A DNA stretch of 50,280 bases from NCBI GenBank assembly GCA_040219255.1, contig JAVJSW010000044.1, forward strand, positions 1-50,280. Reading direction: 5' to 3'. This document shows positions 1 through 50,280 of this stretch, one piece after another. How positions within the stretch are numbered: the first letter of the stretch is position 1; each line of letters begins with the position of its first letter. Source of the stretch: Sumerlaeia bacterium. GTDB taxonomy: Bacteria; Sumerlaeota; Sumerlaeia; SLMS01; JAHLLQ01. The notes beneath the pieces are model-generated. The model worked only from the letters and a program-made list of their open reading frames with translations, was not told the DNA's origin and did no database searches. Both the position numbers and the translations under genes were made by a program.

Positions 1-1
1 T

Positions 2-943
2 AGCCGCTCCGTGGAGCAGGCGCCCCTGCCGCCCCGCGCGGTGCCCCGCTGCATGGCCGGGCCCGGCTTCCTCTCCTATATGATCGTTTCCAAATACGCC
101 GATCACATTCCCCTCTGCCGAATAGAAAGAATCCTCGGTCGCGAAAATATCTCCATCTCCCGTTCGAATATGTGCGAATGGGTCATGAGGCTCCATTTGC
201 TGATGCTGCCGCTGATCGCTCTGATGAAAGTCAGGTTGCTCGAAAGCGATGTCATCCAGAGCGACGATACTCCCATCCGCGTACAGCAAATGCCGGGGCC
301 CGGAACTTCCCGTTGTTACTTGTGGCTCTATCGCGGCGATCACAAGGCGCCGTACACCATTTATGACTTTCGGAGGAGCCGTAATAAAGAAGGGCCGAGC
401 GATATCCTCGATGGATACAGTGGCTTTCTTCAGGCGGATGCCTATTGCGGCTATCACGATGTCTATAAACTTCTTGATAAAGAAGGCCAGCCGCGCATCC
501 GGGAGGCAGGCTGCTGGGCCCACGCGCGACGCCGTTTTATAGAAGCCATGGAGGCGGGCGACGAACGAGCCCAGGTGGCGCTGGATTTTATCGGCCAGCT
601 CTACGGCATCGAAAAGCAGGCGCGGGAAAGCGCTAAAGGCAAGAGCGACAGTGACCTGCATGCCCTGCGTGGGGCGATGCGAGAGGAACGAAGCCGCACG
701 CTTCTCGATCAACTTTTTATCTGGATGGAAGACCGCTACGACGTCCTGCCGCAATCGCCCCTGGGCAAGGCCCTGACCTATGCGCAAAACAACAGTTAAG
801 CATTGAGCCGCTTCGCTTTCGACGGCCGGCTGGACATCGACAACAACGCCGCCGAGCGGGCGCTGCGCCCCGTGGCCGTCGGCCGCAAGAACTGGCTCTT
901 CGCCGGCAGCCCCCGCGGCGGCGAGTCGGCGCGGGCCCAGTGA
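2..943 (+). pseudogene. IS66-family transposase (TnpC) C-terminal part with in-frame stop, cut by the window edge
   Basis: IS66 motifs SKYADHIPL, SDDTP, LQADAY and CWAHARRRF. After TAA at 797-799 the same frame continues [37 protein letters not shown], the typical TnpC end, and stops early at 941-943. Confidence 0.9.
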
Positions 944-960
944 ACGCCGTGCTATCCTTC

Positions 961-1050
961 TCAAATCCGCACCCGCTCAATCTCATCCAGCGTCACCTTC
1001 TTCCCCGTCCGGTCGTAAAGCATCGTCGCGCGGGTGGACTCGTGGGCCGC
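961..1050 (-). pseudogene. C-terminal remnant of a tyrosine recombinase/integrase
   Basis: AAHESTRATMLYDRTGKKVTLDEIERVRI resembles the H-x-S-x-x-x-T-x-x-Y box II and tail of plasmid/island tyrosine recombinases. The upstream frame is not integrase-like. Confidence 0.65.
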
Positions 1051-1089
1051 CGTGCCTACGCAGTTGGCAGGCGATTCTCCGCCTTCGGC

Positions 1090-1442
1090 AATCTGTGCTA
1101 TCTGCGCCATCTGCGGCCAAAAATCGCCGCCCCCCACCAATCCGCCTCCCTCTCGCGTCCATCCGCGGTTCCAAACCCCTCCCACTCCTCGACTTACCCT
1201 CCCCTAAGCGCCTTTAGTCCCTCTAGCCCGACAAGTGTATTTTGTCTTTCTTGCTCCCGTAGCTCCACATGAGGGGACAAACCGAAAGGCCTGTGAGACG
1301 CTTCCTCCATCACGCGCGTCCCAAAGGAACCACCCGCCATGAACCGCACGTCTCCCCTGAACACTCAGCGTCCTCTGCTCCATGGCGGGGAACGCCACAG
1401 CCGCCTCCCCCACGAACCGTCCGCGCCATCCGCGGCCAAAAA
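1090..1442. repeat. Cluster of short degenerate intergenic repeats
   Basis: 9-bp tandem AATCTGTGC/TATCTGCGC/CATCTGCGG followed by CCAAAAA (1090-1123); near copy GTCCGCGCCATCCGCGGCCAAAAA (1419-1442); related GTCCATCCGCGGTT near 1157-1170. Confidence 0.55.
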
Positions 1443-1443
1443 C

Positions 1444-2931
1444 CTACGCCGCCGACGCCGCTTCCAGTTCGTCCTTCGCCACCACCCGCGTCACCATGTC
1501 GGCTTCGATGACCTGCATGGCCTTCCATTTGCCGCCCCGATAGCGCCACAGCATCGACAAGCCCCAAACCGTGATGTAGCCGATCAGGCCGGCCCACATC
1601 CACGGCGCTGGCCAGCCGAAGATCACCGCGGCGATGCTCGGCAGGATCAGGAACAGCGTGCCAAAGATCAGCGCGCTCCACGCCACGAACGCCGTGTCGC
1701 CCGCCCCCTTGATCGCCCCCGCGTACACCTGGCCGATGGCGTCCATGGTGCAATACACGCCGATCAGCATCAGGAAAAACGTCGCCAGTTCCCGGATACG
1801 GCCGATGTCTCCAACCTGCGATTCGGACAGCTTGAAGATCGCCAGGTACATCTCGGGAAAGAACAGGAACGTCCCCATCAGCAGCACCATCGAGCCGGTC
1901 GCCAGCAGATTGCCCTGCCAAGTGGTTTTCTCGGCGCGGGCGGCCTGACCCGAACCGATGAATTGCCCGGCCAGGACGCCGATGCCCTGGCCCATGCCGA
2001 TGATCGGGATGAAAATCACCATGTTCACCGACAAGGCGATGGTCGTGGCGGCGAGAGCCTCCATATCCACCTTGCCCATGGCGTTCAGGAACACCGTGAA
2101 GGACGCGACCTCGACGAAGCTCTGGAGGCTTTGCGGCCAGCCGTAGCGCACCAGCCGCGCGAACAACGCGCGGTCGAAATGCCACTCGCGGACCGTGGCG
2201 TAGGCTTCGCGCGTGCCCTTGCTGAAGAACGCCACCAGGTAAATCACGGTCCCGAAGTAAATGCTGACCACCGTGCCCCAGGCGGCGCCGTTGGCTCCGC
2301 CGTGGATGAACGGCAGGGCCTCGGGCGGATGGTAGATGAACCAGTAGTTGAGCGGGATGTTCATCGCCACCACGACAAAGTTCACCGCCATGACGAACCA
2401 GGTCTTGCCGCGCCCGGCCCACAACCCGCCGATGCCGACGTTGAGGAACAGCGCCAGGTTGGCCCAGCAGAGCGGCCGGAAGTGATCGGCCTCGACCGCC
2501 GGGATTTCCCCCGGCTTGCCGATCAGGTCGAACAGCGGCCCCGCCAGCGGAATCAGCCCGAGCATCGCCACCCCGAAAATCAGGGACAGGTAGATGGACT
2601 GCCAGACGACATGGCCGATGCGTTCGGGGCGGTTGGCGCCATGGTACTGCGCCACGAAGGTAGCGACGTAGCTCACGATGCCAAAGCCGAACATGGAAAG
2701 GGTCCACCAGAGGGTGCCGGCGCTCATGGCCGCGGGCAGGTGCACCGCGGCGTCGTAACGCGCCAGGAACCAACGGTCCATGAACAGATTCAGCGCCGCC
2801 GACAGGGACGCCAGAATCAGGGGGCCGGAAACCAGCAAAAGACGGCGCGTGCCGTCCTCTCCGTGCCAACTGGGTCGATAGAGCAGTCTGGCCGGTTTCG
2901 GATGGGTAGAGTCTGCTGTCAAAGCATGCAT
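1444..2931 (-). CDS. MATE family efflux transporter
   Basis: About 12 hydrophobic helices, two-fold MATE repeat, motifs MDRWFLA, VAQYHGA, GQFIGSG and IKGAGDT. Confidence 0.92.
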   Translation of the reverse strand: MHALTADSTHPKPARLLYRPSWHGEDGTRRLLLVSGPLILASLSAALNLFMDRWFLARYDAAVHLPAAMSAGTLWWTLSMFGFGIVSYVATFVAQYHGANRPERIGHVVWQSIYLSLIFGVAMLGLIPLAGPLFDLIGKPGEIPAVEADHFRPLCWANLALFLNVGIGGLWAGRGKTWFVMAVNFVVVAMNIPLNYWFIYHPPEALPFIHGGANGAAWGTVVSIYFGTVIYLVAFFSKGTREAYATVREWHFDRALFARLVRYGWPQSLQSFVEVASFTVFLNAMGKVDMEALAATTIALSVNMVIFIPIIGMGQGIGVLAGQFIGSGQAARAEKTTWQGNLLATGSMVLLMGTFLFFPEMYLAIFKLSESQVGDIGRIRELATFFLMLIGVYCTMDAIGQVYAGAIKGAGDTAFVAWSALIFGTLFLILPSIAAVIFGWPAPWMWAGLIGYITVWGLSMLWRYRGGKWKAMQVIEADMVTRVVAKDELEAASAA

Positions 2932-3148
2932 AAGAGTGTTTCCGGCTCAGTTGGCCAGGGCAGCGGCGGCTCGGGCCGGAAGCGCCTAGAAACCCCACCG
3001 CCGGTCCAATTTCAAGCCCGGAGTGTCATCGGCGGGCACTTTTTCATAAAACTTTCATCCCTCGTTTTCGAACCCGCCGTTTTCCTTTGCCCACGCCGCC
3101 CCGCCCCATCAGGCAAAGGCAATGCCCCATCCCGGAGGACCCCCGCCC

Positions 3149-3964
3149 ATGGCAACCGCTACGATGGTCGATCTGAACGACACCTGGGCCGGATTGAAAG
3201 CCAACCCGGTCTTCCGCCGCACGCTCTCGCCCCGGGGCTTGAAGACCGCCCTGCGCAGCCCCATCGCCCGCGTGCTGGTTCTGACGGCGGTGGGCATCAC
3301 GCTCTTCGAGTGGATCACCCGCCTGTTCCTGGCTTGGTGGCCGGTGATTTTCTTCGCCGTCGCGTTCTGGTTCTGCATCAAGGCGGTGCAGTACTTCTTC
3401 TGCTGGTTCGAACTCTCCAGCCTCGCCACCACGGGCACGCTGGACGACTACCTGAATTCGGGCCTCAGCCGCGCCGACGTGGCCATGGGCATCATCTTCC
3501 CCGCCTTTATGGCCGAGATGATTTCCACCGCCTGCGTGATCCTCTACTTCGCCCTGACGGCGGGCGACCAGACGACGCAGATCTTCATGCTCGTTATCGC
3601 CGCCTTGATCGTGTTCCAGATCCTCCGCCCGCCCAGCCTGTTCCTGCCCGATGTGGAGGGCTATCTGCGCAAGCGCAACCCGGTGGCGCTGTTCTTCATC
3701 AGCATCGCCGTGCTGGTGCCGCTCATCATCTGGTTCACGATTTTCTTCGCGCTGCTGTTCGGCATCGCCTTCGGCTCGGCGATCCTGGGTCTCGCGGTGC
3801 AGCCCTCGCACGTCCAGATCATCGCCTTTATCGGGGCCTATTTCCTGGTCCGCTATCCCAACGGGTGGTGGATGACGTGGCGGCTCAAGCGCTTCTACTC
3901 GCGCTATCGGTCGTTCGACGACCTGTTCGAGCGCTACATCGAGCACGGCGACGCCCGCCAATGA
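3149..3964 (+). CDS. Integral membrane protein, ABC-2 permease-like
   Basis: About 6 hydrophobic segments; GTLDDYLNSGLSRADV resembles a permease loop; GGAGG RBS before ATG 3149. Confidence 0.6.
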   Translation: MATATMVDLNDTWAGLKANPVFRRTLSPRGLKTALRSPIARVLVLTAVGITLFEWITRLFLAWWPVIFFAVAFWFCIKAVQYFFCWFELSSLATTGTLDDYLNSGLSRADVAMGIIFPAFMAEMISTACVILYFALTAGDQTTQIFMLVIAALIVFQILRPPSLFLPDVEGYLRKRNPVALFFISIAVLVPLIIWFTIFFALLFGIAFGSAILGLAVQPSHVQIIAFIGAYFLVRYPNGWWMTWRLKRFYSRYRSFDDLFERYIEHGDARQ

Positions 3965-4773
3965 CCGAGGCCACGCCCTGGCACCTCGAGCGCGCCGACG
4001 CCCTCGACGCGGCCCGGCGCCTCGCCGCCGGGGGCATGGCCGGGGCCTTTGCCTTGATCTACCTCGATCCGCCCTTTTTCACCCAGCGCCAGCAGACCGC
4101 CAAAGCCGGCGCCTATACCGACAACTGGGGCGGAAACATCGGCCGCTACATCGACTTCCTGGGCGAGCGCATCGTCGCCTTGCGGCCGCTCCTGGCGCCA
4201 GAGGGGTCGTTCCTGCTGCATCTCGATTGGCACGCGGTGCATTACGCCAAGGTGTGCTGCGATGCGATTTTCGGGATGGAGAACTTTCAGAACGAAATCG
4301 TCTGGGCGTACAACAGCGGCGGCGGTTCGAAACGGCGCTATGGCCGAAAGCACGACACTATCCTGTGGTACAGCACGGGTCAAAAGGCGCCAATCTTCAA
4401 CGCCGACGCCGCCCGTGTTCCCTATAGCGCCATCATCGCGAAGAAGCGCGAGGCGCTTTTTCACGCGGAGGGAAAGGTTTCCAGCGACGTGTTGAGCATT
4501 GCGCGCCCGCCCAATCATGCGGCGGAGTGGCGCGGATGGCCGACGCAGAAGCCGCTGGCGCTGCTGGAGTGGTTCGTGCGGGTGCACAGCCGGCCCGGCG
4601 ATCGGGTGGGGGATTTTTTCTGCGGCAGCGGAACGACTCTCGCGGCGGCGGTTCGTCATGGACGCCGTGGCTGGGGTTGCGATCTGAGCGAGGATGCGCT
4701 CAGCATCGCCCGCGCCCGGCTGGCCGAGGCCTCGCCGCCCGACTCTTCATCCGACAGGACGCCTTCACCTTGA
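3961..4773 (+). CDS. Orphan N4/N6 DNA methyltransferase (beta class)
   Basis: IYLDPPF catalytic motif precedes PTQKP and the DFFCGSGTT SAM-binding motif; ATGA overlap with the upstream gene. Confidence 0.92.
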   Translation: MTEATPWHLERADALDAARRLAAGGMAGAFALIYLDPPFFTQRQQTAKAGAYTDNWGGNIGRYIDFLGERIVALRPLLAPEGSFLLHLDWHAVHYAKVCCDAIFGMENFQNEIVWAYNSGGGSKRRYGRKHDTILWYSTGQKAPIFNADAARVPYSAIIAKKREALFHAEGKVSSDVLSIARPPNHAAEWRGWPTQKPLALLEWFVRVHSRPGDRVGDFFCGSGTTLAAAVRHGRRGWGCDLSEDALSIARARLAEASPPDSSSDRTPSP

Positions 4774-6338
4774 GCGACAAGACCAGCGAGCAGAAAACCC
4801 GCGAGCCCCAGAAGAAGGCCGGCTTCTTTGGCCGCCTGTTCTCCGCCCGGAAGGTGGAGGCCCCCGCCGAGGAACGCGACGCCACCCTGGAGATGTCTCC
4901 GGAGCAGATGGCGGGCGCCCGCCGCAAAGACGAACCCGCCGCCCCCAAGGCCAAGAAGCCGGAGGAAAAGAAGGGCTTCCTGAGCAAGTTCATCGAGGGC
5001 ATGGAAAAACCCGTTGGCCAGGAGCACGAGGTCGAACTGGACGTGCCGGACGAGGAGGAAACCACCCTCGAAGAGCTGGCCGAACCGCCCCACGCCCCAG
5101 AACCGCCTCGCAAGACCGAGGGCGAGGAGCTGATCGAAGCGACGGAAGTTCTGCCCCCGGTGGAAATCCTGGAAGAAGCCGAAGAACACGCCCGCGAGGA
5201 AGCGGGCGAGGAACCGGAAGACGAAGGGGCCTGGGAAGAAGACGACGACCTCGAGGACGAAGACGAGGAAGTTGCGGAAGCGGAAGAGGCGGAGGACAAG
5301 GACTTCAGCGCCTTCGACGCCAGCGTCGCCGTCCTGACGGAAAAGGACGAGGAGGAAGAACCGGAGGAGCTGCGCCGCGAGCGCTCGTCCTGGTTCCGGC
5401 GCCTGCGCGACCGCCTCGGCCGCACGCGGCAGGGGCTCATCGGCCAACTCAAGACCATCTTCGGCGGGGCGGATTCCCTCGACGAGGACATGGTCGAGGA
5501 CATCGAAGCCACTCTGATCCAGAGCGATGTGGGCGTGGAAACGACGCAGAAGATCATCGAGAAAATGCAGGCTGGCGCCAAAGCCGCCAAGAAGGGCGGG
5601 CAGAAGGTCGATCTGCTGGAAATCTTCAAGGACGCGGTGCGCGAAGTGCTCGTGGAAAACAGCGCGCCCTTCGAACCCGAAATCCCCACCTCCGGCCCCA
5701 TGGTGGTCCTCGTGGTGGGTGTCAACGGCGCCGGGAAAACCACCACCATCGCCAAGATGGCGAAGCGATGCAACGACGCCGGGCTGAGCACGATGCTGGT
5801 GGCGGGCGATACGTTCCGCGCCGCCGCGGTTGAGCAGCTTGAAATCTGGAGCAATCGCATCGGCAGCGATTTCGTGCGCGCGGACTACGGCAGCGACGCC
5901 GCCGCCCTGGCCTATCAAGCCATGGACCGCGCCAAAGCCCGCGGCGCCGACATCGTCTTCATCGACACCGCCGGCCGGCTCCAGAACAAGAGTTCGTTGA
6001 TGGCCGAGCTGAAGAAAATCGAGCGCGTGCTGGGCAAGCAATTCCCCGGCGCGCCGCATCAAACCCTGCTGGTGCTCGACGCCACCACGGGCCAGAACGC
6101 CGTGTCGCAGGTCAAGACCTTCAGCGAAACCGTCCGGATCAGCGGCTTGGTCATGACCAAACTCGACGGCACCGCCAAGGGCGGCGTGCTGCTGACGATC
6201 CTCGACGTGTTCCGCATCCCGATCTGCCTGATCGGCGTGGGGGAAGCGGCGGAAGACCTGCGCGATTTCGACCCCGAGCAATTCGCGGCGGCGCTCTTTG
6301 GCGAGGAAGAAGCCAAGGCGGAGATGGCGGGGCGGTGA
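4770..6338 (+). CDS. ftsY: SRP receptor FtsY with long acidic N-terminus
   Basis: GVNGAGKTTT, DTFRAAA, DTAGR and TKLDGTAKGG motifs; probable TTG start overlapping the MTase stop. Confidence 0.97.
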   Translation: MSDKTSEQKTREPQKKAGFFGRLFSARKVEAPAEERDATLEMSPEQMAGARRKDEPAAPKAKKPEEKKGFLSKFIEGMEKPVGQEHEVELDVPDEEETTLEELAEPPHAPEPPRKTEGEELIEATEVLPPVEILEEAEEHAREEAGEEPEDEGAWEEDDDLEDEDEEVAEAEEAEDKDFSAFDASVAVLTEKDEEEEPEELRRERSSWFRRLRDRLGRTRQGLIGQLKTIFGGADSLDEDMVEDIEATLIQSDVGVETTQKIIEKMQAGAKAAKKGGQKVDLLEIFKDAVREVLVENSAPFEPEIPTSGPMVVLVVGVNGAGKTTTIAKMAKRCNDAGLSTMLVAGDTFRAAAVEQLEIWSNRIGSDFVRADYGSDAAALAYQAMDRAKARGADIVFIDTAGRLQNKSSLMAELKKIERVLGKQFPGAPHQTLLVLDATTGQNAVSQVKTFSETVRISGLVMTKLDGTAKGGVLLTILDVFRIPICLIGVGEAAEDLRDFDPEQFAAALFGEEEAKAEMAGR

Positions 6339-6694
6339 GTCACCTCGATCCCCTGCCCTGGACCCCCAACTGCGTCTCCACCGAGGCTACCTCGCGCTGG
6401 CGGCGGCTCGATCCGCTGCCGTACCCGGAAGGCGGCGGCCGCGAGGACGCCATCGCCCGCGTCAAAGCCGTCGTCGCCACCTTTCCTCGCACCGAACTGG
6501 TGGAGGAGCGGGGCGATTATCTGCACTACGTTTTTTCCTCGAAGAAAATGGGGTTCAAGGATGACGTCGAATTCGCCTTCGATGACGCGGCGCGCGTCGT
6601 CCACTTCCGCTCCGCCGCGCGGGAGGGCATTTGGGACCTGGGGGTGAACCGGCGGCGGATGAAGGCGGTGAGGCGGGGGTATTTGGCCGATTGA
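6335..6694 (+). CDS. DUF1499-like protein
   Basis: PNCVS, GFKDDVEF and RSAAR..WDLGVNRRR motifs. Confidence 0.85.
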   Translation: MSHLDPLPWTPNCVSTEATSRWRRLDPLPYPEGGGREDAIARVKAVVATFPRTELVEERGDYLHYVFSSKKMGFKDDVEFAFDDAARVVHFRSAAREGIWDLGVNRRRMKAVRRGYLAD

Positions 6695-6759
6695 CAGGAA
6701 TGCGACGTGGTGAGACAAGCTTTCCCATGATGCATGAACTTAAAGGATGATATGTAACC

Positions 6760-8046
6760 GTGGCAAGAATTGAAGGCTTCAGGATAAAAAACTATAAGGT
6801 TCTGAAGGACGTGACTTTAGGTGCGCTTTGGAACAAAAGAAAAGAATTTCCTCTGAGCCCCTTTACTGCTGTAATAGGCAAGAATGGTGTCGGGAAGAGC
6901 ACTCTTTTCGATGCTTTTGGATTTCTATCTGATGCCCTTAGACATGGGGTGGAGGAAGCCTGCGATTCGCGAGGCAGAGGGGGTTTTGAAAGACTGAGGA
7001 CACAAGGGCAAGAGGGGCCAATTGAGTTTGAAATATACTATAGAGAAGATAAGAGTTCGAGGCCTATCACCTACGAGCTTGCCGTAACCGTGGATAGTCA
7101 TGGGAGGCCATTTGTTTTGCGGGAGAGACTCAGGCAACGGCGCAAGAATCAGAAAAGAGGTCGCCCGTTTTCCTTTCTTATTCTGGAAGATGGGGAAGGA
7201 GTCGCGTGGAAGGGCCAGGATCAGGGCTTGTCAGATGAGGGAGCGGATGTTGATATCTCTGATTTGATAAAGAAGATACGTGCTGACAGGCTTAAGGAAG
7301 AGTCAAAAGAAACTGAAGTAGTAGAATTAGACGACAAAAGAAGACTGGGAATTGCTACTTTGGGTTCACTACAGCAGCATCCACGGATATCACTGTTTCG
7401 AAGGTTCGTGGAGAGTTGGTATCTCAGTTACTTTACCCCTGACGCCGCTCGCAGTTTGCCTTTGGCAGGCCCTCAGCGTCGGCTGAATATGCATGGGGAT
7501 AACTTGGGTAATGTTGTGCAGTACATGGAGAGAGAACACCCAAAAAGATTTCGAGCGATTCTCGATGCAATTTCAAGAAAGATTCCTGGAATCGATGGTA
7601 TAAGTACAGAGAAGACGCCTGATGGAAGGCTCTTGCTCAAGTTTGGAGACCACGGTTTTCAAGATCCATTTTATTCTCAGCAAATGTCTGACGGAACTCT
7701 GAAAGTCTTTGCCTACATGTTACTGCTTCAAGATCCTGCGCCACCTCCATTTCTATGCATTGAAGAGCCAGAAAACGGGCTCTATCACAAATTGCTTGAA
7801 TCGTTGGTGGAAGAATTCCGGGCTCACGCTACTGGTCTAAAGGGAGGATCGCAAGTATTTATTACGACGCATCAGCCATACCTTGTGGATGCTCTGTCGC
7901 CAGAGGAAGTTTGGATAATCGAGAAAAGTGAGGAGGGGTTTTCTGAGATACGCAGAGCAAGCGAGGATCCCCTGGTGGTCAATCTCGTCGAAGAAGATGT
8001 GCCATTAGGCGGACTTTGGTATAGTGGCTATTTGGATGCGAGGTAA
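6760..8046 (+). CDS. ABC/SMC-like ATPase (AAA_21 type)
   Basis: Walker A GKNGVGKS, signature MSDGT, Walker B IEEPENGL, H-loop TTHQP; visibly AT-richer than flanks. Confidence 0.9.
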   Translation: MARIEGFRIKNYKVLKDVTLGALWNKRKEFPLSPFTAVIGKNGVGKSTLFDAFGFLSDALRHGVEEACDSRGRGGFERLRTQGQEGPIEFEIYYREDKSSRPITYELAVTVDSHGRPFVLRERLRQRRKNQKRGRPFSFLILEDGEGVAWKGQDQGLSDEGADVDISDLIKKIRADRLKEESKETEVVELDDKRRLGIATLGSLQQHPRISLFRRFVESWYLSYFTPDAARSLPLAGPQRRLNMHGDNLGNVVQYMEREHPKRFRAILDAISRKIPGIDGISTEKTPDGRLLLKFGDHGFQDPFYSQQMSDGTLKVFAYMLLLQDPAPPPFLCIEEPENGLYHKLLESLVEEFRAHATGLKGGSQVFITTHQPYLVDALSPEEVWIIEKSEEGFSEIRRASEDPLVVNLVEEDVPLGGLWYSGYLDAR

Positions 8047-8048
8047 CT

Positions 8049-8717
8049 ATGCATTTACATTTTGAATTCTTGGTCGAAGATCAGTCGGGAAAACTTCTTC
8101 TAGAGTCTTTGATACCACAAATCGTCGCGAAACCGAATACTTCTAATATTATCTCATATAAGGGTGTTGGCAATATTCCTACTGACCTTCGTGCGACTAC
8201 GGATCCGAGCAAGAGAATTCTTCTGAACAACTTGCCTCGCCTTCTTAAGGGTTACGGAAAAACCTATGCAAAAACTGGTGATTTCAAAGGAGTTGTCGTG
8301 ATCGTATGCGATTTGGATCGTCGTTGTTTCAAGGAATTCAGACAAGATATCAGAAACTTAATTCAAAATGTGCCGCAGGCGCCCGAAACGGTACTTTGTC
8401 TGGCGATCGAGGAAATGGAAGCATGGATTTTGGGGGATTTAGTGGCCATACTTCGGGTTTTCCCGAAAGCGAAACAGAACATTCTGAACACTTATGTGAA
8501 TGATTCGATATGCGGAACATGGGAGAAGCTGGCGGATGCCGTTTACAAGGGAGGTTCCGAAGCCTTAATGAAAGATGTGAGTTCTGCGAAGGGGCGTGAG
8601 AAATGCGCATGGGCCAAGAAAATAGGACCATTAATGAATGTGGATTCAAATCGTTCGCCCAGTTTTTGCTATTTTCGCGACAAGATTCGCAAAGTGCAAA
8701 GCCAATTGGGCGCCTGA
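8049..8717 (+). CDS. DUF4276-like (TOPRIM-like) protein
   Basis: FLVEDQS, VCDLD, EEMEAWILGD and NRSPSF motifs; starts 2 bp after the ATPase stop; AT-rich. Confidence 0.8.
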   Translation: MHLHFEFLVEDQSGKLLLESLIPQIVAKPNTSNIISYKGVGNIPTDLRATTDPSKRILLNNLPRLLKGYGKTYAKTGDFKGVVVIVCDLDRRCFKEFRQDIRNLIQNVPQAPETVLCLAIEEMEAWILGDLVAILRVFPKAKQNILNTYVNDSICGTWEKLADAVYKGGSEALMKDVSSAKGREKCAWAKKIGPLMNVDSNRSPSFCYFRDKIRKVQSQLGA

Positions 8718-8880
8718 TCGTTCTCTGGAGCCTCAGGAATTAGACCGAGTCGATAGAGATACCTGCCTTGTCGTCTCTCGGCCGTCACGGCCCGACATTC
8801 GCCTTGTCCAACCCACCCCGGCGCCCGCATACAAGCCGCCTCGCCCCGCCGCCGCCCCGCGCGAGAGGAGTCGTTCGACT

Positions 8881-9387
8881 ATGAAACCCACCCCACTCAT
8901 CGCCGCCATGCTGGCCGTCCTTGTCTTGGGCGCCGGGGGCTGCGCGAGCCTGAACCCGTTCTCCAAGAAGGCCGACGAAGAGGTCTTTCCCGAGGACGAA
9001 GACATTCGCCTCGATACGCGTAAGTCTCTGGCCGAGGTCCGTATGGGATTCACTCAGCGCGCTTTTGACGACCCCGCCGTCGAGGAACTGCTGGGCTCGG
9101 AGGTCATCTCGGTGGACATCATCGCCAACGCGTCGCTGGGCTCGGACCGTTGGATGGGGCTCGGCGGATCGCGCGGGATGGAGTCCTTCGTCCTGACCGC
9201 CATCGGGGCCGATGGCGCGGAAGCCCGCATCGACGCCACGGCGGAGAACCGGGGCCATGGCTGGGAGGCGACCGGCTGGCGTGTGCGTCCGGCTCCGGCT
9301 CCGGCGGCCCAGGAAGGGTTCGACGCGGAGGAAGAACTCTCGATCCCCGACCCCGCGGACGCCGTCGAGCCGGCCATCGAATACTGA
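8881..9387 (+). CDS. Putative lipoprotein
   Basis: Signal peptide MKPTPLIAAMLAVLVLGAGG followed by lipobox Cys. Confidence 0.7.
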   Translation: MKPTPLIAAMLAVLVLGAGGCASLNPFSKKADEEVFPEDEDIRLDTRKSLAEVRMGFTQRAFDDPAVEELLGSEVISVDIIANASLGSDRWMGLGGSRGMESFVLTAIGADGAEARIDATAENRGHGWEATGWRVRPAPAPAAQEGFDAEEELSIPDPADAVEPAIEY

Positions 9388-9484
9388 CCTCGCGCCAGCC
9401 CGCCGGTCTCAAATGTCCCAACCGGGTCCGGCGCCTGCCGGTCAACCCTTGCTTTTTCCCCGCCCCGCGCGAACGCTAACGCCC

Positions 9485-10834
9485 ATGAACGAATCGAATC
9501 ACCCCACCACCATCCCCGCCCACGCCCAGTTGAACGGCACGCCGATCCCCGGTTTCGAGGACATCCACGGCTGGTATGCGCTGCGGCGCCGCCAGCAGGA
9601 CCGCCTCGAACGGCCGGTCGAGGACCTGCGCGAGTTCTTCGATGGCGATTCCGATCAGCTCGTCACGATTTCGCTGTTCATCAACATCACGGATTTCCTG
9701 ATGGCCCAGCGCGCGCTCGCCGCGCTGCTCGAAGGCTGGACGGTGGAGCGCGAGTGCCGCTACGAGTACGATGAACCGGCCCTGGTGCAGCGCCGGGCGG
9801 TCGAAGTGGCGCCCAAAAAGTTCGACTTCGTCATCCGCGAAGGGCGCCAGTTCTGGCGCGGGCCTGATGGCGAAAAGCTCGTCATCGACCTCGACACCGA
9901 GGAAAACACGACCCATCCGTCGAGCCAGATGACCTTCTCCATCCCGCAATCGCGCTACACGTGGCTGCGCGACTTGCTGCCGAAAATCCAGGAGTGGGCG
10001 GACAAGCACCATTTCTGGCGCGGCCAAGCCATCACCGGCCGGGGCGAGTTCATCGAGTTCGATCAGAACACGGCCTGGGAAGACGTCCTGATTCCCGAGG
10101 AAACGCGCCGCACCATCGAGCGCAACTGCATCGAACTGCTGAAGTTTTCCGACCTCTTCAAGGCCAACGAGATTCCGCTCAAACGCGGTCTGCTGCTGCA
10201 CGGCAAACCGGGCACGGGCAAGACCATGATCGGGCGGGCATTGGCCCAGAAGTGCGGCGTCACGTTCATTCTCTCGACGCCGGGGATGCTCGACGACAGC
10301 CGCGACGTGCGCCGCGTGTTTAGCTGGGGCCGGCGATTCGCTCCCTCCATCCTCTTTTTCGAGGACTTCGACATGGTCGCCGCCGAGCGGCATAGCTCCT
10401 ACAGCAGCAACGAAGTGCTGGGCGAATTCCTCGCCGGGCTCGACGGGCTGGATGCGGGCGAAGGCGTCATCGCCATCGCCACGACGAACGACCTGAACGC
10501 CATCGAACCGGCTTTGAAGGACCGGCCCAATCGCTTCGACGTGATCCTGGAGATTCCCGCCATGGGCTCCGAGGAACGGAAGAAGTTCCTCTCGAAGTGG
10601 AAGGAAAAACACGGCGGGGACTTCGACGTGGAAAACCTGGTGGCGCGAAGCGAACACTTCACCGGCGCCCAGATTCAGGAACTCTGCCGCTTGGCCGTCT
10701 TCGAGGCGGTGGAAGAACGCATCAAAGCCGAGAAGACCGAGCCGGAGCTGCTGCCGCTGACGCAGGGGCATTTCAACGCGGCGATGCAGAAACTGCCGAA
10801 CCGGCCGAAGAAGAGCATCGGGTTCGGGGGGTGA
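9485..10834 (+). CDS. AAA+ ATPase with uncharacterised N-terminal domain
   Basis: RGLLLHGKPGTGKT, Walker B variant ILFFEDFD, SRH TTN...EPALKDRPNRFD, C-terminal IGF. Confidence 0.9.
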   Translation: MNESNHPTTIPAHAQLNGTPIPGFEDIHGWYALRRRQQDRLERPVEDLREFFDGDSDQLVTISLFINITDFLMAQRALAALLEGWTVERECRYEYDEPALVQRRAVEVAPKKFDFVIREGRQFWRGPDGEKLVIDLDTEENTTHPSSQMTFSIPQSRYTWLRDLLPKIQEWADKHHFWRGQAITGRGEFIEFDQNTAWEDVLIPEETRRTIERNCIELLKFSDLFKANEIPLKRGLLLHGKPGTGKTMIGRALAQKCGVTFILSTPGMLDDSRDVRRVFSWGRRFAPSILFFEDFDMVAAERHSSYSSNEVLGEFLAGLDGLDAGEGVIAIATTNDLNAIEPALKDRPNRFDVILEIPAMGSEERKKFLSKWKEKHGGDFDVENLVARSEHFTGAQIQELCRLAVFEAVEERIKAEKTEPELLPLTQGHFNAAMQKLPNRPKKSIGFGG

Positions 10835-10850
10835 GGGTAGAGCTTAGGGG

Positions 10851-12137
10851 CTAGAACCCAATCAATTCGCTGGGCCAGACGCCGAGGCGCGAAGGATTCG
10901 AACCCGAAGTCGCCACGAGTGCGGCTTTGCCCGTGGCGCCGTCGTCGGCCAGGATGACCGAGAACTGATTCAACTCGGCGGGCAGGGGATACAGGTCGCC
11001 GTTTGCCTCGGAAATCGCCCGGTCTTCCGCCTCCGCCGCTGGCAACACAGTGACCAGGAGCGACACGTCAGCCTTCGCGGGATCCGGGCGGATGGGAAGG
11101 AAGAGGACCGGTTCGTCTCCGGAGAATGCGATCGCGGGGCGGCAGACGTTTACCTCTGTCGGAACCGCGCCGATCCAGTAGGCGGTCCGTTGTTTGCCCC
11201 CATCCGCCGGGATGACCGAGGCCGCATACCCCACGACCTCGAACCGCGCCGGTGAGTCGTTCGAGCGGCAGATGGCTCCGGCAACTCCAATGTCTCCGTT
11301 CCGGTTCACGGTCATCGTGGCGTAATCGTGAAAGTAACCGCCTCCATGGGTTTCAATCTGCGGGGCCAGGACCGACTTCAGGAAGTCGAAAGCGACGGGG
11401 GTTTCCCCGCCCTTTTCCGCAGTCGCCGTGTCGAAGACTTCGACATGGGCCTCGCCGAATCGCCATTGGTGAAAGCGGGCCAGGTGCCCCTCGCCGGTCA
11501 GCGCCAGGGCGCAAAGACTCCAGGCGGGGGGCAGGCGCTTGCCGCCCGTCAGCGCACCGCCGCCGGAAGCTTCGGCGAGGCGTTCAAGCGGATAGACGGC
11601 GGTCTGAAAGCGGTTGTCCGATCCGACCCATCCCATCGCAACACGTTCGTTCATGCGGTCGCGCACCATCACCGGTTCGATGGTCGAACCAGGGGGTACC
11701 ACCTGGAAATCCTGTACAGAGTCCCCGCTTGCGCCGCGTTTGAGGACAGCGCCGCGAATCTGGAAGCCGCCGTAGGGCCCTTGCAGGGGGGAGTGCTCGC
11801 GCCCGTCCGCCCAGATGACGAGCGCTTCGTCGGGGTTCGTGAGGACCACGCGGGGGCGCCACATCGGCCCCTGAGCGTGAGCAGAAATCACGACCTCCGG
11901 TCCGTCCGCTTCGAACGCTGCGTCGATCCATTGTCCGTAAATGGCGAGAGGCGCGTCCGAGGCGAGCCCTCGCTCCCAGACCACCAGGCCGCCGAAGCCC
12001 TCGGCCAGAGCCGCGTGGCAGGCGAAATCACCGGGGGCGTCCTGCGGAACGTCCGCCTGGAATTCGGCCCCCCACGCTGAGGCCAAAGGAGTTATGAGAG
12101 CGGTTGCGAGGCAAAGAGTGGCGATTGGGTTCATCAT
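10851..12137 (-). CDS. Secreted hypothetical protein
   Basis: Signal peptide MMNPIATLCLATALITPLASAWG-A; beta-rich mature region; no family recognised. Confidence 0.6.
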   Translation of the reverse strand: MMNPIATLCLATALITPLASAWGAEFQADVPQDAPGDFACHAALAEGFGGLVVWERGLASDAPLAIYGQWIDAAFEADGPEVVISAHAQGPMWRPRVVLTNPDEALVIWADGREHSPLQGPYGGFQIRGAVLKRGASGDSVQDFQVVPPGSTIEPVMVRDRMNERVAMGWVGSDNRFQTAVYPLERLAEASGGGALTGGKRLPPAWSLCALALTGEGHLARFHQWRFGEAHVEVFDTATAEKGGETPVAFDFLKSVLAPQIETHGGGYFHDYATMTVNRNGDIGVAGAICRSNDSPARFEVVGYAASVIPADGGKQRTAYWIGAVPTEVNVCRPAIAFSGDEPVLFLPIRPDPAKADVSLLVTVLPAAEAEDRAISEANGDLYPLPAELNQFSVILADDGATGKAALVATSGSNPSRLGVWPSELIGF

Positions 12138-12248
12138 GGGGGGATGGAGCCTTTCGGAGAAAATCTGGGACCGGCCAGGAAGGAAACGGTGGTCATACGC
12201 TGCCGCCTCGTTTCCCTTGCGCTGTTTCATTTGAAGACCCGGCAAGCC

Positions 12249-13535
12249 TCATACTCTCGCGCCCGGTTGTCCATTCAAAGCGCATTTGTCATAGCTCCCA
12301 ACCAACCGCTCCACAAACGCCTCGCGGCTGAATCGGGCACGGGCTCGTGCGGCGCGGGCTTGGCGGGCGGGGGCGGGTTCTTCGCGGGCGAGGGCTTCCT
12401 GGATCGCGCGGGTCCAGGCGGCGGTGTCTCCGGGCGGGATCAGGGTGCCGTCCTCGGCGCTGGCGATCACTTCGCCGTGGGCGCCGGTGTCGCTGGCCAG
12501 GACCGGGCAGCCGCAGACGAGGGCTTCGGCCAGCGTCAGCCCGAAGGCCGGGCGCCCCAGGTCCGGGTTGGCGGCCGCGTCCGCCGCCGCCAGCCAACGC
12601 CCCAAATCCGCGCCGCCGACTTTCCCCAGCAGATGAATCCGGTTCGCCATGCCCGCGTCCGCGGCCAAGCGCTCCAGCGGCGCCCGCTCTGGTCCGTCGC
12701 CCCCGATGACGAGGTGGTGGGGGAGGGCGGGGGTTTCGCGGATGGCGCTGAGGAAGGCTTCGGCGAGGACACGGAAGCCCTTCAGAGGCTCGAGGCGGCC
12801 GTAGGCGAACAGGAACGGGGCGGTGCCTTCGAGGGCGCCGCCGGTGGCGAGGGCACGTTGCTCCGGCACGAATTGCGGGCGGGCGGCCAGTTCCGGAAAC
12901 CGCCCGAGGTCGAAGCCGAGGGGCACGGCGATGGGGTTGAGCGCGGGGTTTTCCCGGCGAAGTTCCCGCACGGTGAAGTCGCTGTCGGTGAGGAGCATGG
13001 GGGTCTTGCGCAGGAACCCGCGCCACGCGGGCCAGAACGCGAACCGGTGCTTGAACCGCCACAGATCCGCCCCGCGCTGGGCCAGACTCCGGCGCCGCCG
13101 CACCACCCGGTCCAGCGGCGTTTCCGTCCACAGCGTACCGTGGATCGTCGTCACCACCGGGGGCAGGTGGGGGGCGTAATCGGGATCGCTGAGGGGAATG
13201 CCGGTGAAACCCTGGGCGTGAACGAGTTCGATCTTGTGCTTTACGCAAATCGCGAGGGCGTGGGCCGCCAGCGACTGCATGAAGTACAGGCTATAGCGCC
13301 CGTCGGTCTTGGTCCCCAGGGTGCCCAGGCTGTGCAGGCCCCCATTGAGTCGTGGCGGGGGAAAGACGGGTTCGGCGGGCAGGGGCGTCGTCAGCACATG
13401 GACCTCCCAGCCCGCCGCCATCAGACCCTCGGCGATGTCCTGAACGTGGAATTCCATGCCACCGGCGCGGTGGGCGGGGATGCTGCGGGAAACGAGGAGG
13501 ATTCGCCGGGGCGATTCCGGAGCCGGCGGGGTCAT
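12249..13535 (-). CDS. Glycosyltransferase family 4
   Basis: GGME N-terminal motif, GRLEPLKG, GDGPER and FGLTLAEALVCGCPVLASDTG. Confidence 0.92.
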   Translation of the reverse strand: MTPPAPESPRRILLVSRSIPAHRAGGMEFHVQDIAEGLMAAGWEVHVLTTPLPAEPVFPPPRLNGGLHSLGTLGTKTDGRYSLYFMQSLAAHALAICVKHKIELVHAQGFTGIPLSDPDYAPHLPPVVTTIHGTLWTETPLDRVVRRRRSLAQRGADLWRFKHRFAFWPAWRGFLRKTPMLLTDSDFTVRELRRENPALNPIAVPLGFDLGRFPELAARPQFVPEQRALATGGALEGTAPFLFAYGRLEPLKGFRVLAEAFLSAIRETPALPHHLVIGGDGPERAPLERLAADAGMANRIHLLGKVGGADLGRWLAAADAAANPDLGRPAFGLTLAEALVCGCPVLASDTGAHGEVIASAEDGTLIPPGDTAAWTRAIQEALAREEPAPARQARAARARARFSREAFVERLVGSYDKCALNGQPGARV

Positions 13536-15049
13536 TCCTCGGCGGCGGGGCTCTTCGAGAGCAGGACGCGATAGCCCTCGGCGCCGTTCGGGTTCGGCAT
13601 GATCTGGACGCGGAATCGCGGAGCGGACTCATCCGGCTTGGCGAGGGCGGCGGCGGCCTGGCTGGCGAGCGACCGGCGCGCCGACCCGACGGTGTTGTCG
13701 CGGGGCTGCATGGCGCGGCGGTCTTTGGCGGTTTCCGGGCGCAGGCTTTGCAGAAAGGCTTCCAGCGCGGCCTTTTCCTCGAAATCAAAGGCCAGCGTCT
13801 CCGGATCCACCGGCACGCGGGTCACGGGTTCGGAGGCCAGGGTGCTCATGGTGGTGGAGTCCTCGCGGGCAAAGGAACCCATGCCAGGCACCAGGGCGTT
13901 TCCGCGGGCTGTGCGGAAGGCGGGGCTGGCAAGTTTGGCGTCGCGCGAAGCTCCGTCCTGCATCCGCAGCGAAGTCGCCGCGAAGGCCGGGGCCATGGCC
14001 GGTCCGTCCGGCACCACCAAGCGGCCGCCGAGCGGCAGCGCCCGGGCCACCAGGAAGGCCACGTCGTCGCGGCTCAGAGGGTCGGCATCTTCCTCATGCC
14101 CCAGCCTGGCCCCGGCCATGGAGCGGGAAGGCCCAGAGGCGAACGACGAGGTTGTCTGTGACGCGAAAGCGCTCATCGCGCGCTCCTCGCCAAAAGACGG
14201 CGGAGCGGAGCGCTCCTCGTTGGCCGGCGAGGCGAAGCCCTCGGACATGGGGACGGCGGCTCGCGCGATCATTCCACGCTCTTCCTTGTCCTCCGCCAAA
14301 TGCTCCACCGGAGCCGGTTCCTGCGCCAATTCCATCGTCTCGTCGTTCCAGACAACCTCGCTCTCCTCCATCGCCACGGTCGCCGGGGCGTCCGATTCGA
14401 GGGGGGCGAGGGCCGTGCGCATGCGGCTTCCGGCGGCGGACTTGCTGGCGCGGAGGTCCATGGCCGACGCGACCATGTCCGAGGCGTCTTCGTCAGAGGT
14501 CTCTTCGCGCGGCAGGGAGGCAATTTCCATTTCCCCGGCGGGGTCTGGGGCGGGCGCGTCCTGGCGTGTTCGGCCGGAGGGCGCCGTGGCGTCGGTCAAC
14601 ACTCGCTCATCAAGCGCGGACACTCCGCCGTCGCGGCTCGTCGCCGAGGGCTCTTCCAGGTTGGCCTGCCACGCCGTGATGCCCACGCCGAGGAACAGCA
14701 CCGCCGCGGCGGCGGCCCAGATCCAGGCGCGGCCGCGGCGGGGCGTGATGTCTTCGATTTTCGCGGAGGCGGCAGGGCTCTTTCGAGTCGGTATCATTTC
14801 CGGTTCGCGGGCCTTGGCCAGCGCCCCCGCCAGGAGCCCCTGCGGCGCGGCGGGGCGCGGGGCCGACCGAATGGCCGAGACGATCCGCGCGTGGCCGTCG
14901 GCTTCCGGGCGCCATTCCTCATTTGCGGCCATCAAGGCCTCGAACTCGGCGCGTTCGTCTTCGCTCAGCGTGCCGAACGCGTAGTCGTCCAGTAGCTCTT
15001 CAAAGCGTTCGCGGGCTTCATCCGGGTGTTGCACAATGCCCTCGTTCAT
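13532..15049 (-). CDS. Anti-sigma factor-like membrane protein
   Basis: LLDDYAFGTLSEDERAEFE anti-sigma N-terminus, one TM helix, ATGA overlap with the sigma gene. Confidence 0.75.
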   Translation of the reverse strand: MNEGIVQHPDEARERFEELLDDYAFGTLSEDERAEFEALMAANEEWRPEADGHARIVSAIRSAPRPAAPQGLLAGALAKAREPEMIPTRKSPAASAKIEDITPRRGRAWIWAAAAAVLFLGVGITAWQANLEEPSATSRDGGVSALDERVLTDATAPSGRTRQDAPAPDPAGEMEIASLPREETSDEDASDMVASAMDLRASKSAAGSRMRTALAPLESDAPATVAMEESEVVWNDETMELAQEPAPVEHLAEDKEERGMIARAAVPMSEGFASPANEERSAPPSFGEERAMSAFASQTTSSFASGPSRSMAGARLGHEEDADPLSRDDVAFLVARALPLGGRLVVPDGPAMAPAFAATSLRMQDGASRDAKLASPAFRTARGNALVPGMGSFAREDSTTMSTLASEPVTRVPVDPETLAFDFEEKAALEAFLQSLRPETAKDRRAMQPRDNTVGSARRSLASQAAAALAKPDESAPRFRVQIMPNPNGAEGYRVLLSKSPAAEE

Positions 15050-15690
15050 ACCGTCCGCCTCTCCTCCAACCAATCGGCCATCGCCTCGCGCAGCGCCTTG
15101 CGTGCGCGGTTGATCCGGGACTTCACCGTCCCGATGGGTACCTCCAGGGCTTCCGAAATCTCTTCATAGCTCAGCTCCTCGAAAAAGCGCAGCGTCAGCA
15201 CCTGCTGCCATTCGGGGTCCAGGGTTGCCATGCGCTCCTGCATCAGTTTCACCGCTTCGCGGTCGCTGGCCAGGGTCCGGGCGTCCACGCCGCCCGCTTC
15301 CCATTGTCGGGGCTCGGCGTCCTCGTCGTTGCCGGCGGGGGCTTCCAGGCTGGTGTAGCGGGCCTTTTCGCGATTCTCCACGACGAAGCGATTCTTCGCC
15401 AGGTTCGACGTGATGCGGTACAGCCAGGTGCTGAACTTGCTCTCGGCGCGAAACTGGTGGATGTGGCGAAAGGCGCTGATCAGGACTTCCTGGGCCAATT
15501 CGAAGGCTTCTTCCTCGCGCCCGCCCAAGAAGCGCAGCGCGGTGCGATAGGTGCGATCCTGGTGGGCCGCCAGCAGCCGTTCCAGCGCTCGCTGGTCGCC
15601 GGCCTGGGCGCGTTCCACCAAATCCCGCTCTTGCTCGCGGGTCAGTTCCTCAGAGGAATCCCCGCCTTGCGTCACCATAGACATCGCCAT
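15046..15690 (-). CDS. ECF RNA polymerase sigma factor
   Basis: FSTWLYRI region 2 and LSYEEISEALEVPIGTVKSRINRAR region 4; start could be 15690, 15684 or 15678. Confidence 0.95.
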   Translation of the reverse strand: MAMSMVTQGGDSSEELTREQERDLVERAQAGDQRALERLLAAHQDRTYRTALRFLGGREEEAFELAQEVLISAFRHIHQFRAESKFSTWLYRITSNLAKNRFVVENREKARYTSLEAPAGNDEDAEPRQWEAGGVDARTLASDREAVKLMQERMATLDPEWQQVLTLRFFEELSYEEISEALEVPIGTVKSRINRARKALREAMADWLEERRTV

Positions 15691-15840
15691 TGGGCTCCCG
15701 GTTCCCGGGAAAAATTCGGCGGGCGAATCGCGTGCCCGACCGTCCCACCCTTATGCGGGCGGGCCAAGGCGGCGGCAAGGACGTTCCCCGCGCCGGAATC
15801 ACTTTCGATGGCTGGAATGAGGGGGGAGGGCTTCGCCGGA

Positions 15841-18126
15841 TCAGTACATCGTCCAGCCGCCGAAGATCGAGGTGGGGCCAGGCATGTTGCTCGTCCCCGG
15901 CGTTGGGGACTCGAGCGTTTGCAACGCCCCCTCGCCATCGGGCAGGAGCCCCTGCGTCACATCGTCCGTTTGAGCGCCGAAGACCAGCCGGTGGACCTCC
16001 TGGAAGTTGTTCGCTTCGGTGTCGTAGATGCCGATTTCCTCGCCCCCGGCCGAGAGGCGGAAGTTCGTGTGGAGGTCTCCCTGGCTGTCGTCGCCATCGG
16101 TCCAGACCAGCAGGAAGCTGCCGGCCGGGATCGAAAGGCCGCTGGGGAACGCCCACTGGGTCGGGTTGGCCGAGTCGTCGGACAGGTGCAGGCCATCGAG
16201 CGAAACCGCCACGGTGTCGGCGTTGTAGATTTCGATCCAGTCGTCGAACTCGCCGAACTCATCGCTGATTGTGGTGGCGTTGCTGGCCATGAACTCGTTG
16301 ACGAAGAGCTTTGGGGGATCGGTCGGTTCGCCACCTCCGCCTTGCTGGAACTGGTTTTCCGCGCTCGGCGTCGGCAGTGTCGTCGTGGTGATCGTGTCCG
16401 AGCCGTTGGGGAATCGGATCGCCGTGCTGTCGGAAATCATGCTCAGACCGAAGGCGTCGAAGTCATCCACCAGAACCCGGCCCTCGGCCATGCTGGTGAA
16501 CAGGCCCAGGTGCTCGCCATCGAGAGACAGATTGTAGCTCGTGTGCAGCGGTCCCTGCGCTTCGTCGTCATCCGCCCAAAAGAGCAGGTAGCCGTTAGCC
16601 GGAATCGTGACTCCCGCGGGGATCATCCACTTCGTCGGAGAGGTGACGTCGTCGGTCAGGTACCAGCCCGACAGATCGACGGGGCTCGCGTCGAGATTCA
16701 CGAGTTCGATCCAATCCTCGAATTCGCCCATTTCGTCGCTGATGGTCGAATTGTTCGAGGCTTGGATTTCATTGATTCGCACGTTGGGCAGGGCGGGCGT
16801 CGTGAAGCCGGAAAGCTGAGTGCGCAGGCTGTTCGCCCGTTCGTCCATGAAGGGTTCGAGGCCCATTTTGTGCGGGCCGCGTTCGCCGAATCCTCCCCAT
16901 GTGGAAGGCACCGTCAGGCCCTCCGGGTAGAAGTTGGGACTGTTGCCCACGGCGCCGCCGGACTCGATGGTGCCGTCGTAGTAGGGCGTCAGCATGGCAA
17001 CCCAGGCCGCTACCTGGGCGCGGAGCGCCGGGTCCTGCAGCAGGTCCGCCGCGTCGGCCAGGTAGCGCCGCCATTGCCGGCGCCAGGGGCTGTGGGCGAA
17101 AACGGCTTCCGTCAGAGGCGGCTGATCGGTGCCGAAGCCAAAGCGGCCCCAGTTTTCGAAATGGCGGTCCGACCAGTTCACGCCGAAAAAGTCGGTCCCG
17201 ATCGTGTTGTCGTAATCGTAGGGGATCCATTCGAAGCGGTCCGTGGCCTCTGAATGGTAGAGGTAAAAATTGTTCGAGCCGTACCAGTAGTCGTCCCAGC
17301 TTCCCAGGGCCACGTTCATTGCCAGATAGCGCAGGAAGGAGTCCACGTTCAGGTGGTACTCAAGTTCTTCGAGCACCACGGCGCCGGGTTCCTGGGTGAT
17401 GAGGCGGATGAACGCCGCGAGGTCCGAGTAGTCCGAGAGCGGGTCGTTGTTTAGCTCGTCGTAGGTGCTGCCGCCGCCGACACTGGCGTAGTCTTCGTCG
17501 AAGCGGAAGGACAGATCGGCCTGGGAACCCTGGTAGAGACACTTGTAGAGGTTGCCGTCCTTGCCGCCGAACCAGTTGTTGGTGAATTCCTCGTCATAGT
17601 GCTCCACATGGGTTTGGATGCTCCAGAAGGTGCCGTTGACGTACAGGGCGACGAAGTGGGTGCGGGCGCCCGGCAGGCCGAAATCGCGGAGCGCTTTCCA
17701 GCACAGCGCCGTTCGCACCACGGTGGGATCGTTGCTCGAGCCGTTCAGGTTGGCTTCCTCGAGACCGTGGAGATTCTGGCCCGGCGTGAAGGCCTTGAAG
17801 TCCACCTTCCAGGATTTGCGGTCGGCACTGCGCGAGGTGTTGCCCCGAACGCGGAAGCCGACGAAATCCAGGGTTTCGTCAATTTGAGAATTCCGCCAGC
17901 GCACCGTCACCATTTTCAGGTCGTTGGACTGGGGGTTGGCGAGCAGGTCGTTGAAGTCCGCCGGGTCGATGGCGATGTCGACGCGGGTGACTTCATCGGG
18001 GAGGAAAATGAGGGCGTTTTGCGTTTCCCAGTCGCCCGTCCGGGGCTTCGGAGACAATGCCCATCCGATTGTCGCGACGAAAGTTAGGAGCAGAAAAGGA
18101 AGCGAGAGGCGGAAAACGGAAGGCAT
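15841..18126 (-). CDS. CotH kinase family protein with two lamin-tail-like domains, secreted
   Basis: Signal peptide; RVRGNTS, KSWKVDF, NNFYLY and IPYDYDNT CotH motifs; two (I/V)NE...DWIE(L/I) LTD repeats. Confidence 0.9.
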   Translation of the reverse strand: MPSVFRLSLPFLLLTFVATIGWALSPKPRTGDWETQNALIFLPDEVTRVDIAIDPADFNDLLANPQSNDLKMVTVRWRNSQIDETLDFVGFRVRGNTSRSADRKSWKVDFKAFTPGQNLHGLEEANLNGSSNDPTVVRTALCWKALRDFGLPGARTHFVALYVNGTFWSIQTHVEHYDEEFTNNWFGGKDGNLYKCLYQGSQADLSFRFDEDYASVGGGSTYDELNNDPLSDYSDLAAFIRLITQEPGAVVLEELEYHLNVDSFLRYLAMNVALGSWDDYWYGSNNFYLYHSEATDRFEWIPYDYDNTIGTDFFGVNWSDRHFENWGRFGFGTDQPPLTEAVFAHSPWRRQWRRYLADAADLLQDPALRAQVAAWVAMLTPYYDGTIESGGAVGNSPNFYPEGLTVPSTWGGFGERGPHKMGLEPFMDERANSLRTQLSGFTTPALPNVRINEIQASNNSTISDEMGEFEDWIELVNLDASPVDLSGWYLTDDVTSPTKWMIPAGVTIPANGYLLFWADDDEAQGPLHTSYNLSLDGEHLGLFTSMAEGRVLVDDFDAFGLSMISDSTAIRFPNGSDTITTTTLPTPSAENQFQQGGGGEPTDPPKLFVNEFMASNATTISDEFGEFDDWIEIYNADTVAVSLDGLHLSDDSANPTQWAFPSGLSIPAGSFLLVWTDGDDSQGDLHTNFRLSAGGEEIGIYDTEANNFQEVHRLVFGAQTDDVTQGLLPDGEGALQTLESPTPGTSNMPGPTSIFGGWTMY

Positions 18127-18441
18127 AGGAGGAACCGTGTAGGGGAAAAAAATGAAGGGCTGAATTTACGGGCGCCCGCCAGCGCTGTCAAACCCAACTG
18201 TTTTCGCCATGGAAAAGGAGCGATTCGAAGAGGGCAACTCGGGATCGCACGGGAAAATGTGATTGACCCTATTCCAGGCCATTCCTATCGCTGCTTTTGG
18301 TAACTGACTGGACTGCTTAGGCGTTTGCGAAGTTTGATCGCATCGGTCCTTCCCCGATCCTTCGGAGGAATGGACTCCCCGCCTCTCCCACCGGTCGGCA
18401 TTTTCGCAGGATTTCGCGCACGGACGGAAAGCCCCTCTCGC

Positions 18442-20346
18442 ATGCCTCTCAAGAAGTGCCTAGGCGTTGATCTCGGCTCCAACACCGTCAAAATCGTAGA
18501 GCTCGCGCTGGAACGCAACGGTGTGCGCGTTCTTCGCGCCGCCTCCGCGGAGACCGGCGTCGATCCCTCCATGCCCAGCGAAGAGCGCCGCGCCATCATC
18601 TCCAAGACGGCGCGCGATCTGATCCGCGGCGCCAAGATGGGCACCAAGGACGCCGTCTTCGTCCTCCCCGGCCAGAAGGTTTTCATCCGCCGCTTCCGCC
18701 TCCCGGAAACCAGCCCGGAACGCCTCGAGCGCATTATCAACTACGAAGCGCGCCAGCAAATCCCCTTCCCTCTCGACAAGACCGACCTCCAGTTCCAGTT
18801 CTTCCCCATCCCCGAAGACAAGGAAGTGGAAGTCCTACTGGTCGCTGTGCGGCACGATGAAGTGAACGACTTCATGACGATGGTCGACAAGACCGGTCTC
18901 AAACCGCGCCTCATCAGCGTCAGCTCGTTCGCCGTCTTCAACGCCCAGGCCTACATGGCGCGCCCCGCGGCCGCCGTCGTCGAGGCCCTCAACCCCCGCA
19001 AGGCCAAGTCGGCCAAGAAGACCAAGGGGAAGAAAAACAAGAAGAAGAAGGGCGAGGACGTCGCCGATGAGGACATCCTGGTCGGCGGTGAAGGCGACGA
19101 GGAGGCCCTCGACGAGGAATTCGTCTTCGAGGAAGTCAAGGGCTTCGTCAACGTCGGCGCCGTGGCCACCGACCTCGTCGTGGCGCGCCAGCAGGGCGAC
19201 AAGTCCCTCCCCGGTTTCTTCCGCAGCTTTCCTGTCGCCGGCAATGAAATCACCCGCAACATCATGGAAGATTGCGGCATCGAGAGTTTCACCGACGCCG
19301 AGGGCGTGAAGCGCCATCAGACCCGCCTGATGACCTTCGACTTCGATTTCGACGAAGGCGGCGACACCAATCGCGACGCGTGCGGCGCGGCGACCGACGC
19401 CGTGGACCGGCTGGTCAACGAAATCCGCCGCTCGCTCGATTTCTACATTTCACAGCCCGACGGCCAGGCCGTCGACTTCCTGCTCGTGTCCGGCGGCCAG
19501 GCGAACCTGCCCGGCATGGACACCTACATCGAAGAAAAGCTGACGATCACGACCAGCGTCCTCTCCGATGTGCCTGAAGACACCGCTCTCCAATGGCCCA
19601 ACCCGGGCGAATCGATGGCGGCCTACGCGCCCGCCATCGGCGCGGCCCTCCAAGGCATCGGCATGGGCGGCCTGGAAGTGGACTTCCTGCCCCGCGAACG
19701 CAAAATCACCCGCGACTTCCCCTACAAGACCGCGGCGATTCTGGCGGTCCTCCTTCTGGGCGTTCTCTTCTTCGCCGCCCAGGCGGGCGAGAAGTACATG
19801 TCGCTCTACAGCCAGGAAACCGCCGCGCTCGAAAATGTTATGCTCCAGCGCCGCGAGCAAGATCTCGCGGCCCGCGAGGCGGACCAGCAAAATGTCGCCG
19901 TCGCCAAGCTTTACGAGGATTTCGCCAAGGGCGTGACGCAGCGCGATTACTGGCTCGAATTCCTTGCCAACATCAATCGCCTCAAACCGCCGGAAGTGGT
20001 CATCGACCGCGTCGAAGCCGATCACGACGGCAACTTCGAAATCGTCGGCGTCAGTGAGACGGAGCGCTCCTCGGCCGACTTCGCGAAGGCGATGCAGGAA
20101 AGCATGGAGAATTTCATGCGGGAACCGGAGATCACCCGGTCCGCCCAGACGCGCGACCCCCGCTTCCCCGACCGGCAAACCGTTTACCGTTTTGTGATCG
20201 AGGGTGAAATGCAGGATAAGATCAACATTCTCAATATCACCCCGACCCCGACCCCGACCCCCACGGGTGGTCCCCAGGGATTCCGGCCGGGCATTCAGGG
20301 ACAGGGCGGCAGCCGTAACAACTTCGCCCCCGGCCGGGGATTCTAA
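18442..20346 (+). CDS. Type IV pilus/T2SS assembly protein, PilM-PilN-like fusion
   Basis: GVDLGS, EARQQIPFP and VSGGQA actin-fold PilM motifs, then VDFLP, a TM helix, coiled coil and PilN-like periplasmic domain. Confidence 0.85.
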   Translation: MPLKKCLGVDLGSNTVKIVELALERNGVRVLRAASAETGVDPSMPSEERRAIISKTARDLIRGAKMGTKDAVFVLPGQKVFIRRFRLPETSPERLERIINYEARQQIPFPLDKTDLQFQFFPIPEDKEVEVLLVAVRHDEVNDFMTMVDKTGLKPRLISVSSFAVFNAQAYMARPAAAVVEALNPRKAKSAKKTKGKKNKKKKGEDVADEDILVGGEGDEEALDEEFVFEEVKGFVNVGAVATDLVVARQQGDKSLPGFFRSFPVAGNEITRNIMEDCGIESFTDAEGVKRHQTRLMTFDFDFDEGGDTNRDACGAATDAVDRLVNEIRRSLDFYISQPDGQAVDFLLVSGGQANLPGMDTYIEEKLTITTSVLSDVPEDTALQWPNPGESMAAYAPAIGAALQGIGMGGLEVDFLPRERKITRDFPYKTAAILAVLLLGVLFFAAQAGEKYMSLYSQETAALENVMLQRREQDLAAREADQQNVAVAKLYEDFAKGVTQRDYWLEFLANINRLKPPEVVIDRVEADHDGNFEIVGVSETERSSADFAKAMQESMENFMREPEITRSAQTRDPRFPDRQTVYRFVIEGEMQDKINILNITPTPTPTPTGGPQGFRPGIQGQGGSRNNFAPGRGF

Positions 20347-20400
20347 AGACTTGAACGCAGGACAGAGAGAGACGCGCCGCGAGCGCACTGGGAGAACGCG

Positions 20401-20901
20401 ATGAACAAGGAAAAACTCCAGGAAATCGGCCAGCTCCTGCTCAAGCGCATGGATCAGGTGGCCATCGTCGTCTTCCTCGCTCTGCTTGTCGCGGCGGGCT
20501 ATGTGTTCCTGCAGGAACAAAACGATCAAGTGCCCGAGATCATGCTCACCAACCCCGCTCCCTTCCAGAATAAAGTGGAGGGCGAGAATTTAGAAGAAAT
20601 CCAGGATCAAATGATCGACACGCCGGAAGGTATTCGCAACGATCCGGAATTGCGCCGCGTGGTTCAGATCAATATGTTCGACCTCAAATCGGTGCGGGAA
20701 GCGAGTGCGCAAGAGCGTCAACTGCGCGAGCAGTTCACGACCGCCGAGCGTCTCGCCGAGGAAGGTAACACGCAGGCTGCGATTCGAGCCTTGAATGACA
20801 TCCTGCGCGTGAACCCCGATTTCACCCAGGCCGCTGAACTCAAAGAGCGGCTGGAAAATCCTCAACCCGAACCCAGCGAAGGAGGAACGGAAACCAACTG
20901 A
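20401..20901 (+). CDS. Bitopic membrane protein with C-terminal TPR-like helices
   Basis: N-terminal TM; AIRALNDILRVNPDFTQA; lies between pilMN and the secretin gene. Confidence 0.65.
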   Translation: MNKEKLQEIGQLLLKRMDQVAIVVFLALLVAAGYVFLQEQNDQVPEIMLTNPAPFQNKVEGENLEEIQDQMIDTPEGIRNDPELRRVVQINMFDLKSVREASAQERQLREQFTTAERLAEEGNTQAAIRALNDILRVNPDFTQAAELKERLENPQPEPSEGGTETN

Positions 20902-21077
20902 CCCAGACTCACGATTTTCAGTCGCGCCAAGCCCGTCCCGCTCGTTCCCAACGGGGAGCGGCCTCCCCGTTGTGGGGGCTATTGAGAGCTTGACACCCTT
21001 GCGCGAAAAGTCGTTGCGTTCCAGGAAACCGGTTCCTGTTCCTTCGGTGCATCCATTTCAGGAGTGACCCCTGTCTT

Positions 21078-24000
21078 ATGAGCCGCCAGCTTTCCAAACG
21101 GTGTGTGACCGCCTTGTGCCAGACAGCCCTCTTGGGCTGCGCTTTGGCAATGTCCTTGGCGTGCCTCAGCGCCAAGACATCCCAGAGCGAAAAACGGGCC
21201 AGTGGGTCTGAACGCCAAGCCCAGGTCAAGACCGACTCCCAGCGCGTCGATCAATTGCTCGACCAAGCCGATCGCGCCCTTCAACAAGGCGATGTGGAGA
21301 CTGCTCTTGCCCTGACCAACGAAGCGGCCGCGCTCGACCCCAACAACCGCCGCGCTCTCAATTTGCTGGCCGACATTCAGGAAGTCGAATCGACCGCGAT
21401 CGCTTCCGCCGAGCCCCGAGTTGTCCGCGAAGAGCCCATCGAGGTCGCCCAGGCCCCCGCTCCCGCGACCCGCCGTACCGTCTATCCTCCCGCCAGCTCG
21501 ACCACCGCCTCCTCCGGAACCTCGTCCGTGGATGCGCAAGCCGTCGTCGTTGTCATGGAAGAAGACGCCGAGGCCGATGTGATCGTTGTCGCCCAGGCCG
21601 AGCCCACGCCCGCGCCCCGCATGCCTTCACGTCCAGTCCTCAATTCCGAGCGAGTCAGCAGCACGGCGGAAGCGACCGCCACCGGCGGCCAGTCCGTCGC
21701 GACTCCGGCCCGCACTCCGGCCGCGACTCCGGTGCCGACGCCTCGCCCCACGATGGCCGCTCCGTCTCCCATGGAAACGGCCGCTCCCGCTCCGGCACCC
21801 ATCCCCGCGCCGGTGGAGCCCTCGCGCCCGATGATCGCGCAGGGCAAAGTCACCGACAGCGCTGTCGCCGTCCCCGGACCCAACGCCAACTTCCCCACCC
21901 AGACGGTCAGCCGGCCGGCTCCCGAGCCGCGCTACACGCCCCGTCCCGTGGTTCAGTCTGAACGCGTGATGCAGACCACGACCCGCCAGGACGTCCCCAT
22001 GGGCGCCCCTTCGGCCGGAATGGATTGCACCCGCGACATCAGGGAATTCCTGCGCACGGCTCGCGCCGAGGCCCGCAACGGCAATTACGACGCCGCCATG
22101 CGGACCCTGGCCGACGCCTCCGCCTGCTATCCGGCGGAAGAAGCCCGCATCGAGCGCGTCCGCGAGGACATCGCCGCGGAGCGCGACACCATGGCTTCGG
22201 CGAGCGATCAGCGTTCGGACCGCGAAGCGCGCAAGCGGGCGGAAGCCCTCTTTGAAGAAGGCGAAGCGATCTACGATGCCAACCCGGGCGATCTCGCGGC
22301 GCTGCGCCGGGCCCGCCAGTTGTGGCTCGACGCTCTGGAAATCGATCCGGCTTACGAACTTCCGGCCGTTTACCTGGCCAACACGGAAGCCGACTTCAAC
22401 ACCCTGGAATCCCAGGACCGGCGCGAAGAAAACTTCCGCGACCGCGAAGCCGTCGCCCTCCAGAAGCTGGAGACGCCGGTCAGCATCGCCACCGAAGTTC
22501 CGACGCCGCTCAGCCAGATCCTCTTCAATCTCAAGCTGATCACCGACATCAACTTCGTGCTCTCGGGCATCAGCGGCGACGCCAACGTGGTCGTGAACTT
22601 CACGGACAAACCGCTGCGCGAGATCCTCGATTCGATGCTTCTGCCGATCGGCCTGAAGTGGGAACGCAAGCCGGGCGAAGACACCATCGTCATCACCCCG
22701 AACCTGCGCACCAAGGTCTTCAAGGTCTCGCCGGACGAACTGGCGAAGATCGACGCGCTGATCGAGAAGGGCACTCTCCAGGCTCTCCTCTACGGCCCCG
22801 ATGGCCAGAAGGCTCTCGACAGCCAGGAACTGTATACCGACCTGCGCCAGAACGTGGTGGTCATCACCGACTCGCAGCAGAACATCGAGAAGCTGGGCCA
22901 ACTCATCGGCGAGCTGGAAAGCCAGGCTGACGTCGGGCTCGTTTTCAAGAGCTACCTGATTCAGGAAGACAAGGCGCCGCGCATCAAGGCGATCCTCGAA
23001 GCGCTGCTTCGCGTCGATGACCGGGCACCGTTCAACCCTGACCGCAAGCTGATCATCGAAGGCGGCGAGCTGATCGTCAAAGACACGCCGGACAACATCG
23101 CCCGCGTGGAGAAGATCCTGCAAGACCGCCAGTTCCTGCGCCAGATTTACAGCAACGAGTTGGACGTGCGGACCTTCAACCTGACGCCCGTCCTGGAAAT
23201 CCAGGACAACCGCGAGCAGGCCCGTCAGTTCGCCGAGAACATCGTGCAGGTGGTGGAAACCCTCCTCTACGCCCAGGAAGGGCGCCGTCAGGCAAATGCC
23301 CAGGGCCGCCGCCTGTTCTATGACGAGGCCACCCTGCAACTGACGGTCGTGGACTTCCCCGATCGCCTCAAGCAGGTGCAAGACTTCATCGAGTCCCTTC
23401 CCCAGATCGAGCAGCGCCGCCGTCAGAAGATCATCTTCCTGAACTGGGCGAGCGCGGCTGATCTGGCCGGGCAAATCCAGACCTTCCTCGGAACCGCTCC
23501 GCTGCAAGCCGGCGGTGGCGACACCGGTGGCGATTCGATCACCAAGACCCTCCGTGTGGAAGGCGAACTGGAATTCCGTGGCGCTTTCTTCCGCGTGGTG
23601 CGGGTGAACGAGAACGATGCCATCGATGAGAACGACGACGACGTGGAACTGGTGGTCCGCACAGGCACGACGACTCAGGACACGACGATCGAAGAATTCC
23701 GTTCGGAATTCGTGGAAGACTACGAAATCGTCGCCGACGATGTGGATCCCTCCAGCACTCCTGGCGAAGGGCGCGCGAAGCTGACGATCCGCTACGTACC
23801 CGGTGGCCAGGGCGGTGGGGGCGCGGTGGCTCCGGTCGCGGCTCCCGTCGCCGGTCTTTCTCCCGCTGTCGGCGCCGTGCCGGGCGCAGGGGTCGCGGGT
23901 GTTGCCGGTGTCGATCCGCTGACTGGCCTGCCGCTTGGCTTGGCGGCCGCCATCGTCGAAGAGGCTGGCGCGACGGTCGAACCGATCGAAAACCTGAACG

Positions 24001-24938
24001 CCATCTTCATCGAGTACGAGAACGCCAGCGACTTGCAGGAAGTCGAGTTCTACATCGAAACGCTCGATGTGCCGACGCTTCAGGTCACGATGGAAATCAA
24101 GTTCGTGGAAGTGGTCGAAAGCAAAGCCAAGCAGCTTCAGTCCGAATTCCGCATCGGCAACCTGCTCGAGCTGAGCGACGTTTCCCTCGGCGACGGGAGC
24201 CTCGGCGGCCGGTTCGCCCAGGACACGGACGAGTTCACGAACCCGTTCGAGCCGTTCATCGAGAGCACGCAGAGCGCGAATCTGCTGAAGGGCGCGACGG
24301 TGTTCAACTACATCCTGAACAATGGCCAATCGCCGATCGCGCTGACGCTGCGGGCGCTGGAAAGCCAGGGCATCATCAACGTGGTGAACGCTCCGTCGAT
24401 CACGGTGCTCAACGGCGAGTCGGCGACCTTCGAGATCACGCGCGAGTTCGGTCTCGCCCGGCCGCCGGAAGGCGCCACCGGTGGCGGCGATCAGGACAAC
24501 TTCATCATTCCTCCGAGCCTGGAAGCGGTCGTTCTGGAAGTCACGCCGAGCGTGACGCAGGCGGGCAACATCACGCTGGATCCGATTTCCGCGGAAATCC
24601 GCGACTTCGATCAGAGCCTCGGCGCCCAGCAGGCGCTCAGCGGCTTCCTCGGCGACACGGGGATTGTCTCGAGCCGCGACAACTACCTTGCGACGACGAA
24701 CTCCGTCGGCGGTCTGGGCGTTCTCGTGAAGGAAATCGACACCATCGCCCGCATCCGCGATGGCGGCACGGTGGTTCTGGGCGGCTGGCGCAACGAGCGC
24801 AAGTCCGACTCGGAAACCGGGGTTCCGATCCTGAGCGACATTCCCTTCATCGGCAAGTTCCTCTTCAGCCGCCAGCAGGAGACCCTCGACAAGATCACCC
24901 TGATGATCTTCCTCACCGGCTCCGTCGTCCGCGACTAA
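21078..24938 (+). CDS. Large secretin (PilQ/GspD family)
   Basis: QVTMEIKFVEV, APSITVLNGE, GGTVVLGG and GVPILSDIPFIGKFLFS secretin motifs; N-terminal TPR-like and Pro-rich regions. Confidence 0.9.
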   Translation: MSRQLSKRCVTALCQTALLGCALAMSLACLSAKTSQSEKRASGSERQAQVKTDSQRVDQLLDQADRALQQGDVETALALTNEAAALDPNNRRALNLLADIQEVESTAIASAEPRVVREEPIEVAQAPAPATRRTVYPPASSTTASSGTSSVDAQAVVVVMEEDAEADVIVVAQAEPTPAPRMPSRPVLNSERVSSTAEATATGGQSVATPARTPAATPVPTPRPTMAAPSPMETAAPAPAPIPAPVEPSRPMIAQGKVTDSAVAVPGPNANFPTQTVSRPAPEPRYTPRPVVQSERVMQTTTRQDVPMGAPSAGMDCTRDIREFLRTARAEARNGNYDAAMRTLADASACYPAEEARIERVREDIAAERDTMASASDQRSDREARKRAEALFEEGEAIYDANPGDLAALRRARQLWLDALEIDPAYELPAVYLANTEADFNTLESQDRREENFRDREAVALQKLETPVSIATEVPTPLSQILFNLKLITDINFVLSGISGDANVVVNFTDKPLREILDSMLLPIGLKWERKPGEDTIVITPNLRTKVFKVSPDELAKIDALIEKGTLQALLYGPDGQKALDSQELYTDLRQNVVVITDSQQNIEKLGQLIGELESQADVGLVFKSYLIQEDKAPRIKAILEALLRVDDRAPFNPDRKLIIEGGELIVKDTPDNIARVEKILQDRQFLRQIYSNELDVRTFNLTPVLEIQDNREQARQFAENIVQVVETLLYAQEGRRQANAQGRRLFYDEATLQLTVVDFPDRLKQVQDFIESLPQIEQRRRQKIIFLNWASAADLAGQIQTFLGTAPLQAGGGDTGGDSITKTLRVEGELEFRGAFFRVVRVNENDAIDENDDDVELVVRTGTTTQDTTIEEFRSEFVEDYEIVADDVDPSSTPGEGRAKLTIRYVPGGQGGGGAVAPVAAPVAGLSPAVGAVPGAGVAGVAGVDPLTGLPLGLAAAIVEEAGATVEPIENLNAIFIEYENASDLQEVEFYIETLDVPTLQVTMEIKFVEVVESKAKQLQSEFRIGNLLELSDVSLGDGSLGGRFAQDTDEFTNPFEPFIESTQSANLLKGATVFNYILNNGQSPIALTLRALESQGIINVVNAPSITVLNGESATFEITREFGLARPPEGATGGGDQDNFIIPPSLEAVVLEVTPSVTQAGNITLDPISAEIRDFDQSLGAQQALSGFLGDTGIVSSRDNYLATTNSVGGLGVLVKEIDTIARIRDGGTVVLGGWRNERKSDSETGVPILSDIPFIGKFLFSRQQETLDKITLMIFLTGSVVRD

Positions 24939-24989
24939 GCGCCATCGGCTGGGAGCTTTCGAAAAGCTCTCCTCCAAAGGCTTGAACCG

Positions 24990-25028
24990 CGCCCCGGATT
25001 CCTTCAGGATTCCGGGGCGTTTTCGTTT
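24990..25028 (+). terminator. Probable intrinsic terminator after the secretin gene
   Basis: CGCCCCGGA...TCCGGGGCG stem followed by TTTTCGTTT. Confidence 0.7.
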
Positions 25029-25064
25029 ATCTTCACTCCCTCCCGATGAGAGACCCGCCGCCCC

Positions 25065-27827
25065 GTGTCCGACAAAAAGAAGCTCTTCCTCTTCGATGGC
25101 CATTCCCATCTCTACCGCGCGTATTTCGCGCCGGGCATGGGCGATACGCTCTCCACCACCGATGGAATTCCGACCGGCGCGGTCTTTGGTTTCCTTCAGC
25201 TTTTCCACCGCATCCGGCGCGAGCAGGACCCCCATCACGTCGCCGTGGTGTTCGATCCGTCGGGCCCGAGCTTCCGCAACGAGCAGTTCGAAGCTTACAA
25301 AGCCAACCGCGAGGCTCCGCCGGAGGACCTGCACCAGCAGCTCGACATCGTGATGGAGATTCTTGCGGCGATGGGCGTACCGATGCTGCGCGTGGCTCGC
25401 TACGAGGCGGATGACGTGCTGGCGACTCTGGCCCGTTGGGCCGTGGACAACGGGGGCGAGGCCTGCATCGTTTCCATCGATAAGGACCTGCTGCAATGCG
25501 CCCGGCCGGGGGTGACGATTCTGCGGGATCACATGGGGAAGGTCGAATTGCTGGATGAAGCGGGCGTCCTGGAGAAACTCGGCGTCCGGCCCGATCAGGT
25601 TCCCGCCTACCTGGGGATGCTGGGCGACACCAGCGACAACATCCCCGGCATTCCCGGCGTCGGGAAGAAGCGGGCGGTCGATCTGCTTTCCGAATTCGGA
25701 GACATGGAGTCGGTGATCGCCGAGGCCCAGGGCAAAACGAAGCCAAAGTACTGGGTGAACGTGGCGGAGAACGCGGAGCAGGCGCGCCTGTCGCTGCAAC
25801 TCGCCACGATCCGCGAGGACGCGCCGGTGGGCGATGTGGATTGGGGGGGCTTCGCGTGGCGCTACGAAATGTCGCCCGCCGTGCGGGAAGTGTACATGAG
25901 GTACGAACTGCGCAAGTTCCTCGACGAACCGGTGGCGGCGGCGTCCTTCGCGCCGGCCGCCGGGGGCGATCTCTTCGGCGAGGAGGAATTCGCTCCCGCC
26001 GAAATCGACGATCGGGACACCGATTATCGCACCATCGAGTCGGAGGCCGATCTGGCGCGGGCCGTCGCCGATTTGCGCGCGGCCAAGCTGGTGGCCGTGG
26101 ACACGGAAACGGATGGATTGGATCCTTTTACCTGCAAAATCGTCGGGATTTCGCTGTCCTGGGCCAAGGATCAGGGGGTTTACATTCCGATTCGCGAATA
26201 CATCCGCGATAAGTCCCGGGGCCTTCCGGAAGCCACGGTGCGGCGCCTTCTCGATCCCGCCTTCGCGGATGGCGAGGTCCAATGGGCGGCGCACAACTGG
26301 CGATTCGATTACAAGATGCTGGCGCGCGCCGGTTACCCGGTGGGCGACATCGTCTATGACACGCTGATCATGTCGTACCTGATCAGCCCGGACCGGCCGA
26401 GCCATTCGCTGAAGAATCTGGCGAACGAGGTCCTGCGGATCCGCATGACGGAAATCGACGCTCTGATCGGCAAGGGGAAAGCCGCGATTTCCATGGCCGA
26501 CGCGAACCTGGACGAAGTGGCCAAGTACGCCTGCGCGGACGCCGATGTGACGCTTCAGCTCCGCAACACCTTCGCGCCCCAGCTCGCGGACCAGAATCTG
26601 ACGGAGCTGTTCCGCGAGGTGGAAATGCCGCTCGTGACGGTGCTCGCGCGGATGGAGCTGGAAGGCATCCGCATCCTGCCGGATTACTTCGCCGAGCTGA
26701 GCGTGGAACTCAAGGGACGGCTCGCCACGATCACGGAGGAGATCTACGAGCTGGCCGATGGCAAGGTCTTCAACATCAACTCGACGAAGCAACTCGGCGA
26801 AGTGCTCTTCGAGGATCTGAAGCTCCCGACGCAGAAGAAGACGAAGAGCGGCTACAGCACGGACGTATCCGTCCTCGAGGCCCTTTCGCCGATCCACCCG
26901 CTGCCGGCGAAACTGTTGGAGTACCGGCAGTTGGAAAAGCTGAAGGGCACTTACGTGGACGCGCTGCCGGCGCTGATCAATCCGAAGACGGGGCGGGTGC
27001 ACAGCAGCTTCAACCAGACGGTGGCGGCGACGGGGCGGCTGTCGAGCAGCGACCCGAACCTGCAAAACATTCCGATCCGGTCCGAGTCCGGGCGGCGCAT
27101 TCGCCGGGGGTTCGTGCCGAGGCGGGACGGCTGGGTGCTGCTGGGCGCGGATTACAGCCAGATCGAGCTGCGGATTCTGGCGCATGTGTCCAAGGACCCG
27201 CAGCTGATCGAGAACTTCCGCCAGGACGGCGACATCCACCGCCTGACGGCGAGCAAGATGTACCACATCGCGCCGGACGAGGTGGACGGCGCGCAGCGCG
27301 ACGCCGCCAAGCGCATCAACTTCGGCATCATCTACGGCATGGGGGCGTTCCGGCTCAGCAAGGAGCTGGACATCCCGCGCGATGTGGCGCAGCGATTCAT
27401 CGACGACTACTTTGCGGCGTACGAAGGCGTGCGGCGGTTTTTCGAGGAGGTGCTCTCGGGGGCGCGGCGCAATGGCTACGTGACGACGGTGCTGGGCCGG
27501 CGGCGGTATCTGCCGAACATCCGCAGCCGGAACATGAACATCCGCAGCCAGGCGGAACGGATGGCGCAGAACATGCCGATCCAGGGCACCAGCGCGGACA
27601 TGATCAAGATCGCGATGCGCACCATCGACGCGCGGCTGCGGCGCGAAGGCCTGGAAAGCCGGATGATCGTGCAGGTGCACGACGAACTGATTTTCGACTG
27701 CCCGGCCTCGGAAGCGGAAGCGATGAAATCGCTGGTGCGCGAGGAAATGACCGGCGCACTGCCCCTCGCCGTCCCCATCCGGGTGGATGTGGGGGTGGGG
27801 GAGAGCTGGGCCGAGTTGAAGGGGTAA
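25065..27827 (+). CDS. polA: DNA polymerase I
   Basis: 5'-3' exonuclease (DGHSHLYRAY, EADD), 3'-5' exonuclease (DTET) and polymerase motifs ADYSQIELR, KRINFGIIYG and VHDE. Confidence 0.98.
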   Translation: MSDKKKLFLFDGHSHLYRAYFAPGMGDTLSTTDGIPTGAVFGFLQLFHRIRREQDPHHVAVVFDPSGPSFRNEQFEAYKANREAPPEDLHQQLDIVMEILAAMGVPMLRVARYEADDVLATLARWAVDNGGEACIVSIDKDLLQCARPGVTILRDHMGKVELLDEAGVLEKLGVRPDQVPAYLGMLGDTSDNIPGIPGVGKKRAVDLLSEFGDMESVIAEAQGKTKPKYWVNVAENAEQARLSLQLATIREDAPVGDVDWGGFAWRYEMSPAVREVYMRYELRKFLDEPVAAASFAPAAGGDLFGEEEFAPAEIDDRDTDYRTIESEADLARAVADLRAAKLVAVDTETDGLDPFTCKIVGISLSWAKDQGVYIPIREYIRDKSRGLPEATVRRLLDPAFADGEVQWAAHNWRFDYKMLARAGYPVGDIVYDTLIMSYLISPDRPSHSLKNLANEVLRIRMTEIDALIGKGKAAISMADANLDEVAKYACADADVTLQLRNTFAPQLADQNLTELFREVEMPLVTVLARMELEGIRILPDYFAELSVELKGRLATITEEIYELADGKVFNINSTKQLGEVLFEDLKLPTQKKTKSGYSTDVSVLEALSPIHPLPAKLLEYRQLEKLKGTYVDALPALINPKTGRVHSSFNQTVAATGRLSSSDPNLQNIPIRSESGRRIRRGFVPRRDGWVLLGADYSQIELRILAHVSKDPQLIENFRQDGDIHRLTASKMYHIAPDEVDGAQRDAAKRINFGIIYGMGAFRLSKELDIPRDVAQRFIDDYFAAYEGVRRFFEEVLSGARRNGYVTTVLGRRRYLPNIRSRNMNIRSQAERMAQNMPIQGTSADMIKIAMRTIDARLRREGLESRMIVQVHDELIFDCPASEAEAMKSLVREEMTGALPLAVPIRVDVGVGESWAELKG

Positions 27828-28021
27828 GGGATTGGGCGGTTGGCTCGGGGCGGTTCGGTCTTGGAGCGAGGTGGTGGCCGTCATCATCAGCGGGCGCGTC
27901 CTTTTCCGGGAGGAATGGGACGCACTGTACGCGTGGGGCTGGGGCCTGTCGCGTGCCTAACGGCGGTTAAATCCGTGGGTTTTAACGGTGTGGCCTGGGT
28001 GGGGGAGGCCGTCTGGCGGAA

Positions 28022-28576
28022 CTACGAACGGCTTTCGGCCATCCGGGCCTCGGTTTCGCGGCGCAGCTTGTTGAGCTTTCCGGCGAGGAGTTTGCGTTTC
28101 ACGGTCCCCATGTGGTCGATGAAGAGGATGCCGTCGAGGTGGTCGATTTCGTGTTGGAGGACGCGGGAGGTGATGCCGTCGAAGTCGGCCTCGCGGGTTT
28201 CGCCGTCGAGGGTGGTCCAGCGGAGGCGGATTTTGAGGGGGCGGTAGACTTCGCCTTCGAGTTCGGGGATGGAGAGGCAGCCTTCGGTGTAGGGGCCGTC
28301 TTCGGTGCTGGAGTCGAGGATTTCGGGGTTGAGGAAGAATTGGGGATTGGGGGTGCGGGCGGGGCGTTTGTCGCGCTCTTCCTCGCCGGGATCGATAACG
28401 AGGACGCGGCGAAGATCGCCGACCTGATTGGCGGCGAGGCCGATGCCGTTGGCGGCGTACATGGTTTCCGCCATGTCATGCAGGAAGGCCCGCAGGTCGT
28501 CGCTGGCGCCGTTGACGGGCGCCGCTTTTTCGCGGAGGACCGGGTCGCCGTATTTGCGAATTTCCAGAATCGCCAT
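28022..28576 (-). CDS. def: Peptide deformylase
   Basis: GIGLAANQVG, EGCLSIP and QHEIDHLDG motifs. Confidence 0.98.
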   Translation of the reverse strand: MAILEIRKYGDPVLREKAAPVNGASDDLRAFLHDMAETMYAANGIGLAANQVGDLRRVLVIDPGEEERDKRPARTPNPQFFLNPEILDSSTEDGPYTEGCLSIPELEGEVYRPLKIRLRWTTLDGETREADFDGITSRVLQHEIDHLDGILFIDHMGTVKRKLLAGKLNKLRRETEARMAESRS

Positions 28577-28614
28577 CTCGTTCGTCTCTTTATCGGTCTT
28601 GGTGGGTGTTCGGC

Positions 28615-29466
28615 TCAGCCCGGTTTCTTGGGGGCGGGCATGGCTTCCAACACGTCGGTCATGTTGAAGATTTCGTTCTTCGAACCGGCGTTGAGTTTTT
28701 GGTGCAGGAATCGGACCGCGGTGAGGGCGCCTTCGGCGTAGACTTTGCGGCCGTGGACGCGGTGGCTGAGTTCGAGGCGGATGTCGGCGGTGTCGGAAGC
28801 GATTTCGTAGAAGTGGTAGGCGTGGCCGGAGATGTGCTCGAGGGGGACGTTGAGTTCCTGCTCCTGGACCTTGGCGTCGCGGATCATCTTGATTTTGTCG
28901 ACGGAGGCCGGGAGGCCAAGGGCGGCGAAGTCGGAGACGAGGGCTTTGGCGGTGCCGGAGGTGTCCTTCTTGCCGGATTGGTGGGATTCGAGGACGCCGA
29001 ACTGATAGCCGGCCATGGCGCCGGGGAAGCGGCCGGCGAGCCAGTGCATGGCGGACTGGAGCAGGACGATGGGGATTGCCATGTTGGGGGCGATGACCGC
29101 GGAGGTTCCGCTCTGGCGGACGAGTTCCAGCGCGCGGTCGCGGTCGTAGCCGGTGGTGCCGAGGACGAAGGGGATGCCTTTGCGGCTGTAGAACTCGACG
29201 TTGGGGAGGGCGGCGGCGGGTTCGGTGAAGTCGACGGCGATGCTGCCGGGGGGGATTTGGAGGCTGTCGCGATCTTGCGGGCGGACGAGGCGGACGGAGC
29301 GGCCATCGCCGAAGGCGAACGTTTCCGCTTCCATATTGGGGCCGGTGAGGGCGAAAGGGAGGAGGGTGAACGGGGAGTCGCTTTCTCGGTCGAGGGCGAG
29401 GCGGGCGACTTCGAGCGCCATGCGGCCTGGGAGTCCTGAAATGAGAAGCGGGATCGGGTTCGACAT
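28615..29466 (-). CDS. dapB: 4-hydroxy-tetrahydrodipicolinate reductase
   Basis: GLPGRM, DFT, GTTG, APNM and ESHQSGKKDTSGTA motifs. Confidence 0.9.
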   Translation of the reverse strand: MSNPIPLLISGLPGRMALEVARLALDRESDSPFTLLPFALTGPNMEAETFAFGDGRSVRLVRPQDRDSLQIPPGSIAVDFTEPAAALPNVEFYSRKGIPFVLGTTGYDRDRALELVRQSGTSAVIAPNMAIPIVLLQSAMHWLAGRFPGAMAGYQFGVLESHQSGKKDTSGTAKALVSDFAALGLPASVDKIKMIRDAKVQEQELNVPLEHISGHAYHFYEIASDTADIRLELSHRVHGRKVYAEGALTAVRFLHQKLNAGSKNEIFNMTDVLEAMPAPKKPG

Positions 29467-29507
29467 AAGGAAAGGAGGATGCCTTGGGCGGGAAAGGGGA
29501 TGCAAGA

Positions 29508-29547
29508 GAGAAGCCCCGCCGCGGTCAAAGGCCGAGCGGGGCTTCTC
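29508..29547 (-). terminator. Hairpin downstream of tRNA-Thr
   Basis: 12-bp inverted repeat GAGAAGCCCCGC / GCGGGGCTTCTC. Confidence 0.55.
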
Positions 29548-29559
29548 AGAAGAAGAAAG

Positions 29560-29635
29560 TGGAGCCGCTATGCAGATTCGAACTGCAGACCCCATCCTTA
29601 CCATGGATGTGCTCTACCAACTGAGCTATAGCGGC
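29560..29635 (-). tRNA. tRNA-Thr(GGT)
   Basis: GCCGCTA/TAGCGGC acceptor stem, CATCC/GGATG anticodon stem with GGT, TTCGAAT T-loop, encoded CCA. Confidence 0.96.
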
Positions 29636-29740
29636 TCGATGACCCCGGAAGAGACTTCGCACTCCCTCGCGGGCTGGAAAGTTAGTCCGAAGGAATACCC
29701 TCCGCGCAAGGGGAAATTGGGTGCGGCGGGGCGTTTTTTT

Positions 29741-32700
29741 TCAGCCGGCGGCGGGCGCGGCCAGTTGCTCGGCGACCTTTTTCGCCGTCTCGGCGTTCAA
29801 GGGCGCGCCGCCCATTTCGTGCATGATGATGAGCTGGTTGAAGGCGCCCTTGAGTTCGCGCACGTTGGACGTGATGGCTTCCGCCAGGATGTTGAGGGCG
29901 TCGTCGGGGACGTTCAAATCCTCGCGCTCCATGGCGACGCGGCGGAGGATGGCCATGCGCGTTTCGAGCTGGGGCGCCTGGATTTCCACGATGACGCCGG
30001 CGCCGAATCGCGACATGAGGCGTTTTTCGAGGTGGGCGATTTCCTTGGGCGGGCGGTCGCTGGTGATGACGATCTGGCGCTTGCTCTGGTAGAGCGTGTT
30101 GAAGATGTGGAAGAATTCTTCCTGGCTCGATTCCTTGCCCGCGAGGAGGTGGGCGTCGTCGAGGAGGAGCAGTTCGGCGGCTTTGTGTTTCTGGCGGAAC
30201 TGGATGACCTGGTTGTTCTGGATGGCGTCGATCAGCTCGCTGGTGAAGTCCTCGGCGTTGGTGTAGATGATTTTGATGCCGGGGTTTCCGTCGAGGACGT
30301 AATTCGCGATGGCGTGGAGGATGTGGGTTTTGCCCATGCCGACGTCGCTGTGGAGGAAGAGGGGGTTGTGTGGGGTGTTGCCGGGGGATTTGGCGACGGC
30401 CTGGGCGGTGGCCCAGGCGAAGCGGTTGTGGTCGCCGACGACGAAGTGGTCGAAGTCGTACTCCTTCATGACTTGGAGGGAGGCGGGGCGATGGTGCATG
30501 TCGGAGGAGCCGGCGCGTGGGATTTCGTCGGCCTTGAGTTCCATCAGGGGGGCCAGTGTGCGCCACTCGCGGAGGGCTTTCTGGACGTCGCCGGTTTCTT
30601 CGTAGATTTCGGCGCGCATACGGCGTGCGGGGATGTGGTCCTTGTCGATTTCCAGGGCGGCGCCGAGGGATTCGAGGGCGTCTTCGAACTCGCCGGCGGA
30701 GCGGTGGTAATCGGCCAGATTCATGACTTCTTCGAGGGCGTCGTGGTTCAGGCCGGCATCGTGGAGGGCTTCCGCCAGAGCCCGGCGCCGATCCACGTCG
30801 TCGGGGTTGAGGGCGGCGGCCTCGCGCCGCGCCGCCAGGGCGCCTTCCTTGTCGCCTTCTTTCTGGCGGATGTTGGCGATGGCGTCGAATTGCACCATGG
30901 CGGTGGGGATGTCGCTGTAGTTGTCGTCGAGGCAGACATCGATCAGCTTGCGGCGCAGGACGATGTTGTCGGGGTCGATGTTGACGGCTTCGCTGAGGGC
31001 CTTGGCGGCTTCGCGGAAGCGGCGCGATTCGGTGTGGGCGATGGCCATGTCGAGGAGGCGGCGGATGGTTTCGTCTTTGTGGACGCCGCCTTTCTTGGCC
31101 ATTTCGGCCATTTTGTGCTGGGCCAGGTCGTTTTCCGGATCGACGAGGAGGGCTTCGTGGAGCATGGCGTAGGCGCCGTCCGGTTCGCCCATCGCTTCTT
31201 TGCGTTCGGCGATGGAGAGGAGCTGCTTGGAGGCGTCGCGGTGGCGGTGGTGGCGACGGAGGAAATCGGCGTATTTCTGGCGGACTTCCATATCGTTGCC
31301 GTCGCGCTTGATGAGGCCGCGGAACAGATGGCCGGCTTCGTCGACCTCGTTGCGGCGGTCGTGGACGGCGATCAGTTCGTAGATTTGGTCGTCGGCGGCG
31401 GCGTGGCGCCCGGCGGCGCGGAGCAGAGCGGCGAGGCGCTTGTGGAGGCCCACGTCGTCGGGCTCGGATTTGAGCATCTGGCGCAGGATGCCCTCGGCGC
31501 GGGCGATGTCTTCGCTGGTCATGGCGCCGCTGCGGATCAGGTGATCGATGAGTTGCAGCGCGCCGGGGCGATCGTTGGCGTCGCGGCGGATTTCGGCCAG
31601 GGTGAGGCGGGTCGAGCGGGCTTCCGCCAGATGGTTGCGGCTTTCCTGCAAATCGGCCAGCAGTTCGAGGGCCTGTGGGTCTTTGGCCCCGGCGGCCACG
31701 CAGCGTTTCAGCAGTTCCTCCGCCCGTCCTTCCTGGTTGTCCTCGAGGAAGCGGCGGCAGGCGCGAAGGCGCTGCACCTGAGCGTCGTTCTGGCGGCCCA
31801 CGGCGTCCAGGGCGTCGCCGTATTCTTCGATGATCTGGGCGTCGTCGGGCGTTTGTTTGACGCACTTGGCCAGCCAGCGAACGCGGCCCTCTTTGTCGTT
31901 GGCGCCGAGGCTGATGTGGGCGTGGGCGCGCAGGGCCTTCATGGCCGAGGGGTCGGCTTCGAGAATATCGTCGAGAACGCTGTGGGCTTCGGCGAAGGCG
32001 CCGGCGCGGCGATGGGTTTCCGCCAGACGGTAGCGTGCTTCCGTGGAGAGATCCGGCCGATTCAGGCGTTGATAGGCGATCACGAGGCGTTCCAGGACCG
32101 CGGTGCTGTCGGGGCTGGCGCTGACGAGTTTGACGAGGGCTTCGACGGCGGGCCGGTTCGCGGCGGCGCCGAGCAGGTTGTCGACCAGACGCAGCGACGC
32201 ATTGAGTGTTTCGGGTGTCAGGCCTTGCAGGATGCGGATTTCCACGTAGCGCAGGGCCACCGGTCCGCTGGAGGGTTCGACCTGGGCGGCCTGCTCCAGC
32301 GCGTCGCAGGCGGCCTGGAGATCGCCGCGGTCTTCCGCGTCGCGGGCTTCCGCCACCAATTCGCGGGCCGCCTTGCCCGACTGGCCCGTCGTCACAAGGA
32401 GTTGAGTAATCATCGGCCTCACGTCAATAGCGGCCGAGGAGGCGTTCGCCTCCACCTGGCGGTAGGCCCAGAGGGCTTCCTGCAAGTCGCCCGCTTCCTC
32501 CGCCGCGTCGGCGAGAAGCATGAGGTGCTGGGCGGCGGTTTCCGCTTCCTCGCGCTTGAGGTGGACTTCGGCCAGTTTGCGGCGCCAGGCGCGGTTGGAC
32601 GGGTCGGCCTCCAATTCGCCGGTCAGCAGATCGATGGCGGCCTGATCGTTGCCGAAGCCCAATTCCGCATCCGCCAGACGGGTTACCAGGAGAGCCGCGG

Positions 32701-33229
32701 CGCCATCCTCGCCGCCTTTCTTCTTGAGGCGCAGCAGCACCCGGAGCGCGCGGACATGATTGGGGTCGAAGGAGAGGACCTCTTCGAGCTTGGCCACGAT
32801 GGCTTTGGCCTTTGGCCCCAGGGGGCCTGTTTCCGTGTCCATCTGGCCCACGAAAGCTTCCGCCGCGTCGACGTGCTGATCGAGTTTCTGAAGGTCTTCG
32901 GGCAGGGCGATTTCGATACCGAACTCATCGCAGAGCGACTTGACCGCTTGATCGAAGGTGACGCCGCGGGAGCCGGCGAAGAGATCGATGAGGTTGCCGC
33001 CCGCCTGGCCTTTGCACCCCGGTTCCGTGCATTGGTAGGTTTTCGTTTCCTCGTCGAGCATCATGCTGCGCGATTCTTCTTCTTCGCCATGGAGGGGACA
33101 GGAGCATCGGATTTTGCCGCCGCCGCGCTGCATCGACCCCGGGAAGTAGTCGATGAACTCGAGGACATCGAGGACGTCGAGGCCGTCGAGCACCTGCCGG
33201 ATTACGGTTTCGGAGTGTTTCGTCTTCAT
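29741..33229 (-). CDS. CHC2 zinc finger - TPR-like repeats - DnaA-like AAA+ fusion protein
   Basis: N-terminal CPLH...C..PGC; many helical repeats; C-terminal FDHFVVGDHNRFA, NPLFL.SDVGMGKTH, LLDD, QEEFFHIFNTL, SDRPP, RLMSRF and NVRELKGA; ends without DnaA domain IV. Confidence 0.9.
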   Translation of the reverse strand: MKTKHSETVIRQVLDGLDVLDVLEFIDYFPGSMQRGGGKIRCSCPLHGEEEESRSMMLDEETKTYQCTEPGCKGQAGGNLIDLFAGSRGVTFDQAVKSLCDEFGIEIALPEDLQKLDQHVDAAEAFVGQMDTETGPLGPKAKAIVAKLEEVLSFDPNHVRALRVLLRLKKKGGEDGAAALLVTRLADAELGFGNDQAAIDLLTGELEADPSNRAWRRKLAEVHLKREEAETAAQHLMLLADAAEEAGDLQEALWAYRQVEANASSAAIDVRPMITQLLVTTGQSGKAARELVAEARDAEDRGDLQAACDALEQAAQVEPSSGPVALRYVEIRILQGLTPETLNASLRLVDNLLGAAANRPAVEALVKLVSASPDSTAVLERLVIAYQRLNRPDLSTEARYRLAETHRRAGAFAEAHSVLDDILEADPSAMKALRAHAHISLGANDKEGRVRWLAKCVKQTPDDAQIIEEYGDALDAVGRQNDAQVQRLRACRRFLEDNQEGRAEELLKRCVAAGAKDPQALELLADLQESRNHLAEARSTRLTLAEIRRDANDRPGALQLIDHLIRSGAMTSEDIARAEGILRQMLKSEPDDVGLHKRLAALLRAAGRHAAADDQIYELIAVHDRRNEVDEAGHLFRGLIKRDGNDMEVRQKYADFLRRHHRHRDASKQLLSIAERKEAMGEPDGAYAMLHEALLVDPENDLAQHKMAEMAKKGGVHKDETIRRLLDMAIAHTESRRFREAAKALSEAVNIDPDNIVLRRKLIDVCLDDNYSDIPTAMVQFDAIANIRQKEGDKEGALAARREAAALNPDDVDRRRALAEALHDAGLNHDALEEVMNLADYHRSAGEFEDALESLGAALEIDKDHIPARRMRAEIYEETGDVQKALREWRTLAPLMELKADEIPRAGSSDMHHRPASLQVMKEYDFDHFVVGDHNRFAWATAQAVAKSPGNTPHNPLFLHSDVGMGKTHILHAIANYVLDGNPGIKIIYTNAEDFTSELIDAIQNNQVIQFRQKHKAAELLLLDDAHLLAGKESSQEEFFHIFNTLYQSKRQIVITSDRPPKEIAHLEKRLMSRFGAGVIVEIQAPQLETRMAILRRVAMEREDLNVPDDALNILAEAITSNVRELKGAFNQLIIMHEMGGAPLNAETAKKVAEQLAAPAAG

Positions 33230-33366
33230 GGGGGGCGCGCTTTCGATCGGAAAGGGGGAACGGATTGGGGGCTGGCGAGCCGGGATGGGCGAGGTTGCGG
33301 GCCGGAGTCCGTCCGGCCGGGGGGTGCGGGAAAAACCGCGGAATTGAAACCCGAACGGCGGGGAGT

Positions 33367-33645
33367 TTACAAGACAAAGCCCTTCTTCTTCGCCAGAGTC
33401 TTCTTTCCTTCCAACACCATGCGGCGGTAATCGCCCCCGGTGCGCAGGATCTCCGTCTTGTGCTTGGCCAGCATTTCCTCGGCCTGTTTTTCCAGTTCGT
33501 CTTCTTCGCGCAGATTGTTCTGTAACGCGCGGCGCACGGCCGCCACCACCGCGTCCGCGTCGCGCAGGTCCACGTGGGGGCTATCCTTGAGCGCCCGCAA
33601 AGCGAGCACTGACAGGGAGTTCATTCGATTGGGAGAGAGACGCAT
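33367..33645 (-). CDS. DUF507-like protein
   Basis: MRLS N-terminus, E.ELEKQA core and KKTLAKKKGFVL C-terminus. Confidence 0.75.
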   Translation of the reverse strand: MRLSPNRMNSLSVLALRALKDSPHVDLRDADAVVAAVRRALQNNLREEDELEKQAEEMLAKHKTEILRTGGDYRRMVLEGKKTLAKKKGFVL

Positions 33646-33790
33646 GTGCCCTGGGGTCCCCTCTATCCGTTCAGTGAGTCATCGATTGGCGGCGCATCCC
33701 GGCCCTTTGTCTTGTCATGCCCGTGTGGGCATTCCCTTGGCCGTCCGCCAGCCTGGGATCATCCAGGGAACAAGCAAGCCCGTCAAGTCT

Positions 33791-34627
33791 TTAGAGGGCC
33801 TCGGAAGCGTTCGCCTCGCGTGCCGCTTCGATCTCGTCCTCGTCGACAAAGCGAACCATCACCACGGAGATATTGTCCAGTCCGCCGGCCGAATTGGCCG
33901 ACTGGATCAACCCCTGGATGCAATCCTCCAGGTCCGGCTTCTGGCGGATCACGTCCGAGATCTGGCCGTCCTCCACCATCGAGGACAATCCATCGCTGCA
34001 CAGCAGATAAAGGTCGTGACTCCGGATCTTCTGGATCTGGACGTCCACGTCCACGTCCATCTTGTTGCCGAGGGCGCGCGTGATGACGTTTTTCCAGCGG
34101 TGATTCTTCGCCTCTTCTTCCGTGATGATGCCCTTCTGAAGCTGCTCGCTGACCCAGGAGTGATCGAGCGTCAGTTGCTCCAGCTTGCCGTCGCGGTAGC
34201 GGTAGCAGCGGGAATCGCCCACGTGGGCGATGGCGAGTTCGCGGTCCTCGGGCGAGATGAACATCGCGACCAGAGTGGTGCCCATACCGCTGTATTCCTG
34301 GTGCTGGACCGACAGGTTGCAGACGTCGCGGTTGGCCAGCTTGATGGCGGCGACCAGGGAGTTTTCCGAGTCGGAAAGCTTTTCGTCGCGGGGAAAGGGC
34401 CAGGTGACGTCGTCATCGCCTTCGGCGCGGCGCACGAAATCCACGATCGATTCGATGGCTTGGCGGCTCGCCACCTCGCCCGCGTTGTGGCCACCCATAC
34501 CGTCGGCCACGATGAACAGCCCGATATCGGGCACCACGGACAGACTGTCTTCGTTATGGCCGCGCTTGAGGCCGCGGTCACTCAGTCCCGCCGCCTGGAT
34601 TTGCAGTTTGCCCAGCGTGGTTCTCAT
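33791..34627 (-). CDS. PP2C-type Ser/Thr phosphatase (Stp1/PrpC-like)
   Basis: NEDS, VADGMGG, MGTT, HVGDSR, CSDGL and GGLDNIS motifs. Confidence 0.96.
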   Translation of the reverse strand: MRTTLGKLQIQAAGLSDRGLKRGHNEDSLSVVPDIGLFIVADGMGGHNAGEVASRQAIESIVDFVRRAEGDDDVTWPFPRDEKLSDSENSLVAAIKLANRDVCNLSVQHQEYSGMGTTLVAMFISPEDRELAIAHVGDSRCYRYRDGKLEQLTLDHSWVSEQLQKGIITEEEAKNHRWKNVITRALGNKMDVDVDVQIQKIRSHDLYLLCSDGLSSMVEDGQISDVIRQKPDLEDCIQGLIQSANSAGGLDNISVVMVRFVDEDEIEAAREANASEAL

Positions 34628-34833
34628 GGCAGTTGTTCAGACTTCCCGCGCATCGAGGATTCTTCCAAGTCACGACACAGTCCGCAAAACCTGTCGTATC
34701 AGACAACAAAGTGCCTGCTCCCTGGAACGGCTTAGAGGCGATGAAAGCAGGGGGAAAAAACACGCGCAACGGAAAGTTGGCCTCCACCGCGCTCCGGGCT
34801 TCAGATTCTCGCCCGCCCCGGTCCGATTGGCCG

Positions 34834-34863
34834 TTGACAGGCCCGCCACGCTCTGGCTACACC
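34834..34863 (+). promoter_or_regulatory. Possible sigma70 promoter for tRNA-Gln
   Basis: TTGACA, 18-nt spacer, TACACC, about 40 nt upstream of the tRNA. Confidence 0.4.
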
Positions 34864-34905
34864 AACACCCCTTGCGGCCCGTGCCCATGCACCCGCCGCG
34901 AACGC

Positions 34906-34981
34906 TGGGGAGTAGTTCAGCTGGTAGAACACCGCTCTTTGGAAGCGGCTGTCGTAGGTTCGAGTCCTACCTCCCCAGCCA
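34906..34981 (+). tRNA. tRNA-Gln(TTG)
   Basis: TGGGGAG/CTCCCCA acceptor stem, CCGCT/AGCGG anticodon stem with TTG, GTTCGAG T-loop, encoded CCA. Confidence 0.95.
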
Positions 34982-35089
34982 CACCTTTGCCTCCAAACTC
35001 CTGGTATTCCGCAGTGTCATGGCTGGCTTCATGCTGGCCTTACGATTGTCATGCCCGTCTCGGCCAGCGATGGAATAGGGCGGGGGGGG

Positions 35090-35851
35090 CTACGAAATTC
35101 CAAGCTCCATCTGCCGGTGGCTCGGTTTCCAGCGAGTGAAGGCGGGTGGGAGCATGGAGAGGAGTTGGTCTTCGCCGATCAGCGAAAGGTCCCATGTGAG
35201 GTCGATCTGGCGCAGGTAGGTGACGAAGGCTTTCATCGAGCCGGGTTGGGAAATGCTGCCGCTCTTGGGTTTGGCGGACCAGCGGCCGTTTCGCGATGTG
35301 AGGTAGAGGAGAGTGGCGACTTTGAGGATGTCCGGGTTGGTGGCGAACTCGATGTTCTTGGTAATCATTGTTGTCAGTCCAGGCACACCCCCGATCGGCC
35401 CGTAGAGCAATATCATCACGTCGTCGAGCCGCCCCTGATACTGCCTCACGACTTGGTAGGGTCCGAGCATGAAGTGGTGGAATGACAACCACCCGTACCC
35501 GCCGCTGCTCTTTGGGATCCAGCGGTAGCTCTGGCCGATGGTGCGGGCCTGGCGAGCGAGTTGGTCGAAGTAGAAGAGCGACAGCCAGGCCCAGAGGCCT
35601 CGGTCGAGTTCGGGTTGGTCGATACGAGCGAGGCGTTCGAAAAGGTACTCGCCGAGTTCGCGCCGGGTGTCGAATTCGCGAATCGTGATACCGACCGAGG
35701 GGCCGATGACCTCGCTGTGTTCGGCCGAGTCGAGGAGGTGGCTGGGCGCGATTTCCTCTGGGTTTTCAATGCGCAGGCGCAGGAAATCCTCGTAGGCGGC
35801 GATGCCGCTCGCTGTGAGCCGCGACAGGGGCAGATCGGGATGAGCCGTCAT
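35090..35851 (-). CDS. Hypothetical protein, third gene of GHKL operon
   Basis: ATGA overlap with upstream gene; globular composition; motif GLWAWLSLFYFDQL. Confidence 0.75.
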   Translation of the reverse strand: MTAHPDLPLSRLTASGIAAYEDFLRLRIENPEEIAPSHLLDSAEHSEVIGPSVGITIREFDTRRELGEYLFERLARIDQPELDRGLWAWLSLFYFDQLARQARTIGQSYRWIPKSSGGYGWLSFHHFMLGPYQVVRQYQGRLDDVMILLYGPIGGVPGLTTMITKNIEFATNPDILKVATLLYLTSRNGRWSAKPKSGSISQPGSMKAFVTYLRQIDLTWDLSLIGEDQLLSMLPPAFTRWKPSHRQMELGIS

Positions 35852-36645
35852 CGCTGGATCTCCTCCCAGGCTTTGGCGAAACCGTCGGCCAGGCGGTGCT
35901 GCTGGCTGAAGCCTTCGACGACGCCCTCGATCCAATCGCAGATTTCCTGCGGGTCGTCGCCCGCGGGGGGAGGCGTACCCCTCGCCTCGCCGCGGCATTC
36001 ATTGGCGAATTGCAGCCAATGGCTTTCCCAGCCGCCTTCGTTTTCGGCGGCGCGGTCGCCATCGGCCCAGAGCACAAAAAACAGGTCGCGGAAGACTTCG
36101 CGGATGGCGGCGGGAAAGATCAGCGAGCGCACCGCGGGGTTTTCGAGCAGGTGCTTGCCTTCGCTGGAAAGGCGTGAGTTCAGCACCAGAATCGGTTCGC
36201 TGTCCTCGGTCACATCGAGGCGCCACGGCAGGTGGTCCAGGTCCTCGGTGCGGACGGCCAGGAGAGGCTCGCGGTCGCCAGTGTTGGGGATACCGGTCAA
36301 CTCGGGCTTGAGCTTGTCCGCGTGGCCCAGCAAGAGGCCCCGCCGGGGGTCCTCGACTCGCGTGACTTTCAGGCGAAAACGGACGCCCGTCATGTCGCGG
36401 AAGTCTCTTAGCTCCACCGGCTCCGGCGTCCAATCGCCGCGAGGCGCGCCGAAATCGAAACGCATCTGCGAAGCCTGACGATAGGCTTCCAGAAAAACGC
36501 GGGCAGAGTTGGGGAAGTCATATTGGCCGAAGAAGAATTGCGGCGTGAGGACCGGCGCCTGACCATTCTCTCCCACCCGCACTCGCAGGATGACGCTCTT
36601 GCGGTGGATGCGCTGGCGCTCGGTGAAGTTCAGCCTACGAGCCAT
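35848..36645 (-). CDS. Hypothetical protein, second gene of GHKL operon
   Basis: 265-aa ORF overlapping both neighbours; GGAGG RBS upstream of the ATG. Confidence 0.8.
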   Translation of the reverse strand: MARRLNFTERQRIHRKSVILRVRVGENGQAPVLTPQFFFGQYDFPNSARVFLEAYRQASQMRFDFGAPRGDWTPEPVELRDFRDMTGVRFRLKVTRVEDPRRGLLLGHADKLKPELTGIPNTGDREPLLAVRTEDLDHLPWRLDVTEDSEPILVLNSRLSSEGKHLLENPAVRSLIFPAAIREVFRDLFFVLWADGDRAAENEGGWESHWLQFANECRGEARGTPPPAGDDPQEICDWIEGVVEGFSQQHRLADGFAKAWEEIQR

Positions 36646-38668
36646 CGTCGGGACCTCCCCCGCCGGTCAGGCTGACGTCGATCACCACGTCGCGGTTCTG
36701 GTCGAAACCCAGGACGCGCGCGCTCCATTTCCCTTCGCCTTCCGAGGTCAGAACGACCGAGTTTCCGCTCAACTTCTCTAACCCCAGGCTTTCGCTCTTG
36801 GCCACCTGGAGCGGCGAAGCCGGGTCCGCGAGGTCGAAGTCCGGTGTGCCCGCCTTCTCGCCGATCGCATACACCTTGAACGGATCGCCGCGGCGAACGG
36901 CATAGGCCATCCGAATGGCGACGCGATGGCGACCGGTCCCCGGATTGATTCCCTGTACGCGGAAACCGCCGGTCAGCTTGTTGACCTGATAAGGTGGAGG
37001 CGATTCGGGGAAATCGGCGGGCTCCAGCGTGGCCTGATGCGCCGCGTCGTCTTCGCTGACTTGCGAAGCCAAACTCCGGTCGGCAGCCTCCTGCTCAACG
37101 GGGTACTGGGGTTCGGGCGCCCTCTGGACCGAGAAGAAATCCAACAGGAAATTGCGGTCCGGTTCATCTTCCTCCGCCGCCTTCATGGCCTCGAGGAGGC
37201 GCGTCGCGCTTTGCTGGACGTAAGCGATCGTGTCTCCGGCGTAGGCCCATTTATCCTTCAGATTGCTCGAGTTTCGTCGCCATTCCGTGTGCGCGATGTT
37301 TTCCGCGTCGCCGAGCATTTCGCTCAGCGCCGCCTCGCGAACCAAGACGAGGCCGCGCGCACCCCTCAGGCGTCTCGTCCGCGTGCCGTGGGCTTCCGTG
37401 ATCACCAGATCGCCGCGCACGTAGGTCGGCCGGGTCGAGTCCTCGCAGCGTTGCAGGATCACGTGAAAGTATGTCTTGCGCTCGGCCTTCCCCTTAGGCC
37501 GCAGAGTCAGAGGCACCCTCAGACAGAGTGGCCGGCCACTCTCGAACCGCGTCCGCCAGCGCTCGAGTTGATCCTCCGGGAACTCCACGTCCTTCCACGC
37601 GGGCTTGTTGTTCGGATGCGGCGGAGCGACGAACCAGCCTTCCAGGTTCTCGCACGCCAGCGCCTCGCGCGACAGCGCGACCAACGCCCTCAGCTCCTCG
37701 CATTCGTCGGCCAATGGCGGCCGGTCGAGCTGGCTCGGCAGGCTCTCCCCGTCCAGGCGGCACGGATCGGCGCCCAAGTCCGGGGCCTCGACATCGACCT
37801 GCAGCGTGCCGCGCAATATCGGGTCGAAGTACTCCTGCGCCACCGCCAGCGCCAGGCGCTTGCCGGTGAATTCCAGTTCGGTGGAATCCGGCTGTCGTTC
37901 ATCGCACCAGCAAACCACTATCGAGAGTCCCAGATCCTCCGGCTCCCGTGCCAAGCCAAAGAGCGTTGAGAAGTCGCTGAGCGATGCGGGGTCGGAAAGG
38001 GGTAGCACGATCTCGCCCGCGTCATTACGCTCACCGAAGAAACCGTCCGGCCGGTACGCTTCACCATCGGGCAATTCGTGATGTTTCAGGATGGTGCGTC
38101 CCAACATCAGGCGCTCCGGCCCGGCGCCCGCGACCTCGCGCACCGTCAGGCCAAAAAAAGTCTGCCCCTGACTCGCCCGCGGAAAGACGAACTTGCCCAC
38201 GCCCCAACGCCCGCGACTGTCCTCGCTTTCCTTCGACGACTCGCCCTCGGCGCGAAAGAACGCGTAGAACGGGTTCGCCGTGTCGCGGTGGCGGTACTCT
38301 CGCACGTCGCCGTCGAGCCCCAGAGTCCCGAAATCCTCGAACACCAGAAACCGGCACCTGCCAGCCCTGCGCGGCGGATGCAGGAGGCCCGAGCGGTTTG
38401 CTTCAAGGTGCTCCCACAGCCCATCGAACCACGGCGCCGCAGCCACCTGCTCGGCCGTCAGTTCGCCAAGAGCCAACCGAACGCGCACCGGCCTCTTGCA
38501 GGCCGCGTCCAGCGAATTCTGAATCCCCTCGCGTACCAAGGCCCGCGCCGGCCCATCGACCGCGTCCTGAGAGAAAAACTCGCCCGCAATCGGGTCCCGA
38601 CTGACGTCGCTCGGACGGTGATTCGCGAAATGCCACAGTGCCTTCTTCATGGCTGAAGCTGTGTTCAC
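36635..38668 (-). CDS. GHKL (MORC/Hsp90-like) ATPase domain protein
   Basis: Bergerat-fold motifs LVREGIQNSLDA, EDFGTLGL and GRWGVGK; start may be at 38650. Confidence 0.8.
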   Translation of the reverse strand: MNTASAMKKALWHFANHRPSDVSRDPIAGEFFSQDAVDGPARALVREGIQNSLDAACKRPVRVRLALGELTAEQVAAAPWFDGLWEHLEANRSGLLHPPRRAGRCRFLVFEDFGTLGLDGDVREYRHRDTANPFYAFFRAEGESSKESEDSRGRWGVGKFVFPRASQGQTFFGLTVREVAGAGPERLMLGRTILKHHELPDGEAYRPDGFFGERNDAGEIVLPLSDPASLSDFSTLFGLAREPEDLGLSIVVCWCDERQPDSTELEFTGKRLALAVAQEYFDPILRGTLQVDVEAPDLGADPCRLDGESLPSQLDRPPLADECEELRALVALSREALACENLEGWFVAPPHPNNKPAWKDVEFPEDQLERWRTRFESGRPLCLRVPLTLRPKGKAERKTYFHVILQRCEDSTRPTYVRGDLVITEAHGTRTRRLRGARGLVLVREAALSEMLGDAENIAHTEWRRNSSNLKDKWAYAGDTIAYVQQSATRLLEAMKAAEEDEPDRNFLLDFFSVQRAPEPQYPVEQEAADRSLASQVSEDDAAHQATLEPADFPESPPPYQVNKLTGGFRVQGINPGTGRHRVAIRMAYAVRRGDPFKVYAIGEKAGTPDFDLADPASPLQVAKSESLGLEKLSGNSVVLTSEGEGKWSARVLGFDQNRDVVIDVSLTGGGGPDDGS

Positions 38669-38778
38669 CTAGCCGCGCCGGGCAACGGGAAACCGCCGGG
38701 ATGCCGCAGCCAAATGAGGAGACTCGCAGACCGGGCGCCCGAGCCACCCTCGGCTTGCCGGCCGCCCCCGCCCCCTCA

Positions 38779-39828
38779 TCAGCCCCCAAAGACCGCCGCG
38801 AGGCGCGGATCTTCCCGCAGCAGCCGTTCGACCTCGTCCATGTATCCCGGCTGCGAGAGGATGGTGTGGAAGTCCTGCTTGATGCCGGGCGCCCGGCGGA
38901 AGGCCTCGATCCATTCCGCGCGGTCGAGGGGGTCGTCCTGGAAGGCGGCCCAGAAGTTCGTTTTCGCGAGAACGTCCGCGATGGAATCGGTGCCTTGGCC
39001 CTGGAGGTGGCTGACGATGTAGGTGGCCACGCCGACCTGGAGCCCATGGAGCCGGGGGCGTTTGCTGAAGCTGTCGAGGGCGTGCGAGACGAGGTGCTCG
39101 CCGCCGCTGGCGGGTCGTGAATTGCCGCAAATCTCCATCGCCACGCCGTTCAGCATCAGCGCCGTCGCGAGTACCCGAATCCCCGCCGTGTCGCGCGCCG
39201 GGCTGGAGATGAACTGATGCACCGTGGCGTCGGAAAGCAGCGCCGCGAAATCGTTGAACGGCGTGCCGTCGGCATGAAAAGCCAGCCGCCAATCGTGGAC
39301 GGCGGTGATCTTCGACACGAGATCGCCCACGCCCGACCACCAGAGCGGGCGCGGCGCGGCGAGGCAGACCTCGAGATCGACGATGATGCCGGCGGGGATG
39401 CGGGCGCCGATGGATTTGCGCCGCCCCCCGACAGTCAGGCTCGCCTGCGGGCTGCAAAAGCCGTCGTTCGACAGCGACGTCGGAATGGCGTAGTAGGGCC
39501 GGTTGGCCAGCACCGCCAGGAACTTCGCCATGTCCAGCGCCTTGCCGCCCCCCAGGCCGATGATCGCATCGAAGGAGCCCGACAGCCCGGCGAAGACCTC
39601 CGTCGCCGCCTCCAGGCTCGCCTTCTCCGGTTCCGCCAGCTTGACCAATTCGATGCGCTCGCGTTCGAGCGACTCGACGGCGCGCTGGACGATCGGCTCC
39701 GGCAGCCCGGCGCTCTGCAGCATGACCACCTTTTTGCGTTCGGCGCGGCGCATGTAAATGCCCACGCGGTCGAGCGCTCCGGTCTTCATCCGCACCAGGG
39801 CGGGGATTGTGGGGCTCTGGTGCTGCAT
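38779..39828 (-). CDS. Glycerol-1-phosphate dehydrogenase-like (Fe-ADH/AraM/EgsA family)
   Basis: GGGKALDMAK, PTSLSNDG, GDLVSK, SRPASGGEHLVSHALD and LHGLQVG motifs. Confidence 0.85.
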   Translation of the reverse strand: MQHQSPTIPALVRMKTGALDRVGIYMRRAERKKVVMLQSAGLPEPIVQRAVESLERERIELVKLAEPEKASLEAATEVFAGLSGSFDAIIGLGGGKALDMAKFLAVLANRPYYAIPTSLSNDGFCSPQASLTVGGRRKSIGARIPAGIIVDLEVCLAAPRPLWWSGVGDLVSKITAVHDWRLAFHADGTPFNDFAALLSDATVHQFISSPARDTAGIRVLATALMLNGVAMEICGNSRPASGGEHLVSHALDSFSKRPRLHGLQVGVATYIVSHLQGQGTDSIADVLAKTNFWAAFQDDPLDRAEWIEAFRRAPGIKQDFHTILSQPGYMDEVERLLREDPRLAAVFGG

Positions 39829-40475
39829 CAGGCGCGGTGTCCTTCCAGCAGGCGGGGCACGATGTCCGACCATCGCGCATAGGGCTGGTAGGGCTCGCCC
39901 CGTTCGTCCAGCAGTTCCGCCAGAGTTCCCCGGGCAAAGCGCCGCTGCGGCGGCACCAGCAGCGCGGGCTCCACATCCGGCCGCCCATCGCCGGCGAAGG
40001 CCACCATCGCGTCGCGTTCCATCGCCGACCGCACGATGGCCGCCTTGTCGATGCCGTGCTCGCGTTCGAGAAACGGACTGCCGGTGGGCAACTCCATCCG
40101 CAGGGCGCCGCCTTCGTCGAACTGTCCGGGGTTCGAGTGAAACTCGGCCTCGATCCCCGCCCGCGCGAACAGCCTCTCGATGTACCAGGAGCAGCCTGCC
40201 GAGGCGACAATCAGATCCCATCCATTCCGCCTCAGATCAGCGATCGCCCCGGCGGCCCCAGGGTCGAAATCCATCGTGTCCAGCACCGCCTCGATCTCTT
40301 TGGGCGTCGCCCGGATTTCGGCGAAGATGCGCTTCAGCGCCTCGAAATGCGTGATTTCGCCGTTTTCGTAGGCGTGCCAATGGCGCATGGCGCCGGGCGG
40401 CGTGTGGCGCTCCGTCACCACGCCATAGAAATCGCGCTGGGTCATGGTGCCATCGAAGTCGGAGACGAAAATCAT
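39828..40475 (-). CDS. HAD-IB phosphatase (MtnX-like)
   Basis: SDFDGT, ASAG, IDK and GDGRPD motifs; TGATG overlap with the dehydrogenase start. Confidence 0.88.
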   Translation of the reverse strand: MIFVSDFDGTMTQRDFYGVVTERHTPPGAMRHWHAYENGEITHFEALKRIFAEIRATPKEIEAVLDTMDFDPGAAGAIADLRRNGWDLIVASAGCSWYIERLFARAGIEAEFHSNPGQFDEGGALRMELPTGSPFLEREHGIDKAAIVRSAMERDAMVAFAGDGRPDVEPALLVPPQRRFARGTLAELLDERGEPYQPYARWSDIVPRLLEGHRA

Positions 40476-40702
40476 GGGGTGAATCCTTGGGAGGGCTCCG
40501 GGAACGATGAGGCCAACCCGGCCCCGGCGCGAGCGTGTTTCAAGTCCTAGGGCATGACGGGGGGGAAGACCGTGGGTAGAGACAGGCGGATGACTATCCC
40601 GTTTGAATGACTGCCATGTGGCTTGAAGTTTCGGTTTACCTCAGCTTAGCTCTTCTTGACGGATTTTCCGGATGATGCCGCTGTTGTAGTGCTCGGGCAT
40701 TA

Positions 40703-41581
40703 GAGCGTGTCCGAAGTCCCAAAATCACCCCGCCAGCCCCCTCAGCAGCCTCTGGATCGACGCCACGTCGATCCACGCCTCGCTCGACGAAGGCAAGTGC
40801 TCGTAGTCTTTCGCCAGCCTTCGGCACCGGCTCAGCCACGCGATCGTGCGCTCCACAACCCACCGCTTCGCCGCCACCACAAACCCTTTTACGCCCTCCT
40901 TGCGTTTGACGATTTCAAGTTCCAGACCCACTTTTTCCGCCTCGCGCCGCAGCCTCTCGCCCCCGTAGGCGCTGTCGCCGTAAACCTTCCAAAGCCGCTC
41001 CCAGTCCCGATTTGCGGCCTGCGCGAAGAGCTCCACCGCCGCCACGCTATCGTGCTCGCGGGCGCTGCCGACAAGGCGCCCAATCACGCGCCCTGACATG
41101 TCGACGAGGATGTGACGCTTGCGGCCTTTGACCTTTTTGCCGCCGTCGAACCCCCTCAAAGGCCCCCTTTTTCTGTCGTCTTCACGGACTGTGAATCGAT
41201 GACGGCGACGGACGGGCTCGGCTTTTTCGCCTGCGTTTTGCGGCTCTGGCGGACCAGGCAGTGCTCGATTTCGCGCCAGACCCCTTCTTTTGTCCACTCT
41301 CGGAAGTAATGGTGGACGGTTTTCCATTTCGGCAGGTCGTGGGGCAGGAGGCGCCAAGGGCATCCGGCGCGGAGCTGGTACAGGATGGCGTTCACGATTT
41401 CACGGTAAGAGACTTGACGTTGCTCGGCTTGCGGGACATTCTCTCGCAGCACGGGCCAAAGAACGGCCCACTGCGCGTCGGTCAAGTCGGTGTCGTAACG
41501 GGAGCGGTCGGGAGCGTGAGAAGACATGGCGGAAGGTTGCCAAACCCAATGGCCTCAGTCAAAGGAAGTTCGGACACGCTC
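40703..41581 (-). mobile_element. IS5-family insertion sequence (IS1031/IS427-like), 879 bp
   Basis: 13-bp perfect terminal IRs GAGCGTGTCCGAA; TTA target duplication at 40700-40702 and 41582-41584. Confidence 0.95.
40725..41527 (-). CDS. IS5 transposase split over two frames
   Basis: ORF A has YDTDLTDAQW, GCPWRLLPHD and IDSQSVKT; ORF B has GFDGGKKVKGRKRH, GDSAY and RWVVERT; frames join at GAAAAAGGGGG near 41162-41172. Confidence 0.9.
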
Positions 41582-41607
41582 TTATATCACAGCCTTCAAG
41601 AACAGCG

Positions 41608-42708
41608 TCACTTAATAGGTACCCAATACCCGCTTGGGTGCAATGCTTCAGTTTTTCCTGTGATCCGGTGGGTCCTGACAAACGTCGAACTCTTGAACAC
41701 TTCGACCTCTCTGTAGCTATACAGCGTTGGCCACGCAATCCATGCAAAACACAAAATGCCTCCCAAAACCAAAACGCAGACAATCCACGTACGTCTGTCC
41801 GACTTGCGAAACTGGGCGGCAATCAGGGTGGCGACACAGAAAAGGACATATAATACCGCGATTGCCCCCAGGGGCAATAAAAAATACTTTGCGTAGTACT
41901 CTTCTGAGTCTTCCAAGGGCTTGAAGTAAAAGGATGCTTTTCGCCCCGCAATGAGCTGTCGAACTCTTGGTTTGTATGCATTTCTTTCGATAATCCTGAG
42001 GAAAGCGGAGTCTTTATTGAGCGCATGATAAAAATATTCCCTACCGTACTCCTCCGTAAAATCCAAAGGAATTTCAAAAAGAGTTTCTCCTTCTACCAAG
42101 ATGGCAGATTTGCCAAAAATCTCAGTGTTTGCAGTTTCAAAAAAATACTTTGTAAAATAGTTGTCCACAATCAACCCAACGGGCTTTCCCATCCAGTACT
42201 CGCCTTGCCCGAATAAGTCAAATCTTGGTAGTATAAAGAATTGATGCGAGTCTGTCATAACGGGAGTTACTAATAAATGTGTTTTTGTCGTTGAGTCGTC
42301 CTCTAAATAAAATGAACGAACCTTGGAGACTGTTCCGATTATTAGTACATATCTTTCTTGAGTCAATATATCTATCCGTCCTGGTTGCGAATGCGCCTCA
42401 TAGGCCATGCCTTTGAGAATTTGATTGTTTTTGTCCAGATCGACTCCATACTTGGCGATTATGTCCCTAAATCTCTGCATTTGCGCATTGAACTTTGAAA
42501 TCTCGGCATCTGCGTGCATCTGAGCCAAGTCATTCTCTGCCTCTCTGTTGCTGTTGATTGTCGCGATAACGTGCCAGACAAGTAGTGCCAAGATGAACAG
42601 GTACCATTTTTGACGACTTTTCGGTTCACTTGGCATGGCGGAGGAGTCCTCCCTAACTTCTGTCGTGGTGGTGTTTTGATGGGCGAGCATGGGAGAGGAC
42701 TCAGACAA
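41608..42708 (-). CDS. AT-rich hypothetical membrane protein
   Basis: 366-aa ORF with one N-terminal and two C-terminal TM segments; AT-rich codon usage. Confidence 0.65.
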   Translation of the reverse strand: MSESSPMLAHQNTTTTEVREDSSAMPSEPKSRQKWYLFILALLVWHVIATINSNREAENDLAQMHADAEISKFNAQMQRFRDIIAKYGVDLDKNNQILKGMAYEAHSQPGRIDILTQERYVLIIGTVSKVRSFYLEDDSTTKTHLLVTPVMTDSHQFFILPRFDLFGQGEYWMGKPVGLIVDNYFTKYFFETANTEIFGKSAILVEGETLFEIPLDFTEEYGREYFYHALNKDSAFLRIIERNAYKPRVRQLIAGRKASFYFKPLEDSEEYYAKYFLLPLGAIAVLYVLFCVATLIAAQFRKSDRRTWIVCVLVLGGILCFAWIAWPTLYSYREVEVFKSSTFVRTHRITGKTEALHPSGYWVPIK

Positions 42709-42949
42709 TAGGGTCAGTTAATGCGTTACGGCTGGACTCGAACGTTGGGGCTTCAAGATTCGCACAACGAACCCCGCCGGTCCCCCACTTTCTCTTTGCA
42801 ACGTCCGTAAATTCAAGCACTCGCGCGCGCGTGAGCGGGTCGTACGAATAGTACAGGAGCTTTAGCAGCCTCATCAGATACATGCTCCCAACCTCTTTGG
42901 CCGCGAACCAACGAATCATGTCGAGCATCTTCGTGTGATTGTATGACAT
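42701..42949 (-). pseudogene. Possible truncated Panacea/SocA (DUF4065)-like antitoxin N-terminus
   Basis: AAGGAGGAG RBS; KMLDMIRWFA...RLLKLLYYS resembles the KLLY helix of DUF4065 proteins, then similarity is lost. Confidence 0.4.
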
Positions 42950-43322
42950 TGCTATAACTCCTTCCTTGGTGTGTAAGCGCTGATTTCTAAGTCATGCGCA
43001 CCGCTTCACACAGGTTGTGCCCTTACTGCTACCGCCGTCAGGATAGGGCAATCCAAGTGTGACACACAGGAGTTCGCATGACAAGCACAAGATGAGAGGA
43101 CTGACGGAGAAATACGAAGGAAAACCAAAGAAAAGCCTGGGTGCATGGCGAGGAAAAATCTAAGCGCCGAGGGGGAACGCGGAGGTGGAGCCCAGCGTCT
43201 TTGTGGGCAGGTGCGAGGAAGAGAGGCCATCCGCCTCCAGCCATCACGACCTGCGCTCAGAACCCTCATTTTCTCCGTCTTTCAGGAGGAAGGGCTTCTG
43301 TGTCTAACTCTTGCGAATTCAA

Positions 43323-43399
43323 TGGCGATCCAGGAGGGACTCGAACCCCCGACCGTCGGAGTAGAAATCCGATGCTCTATCCAGCTGAGCTACTGGACC
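43323..43399 (-). tRNA. tRNA-Arg(TCT)
   Basis: GGTCCAG/CTGGATC acceptor stem, TCGGA/TCCGA anticodon stem with TCT, GTTCGAG T-loop, encoded CCA. Confidence 0.95.
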
Positions 43400-43560
43400 G
43401 CGGCGCGAAGCGGGTCGTAGTGAAGCCCGCGGGGCGCGGGCAGGCAACTGGAAATGTGGGAGGATTGGCGTCAGGCGAGTTACGCTTCGCCAAATTTTCC
43501 CCTTGCGCCCGGGCGATAGGAGGGCGAAAGGTGGGGCAATCCTTCTGAGTCCCATGTCCC

Positions 43561-45009
43561 ATGATTCGCCGCATCGTCCTGGAAAACTACATGGCCCACG
43601 AGCGCACCGTCATTGAACCGGCGGAGGGTTTGACGGTGCTCATCGGGCCGAACAATTGCGGCAAGTCGGCGGTGATCTCCGCCTTGGAAACGCTCTGCCG
43701 GGGCACGGACGGGGACTTCATGGTGCGCCATGGGGCGCGGTCCGCGTCGGTTACCGTCGAGACGTCCGACGGCCATGTCGTGACTTGGCGCCGCCAGGGC
43801 AAGTCGTCTTATTACGACGTGGACGGGCACGATCTCGGAACGACCGGCAAGAACAAGAAAGAAAAGCTGGAAAAGGTCCACGGGGCGCTGCGCCTCGATC
43901 TGGTGCAGGTCAACGAAAAGGACGCCGTGGATGTGCATCTGGCGCTGCAGAAGCAGCCGATTTTCCTGCTGAGCGACACGGGATCGCAGGCGGCGGGGTT
44001 TTTCGCCAGTTCGTCGGATGCGTCGAAGCTGCTGGAAATGCAGGGCAAGCACCGCAGCAAGGTGCGCGAGGCGAAAGGTCGGCGGCGGACGCTGGAGGAG
44101 GAGCGGCTGAGGGTGGCGGGGCAGGCGGAAGCGCTGGCGCCGCTGGATTCGCTGCGGCCGAGGCTGGAGGCGGCGCGAGACGAGCACGGGGCGATGGTGC
44201 GCGCGCGCGAGCGAGAGGCGGCGCTCGAGGTCTTGATTGGCCGGCTGGCTTTGGCGGCGGCCCGCGTGGCGGCGCTGGAGCGCGAAGGCGCGGTCCTGCG
44301 CCGCACCCAGCCCCCGCCGGAGTTGGCGCCGACGGCGCCGCTGGAGGAATTGCTGGCCGAACTGGAGACCTGGACCCAGCGCCGGAGGGCGGCGGAGGCC
44401 CGGCAGAAAGGCCTGGAGCCCTTGGCCTTGCCCCCGATCCTGGCCGACGACAGGCCTCTGGCGGGGCTGTGCGAACGCCTGGGTAGGGCGCGGCGGCGCC
44501 TGACCGGCTGCGAGGGCCTCGCCACCGCCTGCCGACCCCTGCGAGACCCGCCCGCGATCGCGGAGACGGTGTCGCTGGAACGTCACCTTGCCGCGCGCCG
44601 GCGCCTGACTGACCTGGAAACGCGGCGCGCGGGCGATGCGCAGGCGCTCGCGCCCCTGTCCGCGCCGCCCGTGCTCGGCGACGAAAGCCGCCTGGCGGCG
44701 GTCATTCTGGGCCTCCAACGCGCCGCCGCGCGCGCCGAGGCGCAGGAGGCGAAACAGCGCAGAATGGCTCATCTGCCCGGGCCTCCGGAACTCGCCGAGA
44801 CGCGGCCCCTGGAAGACTCGATCCGCCTTCTCGCGAAGGCCCAGGCGGCAGAGAAAAAAGCCGCCGCCGCGAAGGAAACGGCCAACGCCGCCGTAGGCGA
44901 AGCCGAAGCCGCCATCCGCCAATGGGCCACCGCGAACCCGACTTGTCCGACCTGCGGCGGCCCGGTCACGCCCGAACACCTGCTGCGGCACGGAGGGCCC
45001 GCCTCATGA
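43561..45009 (+). CDS. SbcC/Rad50-like N-terminal half (Walker A, coiled coil, zinc hook)
   Basis: MIRRIVLENYMAH, GPNNCGKS, probable Q-loop LQKQPIF and terminal CPTCG; no Walker B. Confidence 0.88.
   Translation: MIRRIVLENYMAHERTVIEPAEGLTVLIGPNNCGKSAVISALETLCRGTDGDFMVRHGARSASVTVETSDGHVVTWRRQGKSSYYDVDGHDLGTTGKNKKEKLEKVHGALRLDLVQVNEKDAVDVHLALQKQPIFLLSDTGSQAAGFFASSSDASKLLEMQGKHRSKVREAKGRRRTLEEERLRVAGQAEALAPLDSLRPRLEAARDEHGAMVRAREREAALEVLIGRLALAAARVAALEREGAVLRRTQPPPELAPTAPLEELLAELETWTQRRRAAEARQKGLEPLALPPILADDRPLAGLCERLGRARRRLTGCEGLATACRPLRDPPAIAETVSLERHLAARRRLTDLETRRAGDAQALAPLSAPPVLGDESRLAAVILGLQRAAARAEAQEAKQRRMAHLPGPPELAETRPLEDSIRLLAKAQAAEKKAAAAKETANAAVGEAEAAIRQWATANPTCPTCGGPVTPEHLLRHGGPAS
44314..44898 (+). 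repeat. Five 39-aa Pro-Pro helical repeats within SbcC-N
   Basis: Pro-Pro codons start at 44314, 44431, 44548, 44665 and 44782, exactly 117 bp apart. Confidence 0.85.
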
Positions 45010-45953
45010 CGCGCAGTTATTCCGGGCTGCTCGCTATCGGCGATCCGCATCTGGCCAGCCGCACCCCCGGTTTCCGCAAGGACGAGTACCCGGCGGCGAT
45101 TCTGGGGAAGCTCCGCTGGGCGCTCGATCACGCCGAGGAGGAAGGCCTCCTGCCGGTGCTGCTGGGCGACCTGTTCCATTACCCGCGCGACAACGCGAAT
45201 TGGCTTCTGACCGAGGTGATGCAGCTCTTCGCGGGCCGCGAGATCATCGGTATCACCGGCAATCACGATTGCAGCGAAAGCGATCTGGGGCCGGACGATT
45301 CGTTGGCGGTGGTGGTGGCCGCCGGTTGCCTGCGCCTGATCGACCGCGACGGGCCTTGGCTCGGCGAAATCGGCGGCGTCCCGATGGTGATCGGCGGCAC
45401 CGGCTGGAGCGATTTCAACCTGCCCAAGGGGTACGAACCGCACCCGCCCGGCGGCCTGGTTTTCTGGCTGACACACCACAACATCTGCTTCGGCGGTTGC
45501 GAGGAATTCCCTATGGAACCGCGGTCGATGCCGGGAATCGACGTGGTGATCAACGGCCACATCCACCGGCGTCTGGACGATATTCAGCGGGGCGAGACGG
45601 CGTGGCTCAATCCCGGCAACATCGCCCGCGTGGCTCGCGCCGAGGCGGTGCGCGACGCCAGGCCGGCGGTTCTGCGCATCGACATCGGCCCCGGCGCCCA
45701 ATGGAGCGCCCGCCACATCGAAGTCCCCTTCGCGCCCTTCGATGACGTTTTCCACCCCGGGCTGGTGGGCGAAGCCGAGACGTTTCAGACGTCCGCCTTT
45801 GTCCAGGGGCTCGAATCGCTGACCGCCTTCAAGACCCAGGGCGGCGCCGGATTGATGAAGTTCCTGAAGGACAACACCGGCGAAATGCCCTCGAGCGTCG
45901 CCACCGAAATTTTCGCCCTCGCGCGGGAGGTTTGCACCGATGAAGACATCTAA
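45006..45953 (+). CDS. Mre11/SbcD-like metallophosphoesterase nuclease
   Basis: GDPH, LGDLFH, GNHD, THH, GHIH and NPG motifs; ATGA overlap with the upstream gene. Confidence 0.9.
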   Translation: MTRSYSGLLAIGDPHLASRTPGFRKDEYPAAILGKLRWALDHAEEEGLLPVLLGDLFHYPRDNANWLLTEVMQLFAGREIIGITGNHDCSESDLGPDDSLAVVVAAGCLRLIDRDGPWLGEIGGVPMVIGGTGWSDFNLPKGYEPHPPGGLVFWLTHHNICFGGCEEFPMEPRSMPGIDVVINGHIHRRLDDIQRGETAWLNPGNIARVARAEAVRDARPAVLRIDIGPGAQWSARHIEVPFAPFDDVFHPGLVGEAETFQTSAFVQGLESLTAFKTQGGAGLMKFLKDNTGEMPSSVATEIFALAREVCTDEDI

Positions 45954-46257
45954 CAATGCGGGTCAGCAGGACATCGAAGTTCTCCGCCAACGCTACGACA
46001 GCCTGCGCGAGCAGCGCATCACGGCCGACAACAACCTGAAGCACGCGCGCGAGCAGCTCGAGCAGCTCTGCGCGGAAGCGCGCAAGGAATTCGGCACCGA
46101 CGACCTGAAAACGCTGGAGGCCAAACTGGCCGCCATGCGCGAGGACAACGAGAAAAAACGCGCCGCCTATCAGGAGCATCTCGACGGCATTGAGCGCGAT
46201 CTGGCCGCCCTGGAAACCGGCGAAGGCGCCTCCGCCGCCGAGGACGGGGCGCCGTGA
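45940..46257 (+). CDS. Small coiled-coil protein
   Basis: 105-aa heptad-rich ORF with a central FGTDD turn; overlaps both neighbours; GGAGG RBS. Confidence 0.8.
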   Translation: MKTSNNAGQQDIEVLRQRYDSLREQRITADNNLKHAREQLEQLCAEARKEFGTDDLKTLEAKLAAMREDNEKKRAAYQEHLDGIERDLAALETGEGASAAEDGAP

Positions 46258-46931
46258 CGCTCCCCGCGCCGACCTCTCCGGAATCTCTGGGCCGCCGCTT
46301 CGAACGTCTCGCCGGGCGTCGCGATTCGCTGCGCCGGGCCCTCGCGGAAAAGGATCTTCAACTCGCCGAACTCGACGCCTACCTGGCCCTGGAGAAGCCG
46401 GTGGAGGATGCCCTGGAGCACCTGAGCCAGACGATGTTTTCCTCGATCACCCGCGTCATCGAGGAGAAGCTCACCCTCGCCCTGCAGGAAGTTCTCGAAC
46501 AATCCATCGCCCTGCGCGTCACGTCGGATTACAAGTTCGGCAAGGCCTCCATCGGTTTTCATCTGGAACGGGACGGCCAGAAGGAAGACATCCTGCGCGG
46601 CACCGGCGGTTCGGTGACAAACGTGTTGTCGGTCGGCTTGCGGCTGTTCGCCCTCAAAACCCTCGACGAGAAGGAGCACCGGCGCTTTCTCGTCCTCGAC
46701 GAGCAAGACGCCTGGCTGCGCCCCGACATCGTTCCCCGCTTCGTCAAGATCATCCACGAAGCGTCGCGGGGCCTGGGTTTCCAGGTCCTCATGATCAGCC
46801 ACCACGACGACGCCGTGTTCAGCCAGTACGCCGACAAGATCTATCGCTTCACGCCCCGGTCCGCGGGGGGCGTGTCGGTCAAGGAGGTGCGCCGCGAGGC
46901 TCGGAATCCGGACGAAGAGGCCCCATCCTGA
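46254..46931 (+). CDS. SbcC/Rad50-like C-terminal half (signature, Walker B, H-loop)
   Basis: N-terminal helix, TGGS signature variant, FLVLDEQD, MISHH and ADKIY; no Walker A. Confidence 0.88.
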   Translation: MTLPAPTSPESLGRRFERLAGRRDSLRRALAEKDLQLAELDAYLALEKPVEDALEHLSQTMFSSITRVIEEKLTLALQEVLEQSIALRVTSDYKFGKASIGFHLERDGQKEDILRGTGGSVTNVLSVGLRLFALKTLDEKEHRRFLVLDEQDAWLRPDIVPRFVKIIHEASRGLGFQVLMISHHDDAVFSQYADKIYRFTPRSAGGVSVKEVRREARNPDEEAPS

Positions 46932-46946
46932 GGGAGCCGGCGGCGG

Positions 46947-49748
46947 TTAGTAGCGCGTTACGTCCTCGCTGCCGAGACTCTCGTCGATGGGCACTTCGCC
47001 CACCGTGGCGGGTGGCGCGATGGCCATCAGGAGGTCGCGGCGCAACGATTCGGCGGGCCGGGAATTGTCTTCGATTCGATTGTTTTCCCAGTCGGTAATG
47101 TAAAACACGTCAATGATCTGGTAGGCTTCCGTGGCGATCAGCGCGAGGTGGACGTTGATGCGGTGACGGTCGAGAACGCTCAGGATGTCGTAGAGCAGGC
47201 CGGCCCGGTCGGGCGCCCGCACCTCGAGAACCGTCGCCGATTCGAAGTCCGCTTCGTTGTTGAACACCACGCTGGGCGGGTGGAGGTTGAGGCGGGCGGC
47301 GGAGATGGGCTGGGGGCGCGAGAGGGGGCCCGGGTTGTTCTCCCACTTCGGCTCGCGTTCGCCGCGCAGGACCTGGTTGAGCCGGGTGCGCAGCCGGTCC
47401 AGCGCGCTCGAATCGCGCGGGGGCTGGCGGTCCTGGCCTTGGATCTGAAAGACGTCGACGCAGAGGCCGTTGCGGCTGGTGTAAATCTGCGCCGAGAGAA
47501 TGTTGTAGCCTCGGCTGGCGAGGGCTCCGCAAATGTGCCGGAACAATCCCGGCGCATCGAGCGACAGGCACGTCAGCATCGCGTAGTTGCAGCCTTCCAC
47601 CGGCTCCAGCACCCAGTTCACCGGCTCCGCCTCGCACACTTTCTGCGCCATTCGCATGTGCATGGCGACCTGATGGGGCGGGGTGAAGCGGCGATAGCGC
47701 TCGGGCAGGGCGCGGAGAAACTCCTCGACCGACGGCCGGGGCGCCGAGGGATCGTCGTCACAGGGCGAGGGTTCGGCCGAATCCAGGTTCGCCTCCGCCT
47801 CCTTGCCCAGATCTTCCAGCAGGGGCAGCGCTTCCTCGACGCGCGTCACGAGATAGCCGGTGTTCACCATGGGGCGGTGGAGCCGGTCCTCGCGGCCCAG
47901 AAGGGCGTCCATGGTACGCTCGTAGAGGCTCGACAGAAGCGAGGCGCGCCAATCGTTCCAGGAGTCCTCGCTGACCGCCCGCAGATCGCAGCAGGTCAGC
48001 ACGTAAAGCATGCGCATCATTTCCGGATCGGCGATGTCGCGCGCCATTTCCTTGGGAACCTTGGGGTCTTCCGGATTCCGCCGCAGCGCCGCGTGCGAGA
48101 GTTTGTGGTGGTTCATCACCAGATCGTGGAGCACCTCGCAGGGCCGGCGCTTCATGCCCAGCCGTTCCGCCGCGCGCTGCACCAGGTGGGCGCTGCGCAT
48201 CACATGGCCGCGCCCTTCGCCCTTGCCTACATCGTGATAGAGCAGGGCGAAGGCCAGCACGTCCCAGCGCAGAATCTCGCCCGCCACCGTGCCCACGTGG
48301 GTGCTGGACATGGGCGAATCGGGGTCGAGCAATTCCGCCGCGCACTCCACCGCGCGCAGCAGGTGCTCGTCCACGGTGAACTGATGGTAATAGTCGATAC
48401 GCGGCAGATTGCGAACCAGCGCGAATTCCGGCAGATAGGTTTCCAGAAAGCGGCATTCGTGCATCCGCCTCAGGATGCGGGGCCCATGATCCACGTTGCC
48501 CAGAATCGCCAGAAAACGGTCGCGGTTGGCGGGCGACCGGCGGAAGGCGTCGTCGACCCCGGGCAGGGTGCGCTCCACCAGGTCGAGGGTGAAATCGTCG
48601 AACAGGTAGCCATGGACGGCGCCGGCGTGAAAGGCGCGCAGGGCCCAGGCGGGGTCGCGGATCGTTTTCTCCGCGTCCTTTGGCAGCACGAAGATCTGAT
48701 TTTCGCGGGTCCAGAATTCGCCCTCGATCCGGCTGCGGCGCAGGCGCTTATTGACAGCGGTGGAGCTGGTCGATTCCTCGCCGAAGCCCAGCCGCATCAC
48801 GAGGCGCTCGAGATAGCGATCGATCGTCTGGGCGTGATCGTAATAGGCCCGCATCAGGCGCTCTTCCGGCAGCATGGCGCCGGTTTTCCGGGTGATATCG
48901 TTGCCGAAACCCATCTGCGAGGCGATTTTGATCTGCCGCTCAAAGGTCAGTTGATCGGTCTTGCGGCCTTCGAGCAGGTGGAGCGCGTTGCGCAATTGGA
49001 TCAGAAAGGCGTGGGACCGGCGCAGCGCCCGCTCCTCGCGCGGCGTCAGCAGGCCCTGGGCCGTCAAGGTCGAGAGATGCCACTCGCCAAAGCGTAGAAA
49101 CGTCAGCCAGCACGCCACATGCAGATCGCGCAGGCCGCCGCGCGCTTCCTTGATGTTGGGCTCGAGCAGGAAGATCGTGTCGGAATTCTTCGAGCGCCGG
49201 ATGCGGGCGCGCTTCAGGATGTCGCGCCCGATGGCGTCGCGGTGCTTGTCGCGCGCCACACCCCGGAAATGCTCCGTGAAATCGCTGAACAGCTTCGGAT
49301 CGCCCCAGATCGCCCGCGCCCCGATGATCGAGGTCGCGAAATCGAAATCTTCGTCCAGGATAGCGAACGCTTCCTTCTGCGTTTTCAGCGCGTATCCCAG
49401 GTCCACCCGCAAATTCCAGAGCGGGTACAAGTAGGCTTTCACAAAGGCCTGCTGCGTTTCGGTCGGCTCCTCGCGGCAGAGGAACATCAGGTCGATGTCG
49501 CTTTGCAGATTCAGCTCGCGCCGGCCGAAACCGCCCGTCGCCACGATTACCATGTTCTTTTCGGCGCCCGGGAATTGCGGCGCCATCTCCTCGGCCAGCG
49601 TCTGCAGGATGCGGTCCCAGTCCTCGCTGTAAACCCGCACCACATCCAGGCCGGGGGCGTGCGCATGGGTATCCGTCAAGCGGGCGCGGGCTTCGTCCAG
49701 CAGGGCCTTCAGCCGTTCGGTGGTGGTATCTGGTGCAACGTCGGTCAT
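46947..49748 (-). CDS. glnD: [Protein-PII] uridylyltransferase
   Basis: GGFGRREL..QSDIDL, EPNIKE..GGLRD, YHQFTVDEH, HDVGKG and two ACT domains. Confidence 0.96.
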   Translation of the reverse strand: MTDVAPDTTTERLKALLDEARARLTDTHAHAPGLDVVRVYSEDWDRILQTLAEEMAPQFPGAEKNMVIVATGGFGRRELNLQSDIDLMFLCREEPTETQQAFVKAYLYPLWNLRVDLGYALKTQKEAFAILDEDFDFATSIIGARAIWGDPKLFSDFTEHFRGVARDKHRDAIGRDILKRARIRRSKNSDTIFLLEPNIKEARGGLRDLHVACWLTFLRFGEWHLSTLTAQGLLTPREERALRRSHAFLIQLRNALHLLEGRKTDQLTFERQIKIASQMGFGNDITRKTGAMLPEERLMRAYYDHAQTIDRYLERLVMRLGFGEESTSSTAVNKRLRRSRIEGEFWTRENQIFVLPKDAEKTIRDPAWALRAFHAGAVHGYLFDDFTLDLVERTLPGVDDAFRRSPANRDRFLAILGNVDHGPRILRRMHECRFLETYLPEFALVRNLPRIDYYHQFTVDEHLLRAVECAAELLDPDSPMSSTHVGTVAGEILRWDVLAFALLYHDVGKGEGRGHVMRSAHLVQRAAERLGMKRRPCEVLHDLVMNHHKLSHAALRRNPEDPKVPKEMARDIADPEMMRMLYVLTCCDLRAVSEDSWNDWRASLLSSLYERTMDALLGREDRLHRPMVNTGYLVTRVEEALPLLEDLGKEAEANLDSAEPSPCDDDPSAPRPSVEEFLRALPERYRRFTPPHQVAMHMRMAQKVCEAEPVNWVLEPVEGCNYAMLTCLSLDAPGLFRHICGALASRGYNILSAQIYTSRNGLCVDVFQIQGQDRQPPRDSSALDRLRTRLNQVLRGEREPKWENNPGPLSRPQPISAARLNLHPPSVVFNNEADFESATVLEVRAPDRAGLLYDILSVLDRHRINVHLALIATEAYQIIDVFYITDWENNRIEDNSRPAESLRRDLLMAIAPPATVGEVPIDESLGSEDVTRY

Positions 49749-50103
49749 GGGCGGGGGGGTCCGTGGAATCGCGATGAGGGATGTCCTAACGGGCCGGGCC
49801 CCGCAACGCAAGGGCGTCCCCAAGACGGCCTGCGACATTCGTCGGAGTCTTGCCGGGCGCGACTCGACGGTGTGTGTCGCCATGGTGGCCAACCGCGGAC
49901 CCCATGCCCAGCTTCCCTTTGGGTTGATTCGACTTACGGATTTTGAACCGTCGAAGGCGGGAGGATGTCTTGGAATCGTTTGGGCACAGCCAGGAGTCAG
50001 CGGCGACGCACTCCTTGAAAAAGGGACACCAGCCACAACAGCCTGTTGACGGTGGCGACATCGAAGGAGCTACAGCCGACGGCAGCGTGGCGGCGATCAC
50101 CGC

Positions 50104-50280
50104 CTGAGCCACGGTCCCGGTCTCCACGTTCACCACGCGCCGCACGCTGCCCAGGTGATCGGTCACGAAGCGGTAATACGCCCCGCCCTTCACCATCCAG
50201 TCCGGCACATGCCCCCGGCCGCCATAGACAAAATACGCGACGCTGCCGCCCGCGTCCTGCCACGCCACCGGGTTGATGAA
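50104..50280 (-). pseudogene. RHS repeat-associated core fragment
   Basis: NPVAWQD...FVYG...VPDWMVKGG.YYRFVTDHLGSVRRVVN.ETG.VAQ; the expected YD.FG core does not follow. Confidence 0.75.

Follow-up and report, generated by a model that had tools for sequence, protein, structure and literature searches.

The closest described relatives of the protein reported here are found among DnaA, DnaG and their kin. Structures are available for DnaA domain III (B. subtilis 8bv3/8btg; T. maritima 2z4r; A. aeolicus 1l8q, 2hcb and 3r8f), as well as for the DnaG zinc-binding domain (PF01807; 1d0q, 2au3). Hda and HdaA are DnaA-family AAA+ proteins without a DNA-binding domain. DnaC, DnaI and IstB fall into the same AAA+ clade, and DnaI carries an N-terminal zinc-binding domain. 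In addition, DnaA modules devoid of domain IV occur fused to MshEN, to T2SSE (PilB-like) ATPase or to DUF835, and also as tandem copies. In the arrangements compared here (MshEN plus two DnaA-III, tandem DnaA-III, DnaA-III plus T2SSE, DnaA-III plus DUF835) the motifs are intact and Bac_DnaA_C is missing.

The gene under study is located on a stretch of 50,280 nucleotides from a Sumerlaeia bacterium (GCA_040219255.1 JAVJSW010000044.1:1-50280), hereafter the window. Its product is a genuine protein of Sumerlaeota, an uncultivated phylum, and is undescribed in the literature searched. A DnaG-type zinc-binding domain comes first, then a stretch of TPR-like repeats (about 760 aa) and, behind a disordered linker, DnaA domain III. 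The following features were identified:

29741..33229, minus strand: whole ORF, ATG start, 1162 aa plus stop codon
32906..33211, minus strand: DnaG-type zinc-binding domain (residues 7-108; Pfam PF01807; PDB 1d0q by sequence and fold)
30524..32815, minus strand: TPR-like alpha-solenoid (residues 139-902; 42 predicted helices; Pfam TPR families and AF2 model)
30467..30523, minus strand: flexible linker from solenoid to AAA+ module (residues 903-921; pLDDT <50 at residues 899-916; low column identity)
29759..30466, minus strand: DnaA domain III, AAA+ core and lid (residues 922-1157; PF00308, TIGR00362, 8bv3/8btg/2z4r/1l8q)
30326..30349, minus strand: Walker A (residues 961-968, SDVGMGKT; G964, G966, K967 and T968 invariant in 28 orthologues)
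30155..30172, minus strand: Walker B (residues 1020-1025, LLLLDD; D1024 and D1025 invariant)
30002..30022, minus strand: box VII with arginine finger (residues 1070-1076, RLMSRFG; R1070, R1074 and F1075 invariant in all 29 fusion proteins)
29846..29869, minus strand: sensor II (residues 1121-1128, SNVRELKG; N1122 and R1124 invariant)

An earlier note on this DNA had proposed a primase-type finger, TPR-like helices and a DnaA domain III on one protein, and this outline holds. The ORF is a single frame of 1162 aa on the minus strand without internal stop codon, and its start coincides with a conserved M-x-x-(Y)-P/S N-terminus in the alignment with 27 orthologues. The note placed the finger at 32920-33229 and domain III at 29770-30478, in agreement with the boundaries listed above, and the helices it saw in the middle match many Pfam TPR families between residues ~300 and 890. 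The four motifs of domain III (SDVGMGKTH, LLLLDD, RLMSRF and SNVRELKG) are all present. Domain III ends five residues before the C-terminus, and since the protein terminates right after it, domains I and IV are lacking, again as noted before. Consistently, the alignment to TIGR00362 stops at profile position 339 of 437, and DnaA_N (PF11638), present in canonical DnaA, is not among the best 25 of the 33 Pfam families that match the fusion protein. No description of a zinc finger-TPR-DnaA fusion was found in the literature searched; the main text of a genomic study of Sumerlaeota (PMC8092238) contains none of the terms 'DnaA', 'TPR', 'tetratricopeptide' and 'primase'.

The N-terminus is indeed CHC2-like. 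Pfam detects Zn_ribbon_DnaG (PF01807) at residues 7-108 with 33.3 bits (cut-off 24.9, E 4.4e-8), at the same coordinates in the genome scan, and the sequence matches the solved DnaG zinc-binding domain 1d0q with an E-value of 5.4e-6. The fold agrees: Foldseek aligned the N-terminus to 1d0q with E 2e-6 (TM 0.73 on target, rmsd 2.5, 102 columns), while 2au3 came second and only these two matches reached E<=1e-3. With PF01807 above its cut-off and the 1d0q fold, the domain is of the DnaG CHC2 type. The window copy shows the CHC2 ligand pattern, with C44, H47, C67 and C72 as candidate zinc ligands, and C44 and P45 are invariant across 31 sequences. However, the domain differs from that of DnaG in several aspects. 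It is not followed by DNAG_N or TOPRIM, its second cysteine pair is spaced C-x4-C, and it scores 33-38 bits compared to 121-123 bits for the genome's own primases. Two of the four ligands are lost in 5 of 28 aligned orthologues, a loss seen in one family, and the Pfam zinc ribbon was detected in 13 of these 28 at E<=1e-3. A primase core is absent from the fusion (dnaG TIGR01391 33.1 bits against a cut-off of 283.6), and DNAG_N (PF08275) occurs in this genome only on contigs C77 and C78. Net charge of the zinc domain ranges from -17 to +4 (median -4). Since the genome's own primase domains, with -1 and -5, fall within this range, charge does not discriminate.

Although several Pfam TPR families scored above their cut-offs in the middle of the protein, the AF2 model (pLDDT mostly 80-94) shows three-helix units of about 54 aa, with long helices spaced 53-56 aa apart, compared to the 34-residue helix-turn-helix unit of a TPR. 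Fold comparison revealed a generic likeness to long TPR scaffolds only. The closest entries of the ESM Atlas, TPR plus CbbX/SpoVK-type AAA proteins, scored low (best 0.76) and are no more than a lead. Across the family the solenoid comprises 760-980 aa.

The C-terminal module stays close to canonical DnaA. Bac_DnaA (PF00308) matches residues 922-1081 with 197.3 bits (E 2.4e-58), and domain III of B. subtilis DnaA (8bv3) matches with 240 bits by sequence and with TM 0.91 on target and 47% identity by fold. Together with the invariant motifs these scores identify the module as DnaA domain III with complete AAA+ core and lid. The TIGR00362 DnaA model maps its positions 100-339 of 437 onto residues 916-1157 with 301.8 bits, below its equivalog cut-off of 343.9. 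All 29 fusion proteins possess the Walker A lysine and threonine, the Walker B aspartates, both box VII arginines (R1070 and R1074, which we take to correspond to E. coli R281 and R285) and the sensor II asparagine and arginine, and the ISM segment is retained as well. We compared the module with 92 canonical DnaA sequences, 21 from Sumerlaeia and 71 others. In both canonical sets, 56 columns carry the same residue with a conservation of 90% or more; 38 of these reach this level in the fusion clade too, and in most of the others that residue is still the majority one. Clade-specific changes comprise the sensor II glutamate, found in 90 of 92 canonical sequences and replaced by lysine (K1127), the start of the P-loop, where the window copy has S and D for the canonical G and G, and A941T. 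At the basic-motif position the window copy has S; 20 of 29 fusion proteins have R. The whole protein differs from canonical DnaA by about 900 extra N-terminal residues besides the missing domains I and IV and, being devoid of domain IV, it has no means of binding DnaA boxes.

The earlier note had gone from the conserved domain III to ssDNA filaments in replication. This step is weaker than it looks, because domain-IV-less DnaA modules on MshEN, T2SSE, DUF835 and zinc ribbons have preserved the catalytic, ISM and basic-motif positions just as well. Thus, what these residues indicate is a functional engine for ATP-driven oligomerisation and not a part in DNA replication. Binding of ssDNA by the finger, which the note carried over from DnaG, is likewise no more than putative, two of the four zinc ligands being lost in 5 of 28 orthologues. 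None of the relatives with MshEN, T2SSE, DUF835 or tandem modules carries a zinc ribbon or TPR array, and none is present in the window genome.

The genome harbours a normal DnaA as well, with DnaA_N, Bac_DnaA and Bac_DnaA_C (domains I, III and IV). Only four Bac_DnaA matches were found in it, and Bac_DnaA_C (PF08299) is confined to contig C37, in canonical dnaA. Two complete DnaG primases are encoded too, as is a DnaC/DnaI-like ATPase of 243 aa, whose four-cysteine motif at the N-terminus precedes an AAA+ module of the IstB_IS21 type. The fusion is therefore a second DnaA-family gene beside a complete replication-initiation set and does not take the place of DnaA.

Of 75 Sumerlaeota genomes, 66, from 17 of 18 families, gave a fusion-type match (best E <=2.3e-80), and the gene is thus not a product of mis-assembly. 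Matches in the other genomes do not go beyond 1e-53 to 1e-60, values typical of canonical DnaA. While a word-based search gave three relatives only, the exhaustive search yielded more, including ~55-60 clusters of metagenome proteins with the same three-part frame. Bac_DnaA and TPR were found in 28 of 28 aligned orthologues. Averaged over 171 genome pairs, AAA+ modules share a pairwise identity of 0.57 and canonical DnaA one of 0.61, and the two sets of distances correlate (r 0.60). Judged from these comparisons, the gene is old, under constraint, vertically inherited and specific for the phylum. However, no copy was detected in at least four genomes of at least 90% completeness (G037, G046, G050 and G061), so the gene is not indispensable. 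In public records one orthologue is listed as 'tetratricopeptide repeat protein', while domain-IV-less relatives are listed as 'chromosomal replication initiator protein DnaA'. An anti-phage defence protein was also considered and rejected: PADLOC models gave two matches only (E 0.004 and 0.009, both <15 bits), and the distribution is phylum-wide and vertical.

The genomic context gives no link to the origin either, as the earlier note had already pointed out. The neighbours within the window (DUF507, PP2C, DapB-like, Def, PolA) are not replication-origin genes, and a DnaA-box cluster is lacking: three one-mismatch matches were counted in 50 kb compared to 2.8 expected, none of them near the gene. 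In relatives assembled into a single contig, fusion and dnaA are 1.34 Mb apart in 3.29 Mb (G036) and ~2.9 Mb apart in 6.0 Mb (G033). The window's own neighbours have no homologues at 24 orthologous loci, except for the DUF507 gene at one. The sole conserved neighbour is not a replication gene. It encodes a small membrane-anchored protein (one membrane helix, two short SHOCT-like motifs), which directly follows the fusion on the same strand in 28 of 40 genomes possessing both genes, according to a hand comparison of gene coordinates. The pairing was likewise found in 14 of the 24 loci examined, with gaps of 0-122 bp. The second downstream gene (~685 aa) belongs to no family in Pfam or NCBIfam.

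The architecture, the intact catalytic and oligomerisation residues, the phylum-wide conservation and the separate initiation set are direct observations. On their basis we tentatively favour a protein that acts as an ATP-gated, self-stacking scaffold together with DnaA or ssDNA, because the domains are as stated, the AAA+ module is nearly canonical, the gene is old and both non-repeat modules stem from DnaG and DnaA. For such a scaffold we infer oligomerisation, a DNA or DnaA substrate and a platform role. Once loaded with ATP, the AAA+ modules would assemble head to tail by way of the arginine finger, like DnaA protomers, and the stack would form on ssDNA or at the end of a DnaA-ATP oligomer. 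Stacking might then gather repeat arms and zinc-ribbon tips into a multivalent platform for other proteins. Unable to find the origin by itself, the protein would assist in the initiation or restart of replication and be neither initiator, loader nor Hda. Against this scaffold speak the missing link to dnaA, dnaN or oriC, the residues that do not discriminate, the grouping with MshEN-linked modules discussed below, the membrane-anchored neighbour, the lost zinc ligands, the genomes lacking the gene and the S of the window copy at the basic motif.

A non-replicative assembly switch is a real possibility too, if a slightly more doubtful one. The AAA+ module would then serve as oligomerisation engine of a TPR scaffold at membrane or envelope (pilus, polarity or other), while the zinc ribbon would bind proteins or serve in targeting and would not read DNA. 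The fusions of domain-IV-less modules to MshEN, PilB-like T2SSE and DUF835 as well as the tandem copies point in this direction, and so does the membrane-anchored neighbour, even though this partner is located on another contig in the window genome. Similar zinc ribbons stand at the head of TPR-only proteins of ~3050-3080 aa and were also found alone. In addition, both the fusion and most non-canonical groups carry L at position 999, whereas 59 of 92 canonical DnaA sequences have F. The phylogenetic analysis against true DnaA that the note had suggested gave a divided answer. In a quick, midpoint-rooted tree the fusion clade is placed outside the canonical DnaA clade (98% support) and groups with the MshEN-linked modules, both AAA+ copies, at 94%. 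However, this grouping is unstarred, and a clade of fusion and Sumerlaeia DnaA was not rejected by the AU test (p 0.296), so a lineage-specific duplication may also account for the AAA+ module. Moreover, pilus, MglA or chemosensory genes are not conserved as neighbours among the 24 loci, and both end modules derive from DNA-replication proteins. In its broader form, which we consider somewhat less likely, the idea would make the DnaA ATPase core a reusable polymerisation switch, wired into non-origin machines in bacteria and at least one archaeal MAG. The Sumerlaeota fusion would covalently link this switch to the TPR adaptors that accompany it in other phyla and, through its membrane-anchored partner, would nucleate a membrane-tethered TPR platform instead of acting on the chromosome.

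The roles of negative regulator and helicase loader are both disfavoured. An Hda-like protein would bind DnaA-ATP through its AAA+ surface and use the arginine finger to set off hydrolysis, by which the initiator would be switched off. The fusion is a relative of DnaA with domain III only and an intact arginine finger, and as no Hda match above 81 bits was obtained, the niche could be open. Nevertheless, this role is improbable. The 81 bits to NCBIfam Hda (TIGR03420, cut-off 194.8) compare to 301.8 bits for DnaA, chains of Hda in the PDB gave ~33 bits only, and the protein is about five times longer than Hda. The clamp-binding motif pattern has no match in the window protein, while matches in five other orthologues share no position. 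Furthermore, the fully conserved ATP site would not be needed for a pure hydrolysis trigger, and the scaffold of 760-980 aa and the zinc ribbon would be left unexplained.

A helicase loader in place of DciA would open or load DnaB with its AAA+ module and use the zinc domain for contact with the helicase, in the manner of DnaI. DciA (PF05258) was indeed found in none of 61 genomes of the class, nor in the window genome (92% complete), and a zinc domain N-terminal to an AAA+ module of the DnaA/DnaC clade fits such a role. However, 72 of 75 phylum genomes, and 43 of 43 of high quality, possess the 243-aa DnaC/DnaI-like gene, including some without the fusion, which weakens the loader-like role put forward in the earlier note. 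Matches of the fusion to this group are weak (IstB_IS21 37.5 bits; DnaI NF006505 35.6 bits against a cut-off of 228), and the fusion is missing in 9 of 75 genomes. We regard a loader as very improbable.

Finally, a chimeric assembly or a decaying pseudogene can hardly be the explanation: although the window copy is the shortest of the family (1162 aa compared to 1358-1417 aa in most orthologues, with 74+108+33 aa of repeats missing in the alignment, at three places after residues 450, 539 and 566) and coverage by public contigs from a single run is limited to six short pieces of the gene, the missing stretches correspond roughly to whole repeat units, no stop codon interrupts the frame, and the same frame runs uninterrupted through 28 independently assembled orthologues and the metagenome clusters. 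A part of the gene was found in one DNA sequencing run, and no RNA run containing it is listed. Continuity across the junctions, which the note had proposed to check, was confirmed for that between zinc ribbon and repeats, spanned by one contig of this DNA run, but not for that between repeats and AAA+ module (about 30440-30540), which none spans.

Taken together, the textbook definition of DnaA is origin recognition, while almost a whole phylum keeps a second DnaA engine under purifying selection; this engine cannot read DnaA boxes and is fused with a primase finger and a very large scaffold. The fusion protein is easy to make and easy to test biochemically. If it acts with DnaA, it would represent a novel type of accessory for initiation, in a lineage without DciA. 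If it does not, it would join the other domain-IV-less DnaA modules as a case of an initiator ATPase reused outside replication. Should the DnaA core be a general switch, a whole branch of the DnaA family outside replication would have gone unrecognised, and the Sumerlaeota fusion might become its 'Rosetta stone'. Either outcome would alter the reading of 'DnaA' annotations in metagenomes.

The fusion gene occupies 29741-33229 on the minus strand as one uninterrupted frame of 1162 codons with an ATG start. The architecture that the earlier note had read from the sequence, at these coordinates, was borne out by the frame and by Pfam and NCBIfam matches.

Pfam domains of the fusion protein
Residues 7-108: DnaG-type CHC2 zinc ribbon (PF01807), 33.3 bits, cut-off 24.9
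Middle of the protein: many TPR families
Residues 922-1081: Bac_DnaA, 197.3 bits

The NCBIfam DnaA equivalog aligns its profile positions 100-339 of 437 with residues 916-1157 at 301.8 bits, below the cut-off of 343.9, and the protein ends five residues past the domain III lid. All motifs claimed before (Walker A, Walker B, RLMSRF and NVREL) were found. The proposed CHC2-like N-terminus is a primase zinc domain by Pfam, sequence and predicted fold. Its 135 residues match 1d0q, the zinc-binding domain of B. stearothermophilus primase, in a sequence search (E 5.4e-6). With a model of this part (alignment of 31 sequences; pLDDT 85.4, pTM 0.74), Foldseek returned two PDB entries at E<=1e-3, 1d0q (TM 0.73 on target, rmsd 2.5 over 102 columns) and 2au3, both primase zinc domains. 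The C-terminal 263 residues are best matched by B. subtilis DnaA domain III (8bv3/8btg, 240 bits), followed by T. maritima and A. aeolicus DnaA. In the full-length model (mean pLDDT 85.5, pTM 0.39) the AAA+ part superposes on 8bv3 with TM 0.91 and 47% identity, and 42 helices are predicted for residues 139-902. The long helices are spaced every 53-56 residues, which argues for a three-helix repeat unit and not for the plain 34-residue TPR. Since pLDDT is under 50 for residues 899-916, the AAA+ module is probably flexibly tethered. In DnaA, domain II tethers domain III, and the linker of the fusion is comparable.

We extracted 29 full-length orthologues, leaving out L110, which the motif filter missed, and L007, L011 and L013 with incomplete N-termini; 28 of the 29 were aligned, L008 being omitted as well. 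Most of the 29 measure 1358-1417 aa, three 2119-2152 aa and one 1749 aa, and the window copy with its 1162 aa is the shortest. Compared to the alignment it has three gaps, of 74 residues after position 450, 108 after 539 and 33 after 566, approximately whole repeats. Column identity across the 28 sequences is 0.6-0.86 in the AAA+ module, about 0.55 in the zinc domain and about 0.4 in the repeats, where only structural A, L, G and P are invariant. Bac_DnaA and TPR were detected in all 28 and the zinc ribbon in 13 (E<=1e-3), the window copy scoring best. Within the zinc domain C44 and P45 are invariant. One family of five members (L009, L111, L120, L121, L122) reads CPLC, and both cysteines of its second pair are gone. 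Zinc binding is thus not a fixed property of the fusion proteins, and consequently neither is primase-like reading of ssDNA. In relatives, TPR-only giants of about 3050-3080 aa (L148:1242-10481, plus strand; L149:1824-10979, minus strand) begin with a zinc ribbon of this kind, and further zinc-ribbon plus TPR-only giants of 3043-3291 aa came from the exhaustive protein search. The window's own genome also encodes a small stand-alone ORF with this divergent primase-type zinc domain (L150:1929-2363, minus strand).

For the AAA+ module, 56 columns served as reference, each with the same residue, at least 90% conserved, in 21 Sumerlaeia DnaA and in 71 other DnaA proteins. The fusion clade retains 38 of them at the 90% level or above, and most remaining columns hold the majority residue. 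Changes specific to this clade are E to K after sensor II, G-G to S-D at the P-loop start, A941T, G975A and E-W to G-A in box VII. Walker A K and T, the Walker B aspartates, both box VII arginines and sensor II N and R are present in 29 of 29 fusion proteins. By homology, the module should be capable of ATP binding and hydrolysis and of presenting an arginine finger to the adjacent protomer. The same catalytic positions are equally conserved in non-canonical DnaA groups that lack domain IV, so they point to a functional engine and not to a DNA substrate. The basic-motif position, presumably equivalent to R245 of E. coli DnaA, is S in the window copy and R in 20/29 fusion proteins.

The phylogeny against the genome's true DnaA that had been proposed was calculated as two quick trees. 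The first (121 rows) draws on a biased sample, as its 71 outside DnaA sequences are those most similar to the query. All 29 fusion modules fall into a single clade (99), and the 21 modules of Sumerlaeia DnaA form another (100), the latter near Fibrobacterota and Rhodothermota with 81-84% support at deep nodes. Over 171 pairs from 19 genomes, mean pairwise identity is 0.57 for the fusion module versus 0.61 for the DnaA module, the fusion being slightly more divergent, and both distance sets correlate (r 0.60) as expected under vertical descent. Fusion module and DnaA of the same genome share 40-48% identity. The exhaustive search also yielded other proteins with Bac_DnaA.

Architectures with Bac_DnaA and without Bac_DnaA_C
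Two Bac_DnaA in tandem, 585-697 aa
MshEN and two Bac_DnaA, 1876 and 1990 aa
Bac_DnaA and T2SSE, in a record labelled as Thermoplasmata MAG
Bac_DnaA and DUF835
Bac_DnaA followed by zinc ribbons, long proteins

DnaA-III proteins of this domain-IV-less kind include P0053, P0055, P0057, P0060, P0065, P0076, P0077, P0082, P0093, P0126, P0130, P0132, P0144 and P0145, and several of these are publicly annotated as 'chromosomal replication initiator protein DnaA'. The second tree comprised 84 rows (12 of 29 fusion modules, 9 of 21 Sumerlaeia DnaA, 18 of 71 other DnaA and 45 domain rows from 29 non-canonical proteins), and matches spanning <190 query residues were dropped. Canonical DnaA formed a clade (98) without the fusion, which grouped with both AAA+ copies of the MshEN proteins (94%, unstarred). 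An AU test did not reject the alternative, fusion and Sumerlaeia DnaA as one clade (delta lnL 9.5, p 0.296), so the grouping with the MshEN modules is tentative.

Neighbours of the fusion gene in the window
Upstream: DUF507 gene, PP2C phosphatase
Downstream: tRNA-Thr, DapB-like gene, def, polA

Sought in 24 orthologous loci, none of these neighbours recurs but DUF507, in one locus (L107). The 92-aa gene upstream of the fusion (33367-33645, minus strand) matches the first half of DUF507 only, profile positions 1-93 of 182. A same-strand gene recurs 0-122 bp downstream of the fusion in 14 of the 24 loci, followed in 10 of those 14 by a second downstream gene, whose product of about 685 aa starts with a signal-peptide-like segment and matches no known family. 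The small downstream protein carries a single membrane helix and, joined by a proline-rich linker, two short conserved motifs of the SHOCT kind. It is detectable in 43 of 75 genomes. Both it and the fusion occur in 40, and by coordinates compared by hand it comes right after the fusion in 28 of these, which belong to seven families and include every one of the ten further members of the window's own family. In the window's genome the two downstream genes lie elsewhere.

Downstream genes in the window's genome
Contig C4:12916-15650 (L146, L147): membrane protein with two SHOCT-like motifs, together with a protein of about 670 aa without family

This genome is thus an exception, its shortened protein being encoded apart from the usual partners. 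In the two single-contig relatives, dnaA and the fusion are 1.34 Mb apart in one (3.29 Mb in total) and about 2.9 Mb apart in the other (6.0 Mb).

Other features of the window were recorded as well.

18325-24938, plus strand: pilus-like assembly cluster just upstream of polA, about 5 kb from the fusion and on the opposite strand (673-aa PilM_2-domain protein, 166-aa ORF without family, 1286-aa secretin with N-terminal TPR match); not recurrent in orthologous loci
15844-18126, minus strand: 761-aa CotH kinase-like protein with lamin-tail domains, adjoining an ECF sigma factor gene (15049-15690)
40728-41363, minus strand: DDE transposase gene, within a lower-G+C stretch (40001-44000; 0.53-0.59 versus about 0.64 elsewhere)
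6001-8000: second low-G+C stretch (0.53)

We tentatively favor a replication-linked scaffold: both end modules derive from initiation proteins, and the AAA+ module is very close to DnaA. Against a replication link count the missing origin or replication-gene context, the membrane-anchored neighbor, a zinc site that is degenerate in one family, several good genomes that lack the gene, and sister modules fused to pilus-type domains. A non-replicative assembly switch ranks next and is nearly as probable.

An Hda-like role is improbable: the fusion scores 81 bits with the NCBIfam Hda model, and PDB Hda chains match its C-terminal 263 residues at about 33 bits.

Still less probable is a helicase-loader role; the NCBIfam DnaI model gives the fusion 35.6 bits. 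The window's assembly (83 contigs, 92% complete) holds four Bac_DnaA matches, namely the canonical dnaA on contig C37, the fusion, a DnaC/DnaI-like gene on C30 and IstB. Bac_DnaA_C occurs in the C37 gene only, which also has DnaA_N. The fusion is a second DnaA copy, and apart from it the genome has a complete replication set. This set includes two complete DnaG genes, both encoding DNAG_N and a strong zinc ribbon of their own (121-123 bits).

Primase and loader-type genes of the window's genome
C77:165357-166115 and C78:29005-29742 (L151, L152, L154, L155): DnaG primase genes, zinc ribbon and DNAG_N
C30:19321-20049 (L100:1432-2163, minus strand): DnaC/DnaI-like ATPase gene

DciA was found neither in this 92% complete genome nor in any of 61 genomes of the class. 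The DnaC/DnaI-like ATPase, a 243-aa protein that joins a four-cysteine motif at the N-terminus to an IstB_IS21-type AAA+ module, occurs in 72 of 75 Sumerlaeota genomes, among them all 43 of high quality, which makes a loader role of the fusion unlikely. The phylum seems to use a DnaC/DnaI-type loader.

A search of a species-representative genome collection gave 597 candidate stretches, of which 545 code for a relative. Among the best 80 of these 545, nine loci extend past the AAA+ part, seven labelled Candidatus Sumerlaeota, Sumerlaeia or Sumerlaeaceae and two just 'bacterium'; the remaining 71 come from other phyla and are ordinary DnaA genes whose match is confined to residues 814-1162 or a part of them. 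Within 75 Sumerlaeota genomes, the window's own included (E limit 1e-40), 66 gave a fusion-type match at E <= 2.3e-80, which usually belonged to an open frame of 1360-1450 aa. Eight (G037, G046, G050, G061, G064, G068, G070, G074) reached 1e-53 to 1e-60 only, the level of canonical DnaA, and one 66%-complete genome gave no match at that limit. Four of these nine genomes are at least 90% complete. At least one fusion copy occurs in 17 of 18 families, and the exhaustive protein search delivered about 55-60 clusters (50% identity) of full-length relatives, one of which NCBI names 'tetratricopeptide repeat protein' only. The mis-assembly that the earlier note had considered is ruled out for the architecture by the 66 genomes and these clusters, and we give an artefact practically no weight.

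A full-text literature search found no description of the zinc ribbon, TPR and DnaA-III architecture, and DnaA, TPR, tetratricopeptide and primase do not occur in the main text of the Sumerlaeota genomics paper. New here are the phylum-wide count of the fusion, the absence of DciA alongside a ubiquitous DnaC/DnaI-like gene, the conserved membrane-protein neighbor, the three-helix repeat period, the zinc-ligand loss in one family and the insight that residue conservation cannot tell replicative from non-replicative readings. Taken together, our analysis establishes a conserved and intact DnaA-type module for ATP-driven oligomerisation, flexibly tethered to a very long arm of repeats whose head is primase-like, in a protein unable to read DnaA boxes. 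In the most economical mechanism, an ATP-gated stack of AAA+ modules would gather many such arms into a platform.

Follow-up and report, generated by a model that had tools for sequence, protein, structure and literature searches.

A conserved four-gene cassette predicted to encode a two-chain Rad50-type ATPase head and an Mre11-like nuclease

Layout of the locus

Can the ATPase head of a Rad50/SbcC-type machine be made from two polypeptides whose genes are separated by those of a nuclease and of a fourth, small protein? Canonical Rad50/SbcC is a single polypeptide. The question is raised by positions 43561-46931 (+ strand) of the window, by which we mean the whole 50,280-nucleotide stretch of DNA that was analysed, where the ORF list contains four overlapping genes in the order A-B-C-D. 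The four forward-strand ORFs of the original prediction, together with every motif that it named, were confirmed.

43561..45009, + strand: gene A, 482 aa; N-lobe of Rad50/SMC type followed by a long helix, five 39-aa repeats and a C-terminal CxxC
45006..45953, + strand (ORF open from 44922): gene B, 315 aa; metallophosphoesterase of Mre11/SbcD type, ending in helices
45940..46257, + strand: gene C, 105 aa; two-helix protein with a conserved YGTDD-type turn, of no known family
46254..46931, + strand: gene D, 225 aa, GTG start; N-terminal helix (about residues 10-95) and ABC head C-lobe
43323..43399, - strand: tRNA-Arg(TCT), found by ARAGORN; context, left border of the cassette

All three junctions were inspected in the nucleotide sequence. 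The TGA stop codon of A (45007-45009) overlaps the ATG of B at 45006 (ATGA), B and C overlap by 14 nt, and C and D by 4 nt (GTGA), overlaps that indicate translational coupling of the four genes. The start of B was placed at 45006, giving 315 aa, because this start agrees with those of its homologues. The tRNA-Arg said to adjoin the cassette was found, and an IS5-type transposase and low-GC ORFs lie beyond it. No RNA run contained the locus. The GC3 of A, B, C and D is 0.81-0.84, equal to that of the host core genes.

Conservation of the four-gene split

Since the genome containing the window is a draft in 83 contigs and the canonical protein is one chain, the four ORFs could represent a single-chain sbcC that has been broken, with sbcD inserted, whether as a true pseudogene or as an artefact of assembly or sequencing. 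Among 80 related loci, mostly from Planctomycetota, 68 present the order A-B-C-D in separate frames. These are independent loci from many assemblies, and the frames are of uniform size (B 312-352, C 91-120 and D 202-251 aa), except for a B frame of only 238 aa and three D frames that are likewise short. Identity among the loci is 30-62% (46-62% for D), and they are therefore not copies of a single error; moreover, the catalytic residues are invariant and the junctions are overlaps of the coupling type. The recurrence, sizes and divergence of the split loci rule out the artefact, whose probability we regard as negligible. The split is natural, conserved and not an error, and the four-gene order of the original prediction is thus genuine. 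No other gene family recurs around the split loci in more than 9 of the 80.

ATPase lobes encoded by genes A and D

The features of the putative head and arm are the following.

43645..43668, + strand: Walker A GPNNCGKS, A residues 29-36, conserved in 25 sequences
43948..43950, + strand: invariant Q-loop glutamine Q130 of A, within HLALQKQPIFLL
44017..44304, + strand: long helix out of the head, A residues 153-248 (helix 153-248 in the AF2 model, block pLDDT mostly 75-94)
44311..44895, + strand: five tandem 39-residue repeats, A residues about 251-445, PPxLxDxxPLExL plus a helix
44944..44958, + strand: CPTCG zinc-hook-like motif, A residues 462-466, 17 residues before the stop
46599..46613, + strand: signature-like GTGGS, D residues 116-120; family consensus GQGGS
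46689..46709, + strand: Walker B and D-loop LVLDEQD, D residues 146-152; L148, D149, E150 and D152 invariant
46794..46805, + strand: H-loop ISHH, D residues 181-184; I181, S182, H183 and H184 invariant

Gene A matched Pfam AAA_15 (37.9 bits) and AAA_23 (38.6 bits); of the 8000 candidates scored, 319 were homologous to it at E <= 0.001. Across 25 sequences, G29, P30, N31, N32, G34, K35 and S36 are invariant, as are Q130, K131, P133 and F135, and the terminal C462, C465 and G466. When compared with the PDB, the AF2 model of the A head matched Rad50 and SMC heads, the best being 1f2u (E 6.4e-6). For D, Pfam gave the C-terminal part of SMC_N at a sub-threshold 17 bits, and its profile collected 2873 representatives at E <= 1e-3. 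Residues G116, G118, G119 and S120 of D are invariant in 50 sequences and Q117 is nearly so in the family; L148, D149, E150 and D152 are likewise invariant, the Walker B glutamate being kept. ABC ATPases have Ser where this signature motif has T or Q, and the GTGGS/GQGGS motif is atypical.

The D profile also matches proteins of 600-700 aa at their N-terminus. They belong to a larger sister family, new here and absent from the original prediction, in which D and A, in that order, form one 600-700-aa chain (median 654 aa) with the SMC_N C-terminal motifs at about 125-200, the AAA_23/AAA_15 Walker A start at about 225-280 and a terminal GGxCPxCG. The D and A HMMs fell on one ORF in 72 of 80 metagenome loci; among these 72, C lies directly upstream in 57, B directly downstream in 59, and both in 49. 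The layout C-[DA]-B is a cyclic permutation of A-B-C-D, exemplified by plasmid pBSY19_1 of Bosea sp. RAC05, with a hypothetical protein of 87 aa, an 'AAA family ATPase' of 637 aa and a 'metallophosphoesterase'. The four modules are homologous to those of the window (HMM E 1e-29 to 1e-61), and the terminal hook, the kind of repeat, the small protein and the nuclease are shared. However, the fused family carries its C-lobe before its N-lobe on a single D·A chain and is found on megaplasmids and in many metagenomes, whereas the split family is mainly from Planctomycetota. In a tree of the B protein, the split and fused layouts are the two sides of one branch (SH-aLRT 90-91). Because the sister family has both parts in one chain, A and D must, judged by their sequences, form one head, in agreement with the head assembled in trans that had been proposed.

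Repeat arm and terminal hook

The part of A beyond the head had been described as a coil. This holds for a helix of about 95 residues, but the remainder departs from a simple coiled coil and consists of five exact 39-residue, PP-containing repeats, which the original prediction had not recognised. PP occurs at A residues 251, 291, 330, 369 and 408 (spacing 40, 39, 39 and 39), and no tandem repeat was found beneath these repeats at the DNA level. The AF2 model of A has a pTM of 0.30 and does not fix the packing of the repeats. Among homologues, the length of A varies by whole 39-residue repeats, from 3 to 12 of them, while the lengths of C and D stay constant, which makes it improbable that the arm is a coiled coil running out and back.

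Positions 402-472 of the A1 profile matched the P. furiosus Rad50 hook (6zff, E 3.7e-5; 1l8d, E 1.5e-3). The single A sequence reached only E 0.46-0.5 against Rad50 hook structures, so that the resemblance of the terminal CxxC to the Rad50 hook is one at profile level.

Nuclease and small subunit

Gene B matched Pfam Metallophos with 30.5 bits (cut-off 21.5) and presents the five calcineurin-type phosphoesterase motifs, GDPH, GDLF, GNHD, HH and GHIH, in Mre11 spacing. Residues D13, H15, D55, N86, H87, H157, H158, H185 and H187 are invariant in 49 sequences. Its AF2 model (pLDDT 88.9) was compared with the PDB by Foldseek, and the best 50 matches listed are Mre11/SbcD throughout (E 2e-12 to 5e-9, TM 0.49-0.62). 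Motifs and predicted fold together bear out the assignment of B as Mre11-like.

Gene C gave only sub-threshold coiled-coil matches in Pfam. By tblastn it is present in 72 of the 80 split-family loci, 68 of which have all four genes. In complex predictions, for which purpose-made alignments were used, C with the ATPase scored 0.49 compared to 0.01 for the best of three controls; the runs had at least 85% of contacts in common and the partner pLDDT was at least 73. Of 80 solved complexes, 58 attained the score mark, and so did 2 of 110 mismatched pairs. As the range at or below 0.60 holds 7 of the 80 solved complexes and both mismatched pairs, the score was graded as weak support, and it weakly suggests that C binds A. 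The original prediction had given this 105-aa protein part of a returning coil, a role made doubtful by the constant lengths of C and D beside an arm of A that changes by whole repeats.

Proposed machine

We consider it probable, from sequence, structural models and analogy, that A-B-C-D form one ATP-driven DNA-end/hairpin nuclease of the Mre11-Rad50 type. A would contribute the N-lobe (Walker A, Q-loop) and D the C-lobe (signature-like GTGGS, Walker B, D-loop, H-loop), folding into one head. The N-terminal helix of D, of about 85 residues, probably pairs with the outgoing helix of A, of about 95 residues, in a short coiled-coil neck, past which A alone would continue as an array of 39-residue helical repeats. 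Motif and profile likeness suggest that, as in the Rad50 hook, the CxxC ends of two A chains would bind one zinc ion between them. B would be an Mre11-type Mn-dependent nuclease, its C-terminal helices probably docking on the neck as Mre11 does on Rad50, and C a fourth, obligatory small helical subunit, probably bound to A. If SbcCD and Mre11-Rad50 are a guide, two A·D heads would close on DNA upon binding ATP and, on hydrolysing it, would offer a DNA end or hairpin to the B dimer for cleavage. The analysis itself establishes the gene structure, the motifs, the conservation of the gene set, the likeness in fold and the fused relatives; the stoichiometry, zinc binding, DNA substrate and cellular role of the cassette are inferred from these.

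Comparison with known systems

The cassette is like Mre11-Rad50/SbcCD in its ABC head, with Walker A, Q-loop, Walker B, D-loop and H-loop all present and invariant, though on two chains, in its helical arm ending in a CxxC with a profile match to the Rad50 hook, and in its nuclease partner with Mre11 phosphoesterase motifs and fold, encoded by an adjacent, coupled gene. It differs from Rad50/SbcC in having a head of two polypeptides, whose genes are separated by those of the nuclease and of a fourth protein; in a hook placed at the chain C-terminus instead of at the tip of an antiparallel coiled coil; in an arm built largely of 39-aa repeats; in the signature GQGGS/GTGGS; and in an extra obligatory 105-aa subunit. 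No single chain with an antiparallel coiled coil and apical hook was found in the cassette, which lies far below the curated SbcC, SbcD and Rad50 HMM cut-offs (for A, best NCBIfam scores of 25-37 bits against cut-offs of 300-1000). At E <= 0.001, TIGR00618 (sbcc) did not report the genes of the window and matched only C41 in the genome (38 bits, cut-off 478.5), and TIGR00619 (sbcd) did not report B, its sole match in the genome being C38 (21.3 bits). As to a canonical sbcCD elsewhere in the host genome, a second, one-chain SbcCD-like pair is present, but in a prophage-like setting.

A head of two chains has a man-made counterpart. In P. furiosus Rad50cd (PDB 1f2t/1f2u), the N-terminal head segment is a separate chain of about 149 residues, which is the best structural match of the A head and also a sequence match; the N and C segments were reportedly co-expressed to give an active head. 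There the coiled coil was removed, whereas the split of the cassette is natural and leaves the arm attached to the N-terminal segment. Proteins in which Mre11 and Rad50 are fused (Mimivirus R555 and others), sporadic in viruses, plasmids and bacteria according to PMC3175470, are another non-canonical arrangement of the same two activities. In those fusions, the nuclease is joined to a Rad50 of normal order, whereas in the cassette the ATPase is split or permuted and the nuclease is separate.

No model in Pfam, NCBIfam or PADLOC covers the split or the fused family, and the literature searched held no published description of either. The original prediction had also raised an anti-phage or anti-plasmid function analogous to Lamassu and Wadjet. 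The cassette corresponds to no defence system modelled in PADLOC 2.0.0, where B has 0 matches, A and D have partial ones (<= 38 bits), C has no covering model and the fused family is likewise uncovered. This weighs against an immune system in which A·D·C would sense foreign DNA ends, hairpins or replication intermediates, as the Rad50-like LmuB of Lamassu and the SMC of Wadjet do, and B would destroy the invader or abort the infected cell, a reading based on analogy that we hold to be possible, if on balance unlikely. A weak HMM likeness to LmuB in the N-lobe and arm speaks in its favour, the PADLOC LmuB models giving A 23.6-27.5 bits over the N-terminal ~100 residues only and a fused relative up to 43.8 bits, in part. 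LmuB, as described in the review PMC10586767, is itself a short-armed Rad50 relative of about 650 aa, often with a CPxCG-type hook; the same review reports a Walker B E-to-Q change in Vibrio Lamassu, whereas D keeps the glutamate. Furthermore, LmuB is one chain of normal order that has LmuA effectors and LmuC as partners, whereas the head of the cassette has two chains and is paired with an ordinary nuclease of the Mre11 type in place of a toxin typical of abortive infection; neither LmuA nor LmuC of PADLOC matched any of the four proteins.

Wadjet (MukB-like JetC, kleisin JetA, KITE JetB and Toprim JetD) was rejected, JetA, JetB and JetD having no matches and the match of C to JetC being coiled-coil noise (E 0.005-0.04, 9.6-13.1 bits). 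OLD, Gabija, PARIS and Septu, in which an AAA_15/AAA_21 ATPase has a Toprim or HNH nuclease either fused to it or as a separate partner, were rejected since the cassette has no such partner; their matches are confined to the Walker A region (residues 1-50 to 1-95, <= 38 bits) or the Walker B region of D.

Distribution and possible role

The cassette was found in 2 of 75 genomes of the host phylum, in none of 10 from the host family, in 6 of 201 Planctomycetota (the query genome counted in), and in at least 8 phyla with unrelated flanks. Such a patchy spread is the pattern of mobile accessory systems, defence systems included. Immunity is favoured by this low-frequency, cross-phylum distribution of a self-contained cassette, by the position beside a tRNA gene, close to an IS element and low-GC ORFs, by the differing number of arm repeats among loci, and by some split-family neighbours (Cas3-like, Cas1-Cas4, AAA_21, Uma2 and nucleotidyltransferases). 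However, when 90 of the 111 neighbours were scanned, only 8-9 of the 55 with a Pfam match were defence- or mobile-like, and relatives of the cassette occur in a giant phage and in megaplasmids, the would-be targets of a defence. The other 46-47 of these 55 neighbours are housekeeping, which speaks for a repair-type role. Accessory DNA-end/hairpin processing (repair, recombination, palindrome removal) is slightly favoured over immunity as the role of the proposed nuclease.

The relatives on mobile DNA also bear on a third reading, that the cassette is a module by which a megaplasmid or large phage handles its own replication or recombination intermediates, stranded or domesticated in the chromosome. 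Phage T4 gp46/gp47, to which such a module was likened, is comparable to Mre11-Rad50/SbcCD. The fused family lies on 21 records of large non-mobilisable plasmids (megaplasmids), whose hosts include Bosea, Rhizobium, Methylorubrum, Variovorax, Pseudomonas, Vibrio, Aeromonas and Alteromonas, and is flanked by RecJ-like (11 loci), ATP-dependent ligase (8 loci), SLT and TraR-type genes, each in 8-11 loci. A 485-kb uncultured phage carries split-type A-like and B-like genes 2.8 kb apart, and the PHROGs families phrog_16465 (491 positions) and phrog_15167 (211 positions) match in length. Against this, the split family is flanked by chromosomal housekeeping genes, neither an integrase nor any other element gene recurs in the 80 loci, the cassette has the GC3 of the host core, and in 50,697 phage records a fused-family protein had no match at E <= 1e-10 and A and D only weak partial ones. 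We judge this third reading very unlikely. The comparison of gp46/gp47 with Mre11-Rad50 is mentioned in PMC3175470.

With the DNA-end/hairpin nuclease as the preferred reading, the cassette is a conserved, undescribed layout of a textbook repair machine, whose arm would end at the hook with no fold-back. A bolder joint reading, which we find doubtful, is that of a natural 'one-way-arm' Rad50 belonging to an unrecognised SMC-like branch engaged in conflicts between genomes and mobile DNA. If so, what closes the ATPase ring would be a separate C-lobe protein, a new 105-aa subunit and a repeat arm of adjustable length with a zinc hook at its end, in place of an antiparallel coiled coil. The branch, large and mobile, would comprise the cassette together with its permuted relatives on megaplasmids and in phage, and would sense and cut DNA ends rather than serve housekeeping repair.

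Additionally, an SbcD match at E <= 1e-10 was found in 0 of the 6 cassette-bearing Planctomycetota compared to 72 of the 195 others, which is a hint only because the binomial p is about 0.07 and related genomes are not independent. The rarity and patchiness of the cassette, its spread over at least 8 phyla, the 21 megaplasmid records and the tRNA/IS/low-GC setting were counted against a housekeeping role. The core-like GC3, the A-like/B-like phage gene pair and the RecJ-like and ligase flanks of the fused relatives were counted for the proposed nuclease.

Organization and conserved motifs of the four-gene cassette

The cassette very probably encodes a nuclease of the Mre11-Rad50 type whose head is made in two pieces, whose arm is built of repeats and ends in a hook, and which has a small protein as its fourth subunit. 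Its four genes lie in the window as follows.

43561-45009, plus strand: gene A, ORF of 482 aa (Rad50/SMC-type N-lobe, arm and CxxC)
45006-45953, plus strand: gene B, 315 aa (Mre11-type nuclease); the ORF opens at 44922 and the ATG at 45006 is the start that aligns with homologues
45940-46257, plus strand: gene C, ORF of 105 aa
46254-46931, plus strand: gene D, ORF of 225 aa with a GTG start (ABC C-lobe)

The stop of A and the start of B form an ATGA junction, B and C overlap by 14 nt, and the stop of C and the start of D form a GTGA junction, overlaps of the type usual for translational coupling. A scan of 43300-47100 gave no promoter or terminator exceeding shuffles. No RNA run containing the locus was listed in the run search; one DNA metagenome run contains 0.23 of the locus's words.

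Residues 1 to ~165 of A exhibited AAA_15 and AAA_23 matches over the Pfam cut-off, and the best structural matches of this N-lobe are Rad50 and SMC heads. The Walker A motif GPNNCGKS, the Q-loop residue Q130 and C462/C465 of the CPTCG motif near the C-terminus are invariant among 25 aligned homologues. This last motif is likened to the Rad50 zinc hook: the HMM of A, at positions 402-472, matches the zinc-hook structures of P. furiosus Rad50 (6zff, E 3.7e-5; 1l8d, E 1.5e-3), and the window's A sequence alone gave only E ~0.5 against Rad50 hook structures. D presents an N-terminal helical stretch followed by GTGGS (family consensus GQGGS), LVLDEQD and ISHH, the key residues of these motifs being invariant across 50 sequences. 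B contains all five calcineurin/Mre11 phosphoesterase motifs, invariant across 49 sequences. Its predicted model is confident (pLDDT 88.9) and, among the PDB matches listed through rank 50, all are Mre11 or SbcD, with E values of 2e-12 to 5e-9 and TM of about 0.5-0.6.

Conservation of the split genes

A single-sequence query detected no relatives in the contig scan, which was redone with A1, an alignment of A homologues. Among 8000 candidates scored, 319 A homologues were found at E<=0.001, and the 120 listed range from 363 to 692 aa under the source names 'exonuclease SbcC' or 'AAA family ATPase'. A pattern scan with one genome per species gave 285 relatives, of which 80 loci were kept. The gene order on which the original prediction was built is conserved, as A-B-C-D is complete, ordered and in separate frames in 68 of the 80 loci. 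B (312-352 aa), C (91-120 aa) and D (202-251 aa) are uniform in size across loci, the exceptions being a single B of 238 aa and three D frames of 101-156 aa, of which one lies at a locus end; A spans 399 to 754 aa. The proteins share with those of the window 30-43% (A), 37-61% (B), 32-53% (C) and 46-62% (D) identity. The same frames recur across loci, so that the gene breaks are not sequencing errors, and an artefact or pseudogene reading is excluded by the four-frame conservation, the uniform sizes and the 30-62% identity. The commonest flanking gene family is present in at most 9 of the 80 loci.

Ten of the 12 incomplete loci are broken by a contig end, and the other two, L060 and L078 of Pirellulaceae, are without D despite remaining DNA. 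These two keep A, B and C (C truncated in L060), no D being detected in the 3.5 kb and 1.25 kb that follow, and the copies may be decaying.

Fused and circularly permuted relatives

The D profile, run against 1.84 billion representatives, gave 2873 matches at E<=1e-3, 1023 at E<=1e-10 and 138 at E<=1e-30; no curated model covers the 1023 representative clusters. Stand-alone D proteins of ~220 aa come first; below them ranks a large set of proteins of 600-700 aa whose N-terminus (residues ~5-215) is D-like. By Pfam, the latter present the SMC_N C-terminal motifs at ~125-200 and the start of AAA_23/AAA_15, with the Walker A, at ~225-280; proline-punctuated repeats and a GGxCPxCG...H terminus come after. 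This motif order identifies them as circularly permuted fusions, with the C-lobe followed by the N-lobe, the arm and the hook.

Of 80 metagenome loci of this fused family, 72 have a single ORF matched by both the D and the A HMM, and 8 have no complete ORF. A C homologue lies directly upstream of the fused gene in 57 of the 72 loci, a B homologue directly downstream in 59, and both flank it in 49. The arrangement C-[DA]-B is a cyclic permutation of A-B-C-D. As a 'Rosetta stone', the fused gene shows A and D to be parts of one head, with B and C as its constant partners, and the earlier proposal of an ATPase head made from two proteins is supported by the joining of the D and A lobes in one chain.

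The maximum-likelihood tree of 98 B proteins places the split and fused sets on opposite sides of a single branch (SH-aLRT 90-91), and therefore one rearrangement is enough; the only outgroup, the SbcD-like protein of the host genome, has a branch length of 6.99 substitutions per site, so that the split/fused direction is not readable from this tree. The A-B-C-D and C-DA-B operons offer a clean case of operon-level circular permutation.

The fused family is present in 21 large non-mobilisable plasmid records, and the trio of a Bosea plasmid is named 'hypothetical protein / AAA family ATPase / metallophosphoesterase' in RefSeq. Many trios and quartets annotated in this way could gain annotation. 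In some metagenome loci the neighbours of the fused gene are RecJ-like (11), ATP-dependent ligase (8), SLT (8) or TraR-type (8) genes. An enlarged permuted system was observed on three metagenome contigs (L123, L125 and L126), with a fused D·A of 966 aa in all three and, in L123 and L126, a B homologue of 815-818 aa whose phosphoesterase part lies at ~330-583; no B was found in L125. The extra parts of these proteins gave no explanatory Pfam, NCBIfam or PADLOC match.

The arm of protein A

The AlphaFold2 model of A (mean pLDDT 73.7, pTM 0.30) presents, between the head and the CxxC, a ~95-residue helix (153-248) followed by five shorter helices with proline-containing linkers. The PP pairs of these linkers stand at residues 251, 291, 330, 369 and 408, a strict period of 39-40 residues. 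In the 68 complete loci, the length of A differs from that of the window's in whole repeats, and the arm comprises 3 to 12 units of 39 residues across the loci examined. The tandem-repeat search detected no 117-nt DNA period in the repeat region, which argues that the repeats are old.

Length of A in the 68 complete loci, in 39-residue repeats relative to the window
-2: 4 loci
-1: 28 loci
0: 18 loci
+1: 8 loci
about +2: 6 loci, four of these at +1.5
+4: 1 locus
+5: 2 loci
+7: 1 locus

In a folded-back coiled coil, a length change in one strand requires the same change in the other. C (sd 6 aa) and D (sd 7 aa) are constant in the 68 complete loci while A varies, and this lack of compensation would limit any two-chain neck to the first ~85-95 residues. 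Such a neck would be possible only for residues 153-248 of A with residues ~10-95 of D, the repeats forming a self-contained array.

Protein C

C has no family in Pfam. Its Protein Atlas neighbours are unnamed clusters of ~100-115 aa, one auto-labelled DUF4164, from which no function follows. In a complex prediction of A, D and C with custom alignments and C as the scored partner, the score was 0.49, against 0.01 for the best of three controls; the control with A replaced gave 0.01. Of 80 solved complexes, 58 reach the mark used in these predictions, as do 2 of 110 mismatched pairs; with a score of 0.60 or under, only 7 of the 80 solved complexes reach it, along with both mismatched pairs. Contact agreement between runs was at least 85% and the partner pLDDT at least 73. 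The prediction weakly suggests that C may associate with the A·D assembly.

Comparison with known systems

The cassette gave only partial matches in PADLOC 2.0.0, restricted to the Walker A or Walker B regions (AriA, 37.7 bits; GajA; LmuB, 27.5; mad3, 36.5), and B gave none, so that the locus is not identified as a characterised system. Membership in Lamassu, Wadjet or Gabija/PARIS/OLD is ruled out by this result. The NCBIfam scores are 25-37 bits against cut-offs of 300-1000, and the fused family gave the same outcome with PADLOC and NCBIfam. Rad50/SbcC membership was rejected as well: neither the single-chain folded-back architecture nor scores at the curated thresholds were found, and the cassette is therefore classed outside the Rad50/SbcC family proper.

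The hallmark of Rad50 and SMC proteins is a head split in sequence and rejoined via a folded-back coiled coil. In contrast, the split and fused families are natural variants without a return strand: each half of the head is a protein of its own or the two are joined in reverse order, the hook is terminal, and the 39-residue units stacked in the arm can be counted. The way in which ATP-state changes are passed on through arm length, arm rigidity and the hook is still under debate; with its four proteins, this small bacterial system makes both arm length and head connectivity open to direct tests. The literature searched contained no account of a Rad50/SbcC that is split or permuted and has an Mre11-type partner; the nearest papers concern Mre11-Rad50 fusions (PMC3175470) and SMC-like immunity (PMC10586767).

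The host genome contains one cassette copy, and its sole other SbcC-/SbcD-like genes are a one-chain pair in the following run.

Contig C41, 42-8199, minus strand (L095): Gp3-like recombination directionality factor (503 aa), SbcD-like metallophosphoesterase (359 aa), SbcC-like ATPase (822 aa), DUF1064 protein (169 aa) and RecD2-type helicase (753 aa)

The 822-aa protein matches SbcC_Walker_B with 30.4 bits. The run is a prophage- or element-like DNA-processing module. On the presence of a canonical sbcCD in the genome, a point raised with the original prediction, the only normal-order pair is this SbcCD-like one, in a prophage-like setting.

Genomic context, distribution and possible role

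The surroundings of the cassette and other regions of the window present the following features.

6760-8717: AAA_21/AAA_15 ATPase (428 aa), then DUF4276 protein (222 aa), in a low-GC island (GC 0.47-0.50 against ~0.64 around)
21627-27887, minus strand: very large ORF, 2086 aa, no Pfam family at E<=0.001
29201-33430, plus strand: very large ORF, 1409 aa, no Pfam family at E<=0.001
40725-41527, minus strand: IS4/IS5-type transposase in overlapping frames (DUF4096, 41156-41527; DDE domain, 40725-41363)
41608-42949, minus strand: two low-GC ORFs (366 aa and 82 aa) with no Pfam match; region GC 0.45-0.56
43323-43399, minus strand: tRNA-Arg(TCT), left of the cassette

Leftward beyond the tRNA-Arg lie the low-GC ORFs without Pfam match and then the two-ORF transposase. 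The 366-aa and 82-aa ORFs, between the IS element and the tRNA gene, resemble the cargo of a tRNA-gene island, and the two transposase frames reflect either programmed frameshifting or a broken copy. The pair at 6760-8717 resembles a horizontally acquired two-gene ATPase module, as in defence or toxin-antitoxin contexts.

That the cassette is a stranded mobile-element module appears improbable. Its four genes have a GC3 of 0.81-0.84, resembling the window's core genes, and on its right the convergent glnD ends 15 nt past D. In an empty-site comparison, the C-terminal part of GlnD was present in 24/24 relatives searched, the 11 loci scanned for tRNA genes, out of 24 retrieved, had none in the ~1.5 kb downstream, and the other window genes had no synteny in three same-family genomes; from these comparisons neither an insertion nor an empty site is demonstrable.

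The cassette was found in none of 10 genomes of the host's family (A as query) and in 2 of 75 genomes of its phylum (G000 and G024, D profile). The G024 locus is the Candidatus Sumerlaeia record L073, the window's nearest relative (B identity 61%). Planctomycetota, sampled evenly, include 6 carriers among 201 genomes, counting the centre genome, with the best 14 candidates per genome scored; the cassette also occurs in Bacillota, Anaerolineales, Thermodesulfobacteriota, Bipolaricaulia, Fimbriimonadaceae and Proteobacteria MAGs. Thalassoglobus neptunius KOR42 (L041) is a cultured carrier. Canonical SbcD is over cut-off in 30/201 Planctomycetota and matched at E<=1e-10 in 72/201, compared with 0/6 cassette carriers at E<=1e-10; no SbcD over cut-off was found in three carriers checked directly. 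This hints that the cassette and canonical SbcD are complementary (binomial p about 0.07, with small numbers and related, non-independent genomes).

We scanned 90 of the 111 immediate neighbours of split loci, leaving out 17 from loci syntenic with others already covered and 4 opposite-strand ORFs overlapping the core. Thirty-five have no Pfam match, 46-47 are housekeeping, metabolic or regulatory, and 8-9 are defence- or mobile-like: Cas3-like, Cas1-Cas4, AAA_21, Uma2, a serine recombinase, two nucleotidyltransferases, a UvrD-PD-(D/E)XK protein and possibly DUF6602. We lean towards accessory DNA-end or hairpin processing as the cellular role. A role in immunity, to which the defence-like minority of neighbours is relevant, seems less likely; an immune function would make this system a Rad50-Mre11-based addition to the SMC-like defences.

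Relatives in phages

Against the phage collection, A and D gave only weak partial matches, and the fused protein P0274 gave none at E<=1e-10. A 485-kb uncultured phage encodes a split-type A homologue of 455 aa that has the hook, followed at a distance of 2.8 kb downstream by a B homologue; neither D nor C was detected in the stretch analysed. In this region (L178; LR745208.1, 444630-456908), ORFs around the A homologue look by eye like RecA, thymidylate synthase and a Cas4-like PD-(D/E)XK nuclease. In the 133-kb linear record of Microbacterium phage Magritte (L179; OR553905.1), gene 155 at 93.8 kb encodes an A-like N-lobe, and gene 2 at 0.5 kb, towards the opposite end of the record, is D-like and annotated 'exonuclease'. 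Magritte is another natural head split, with the halves far apart.
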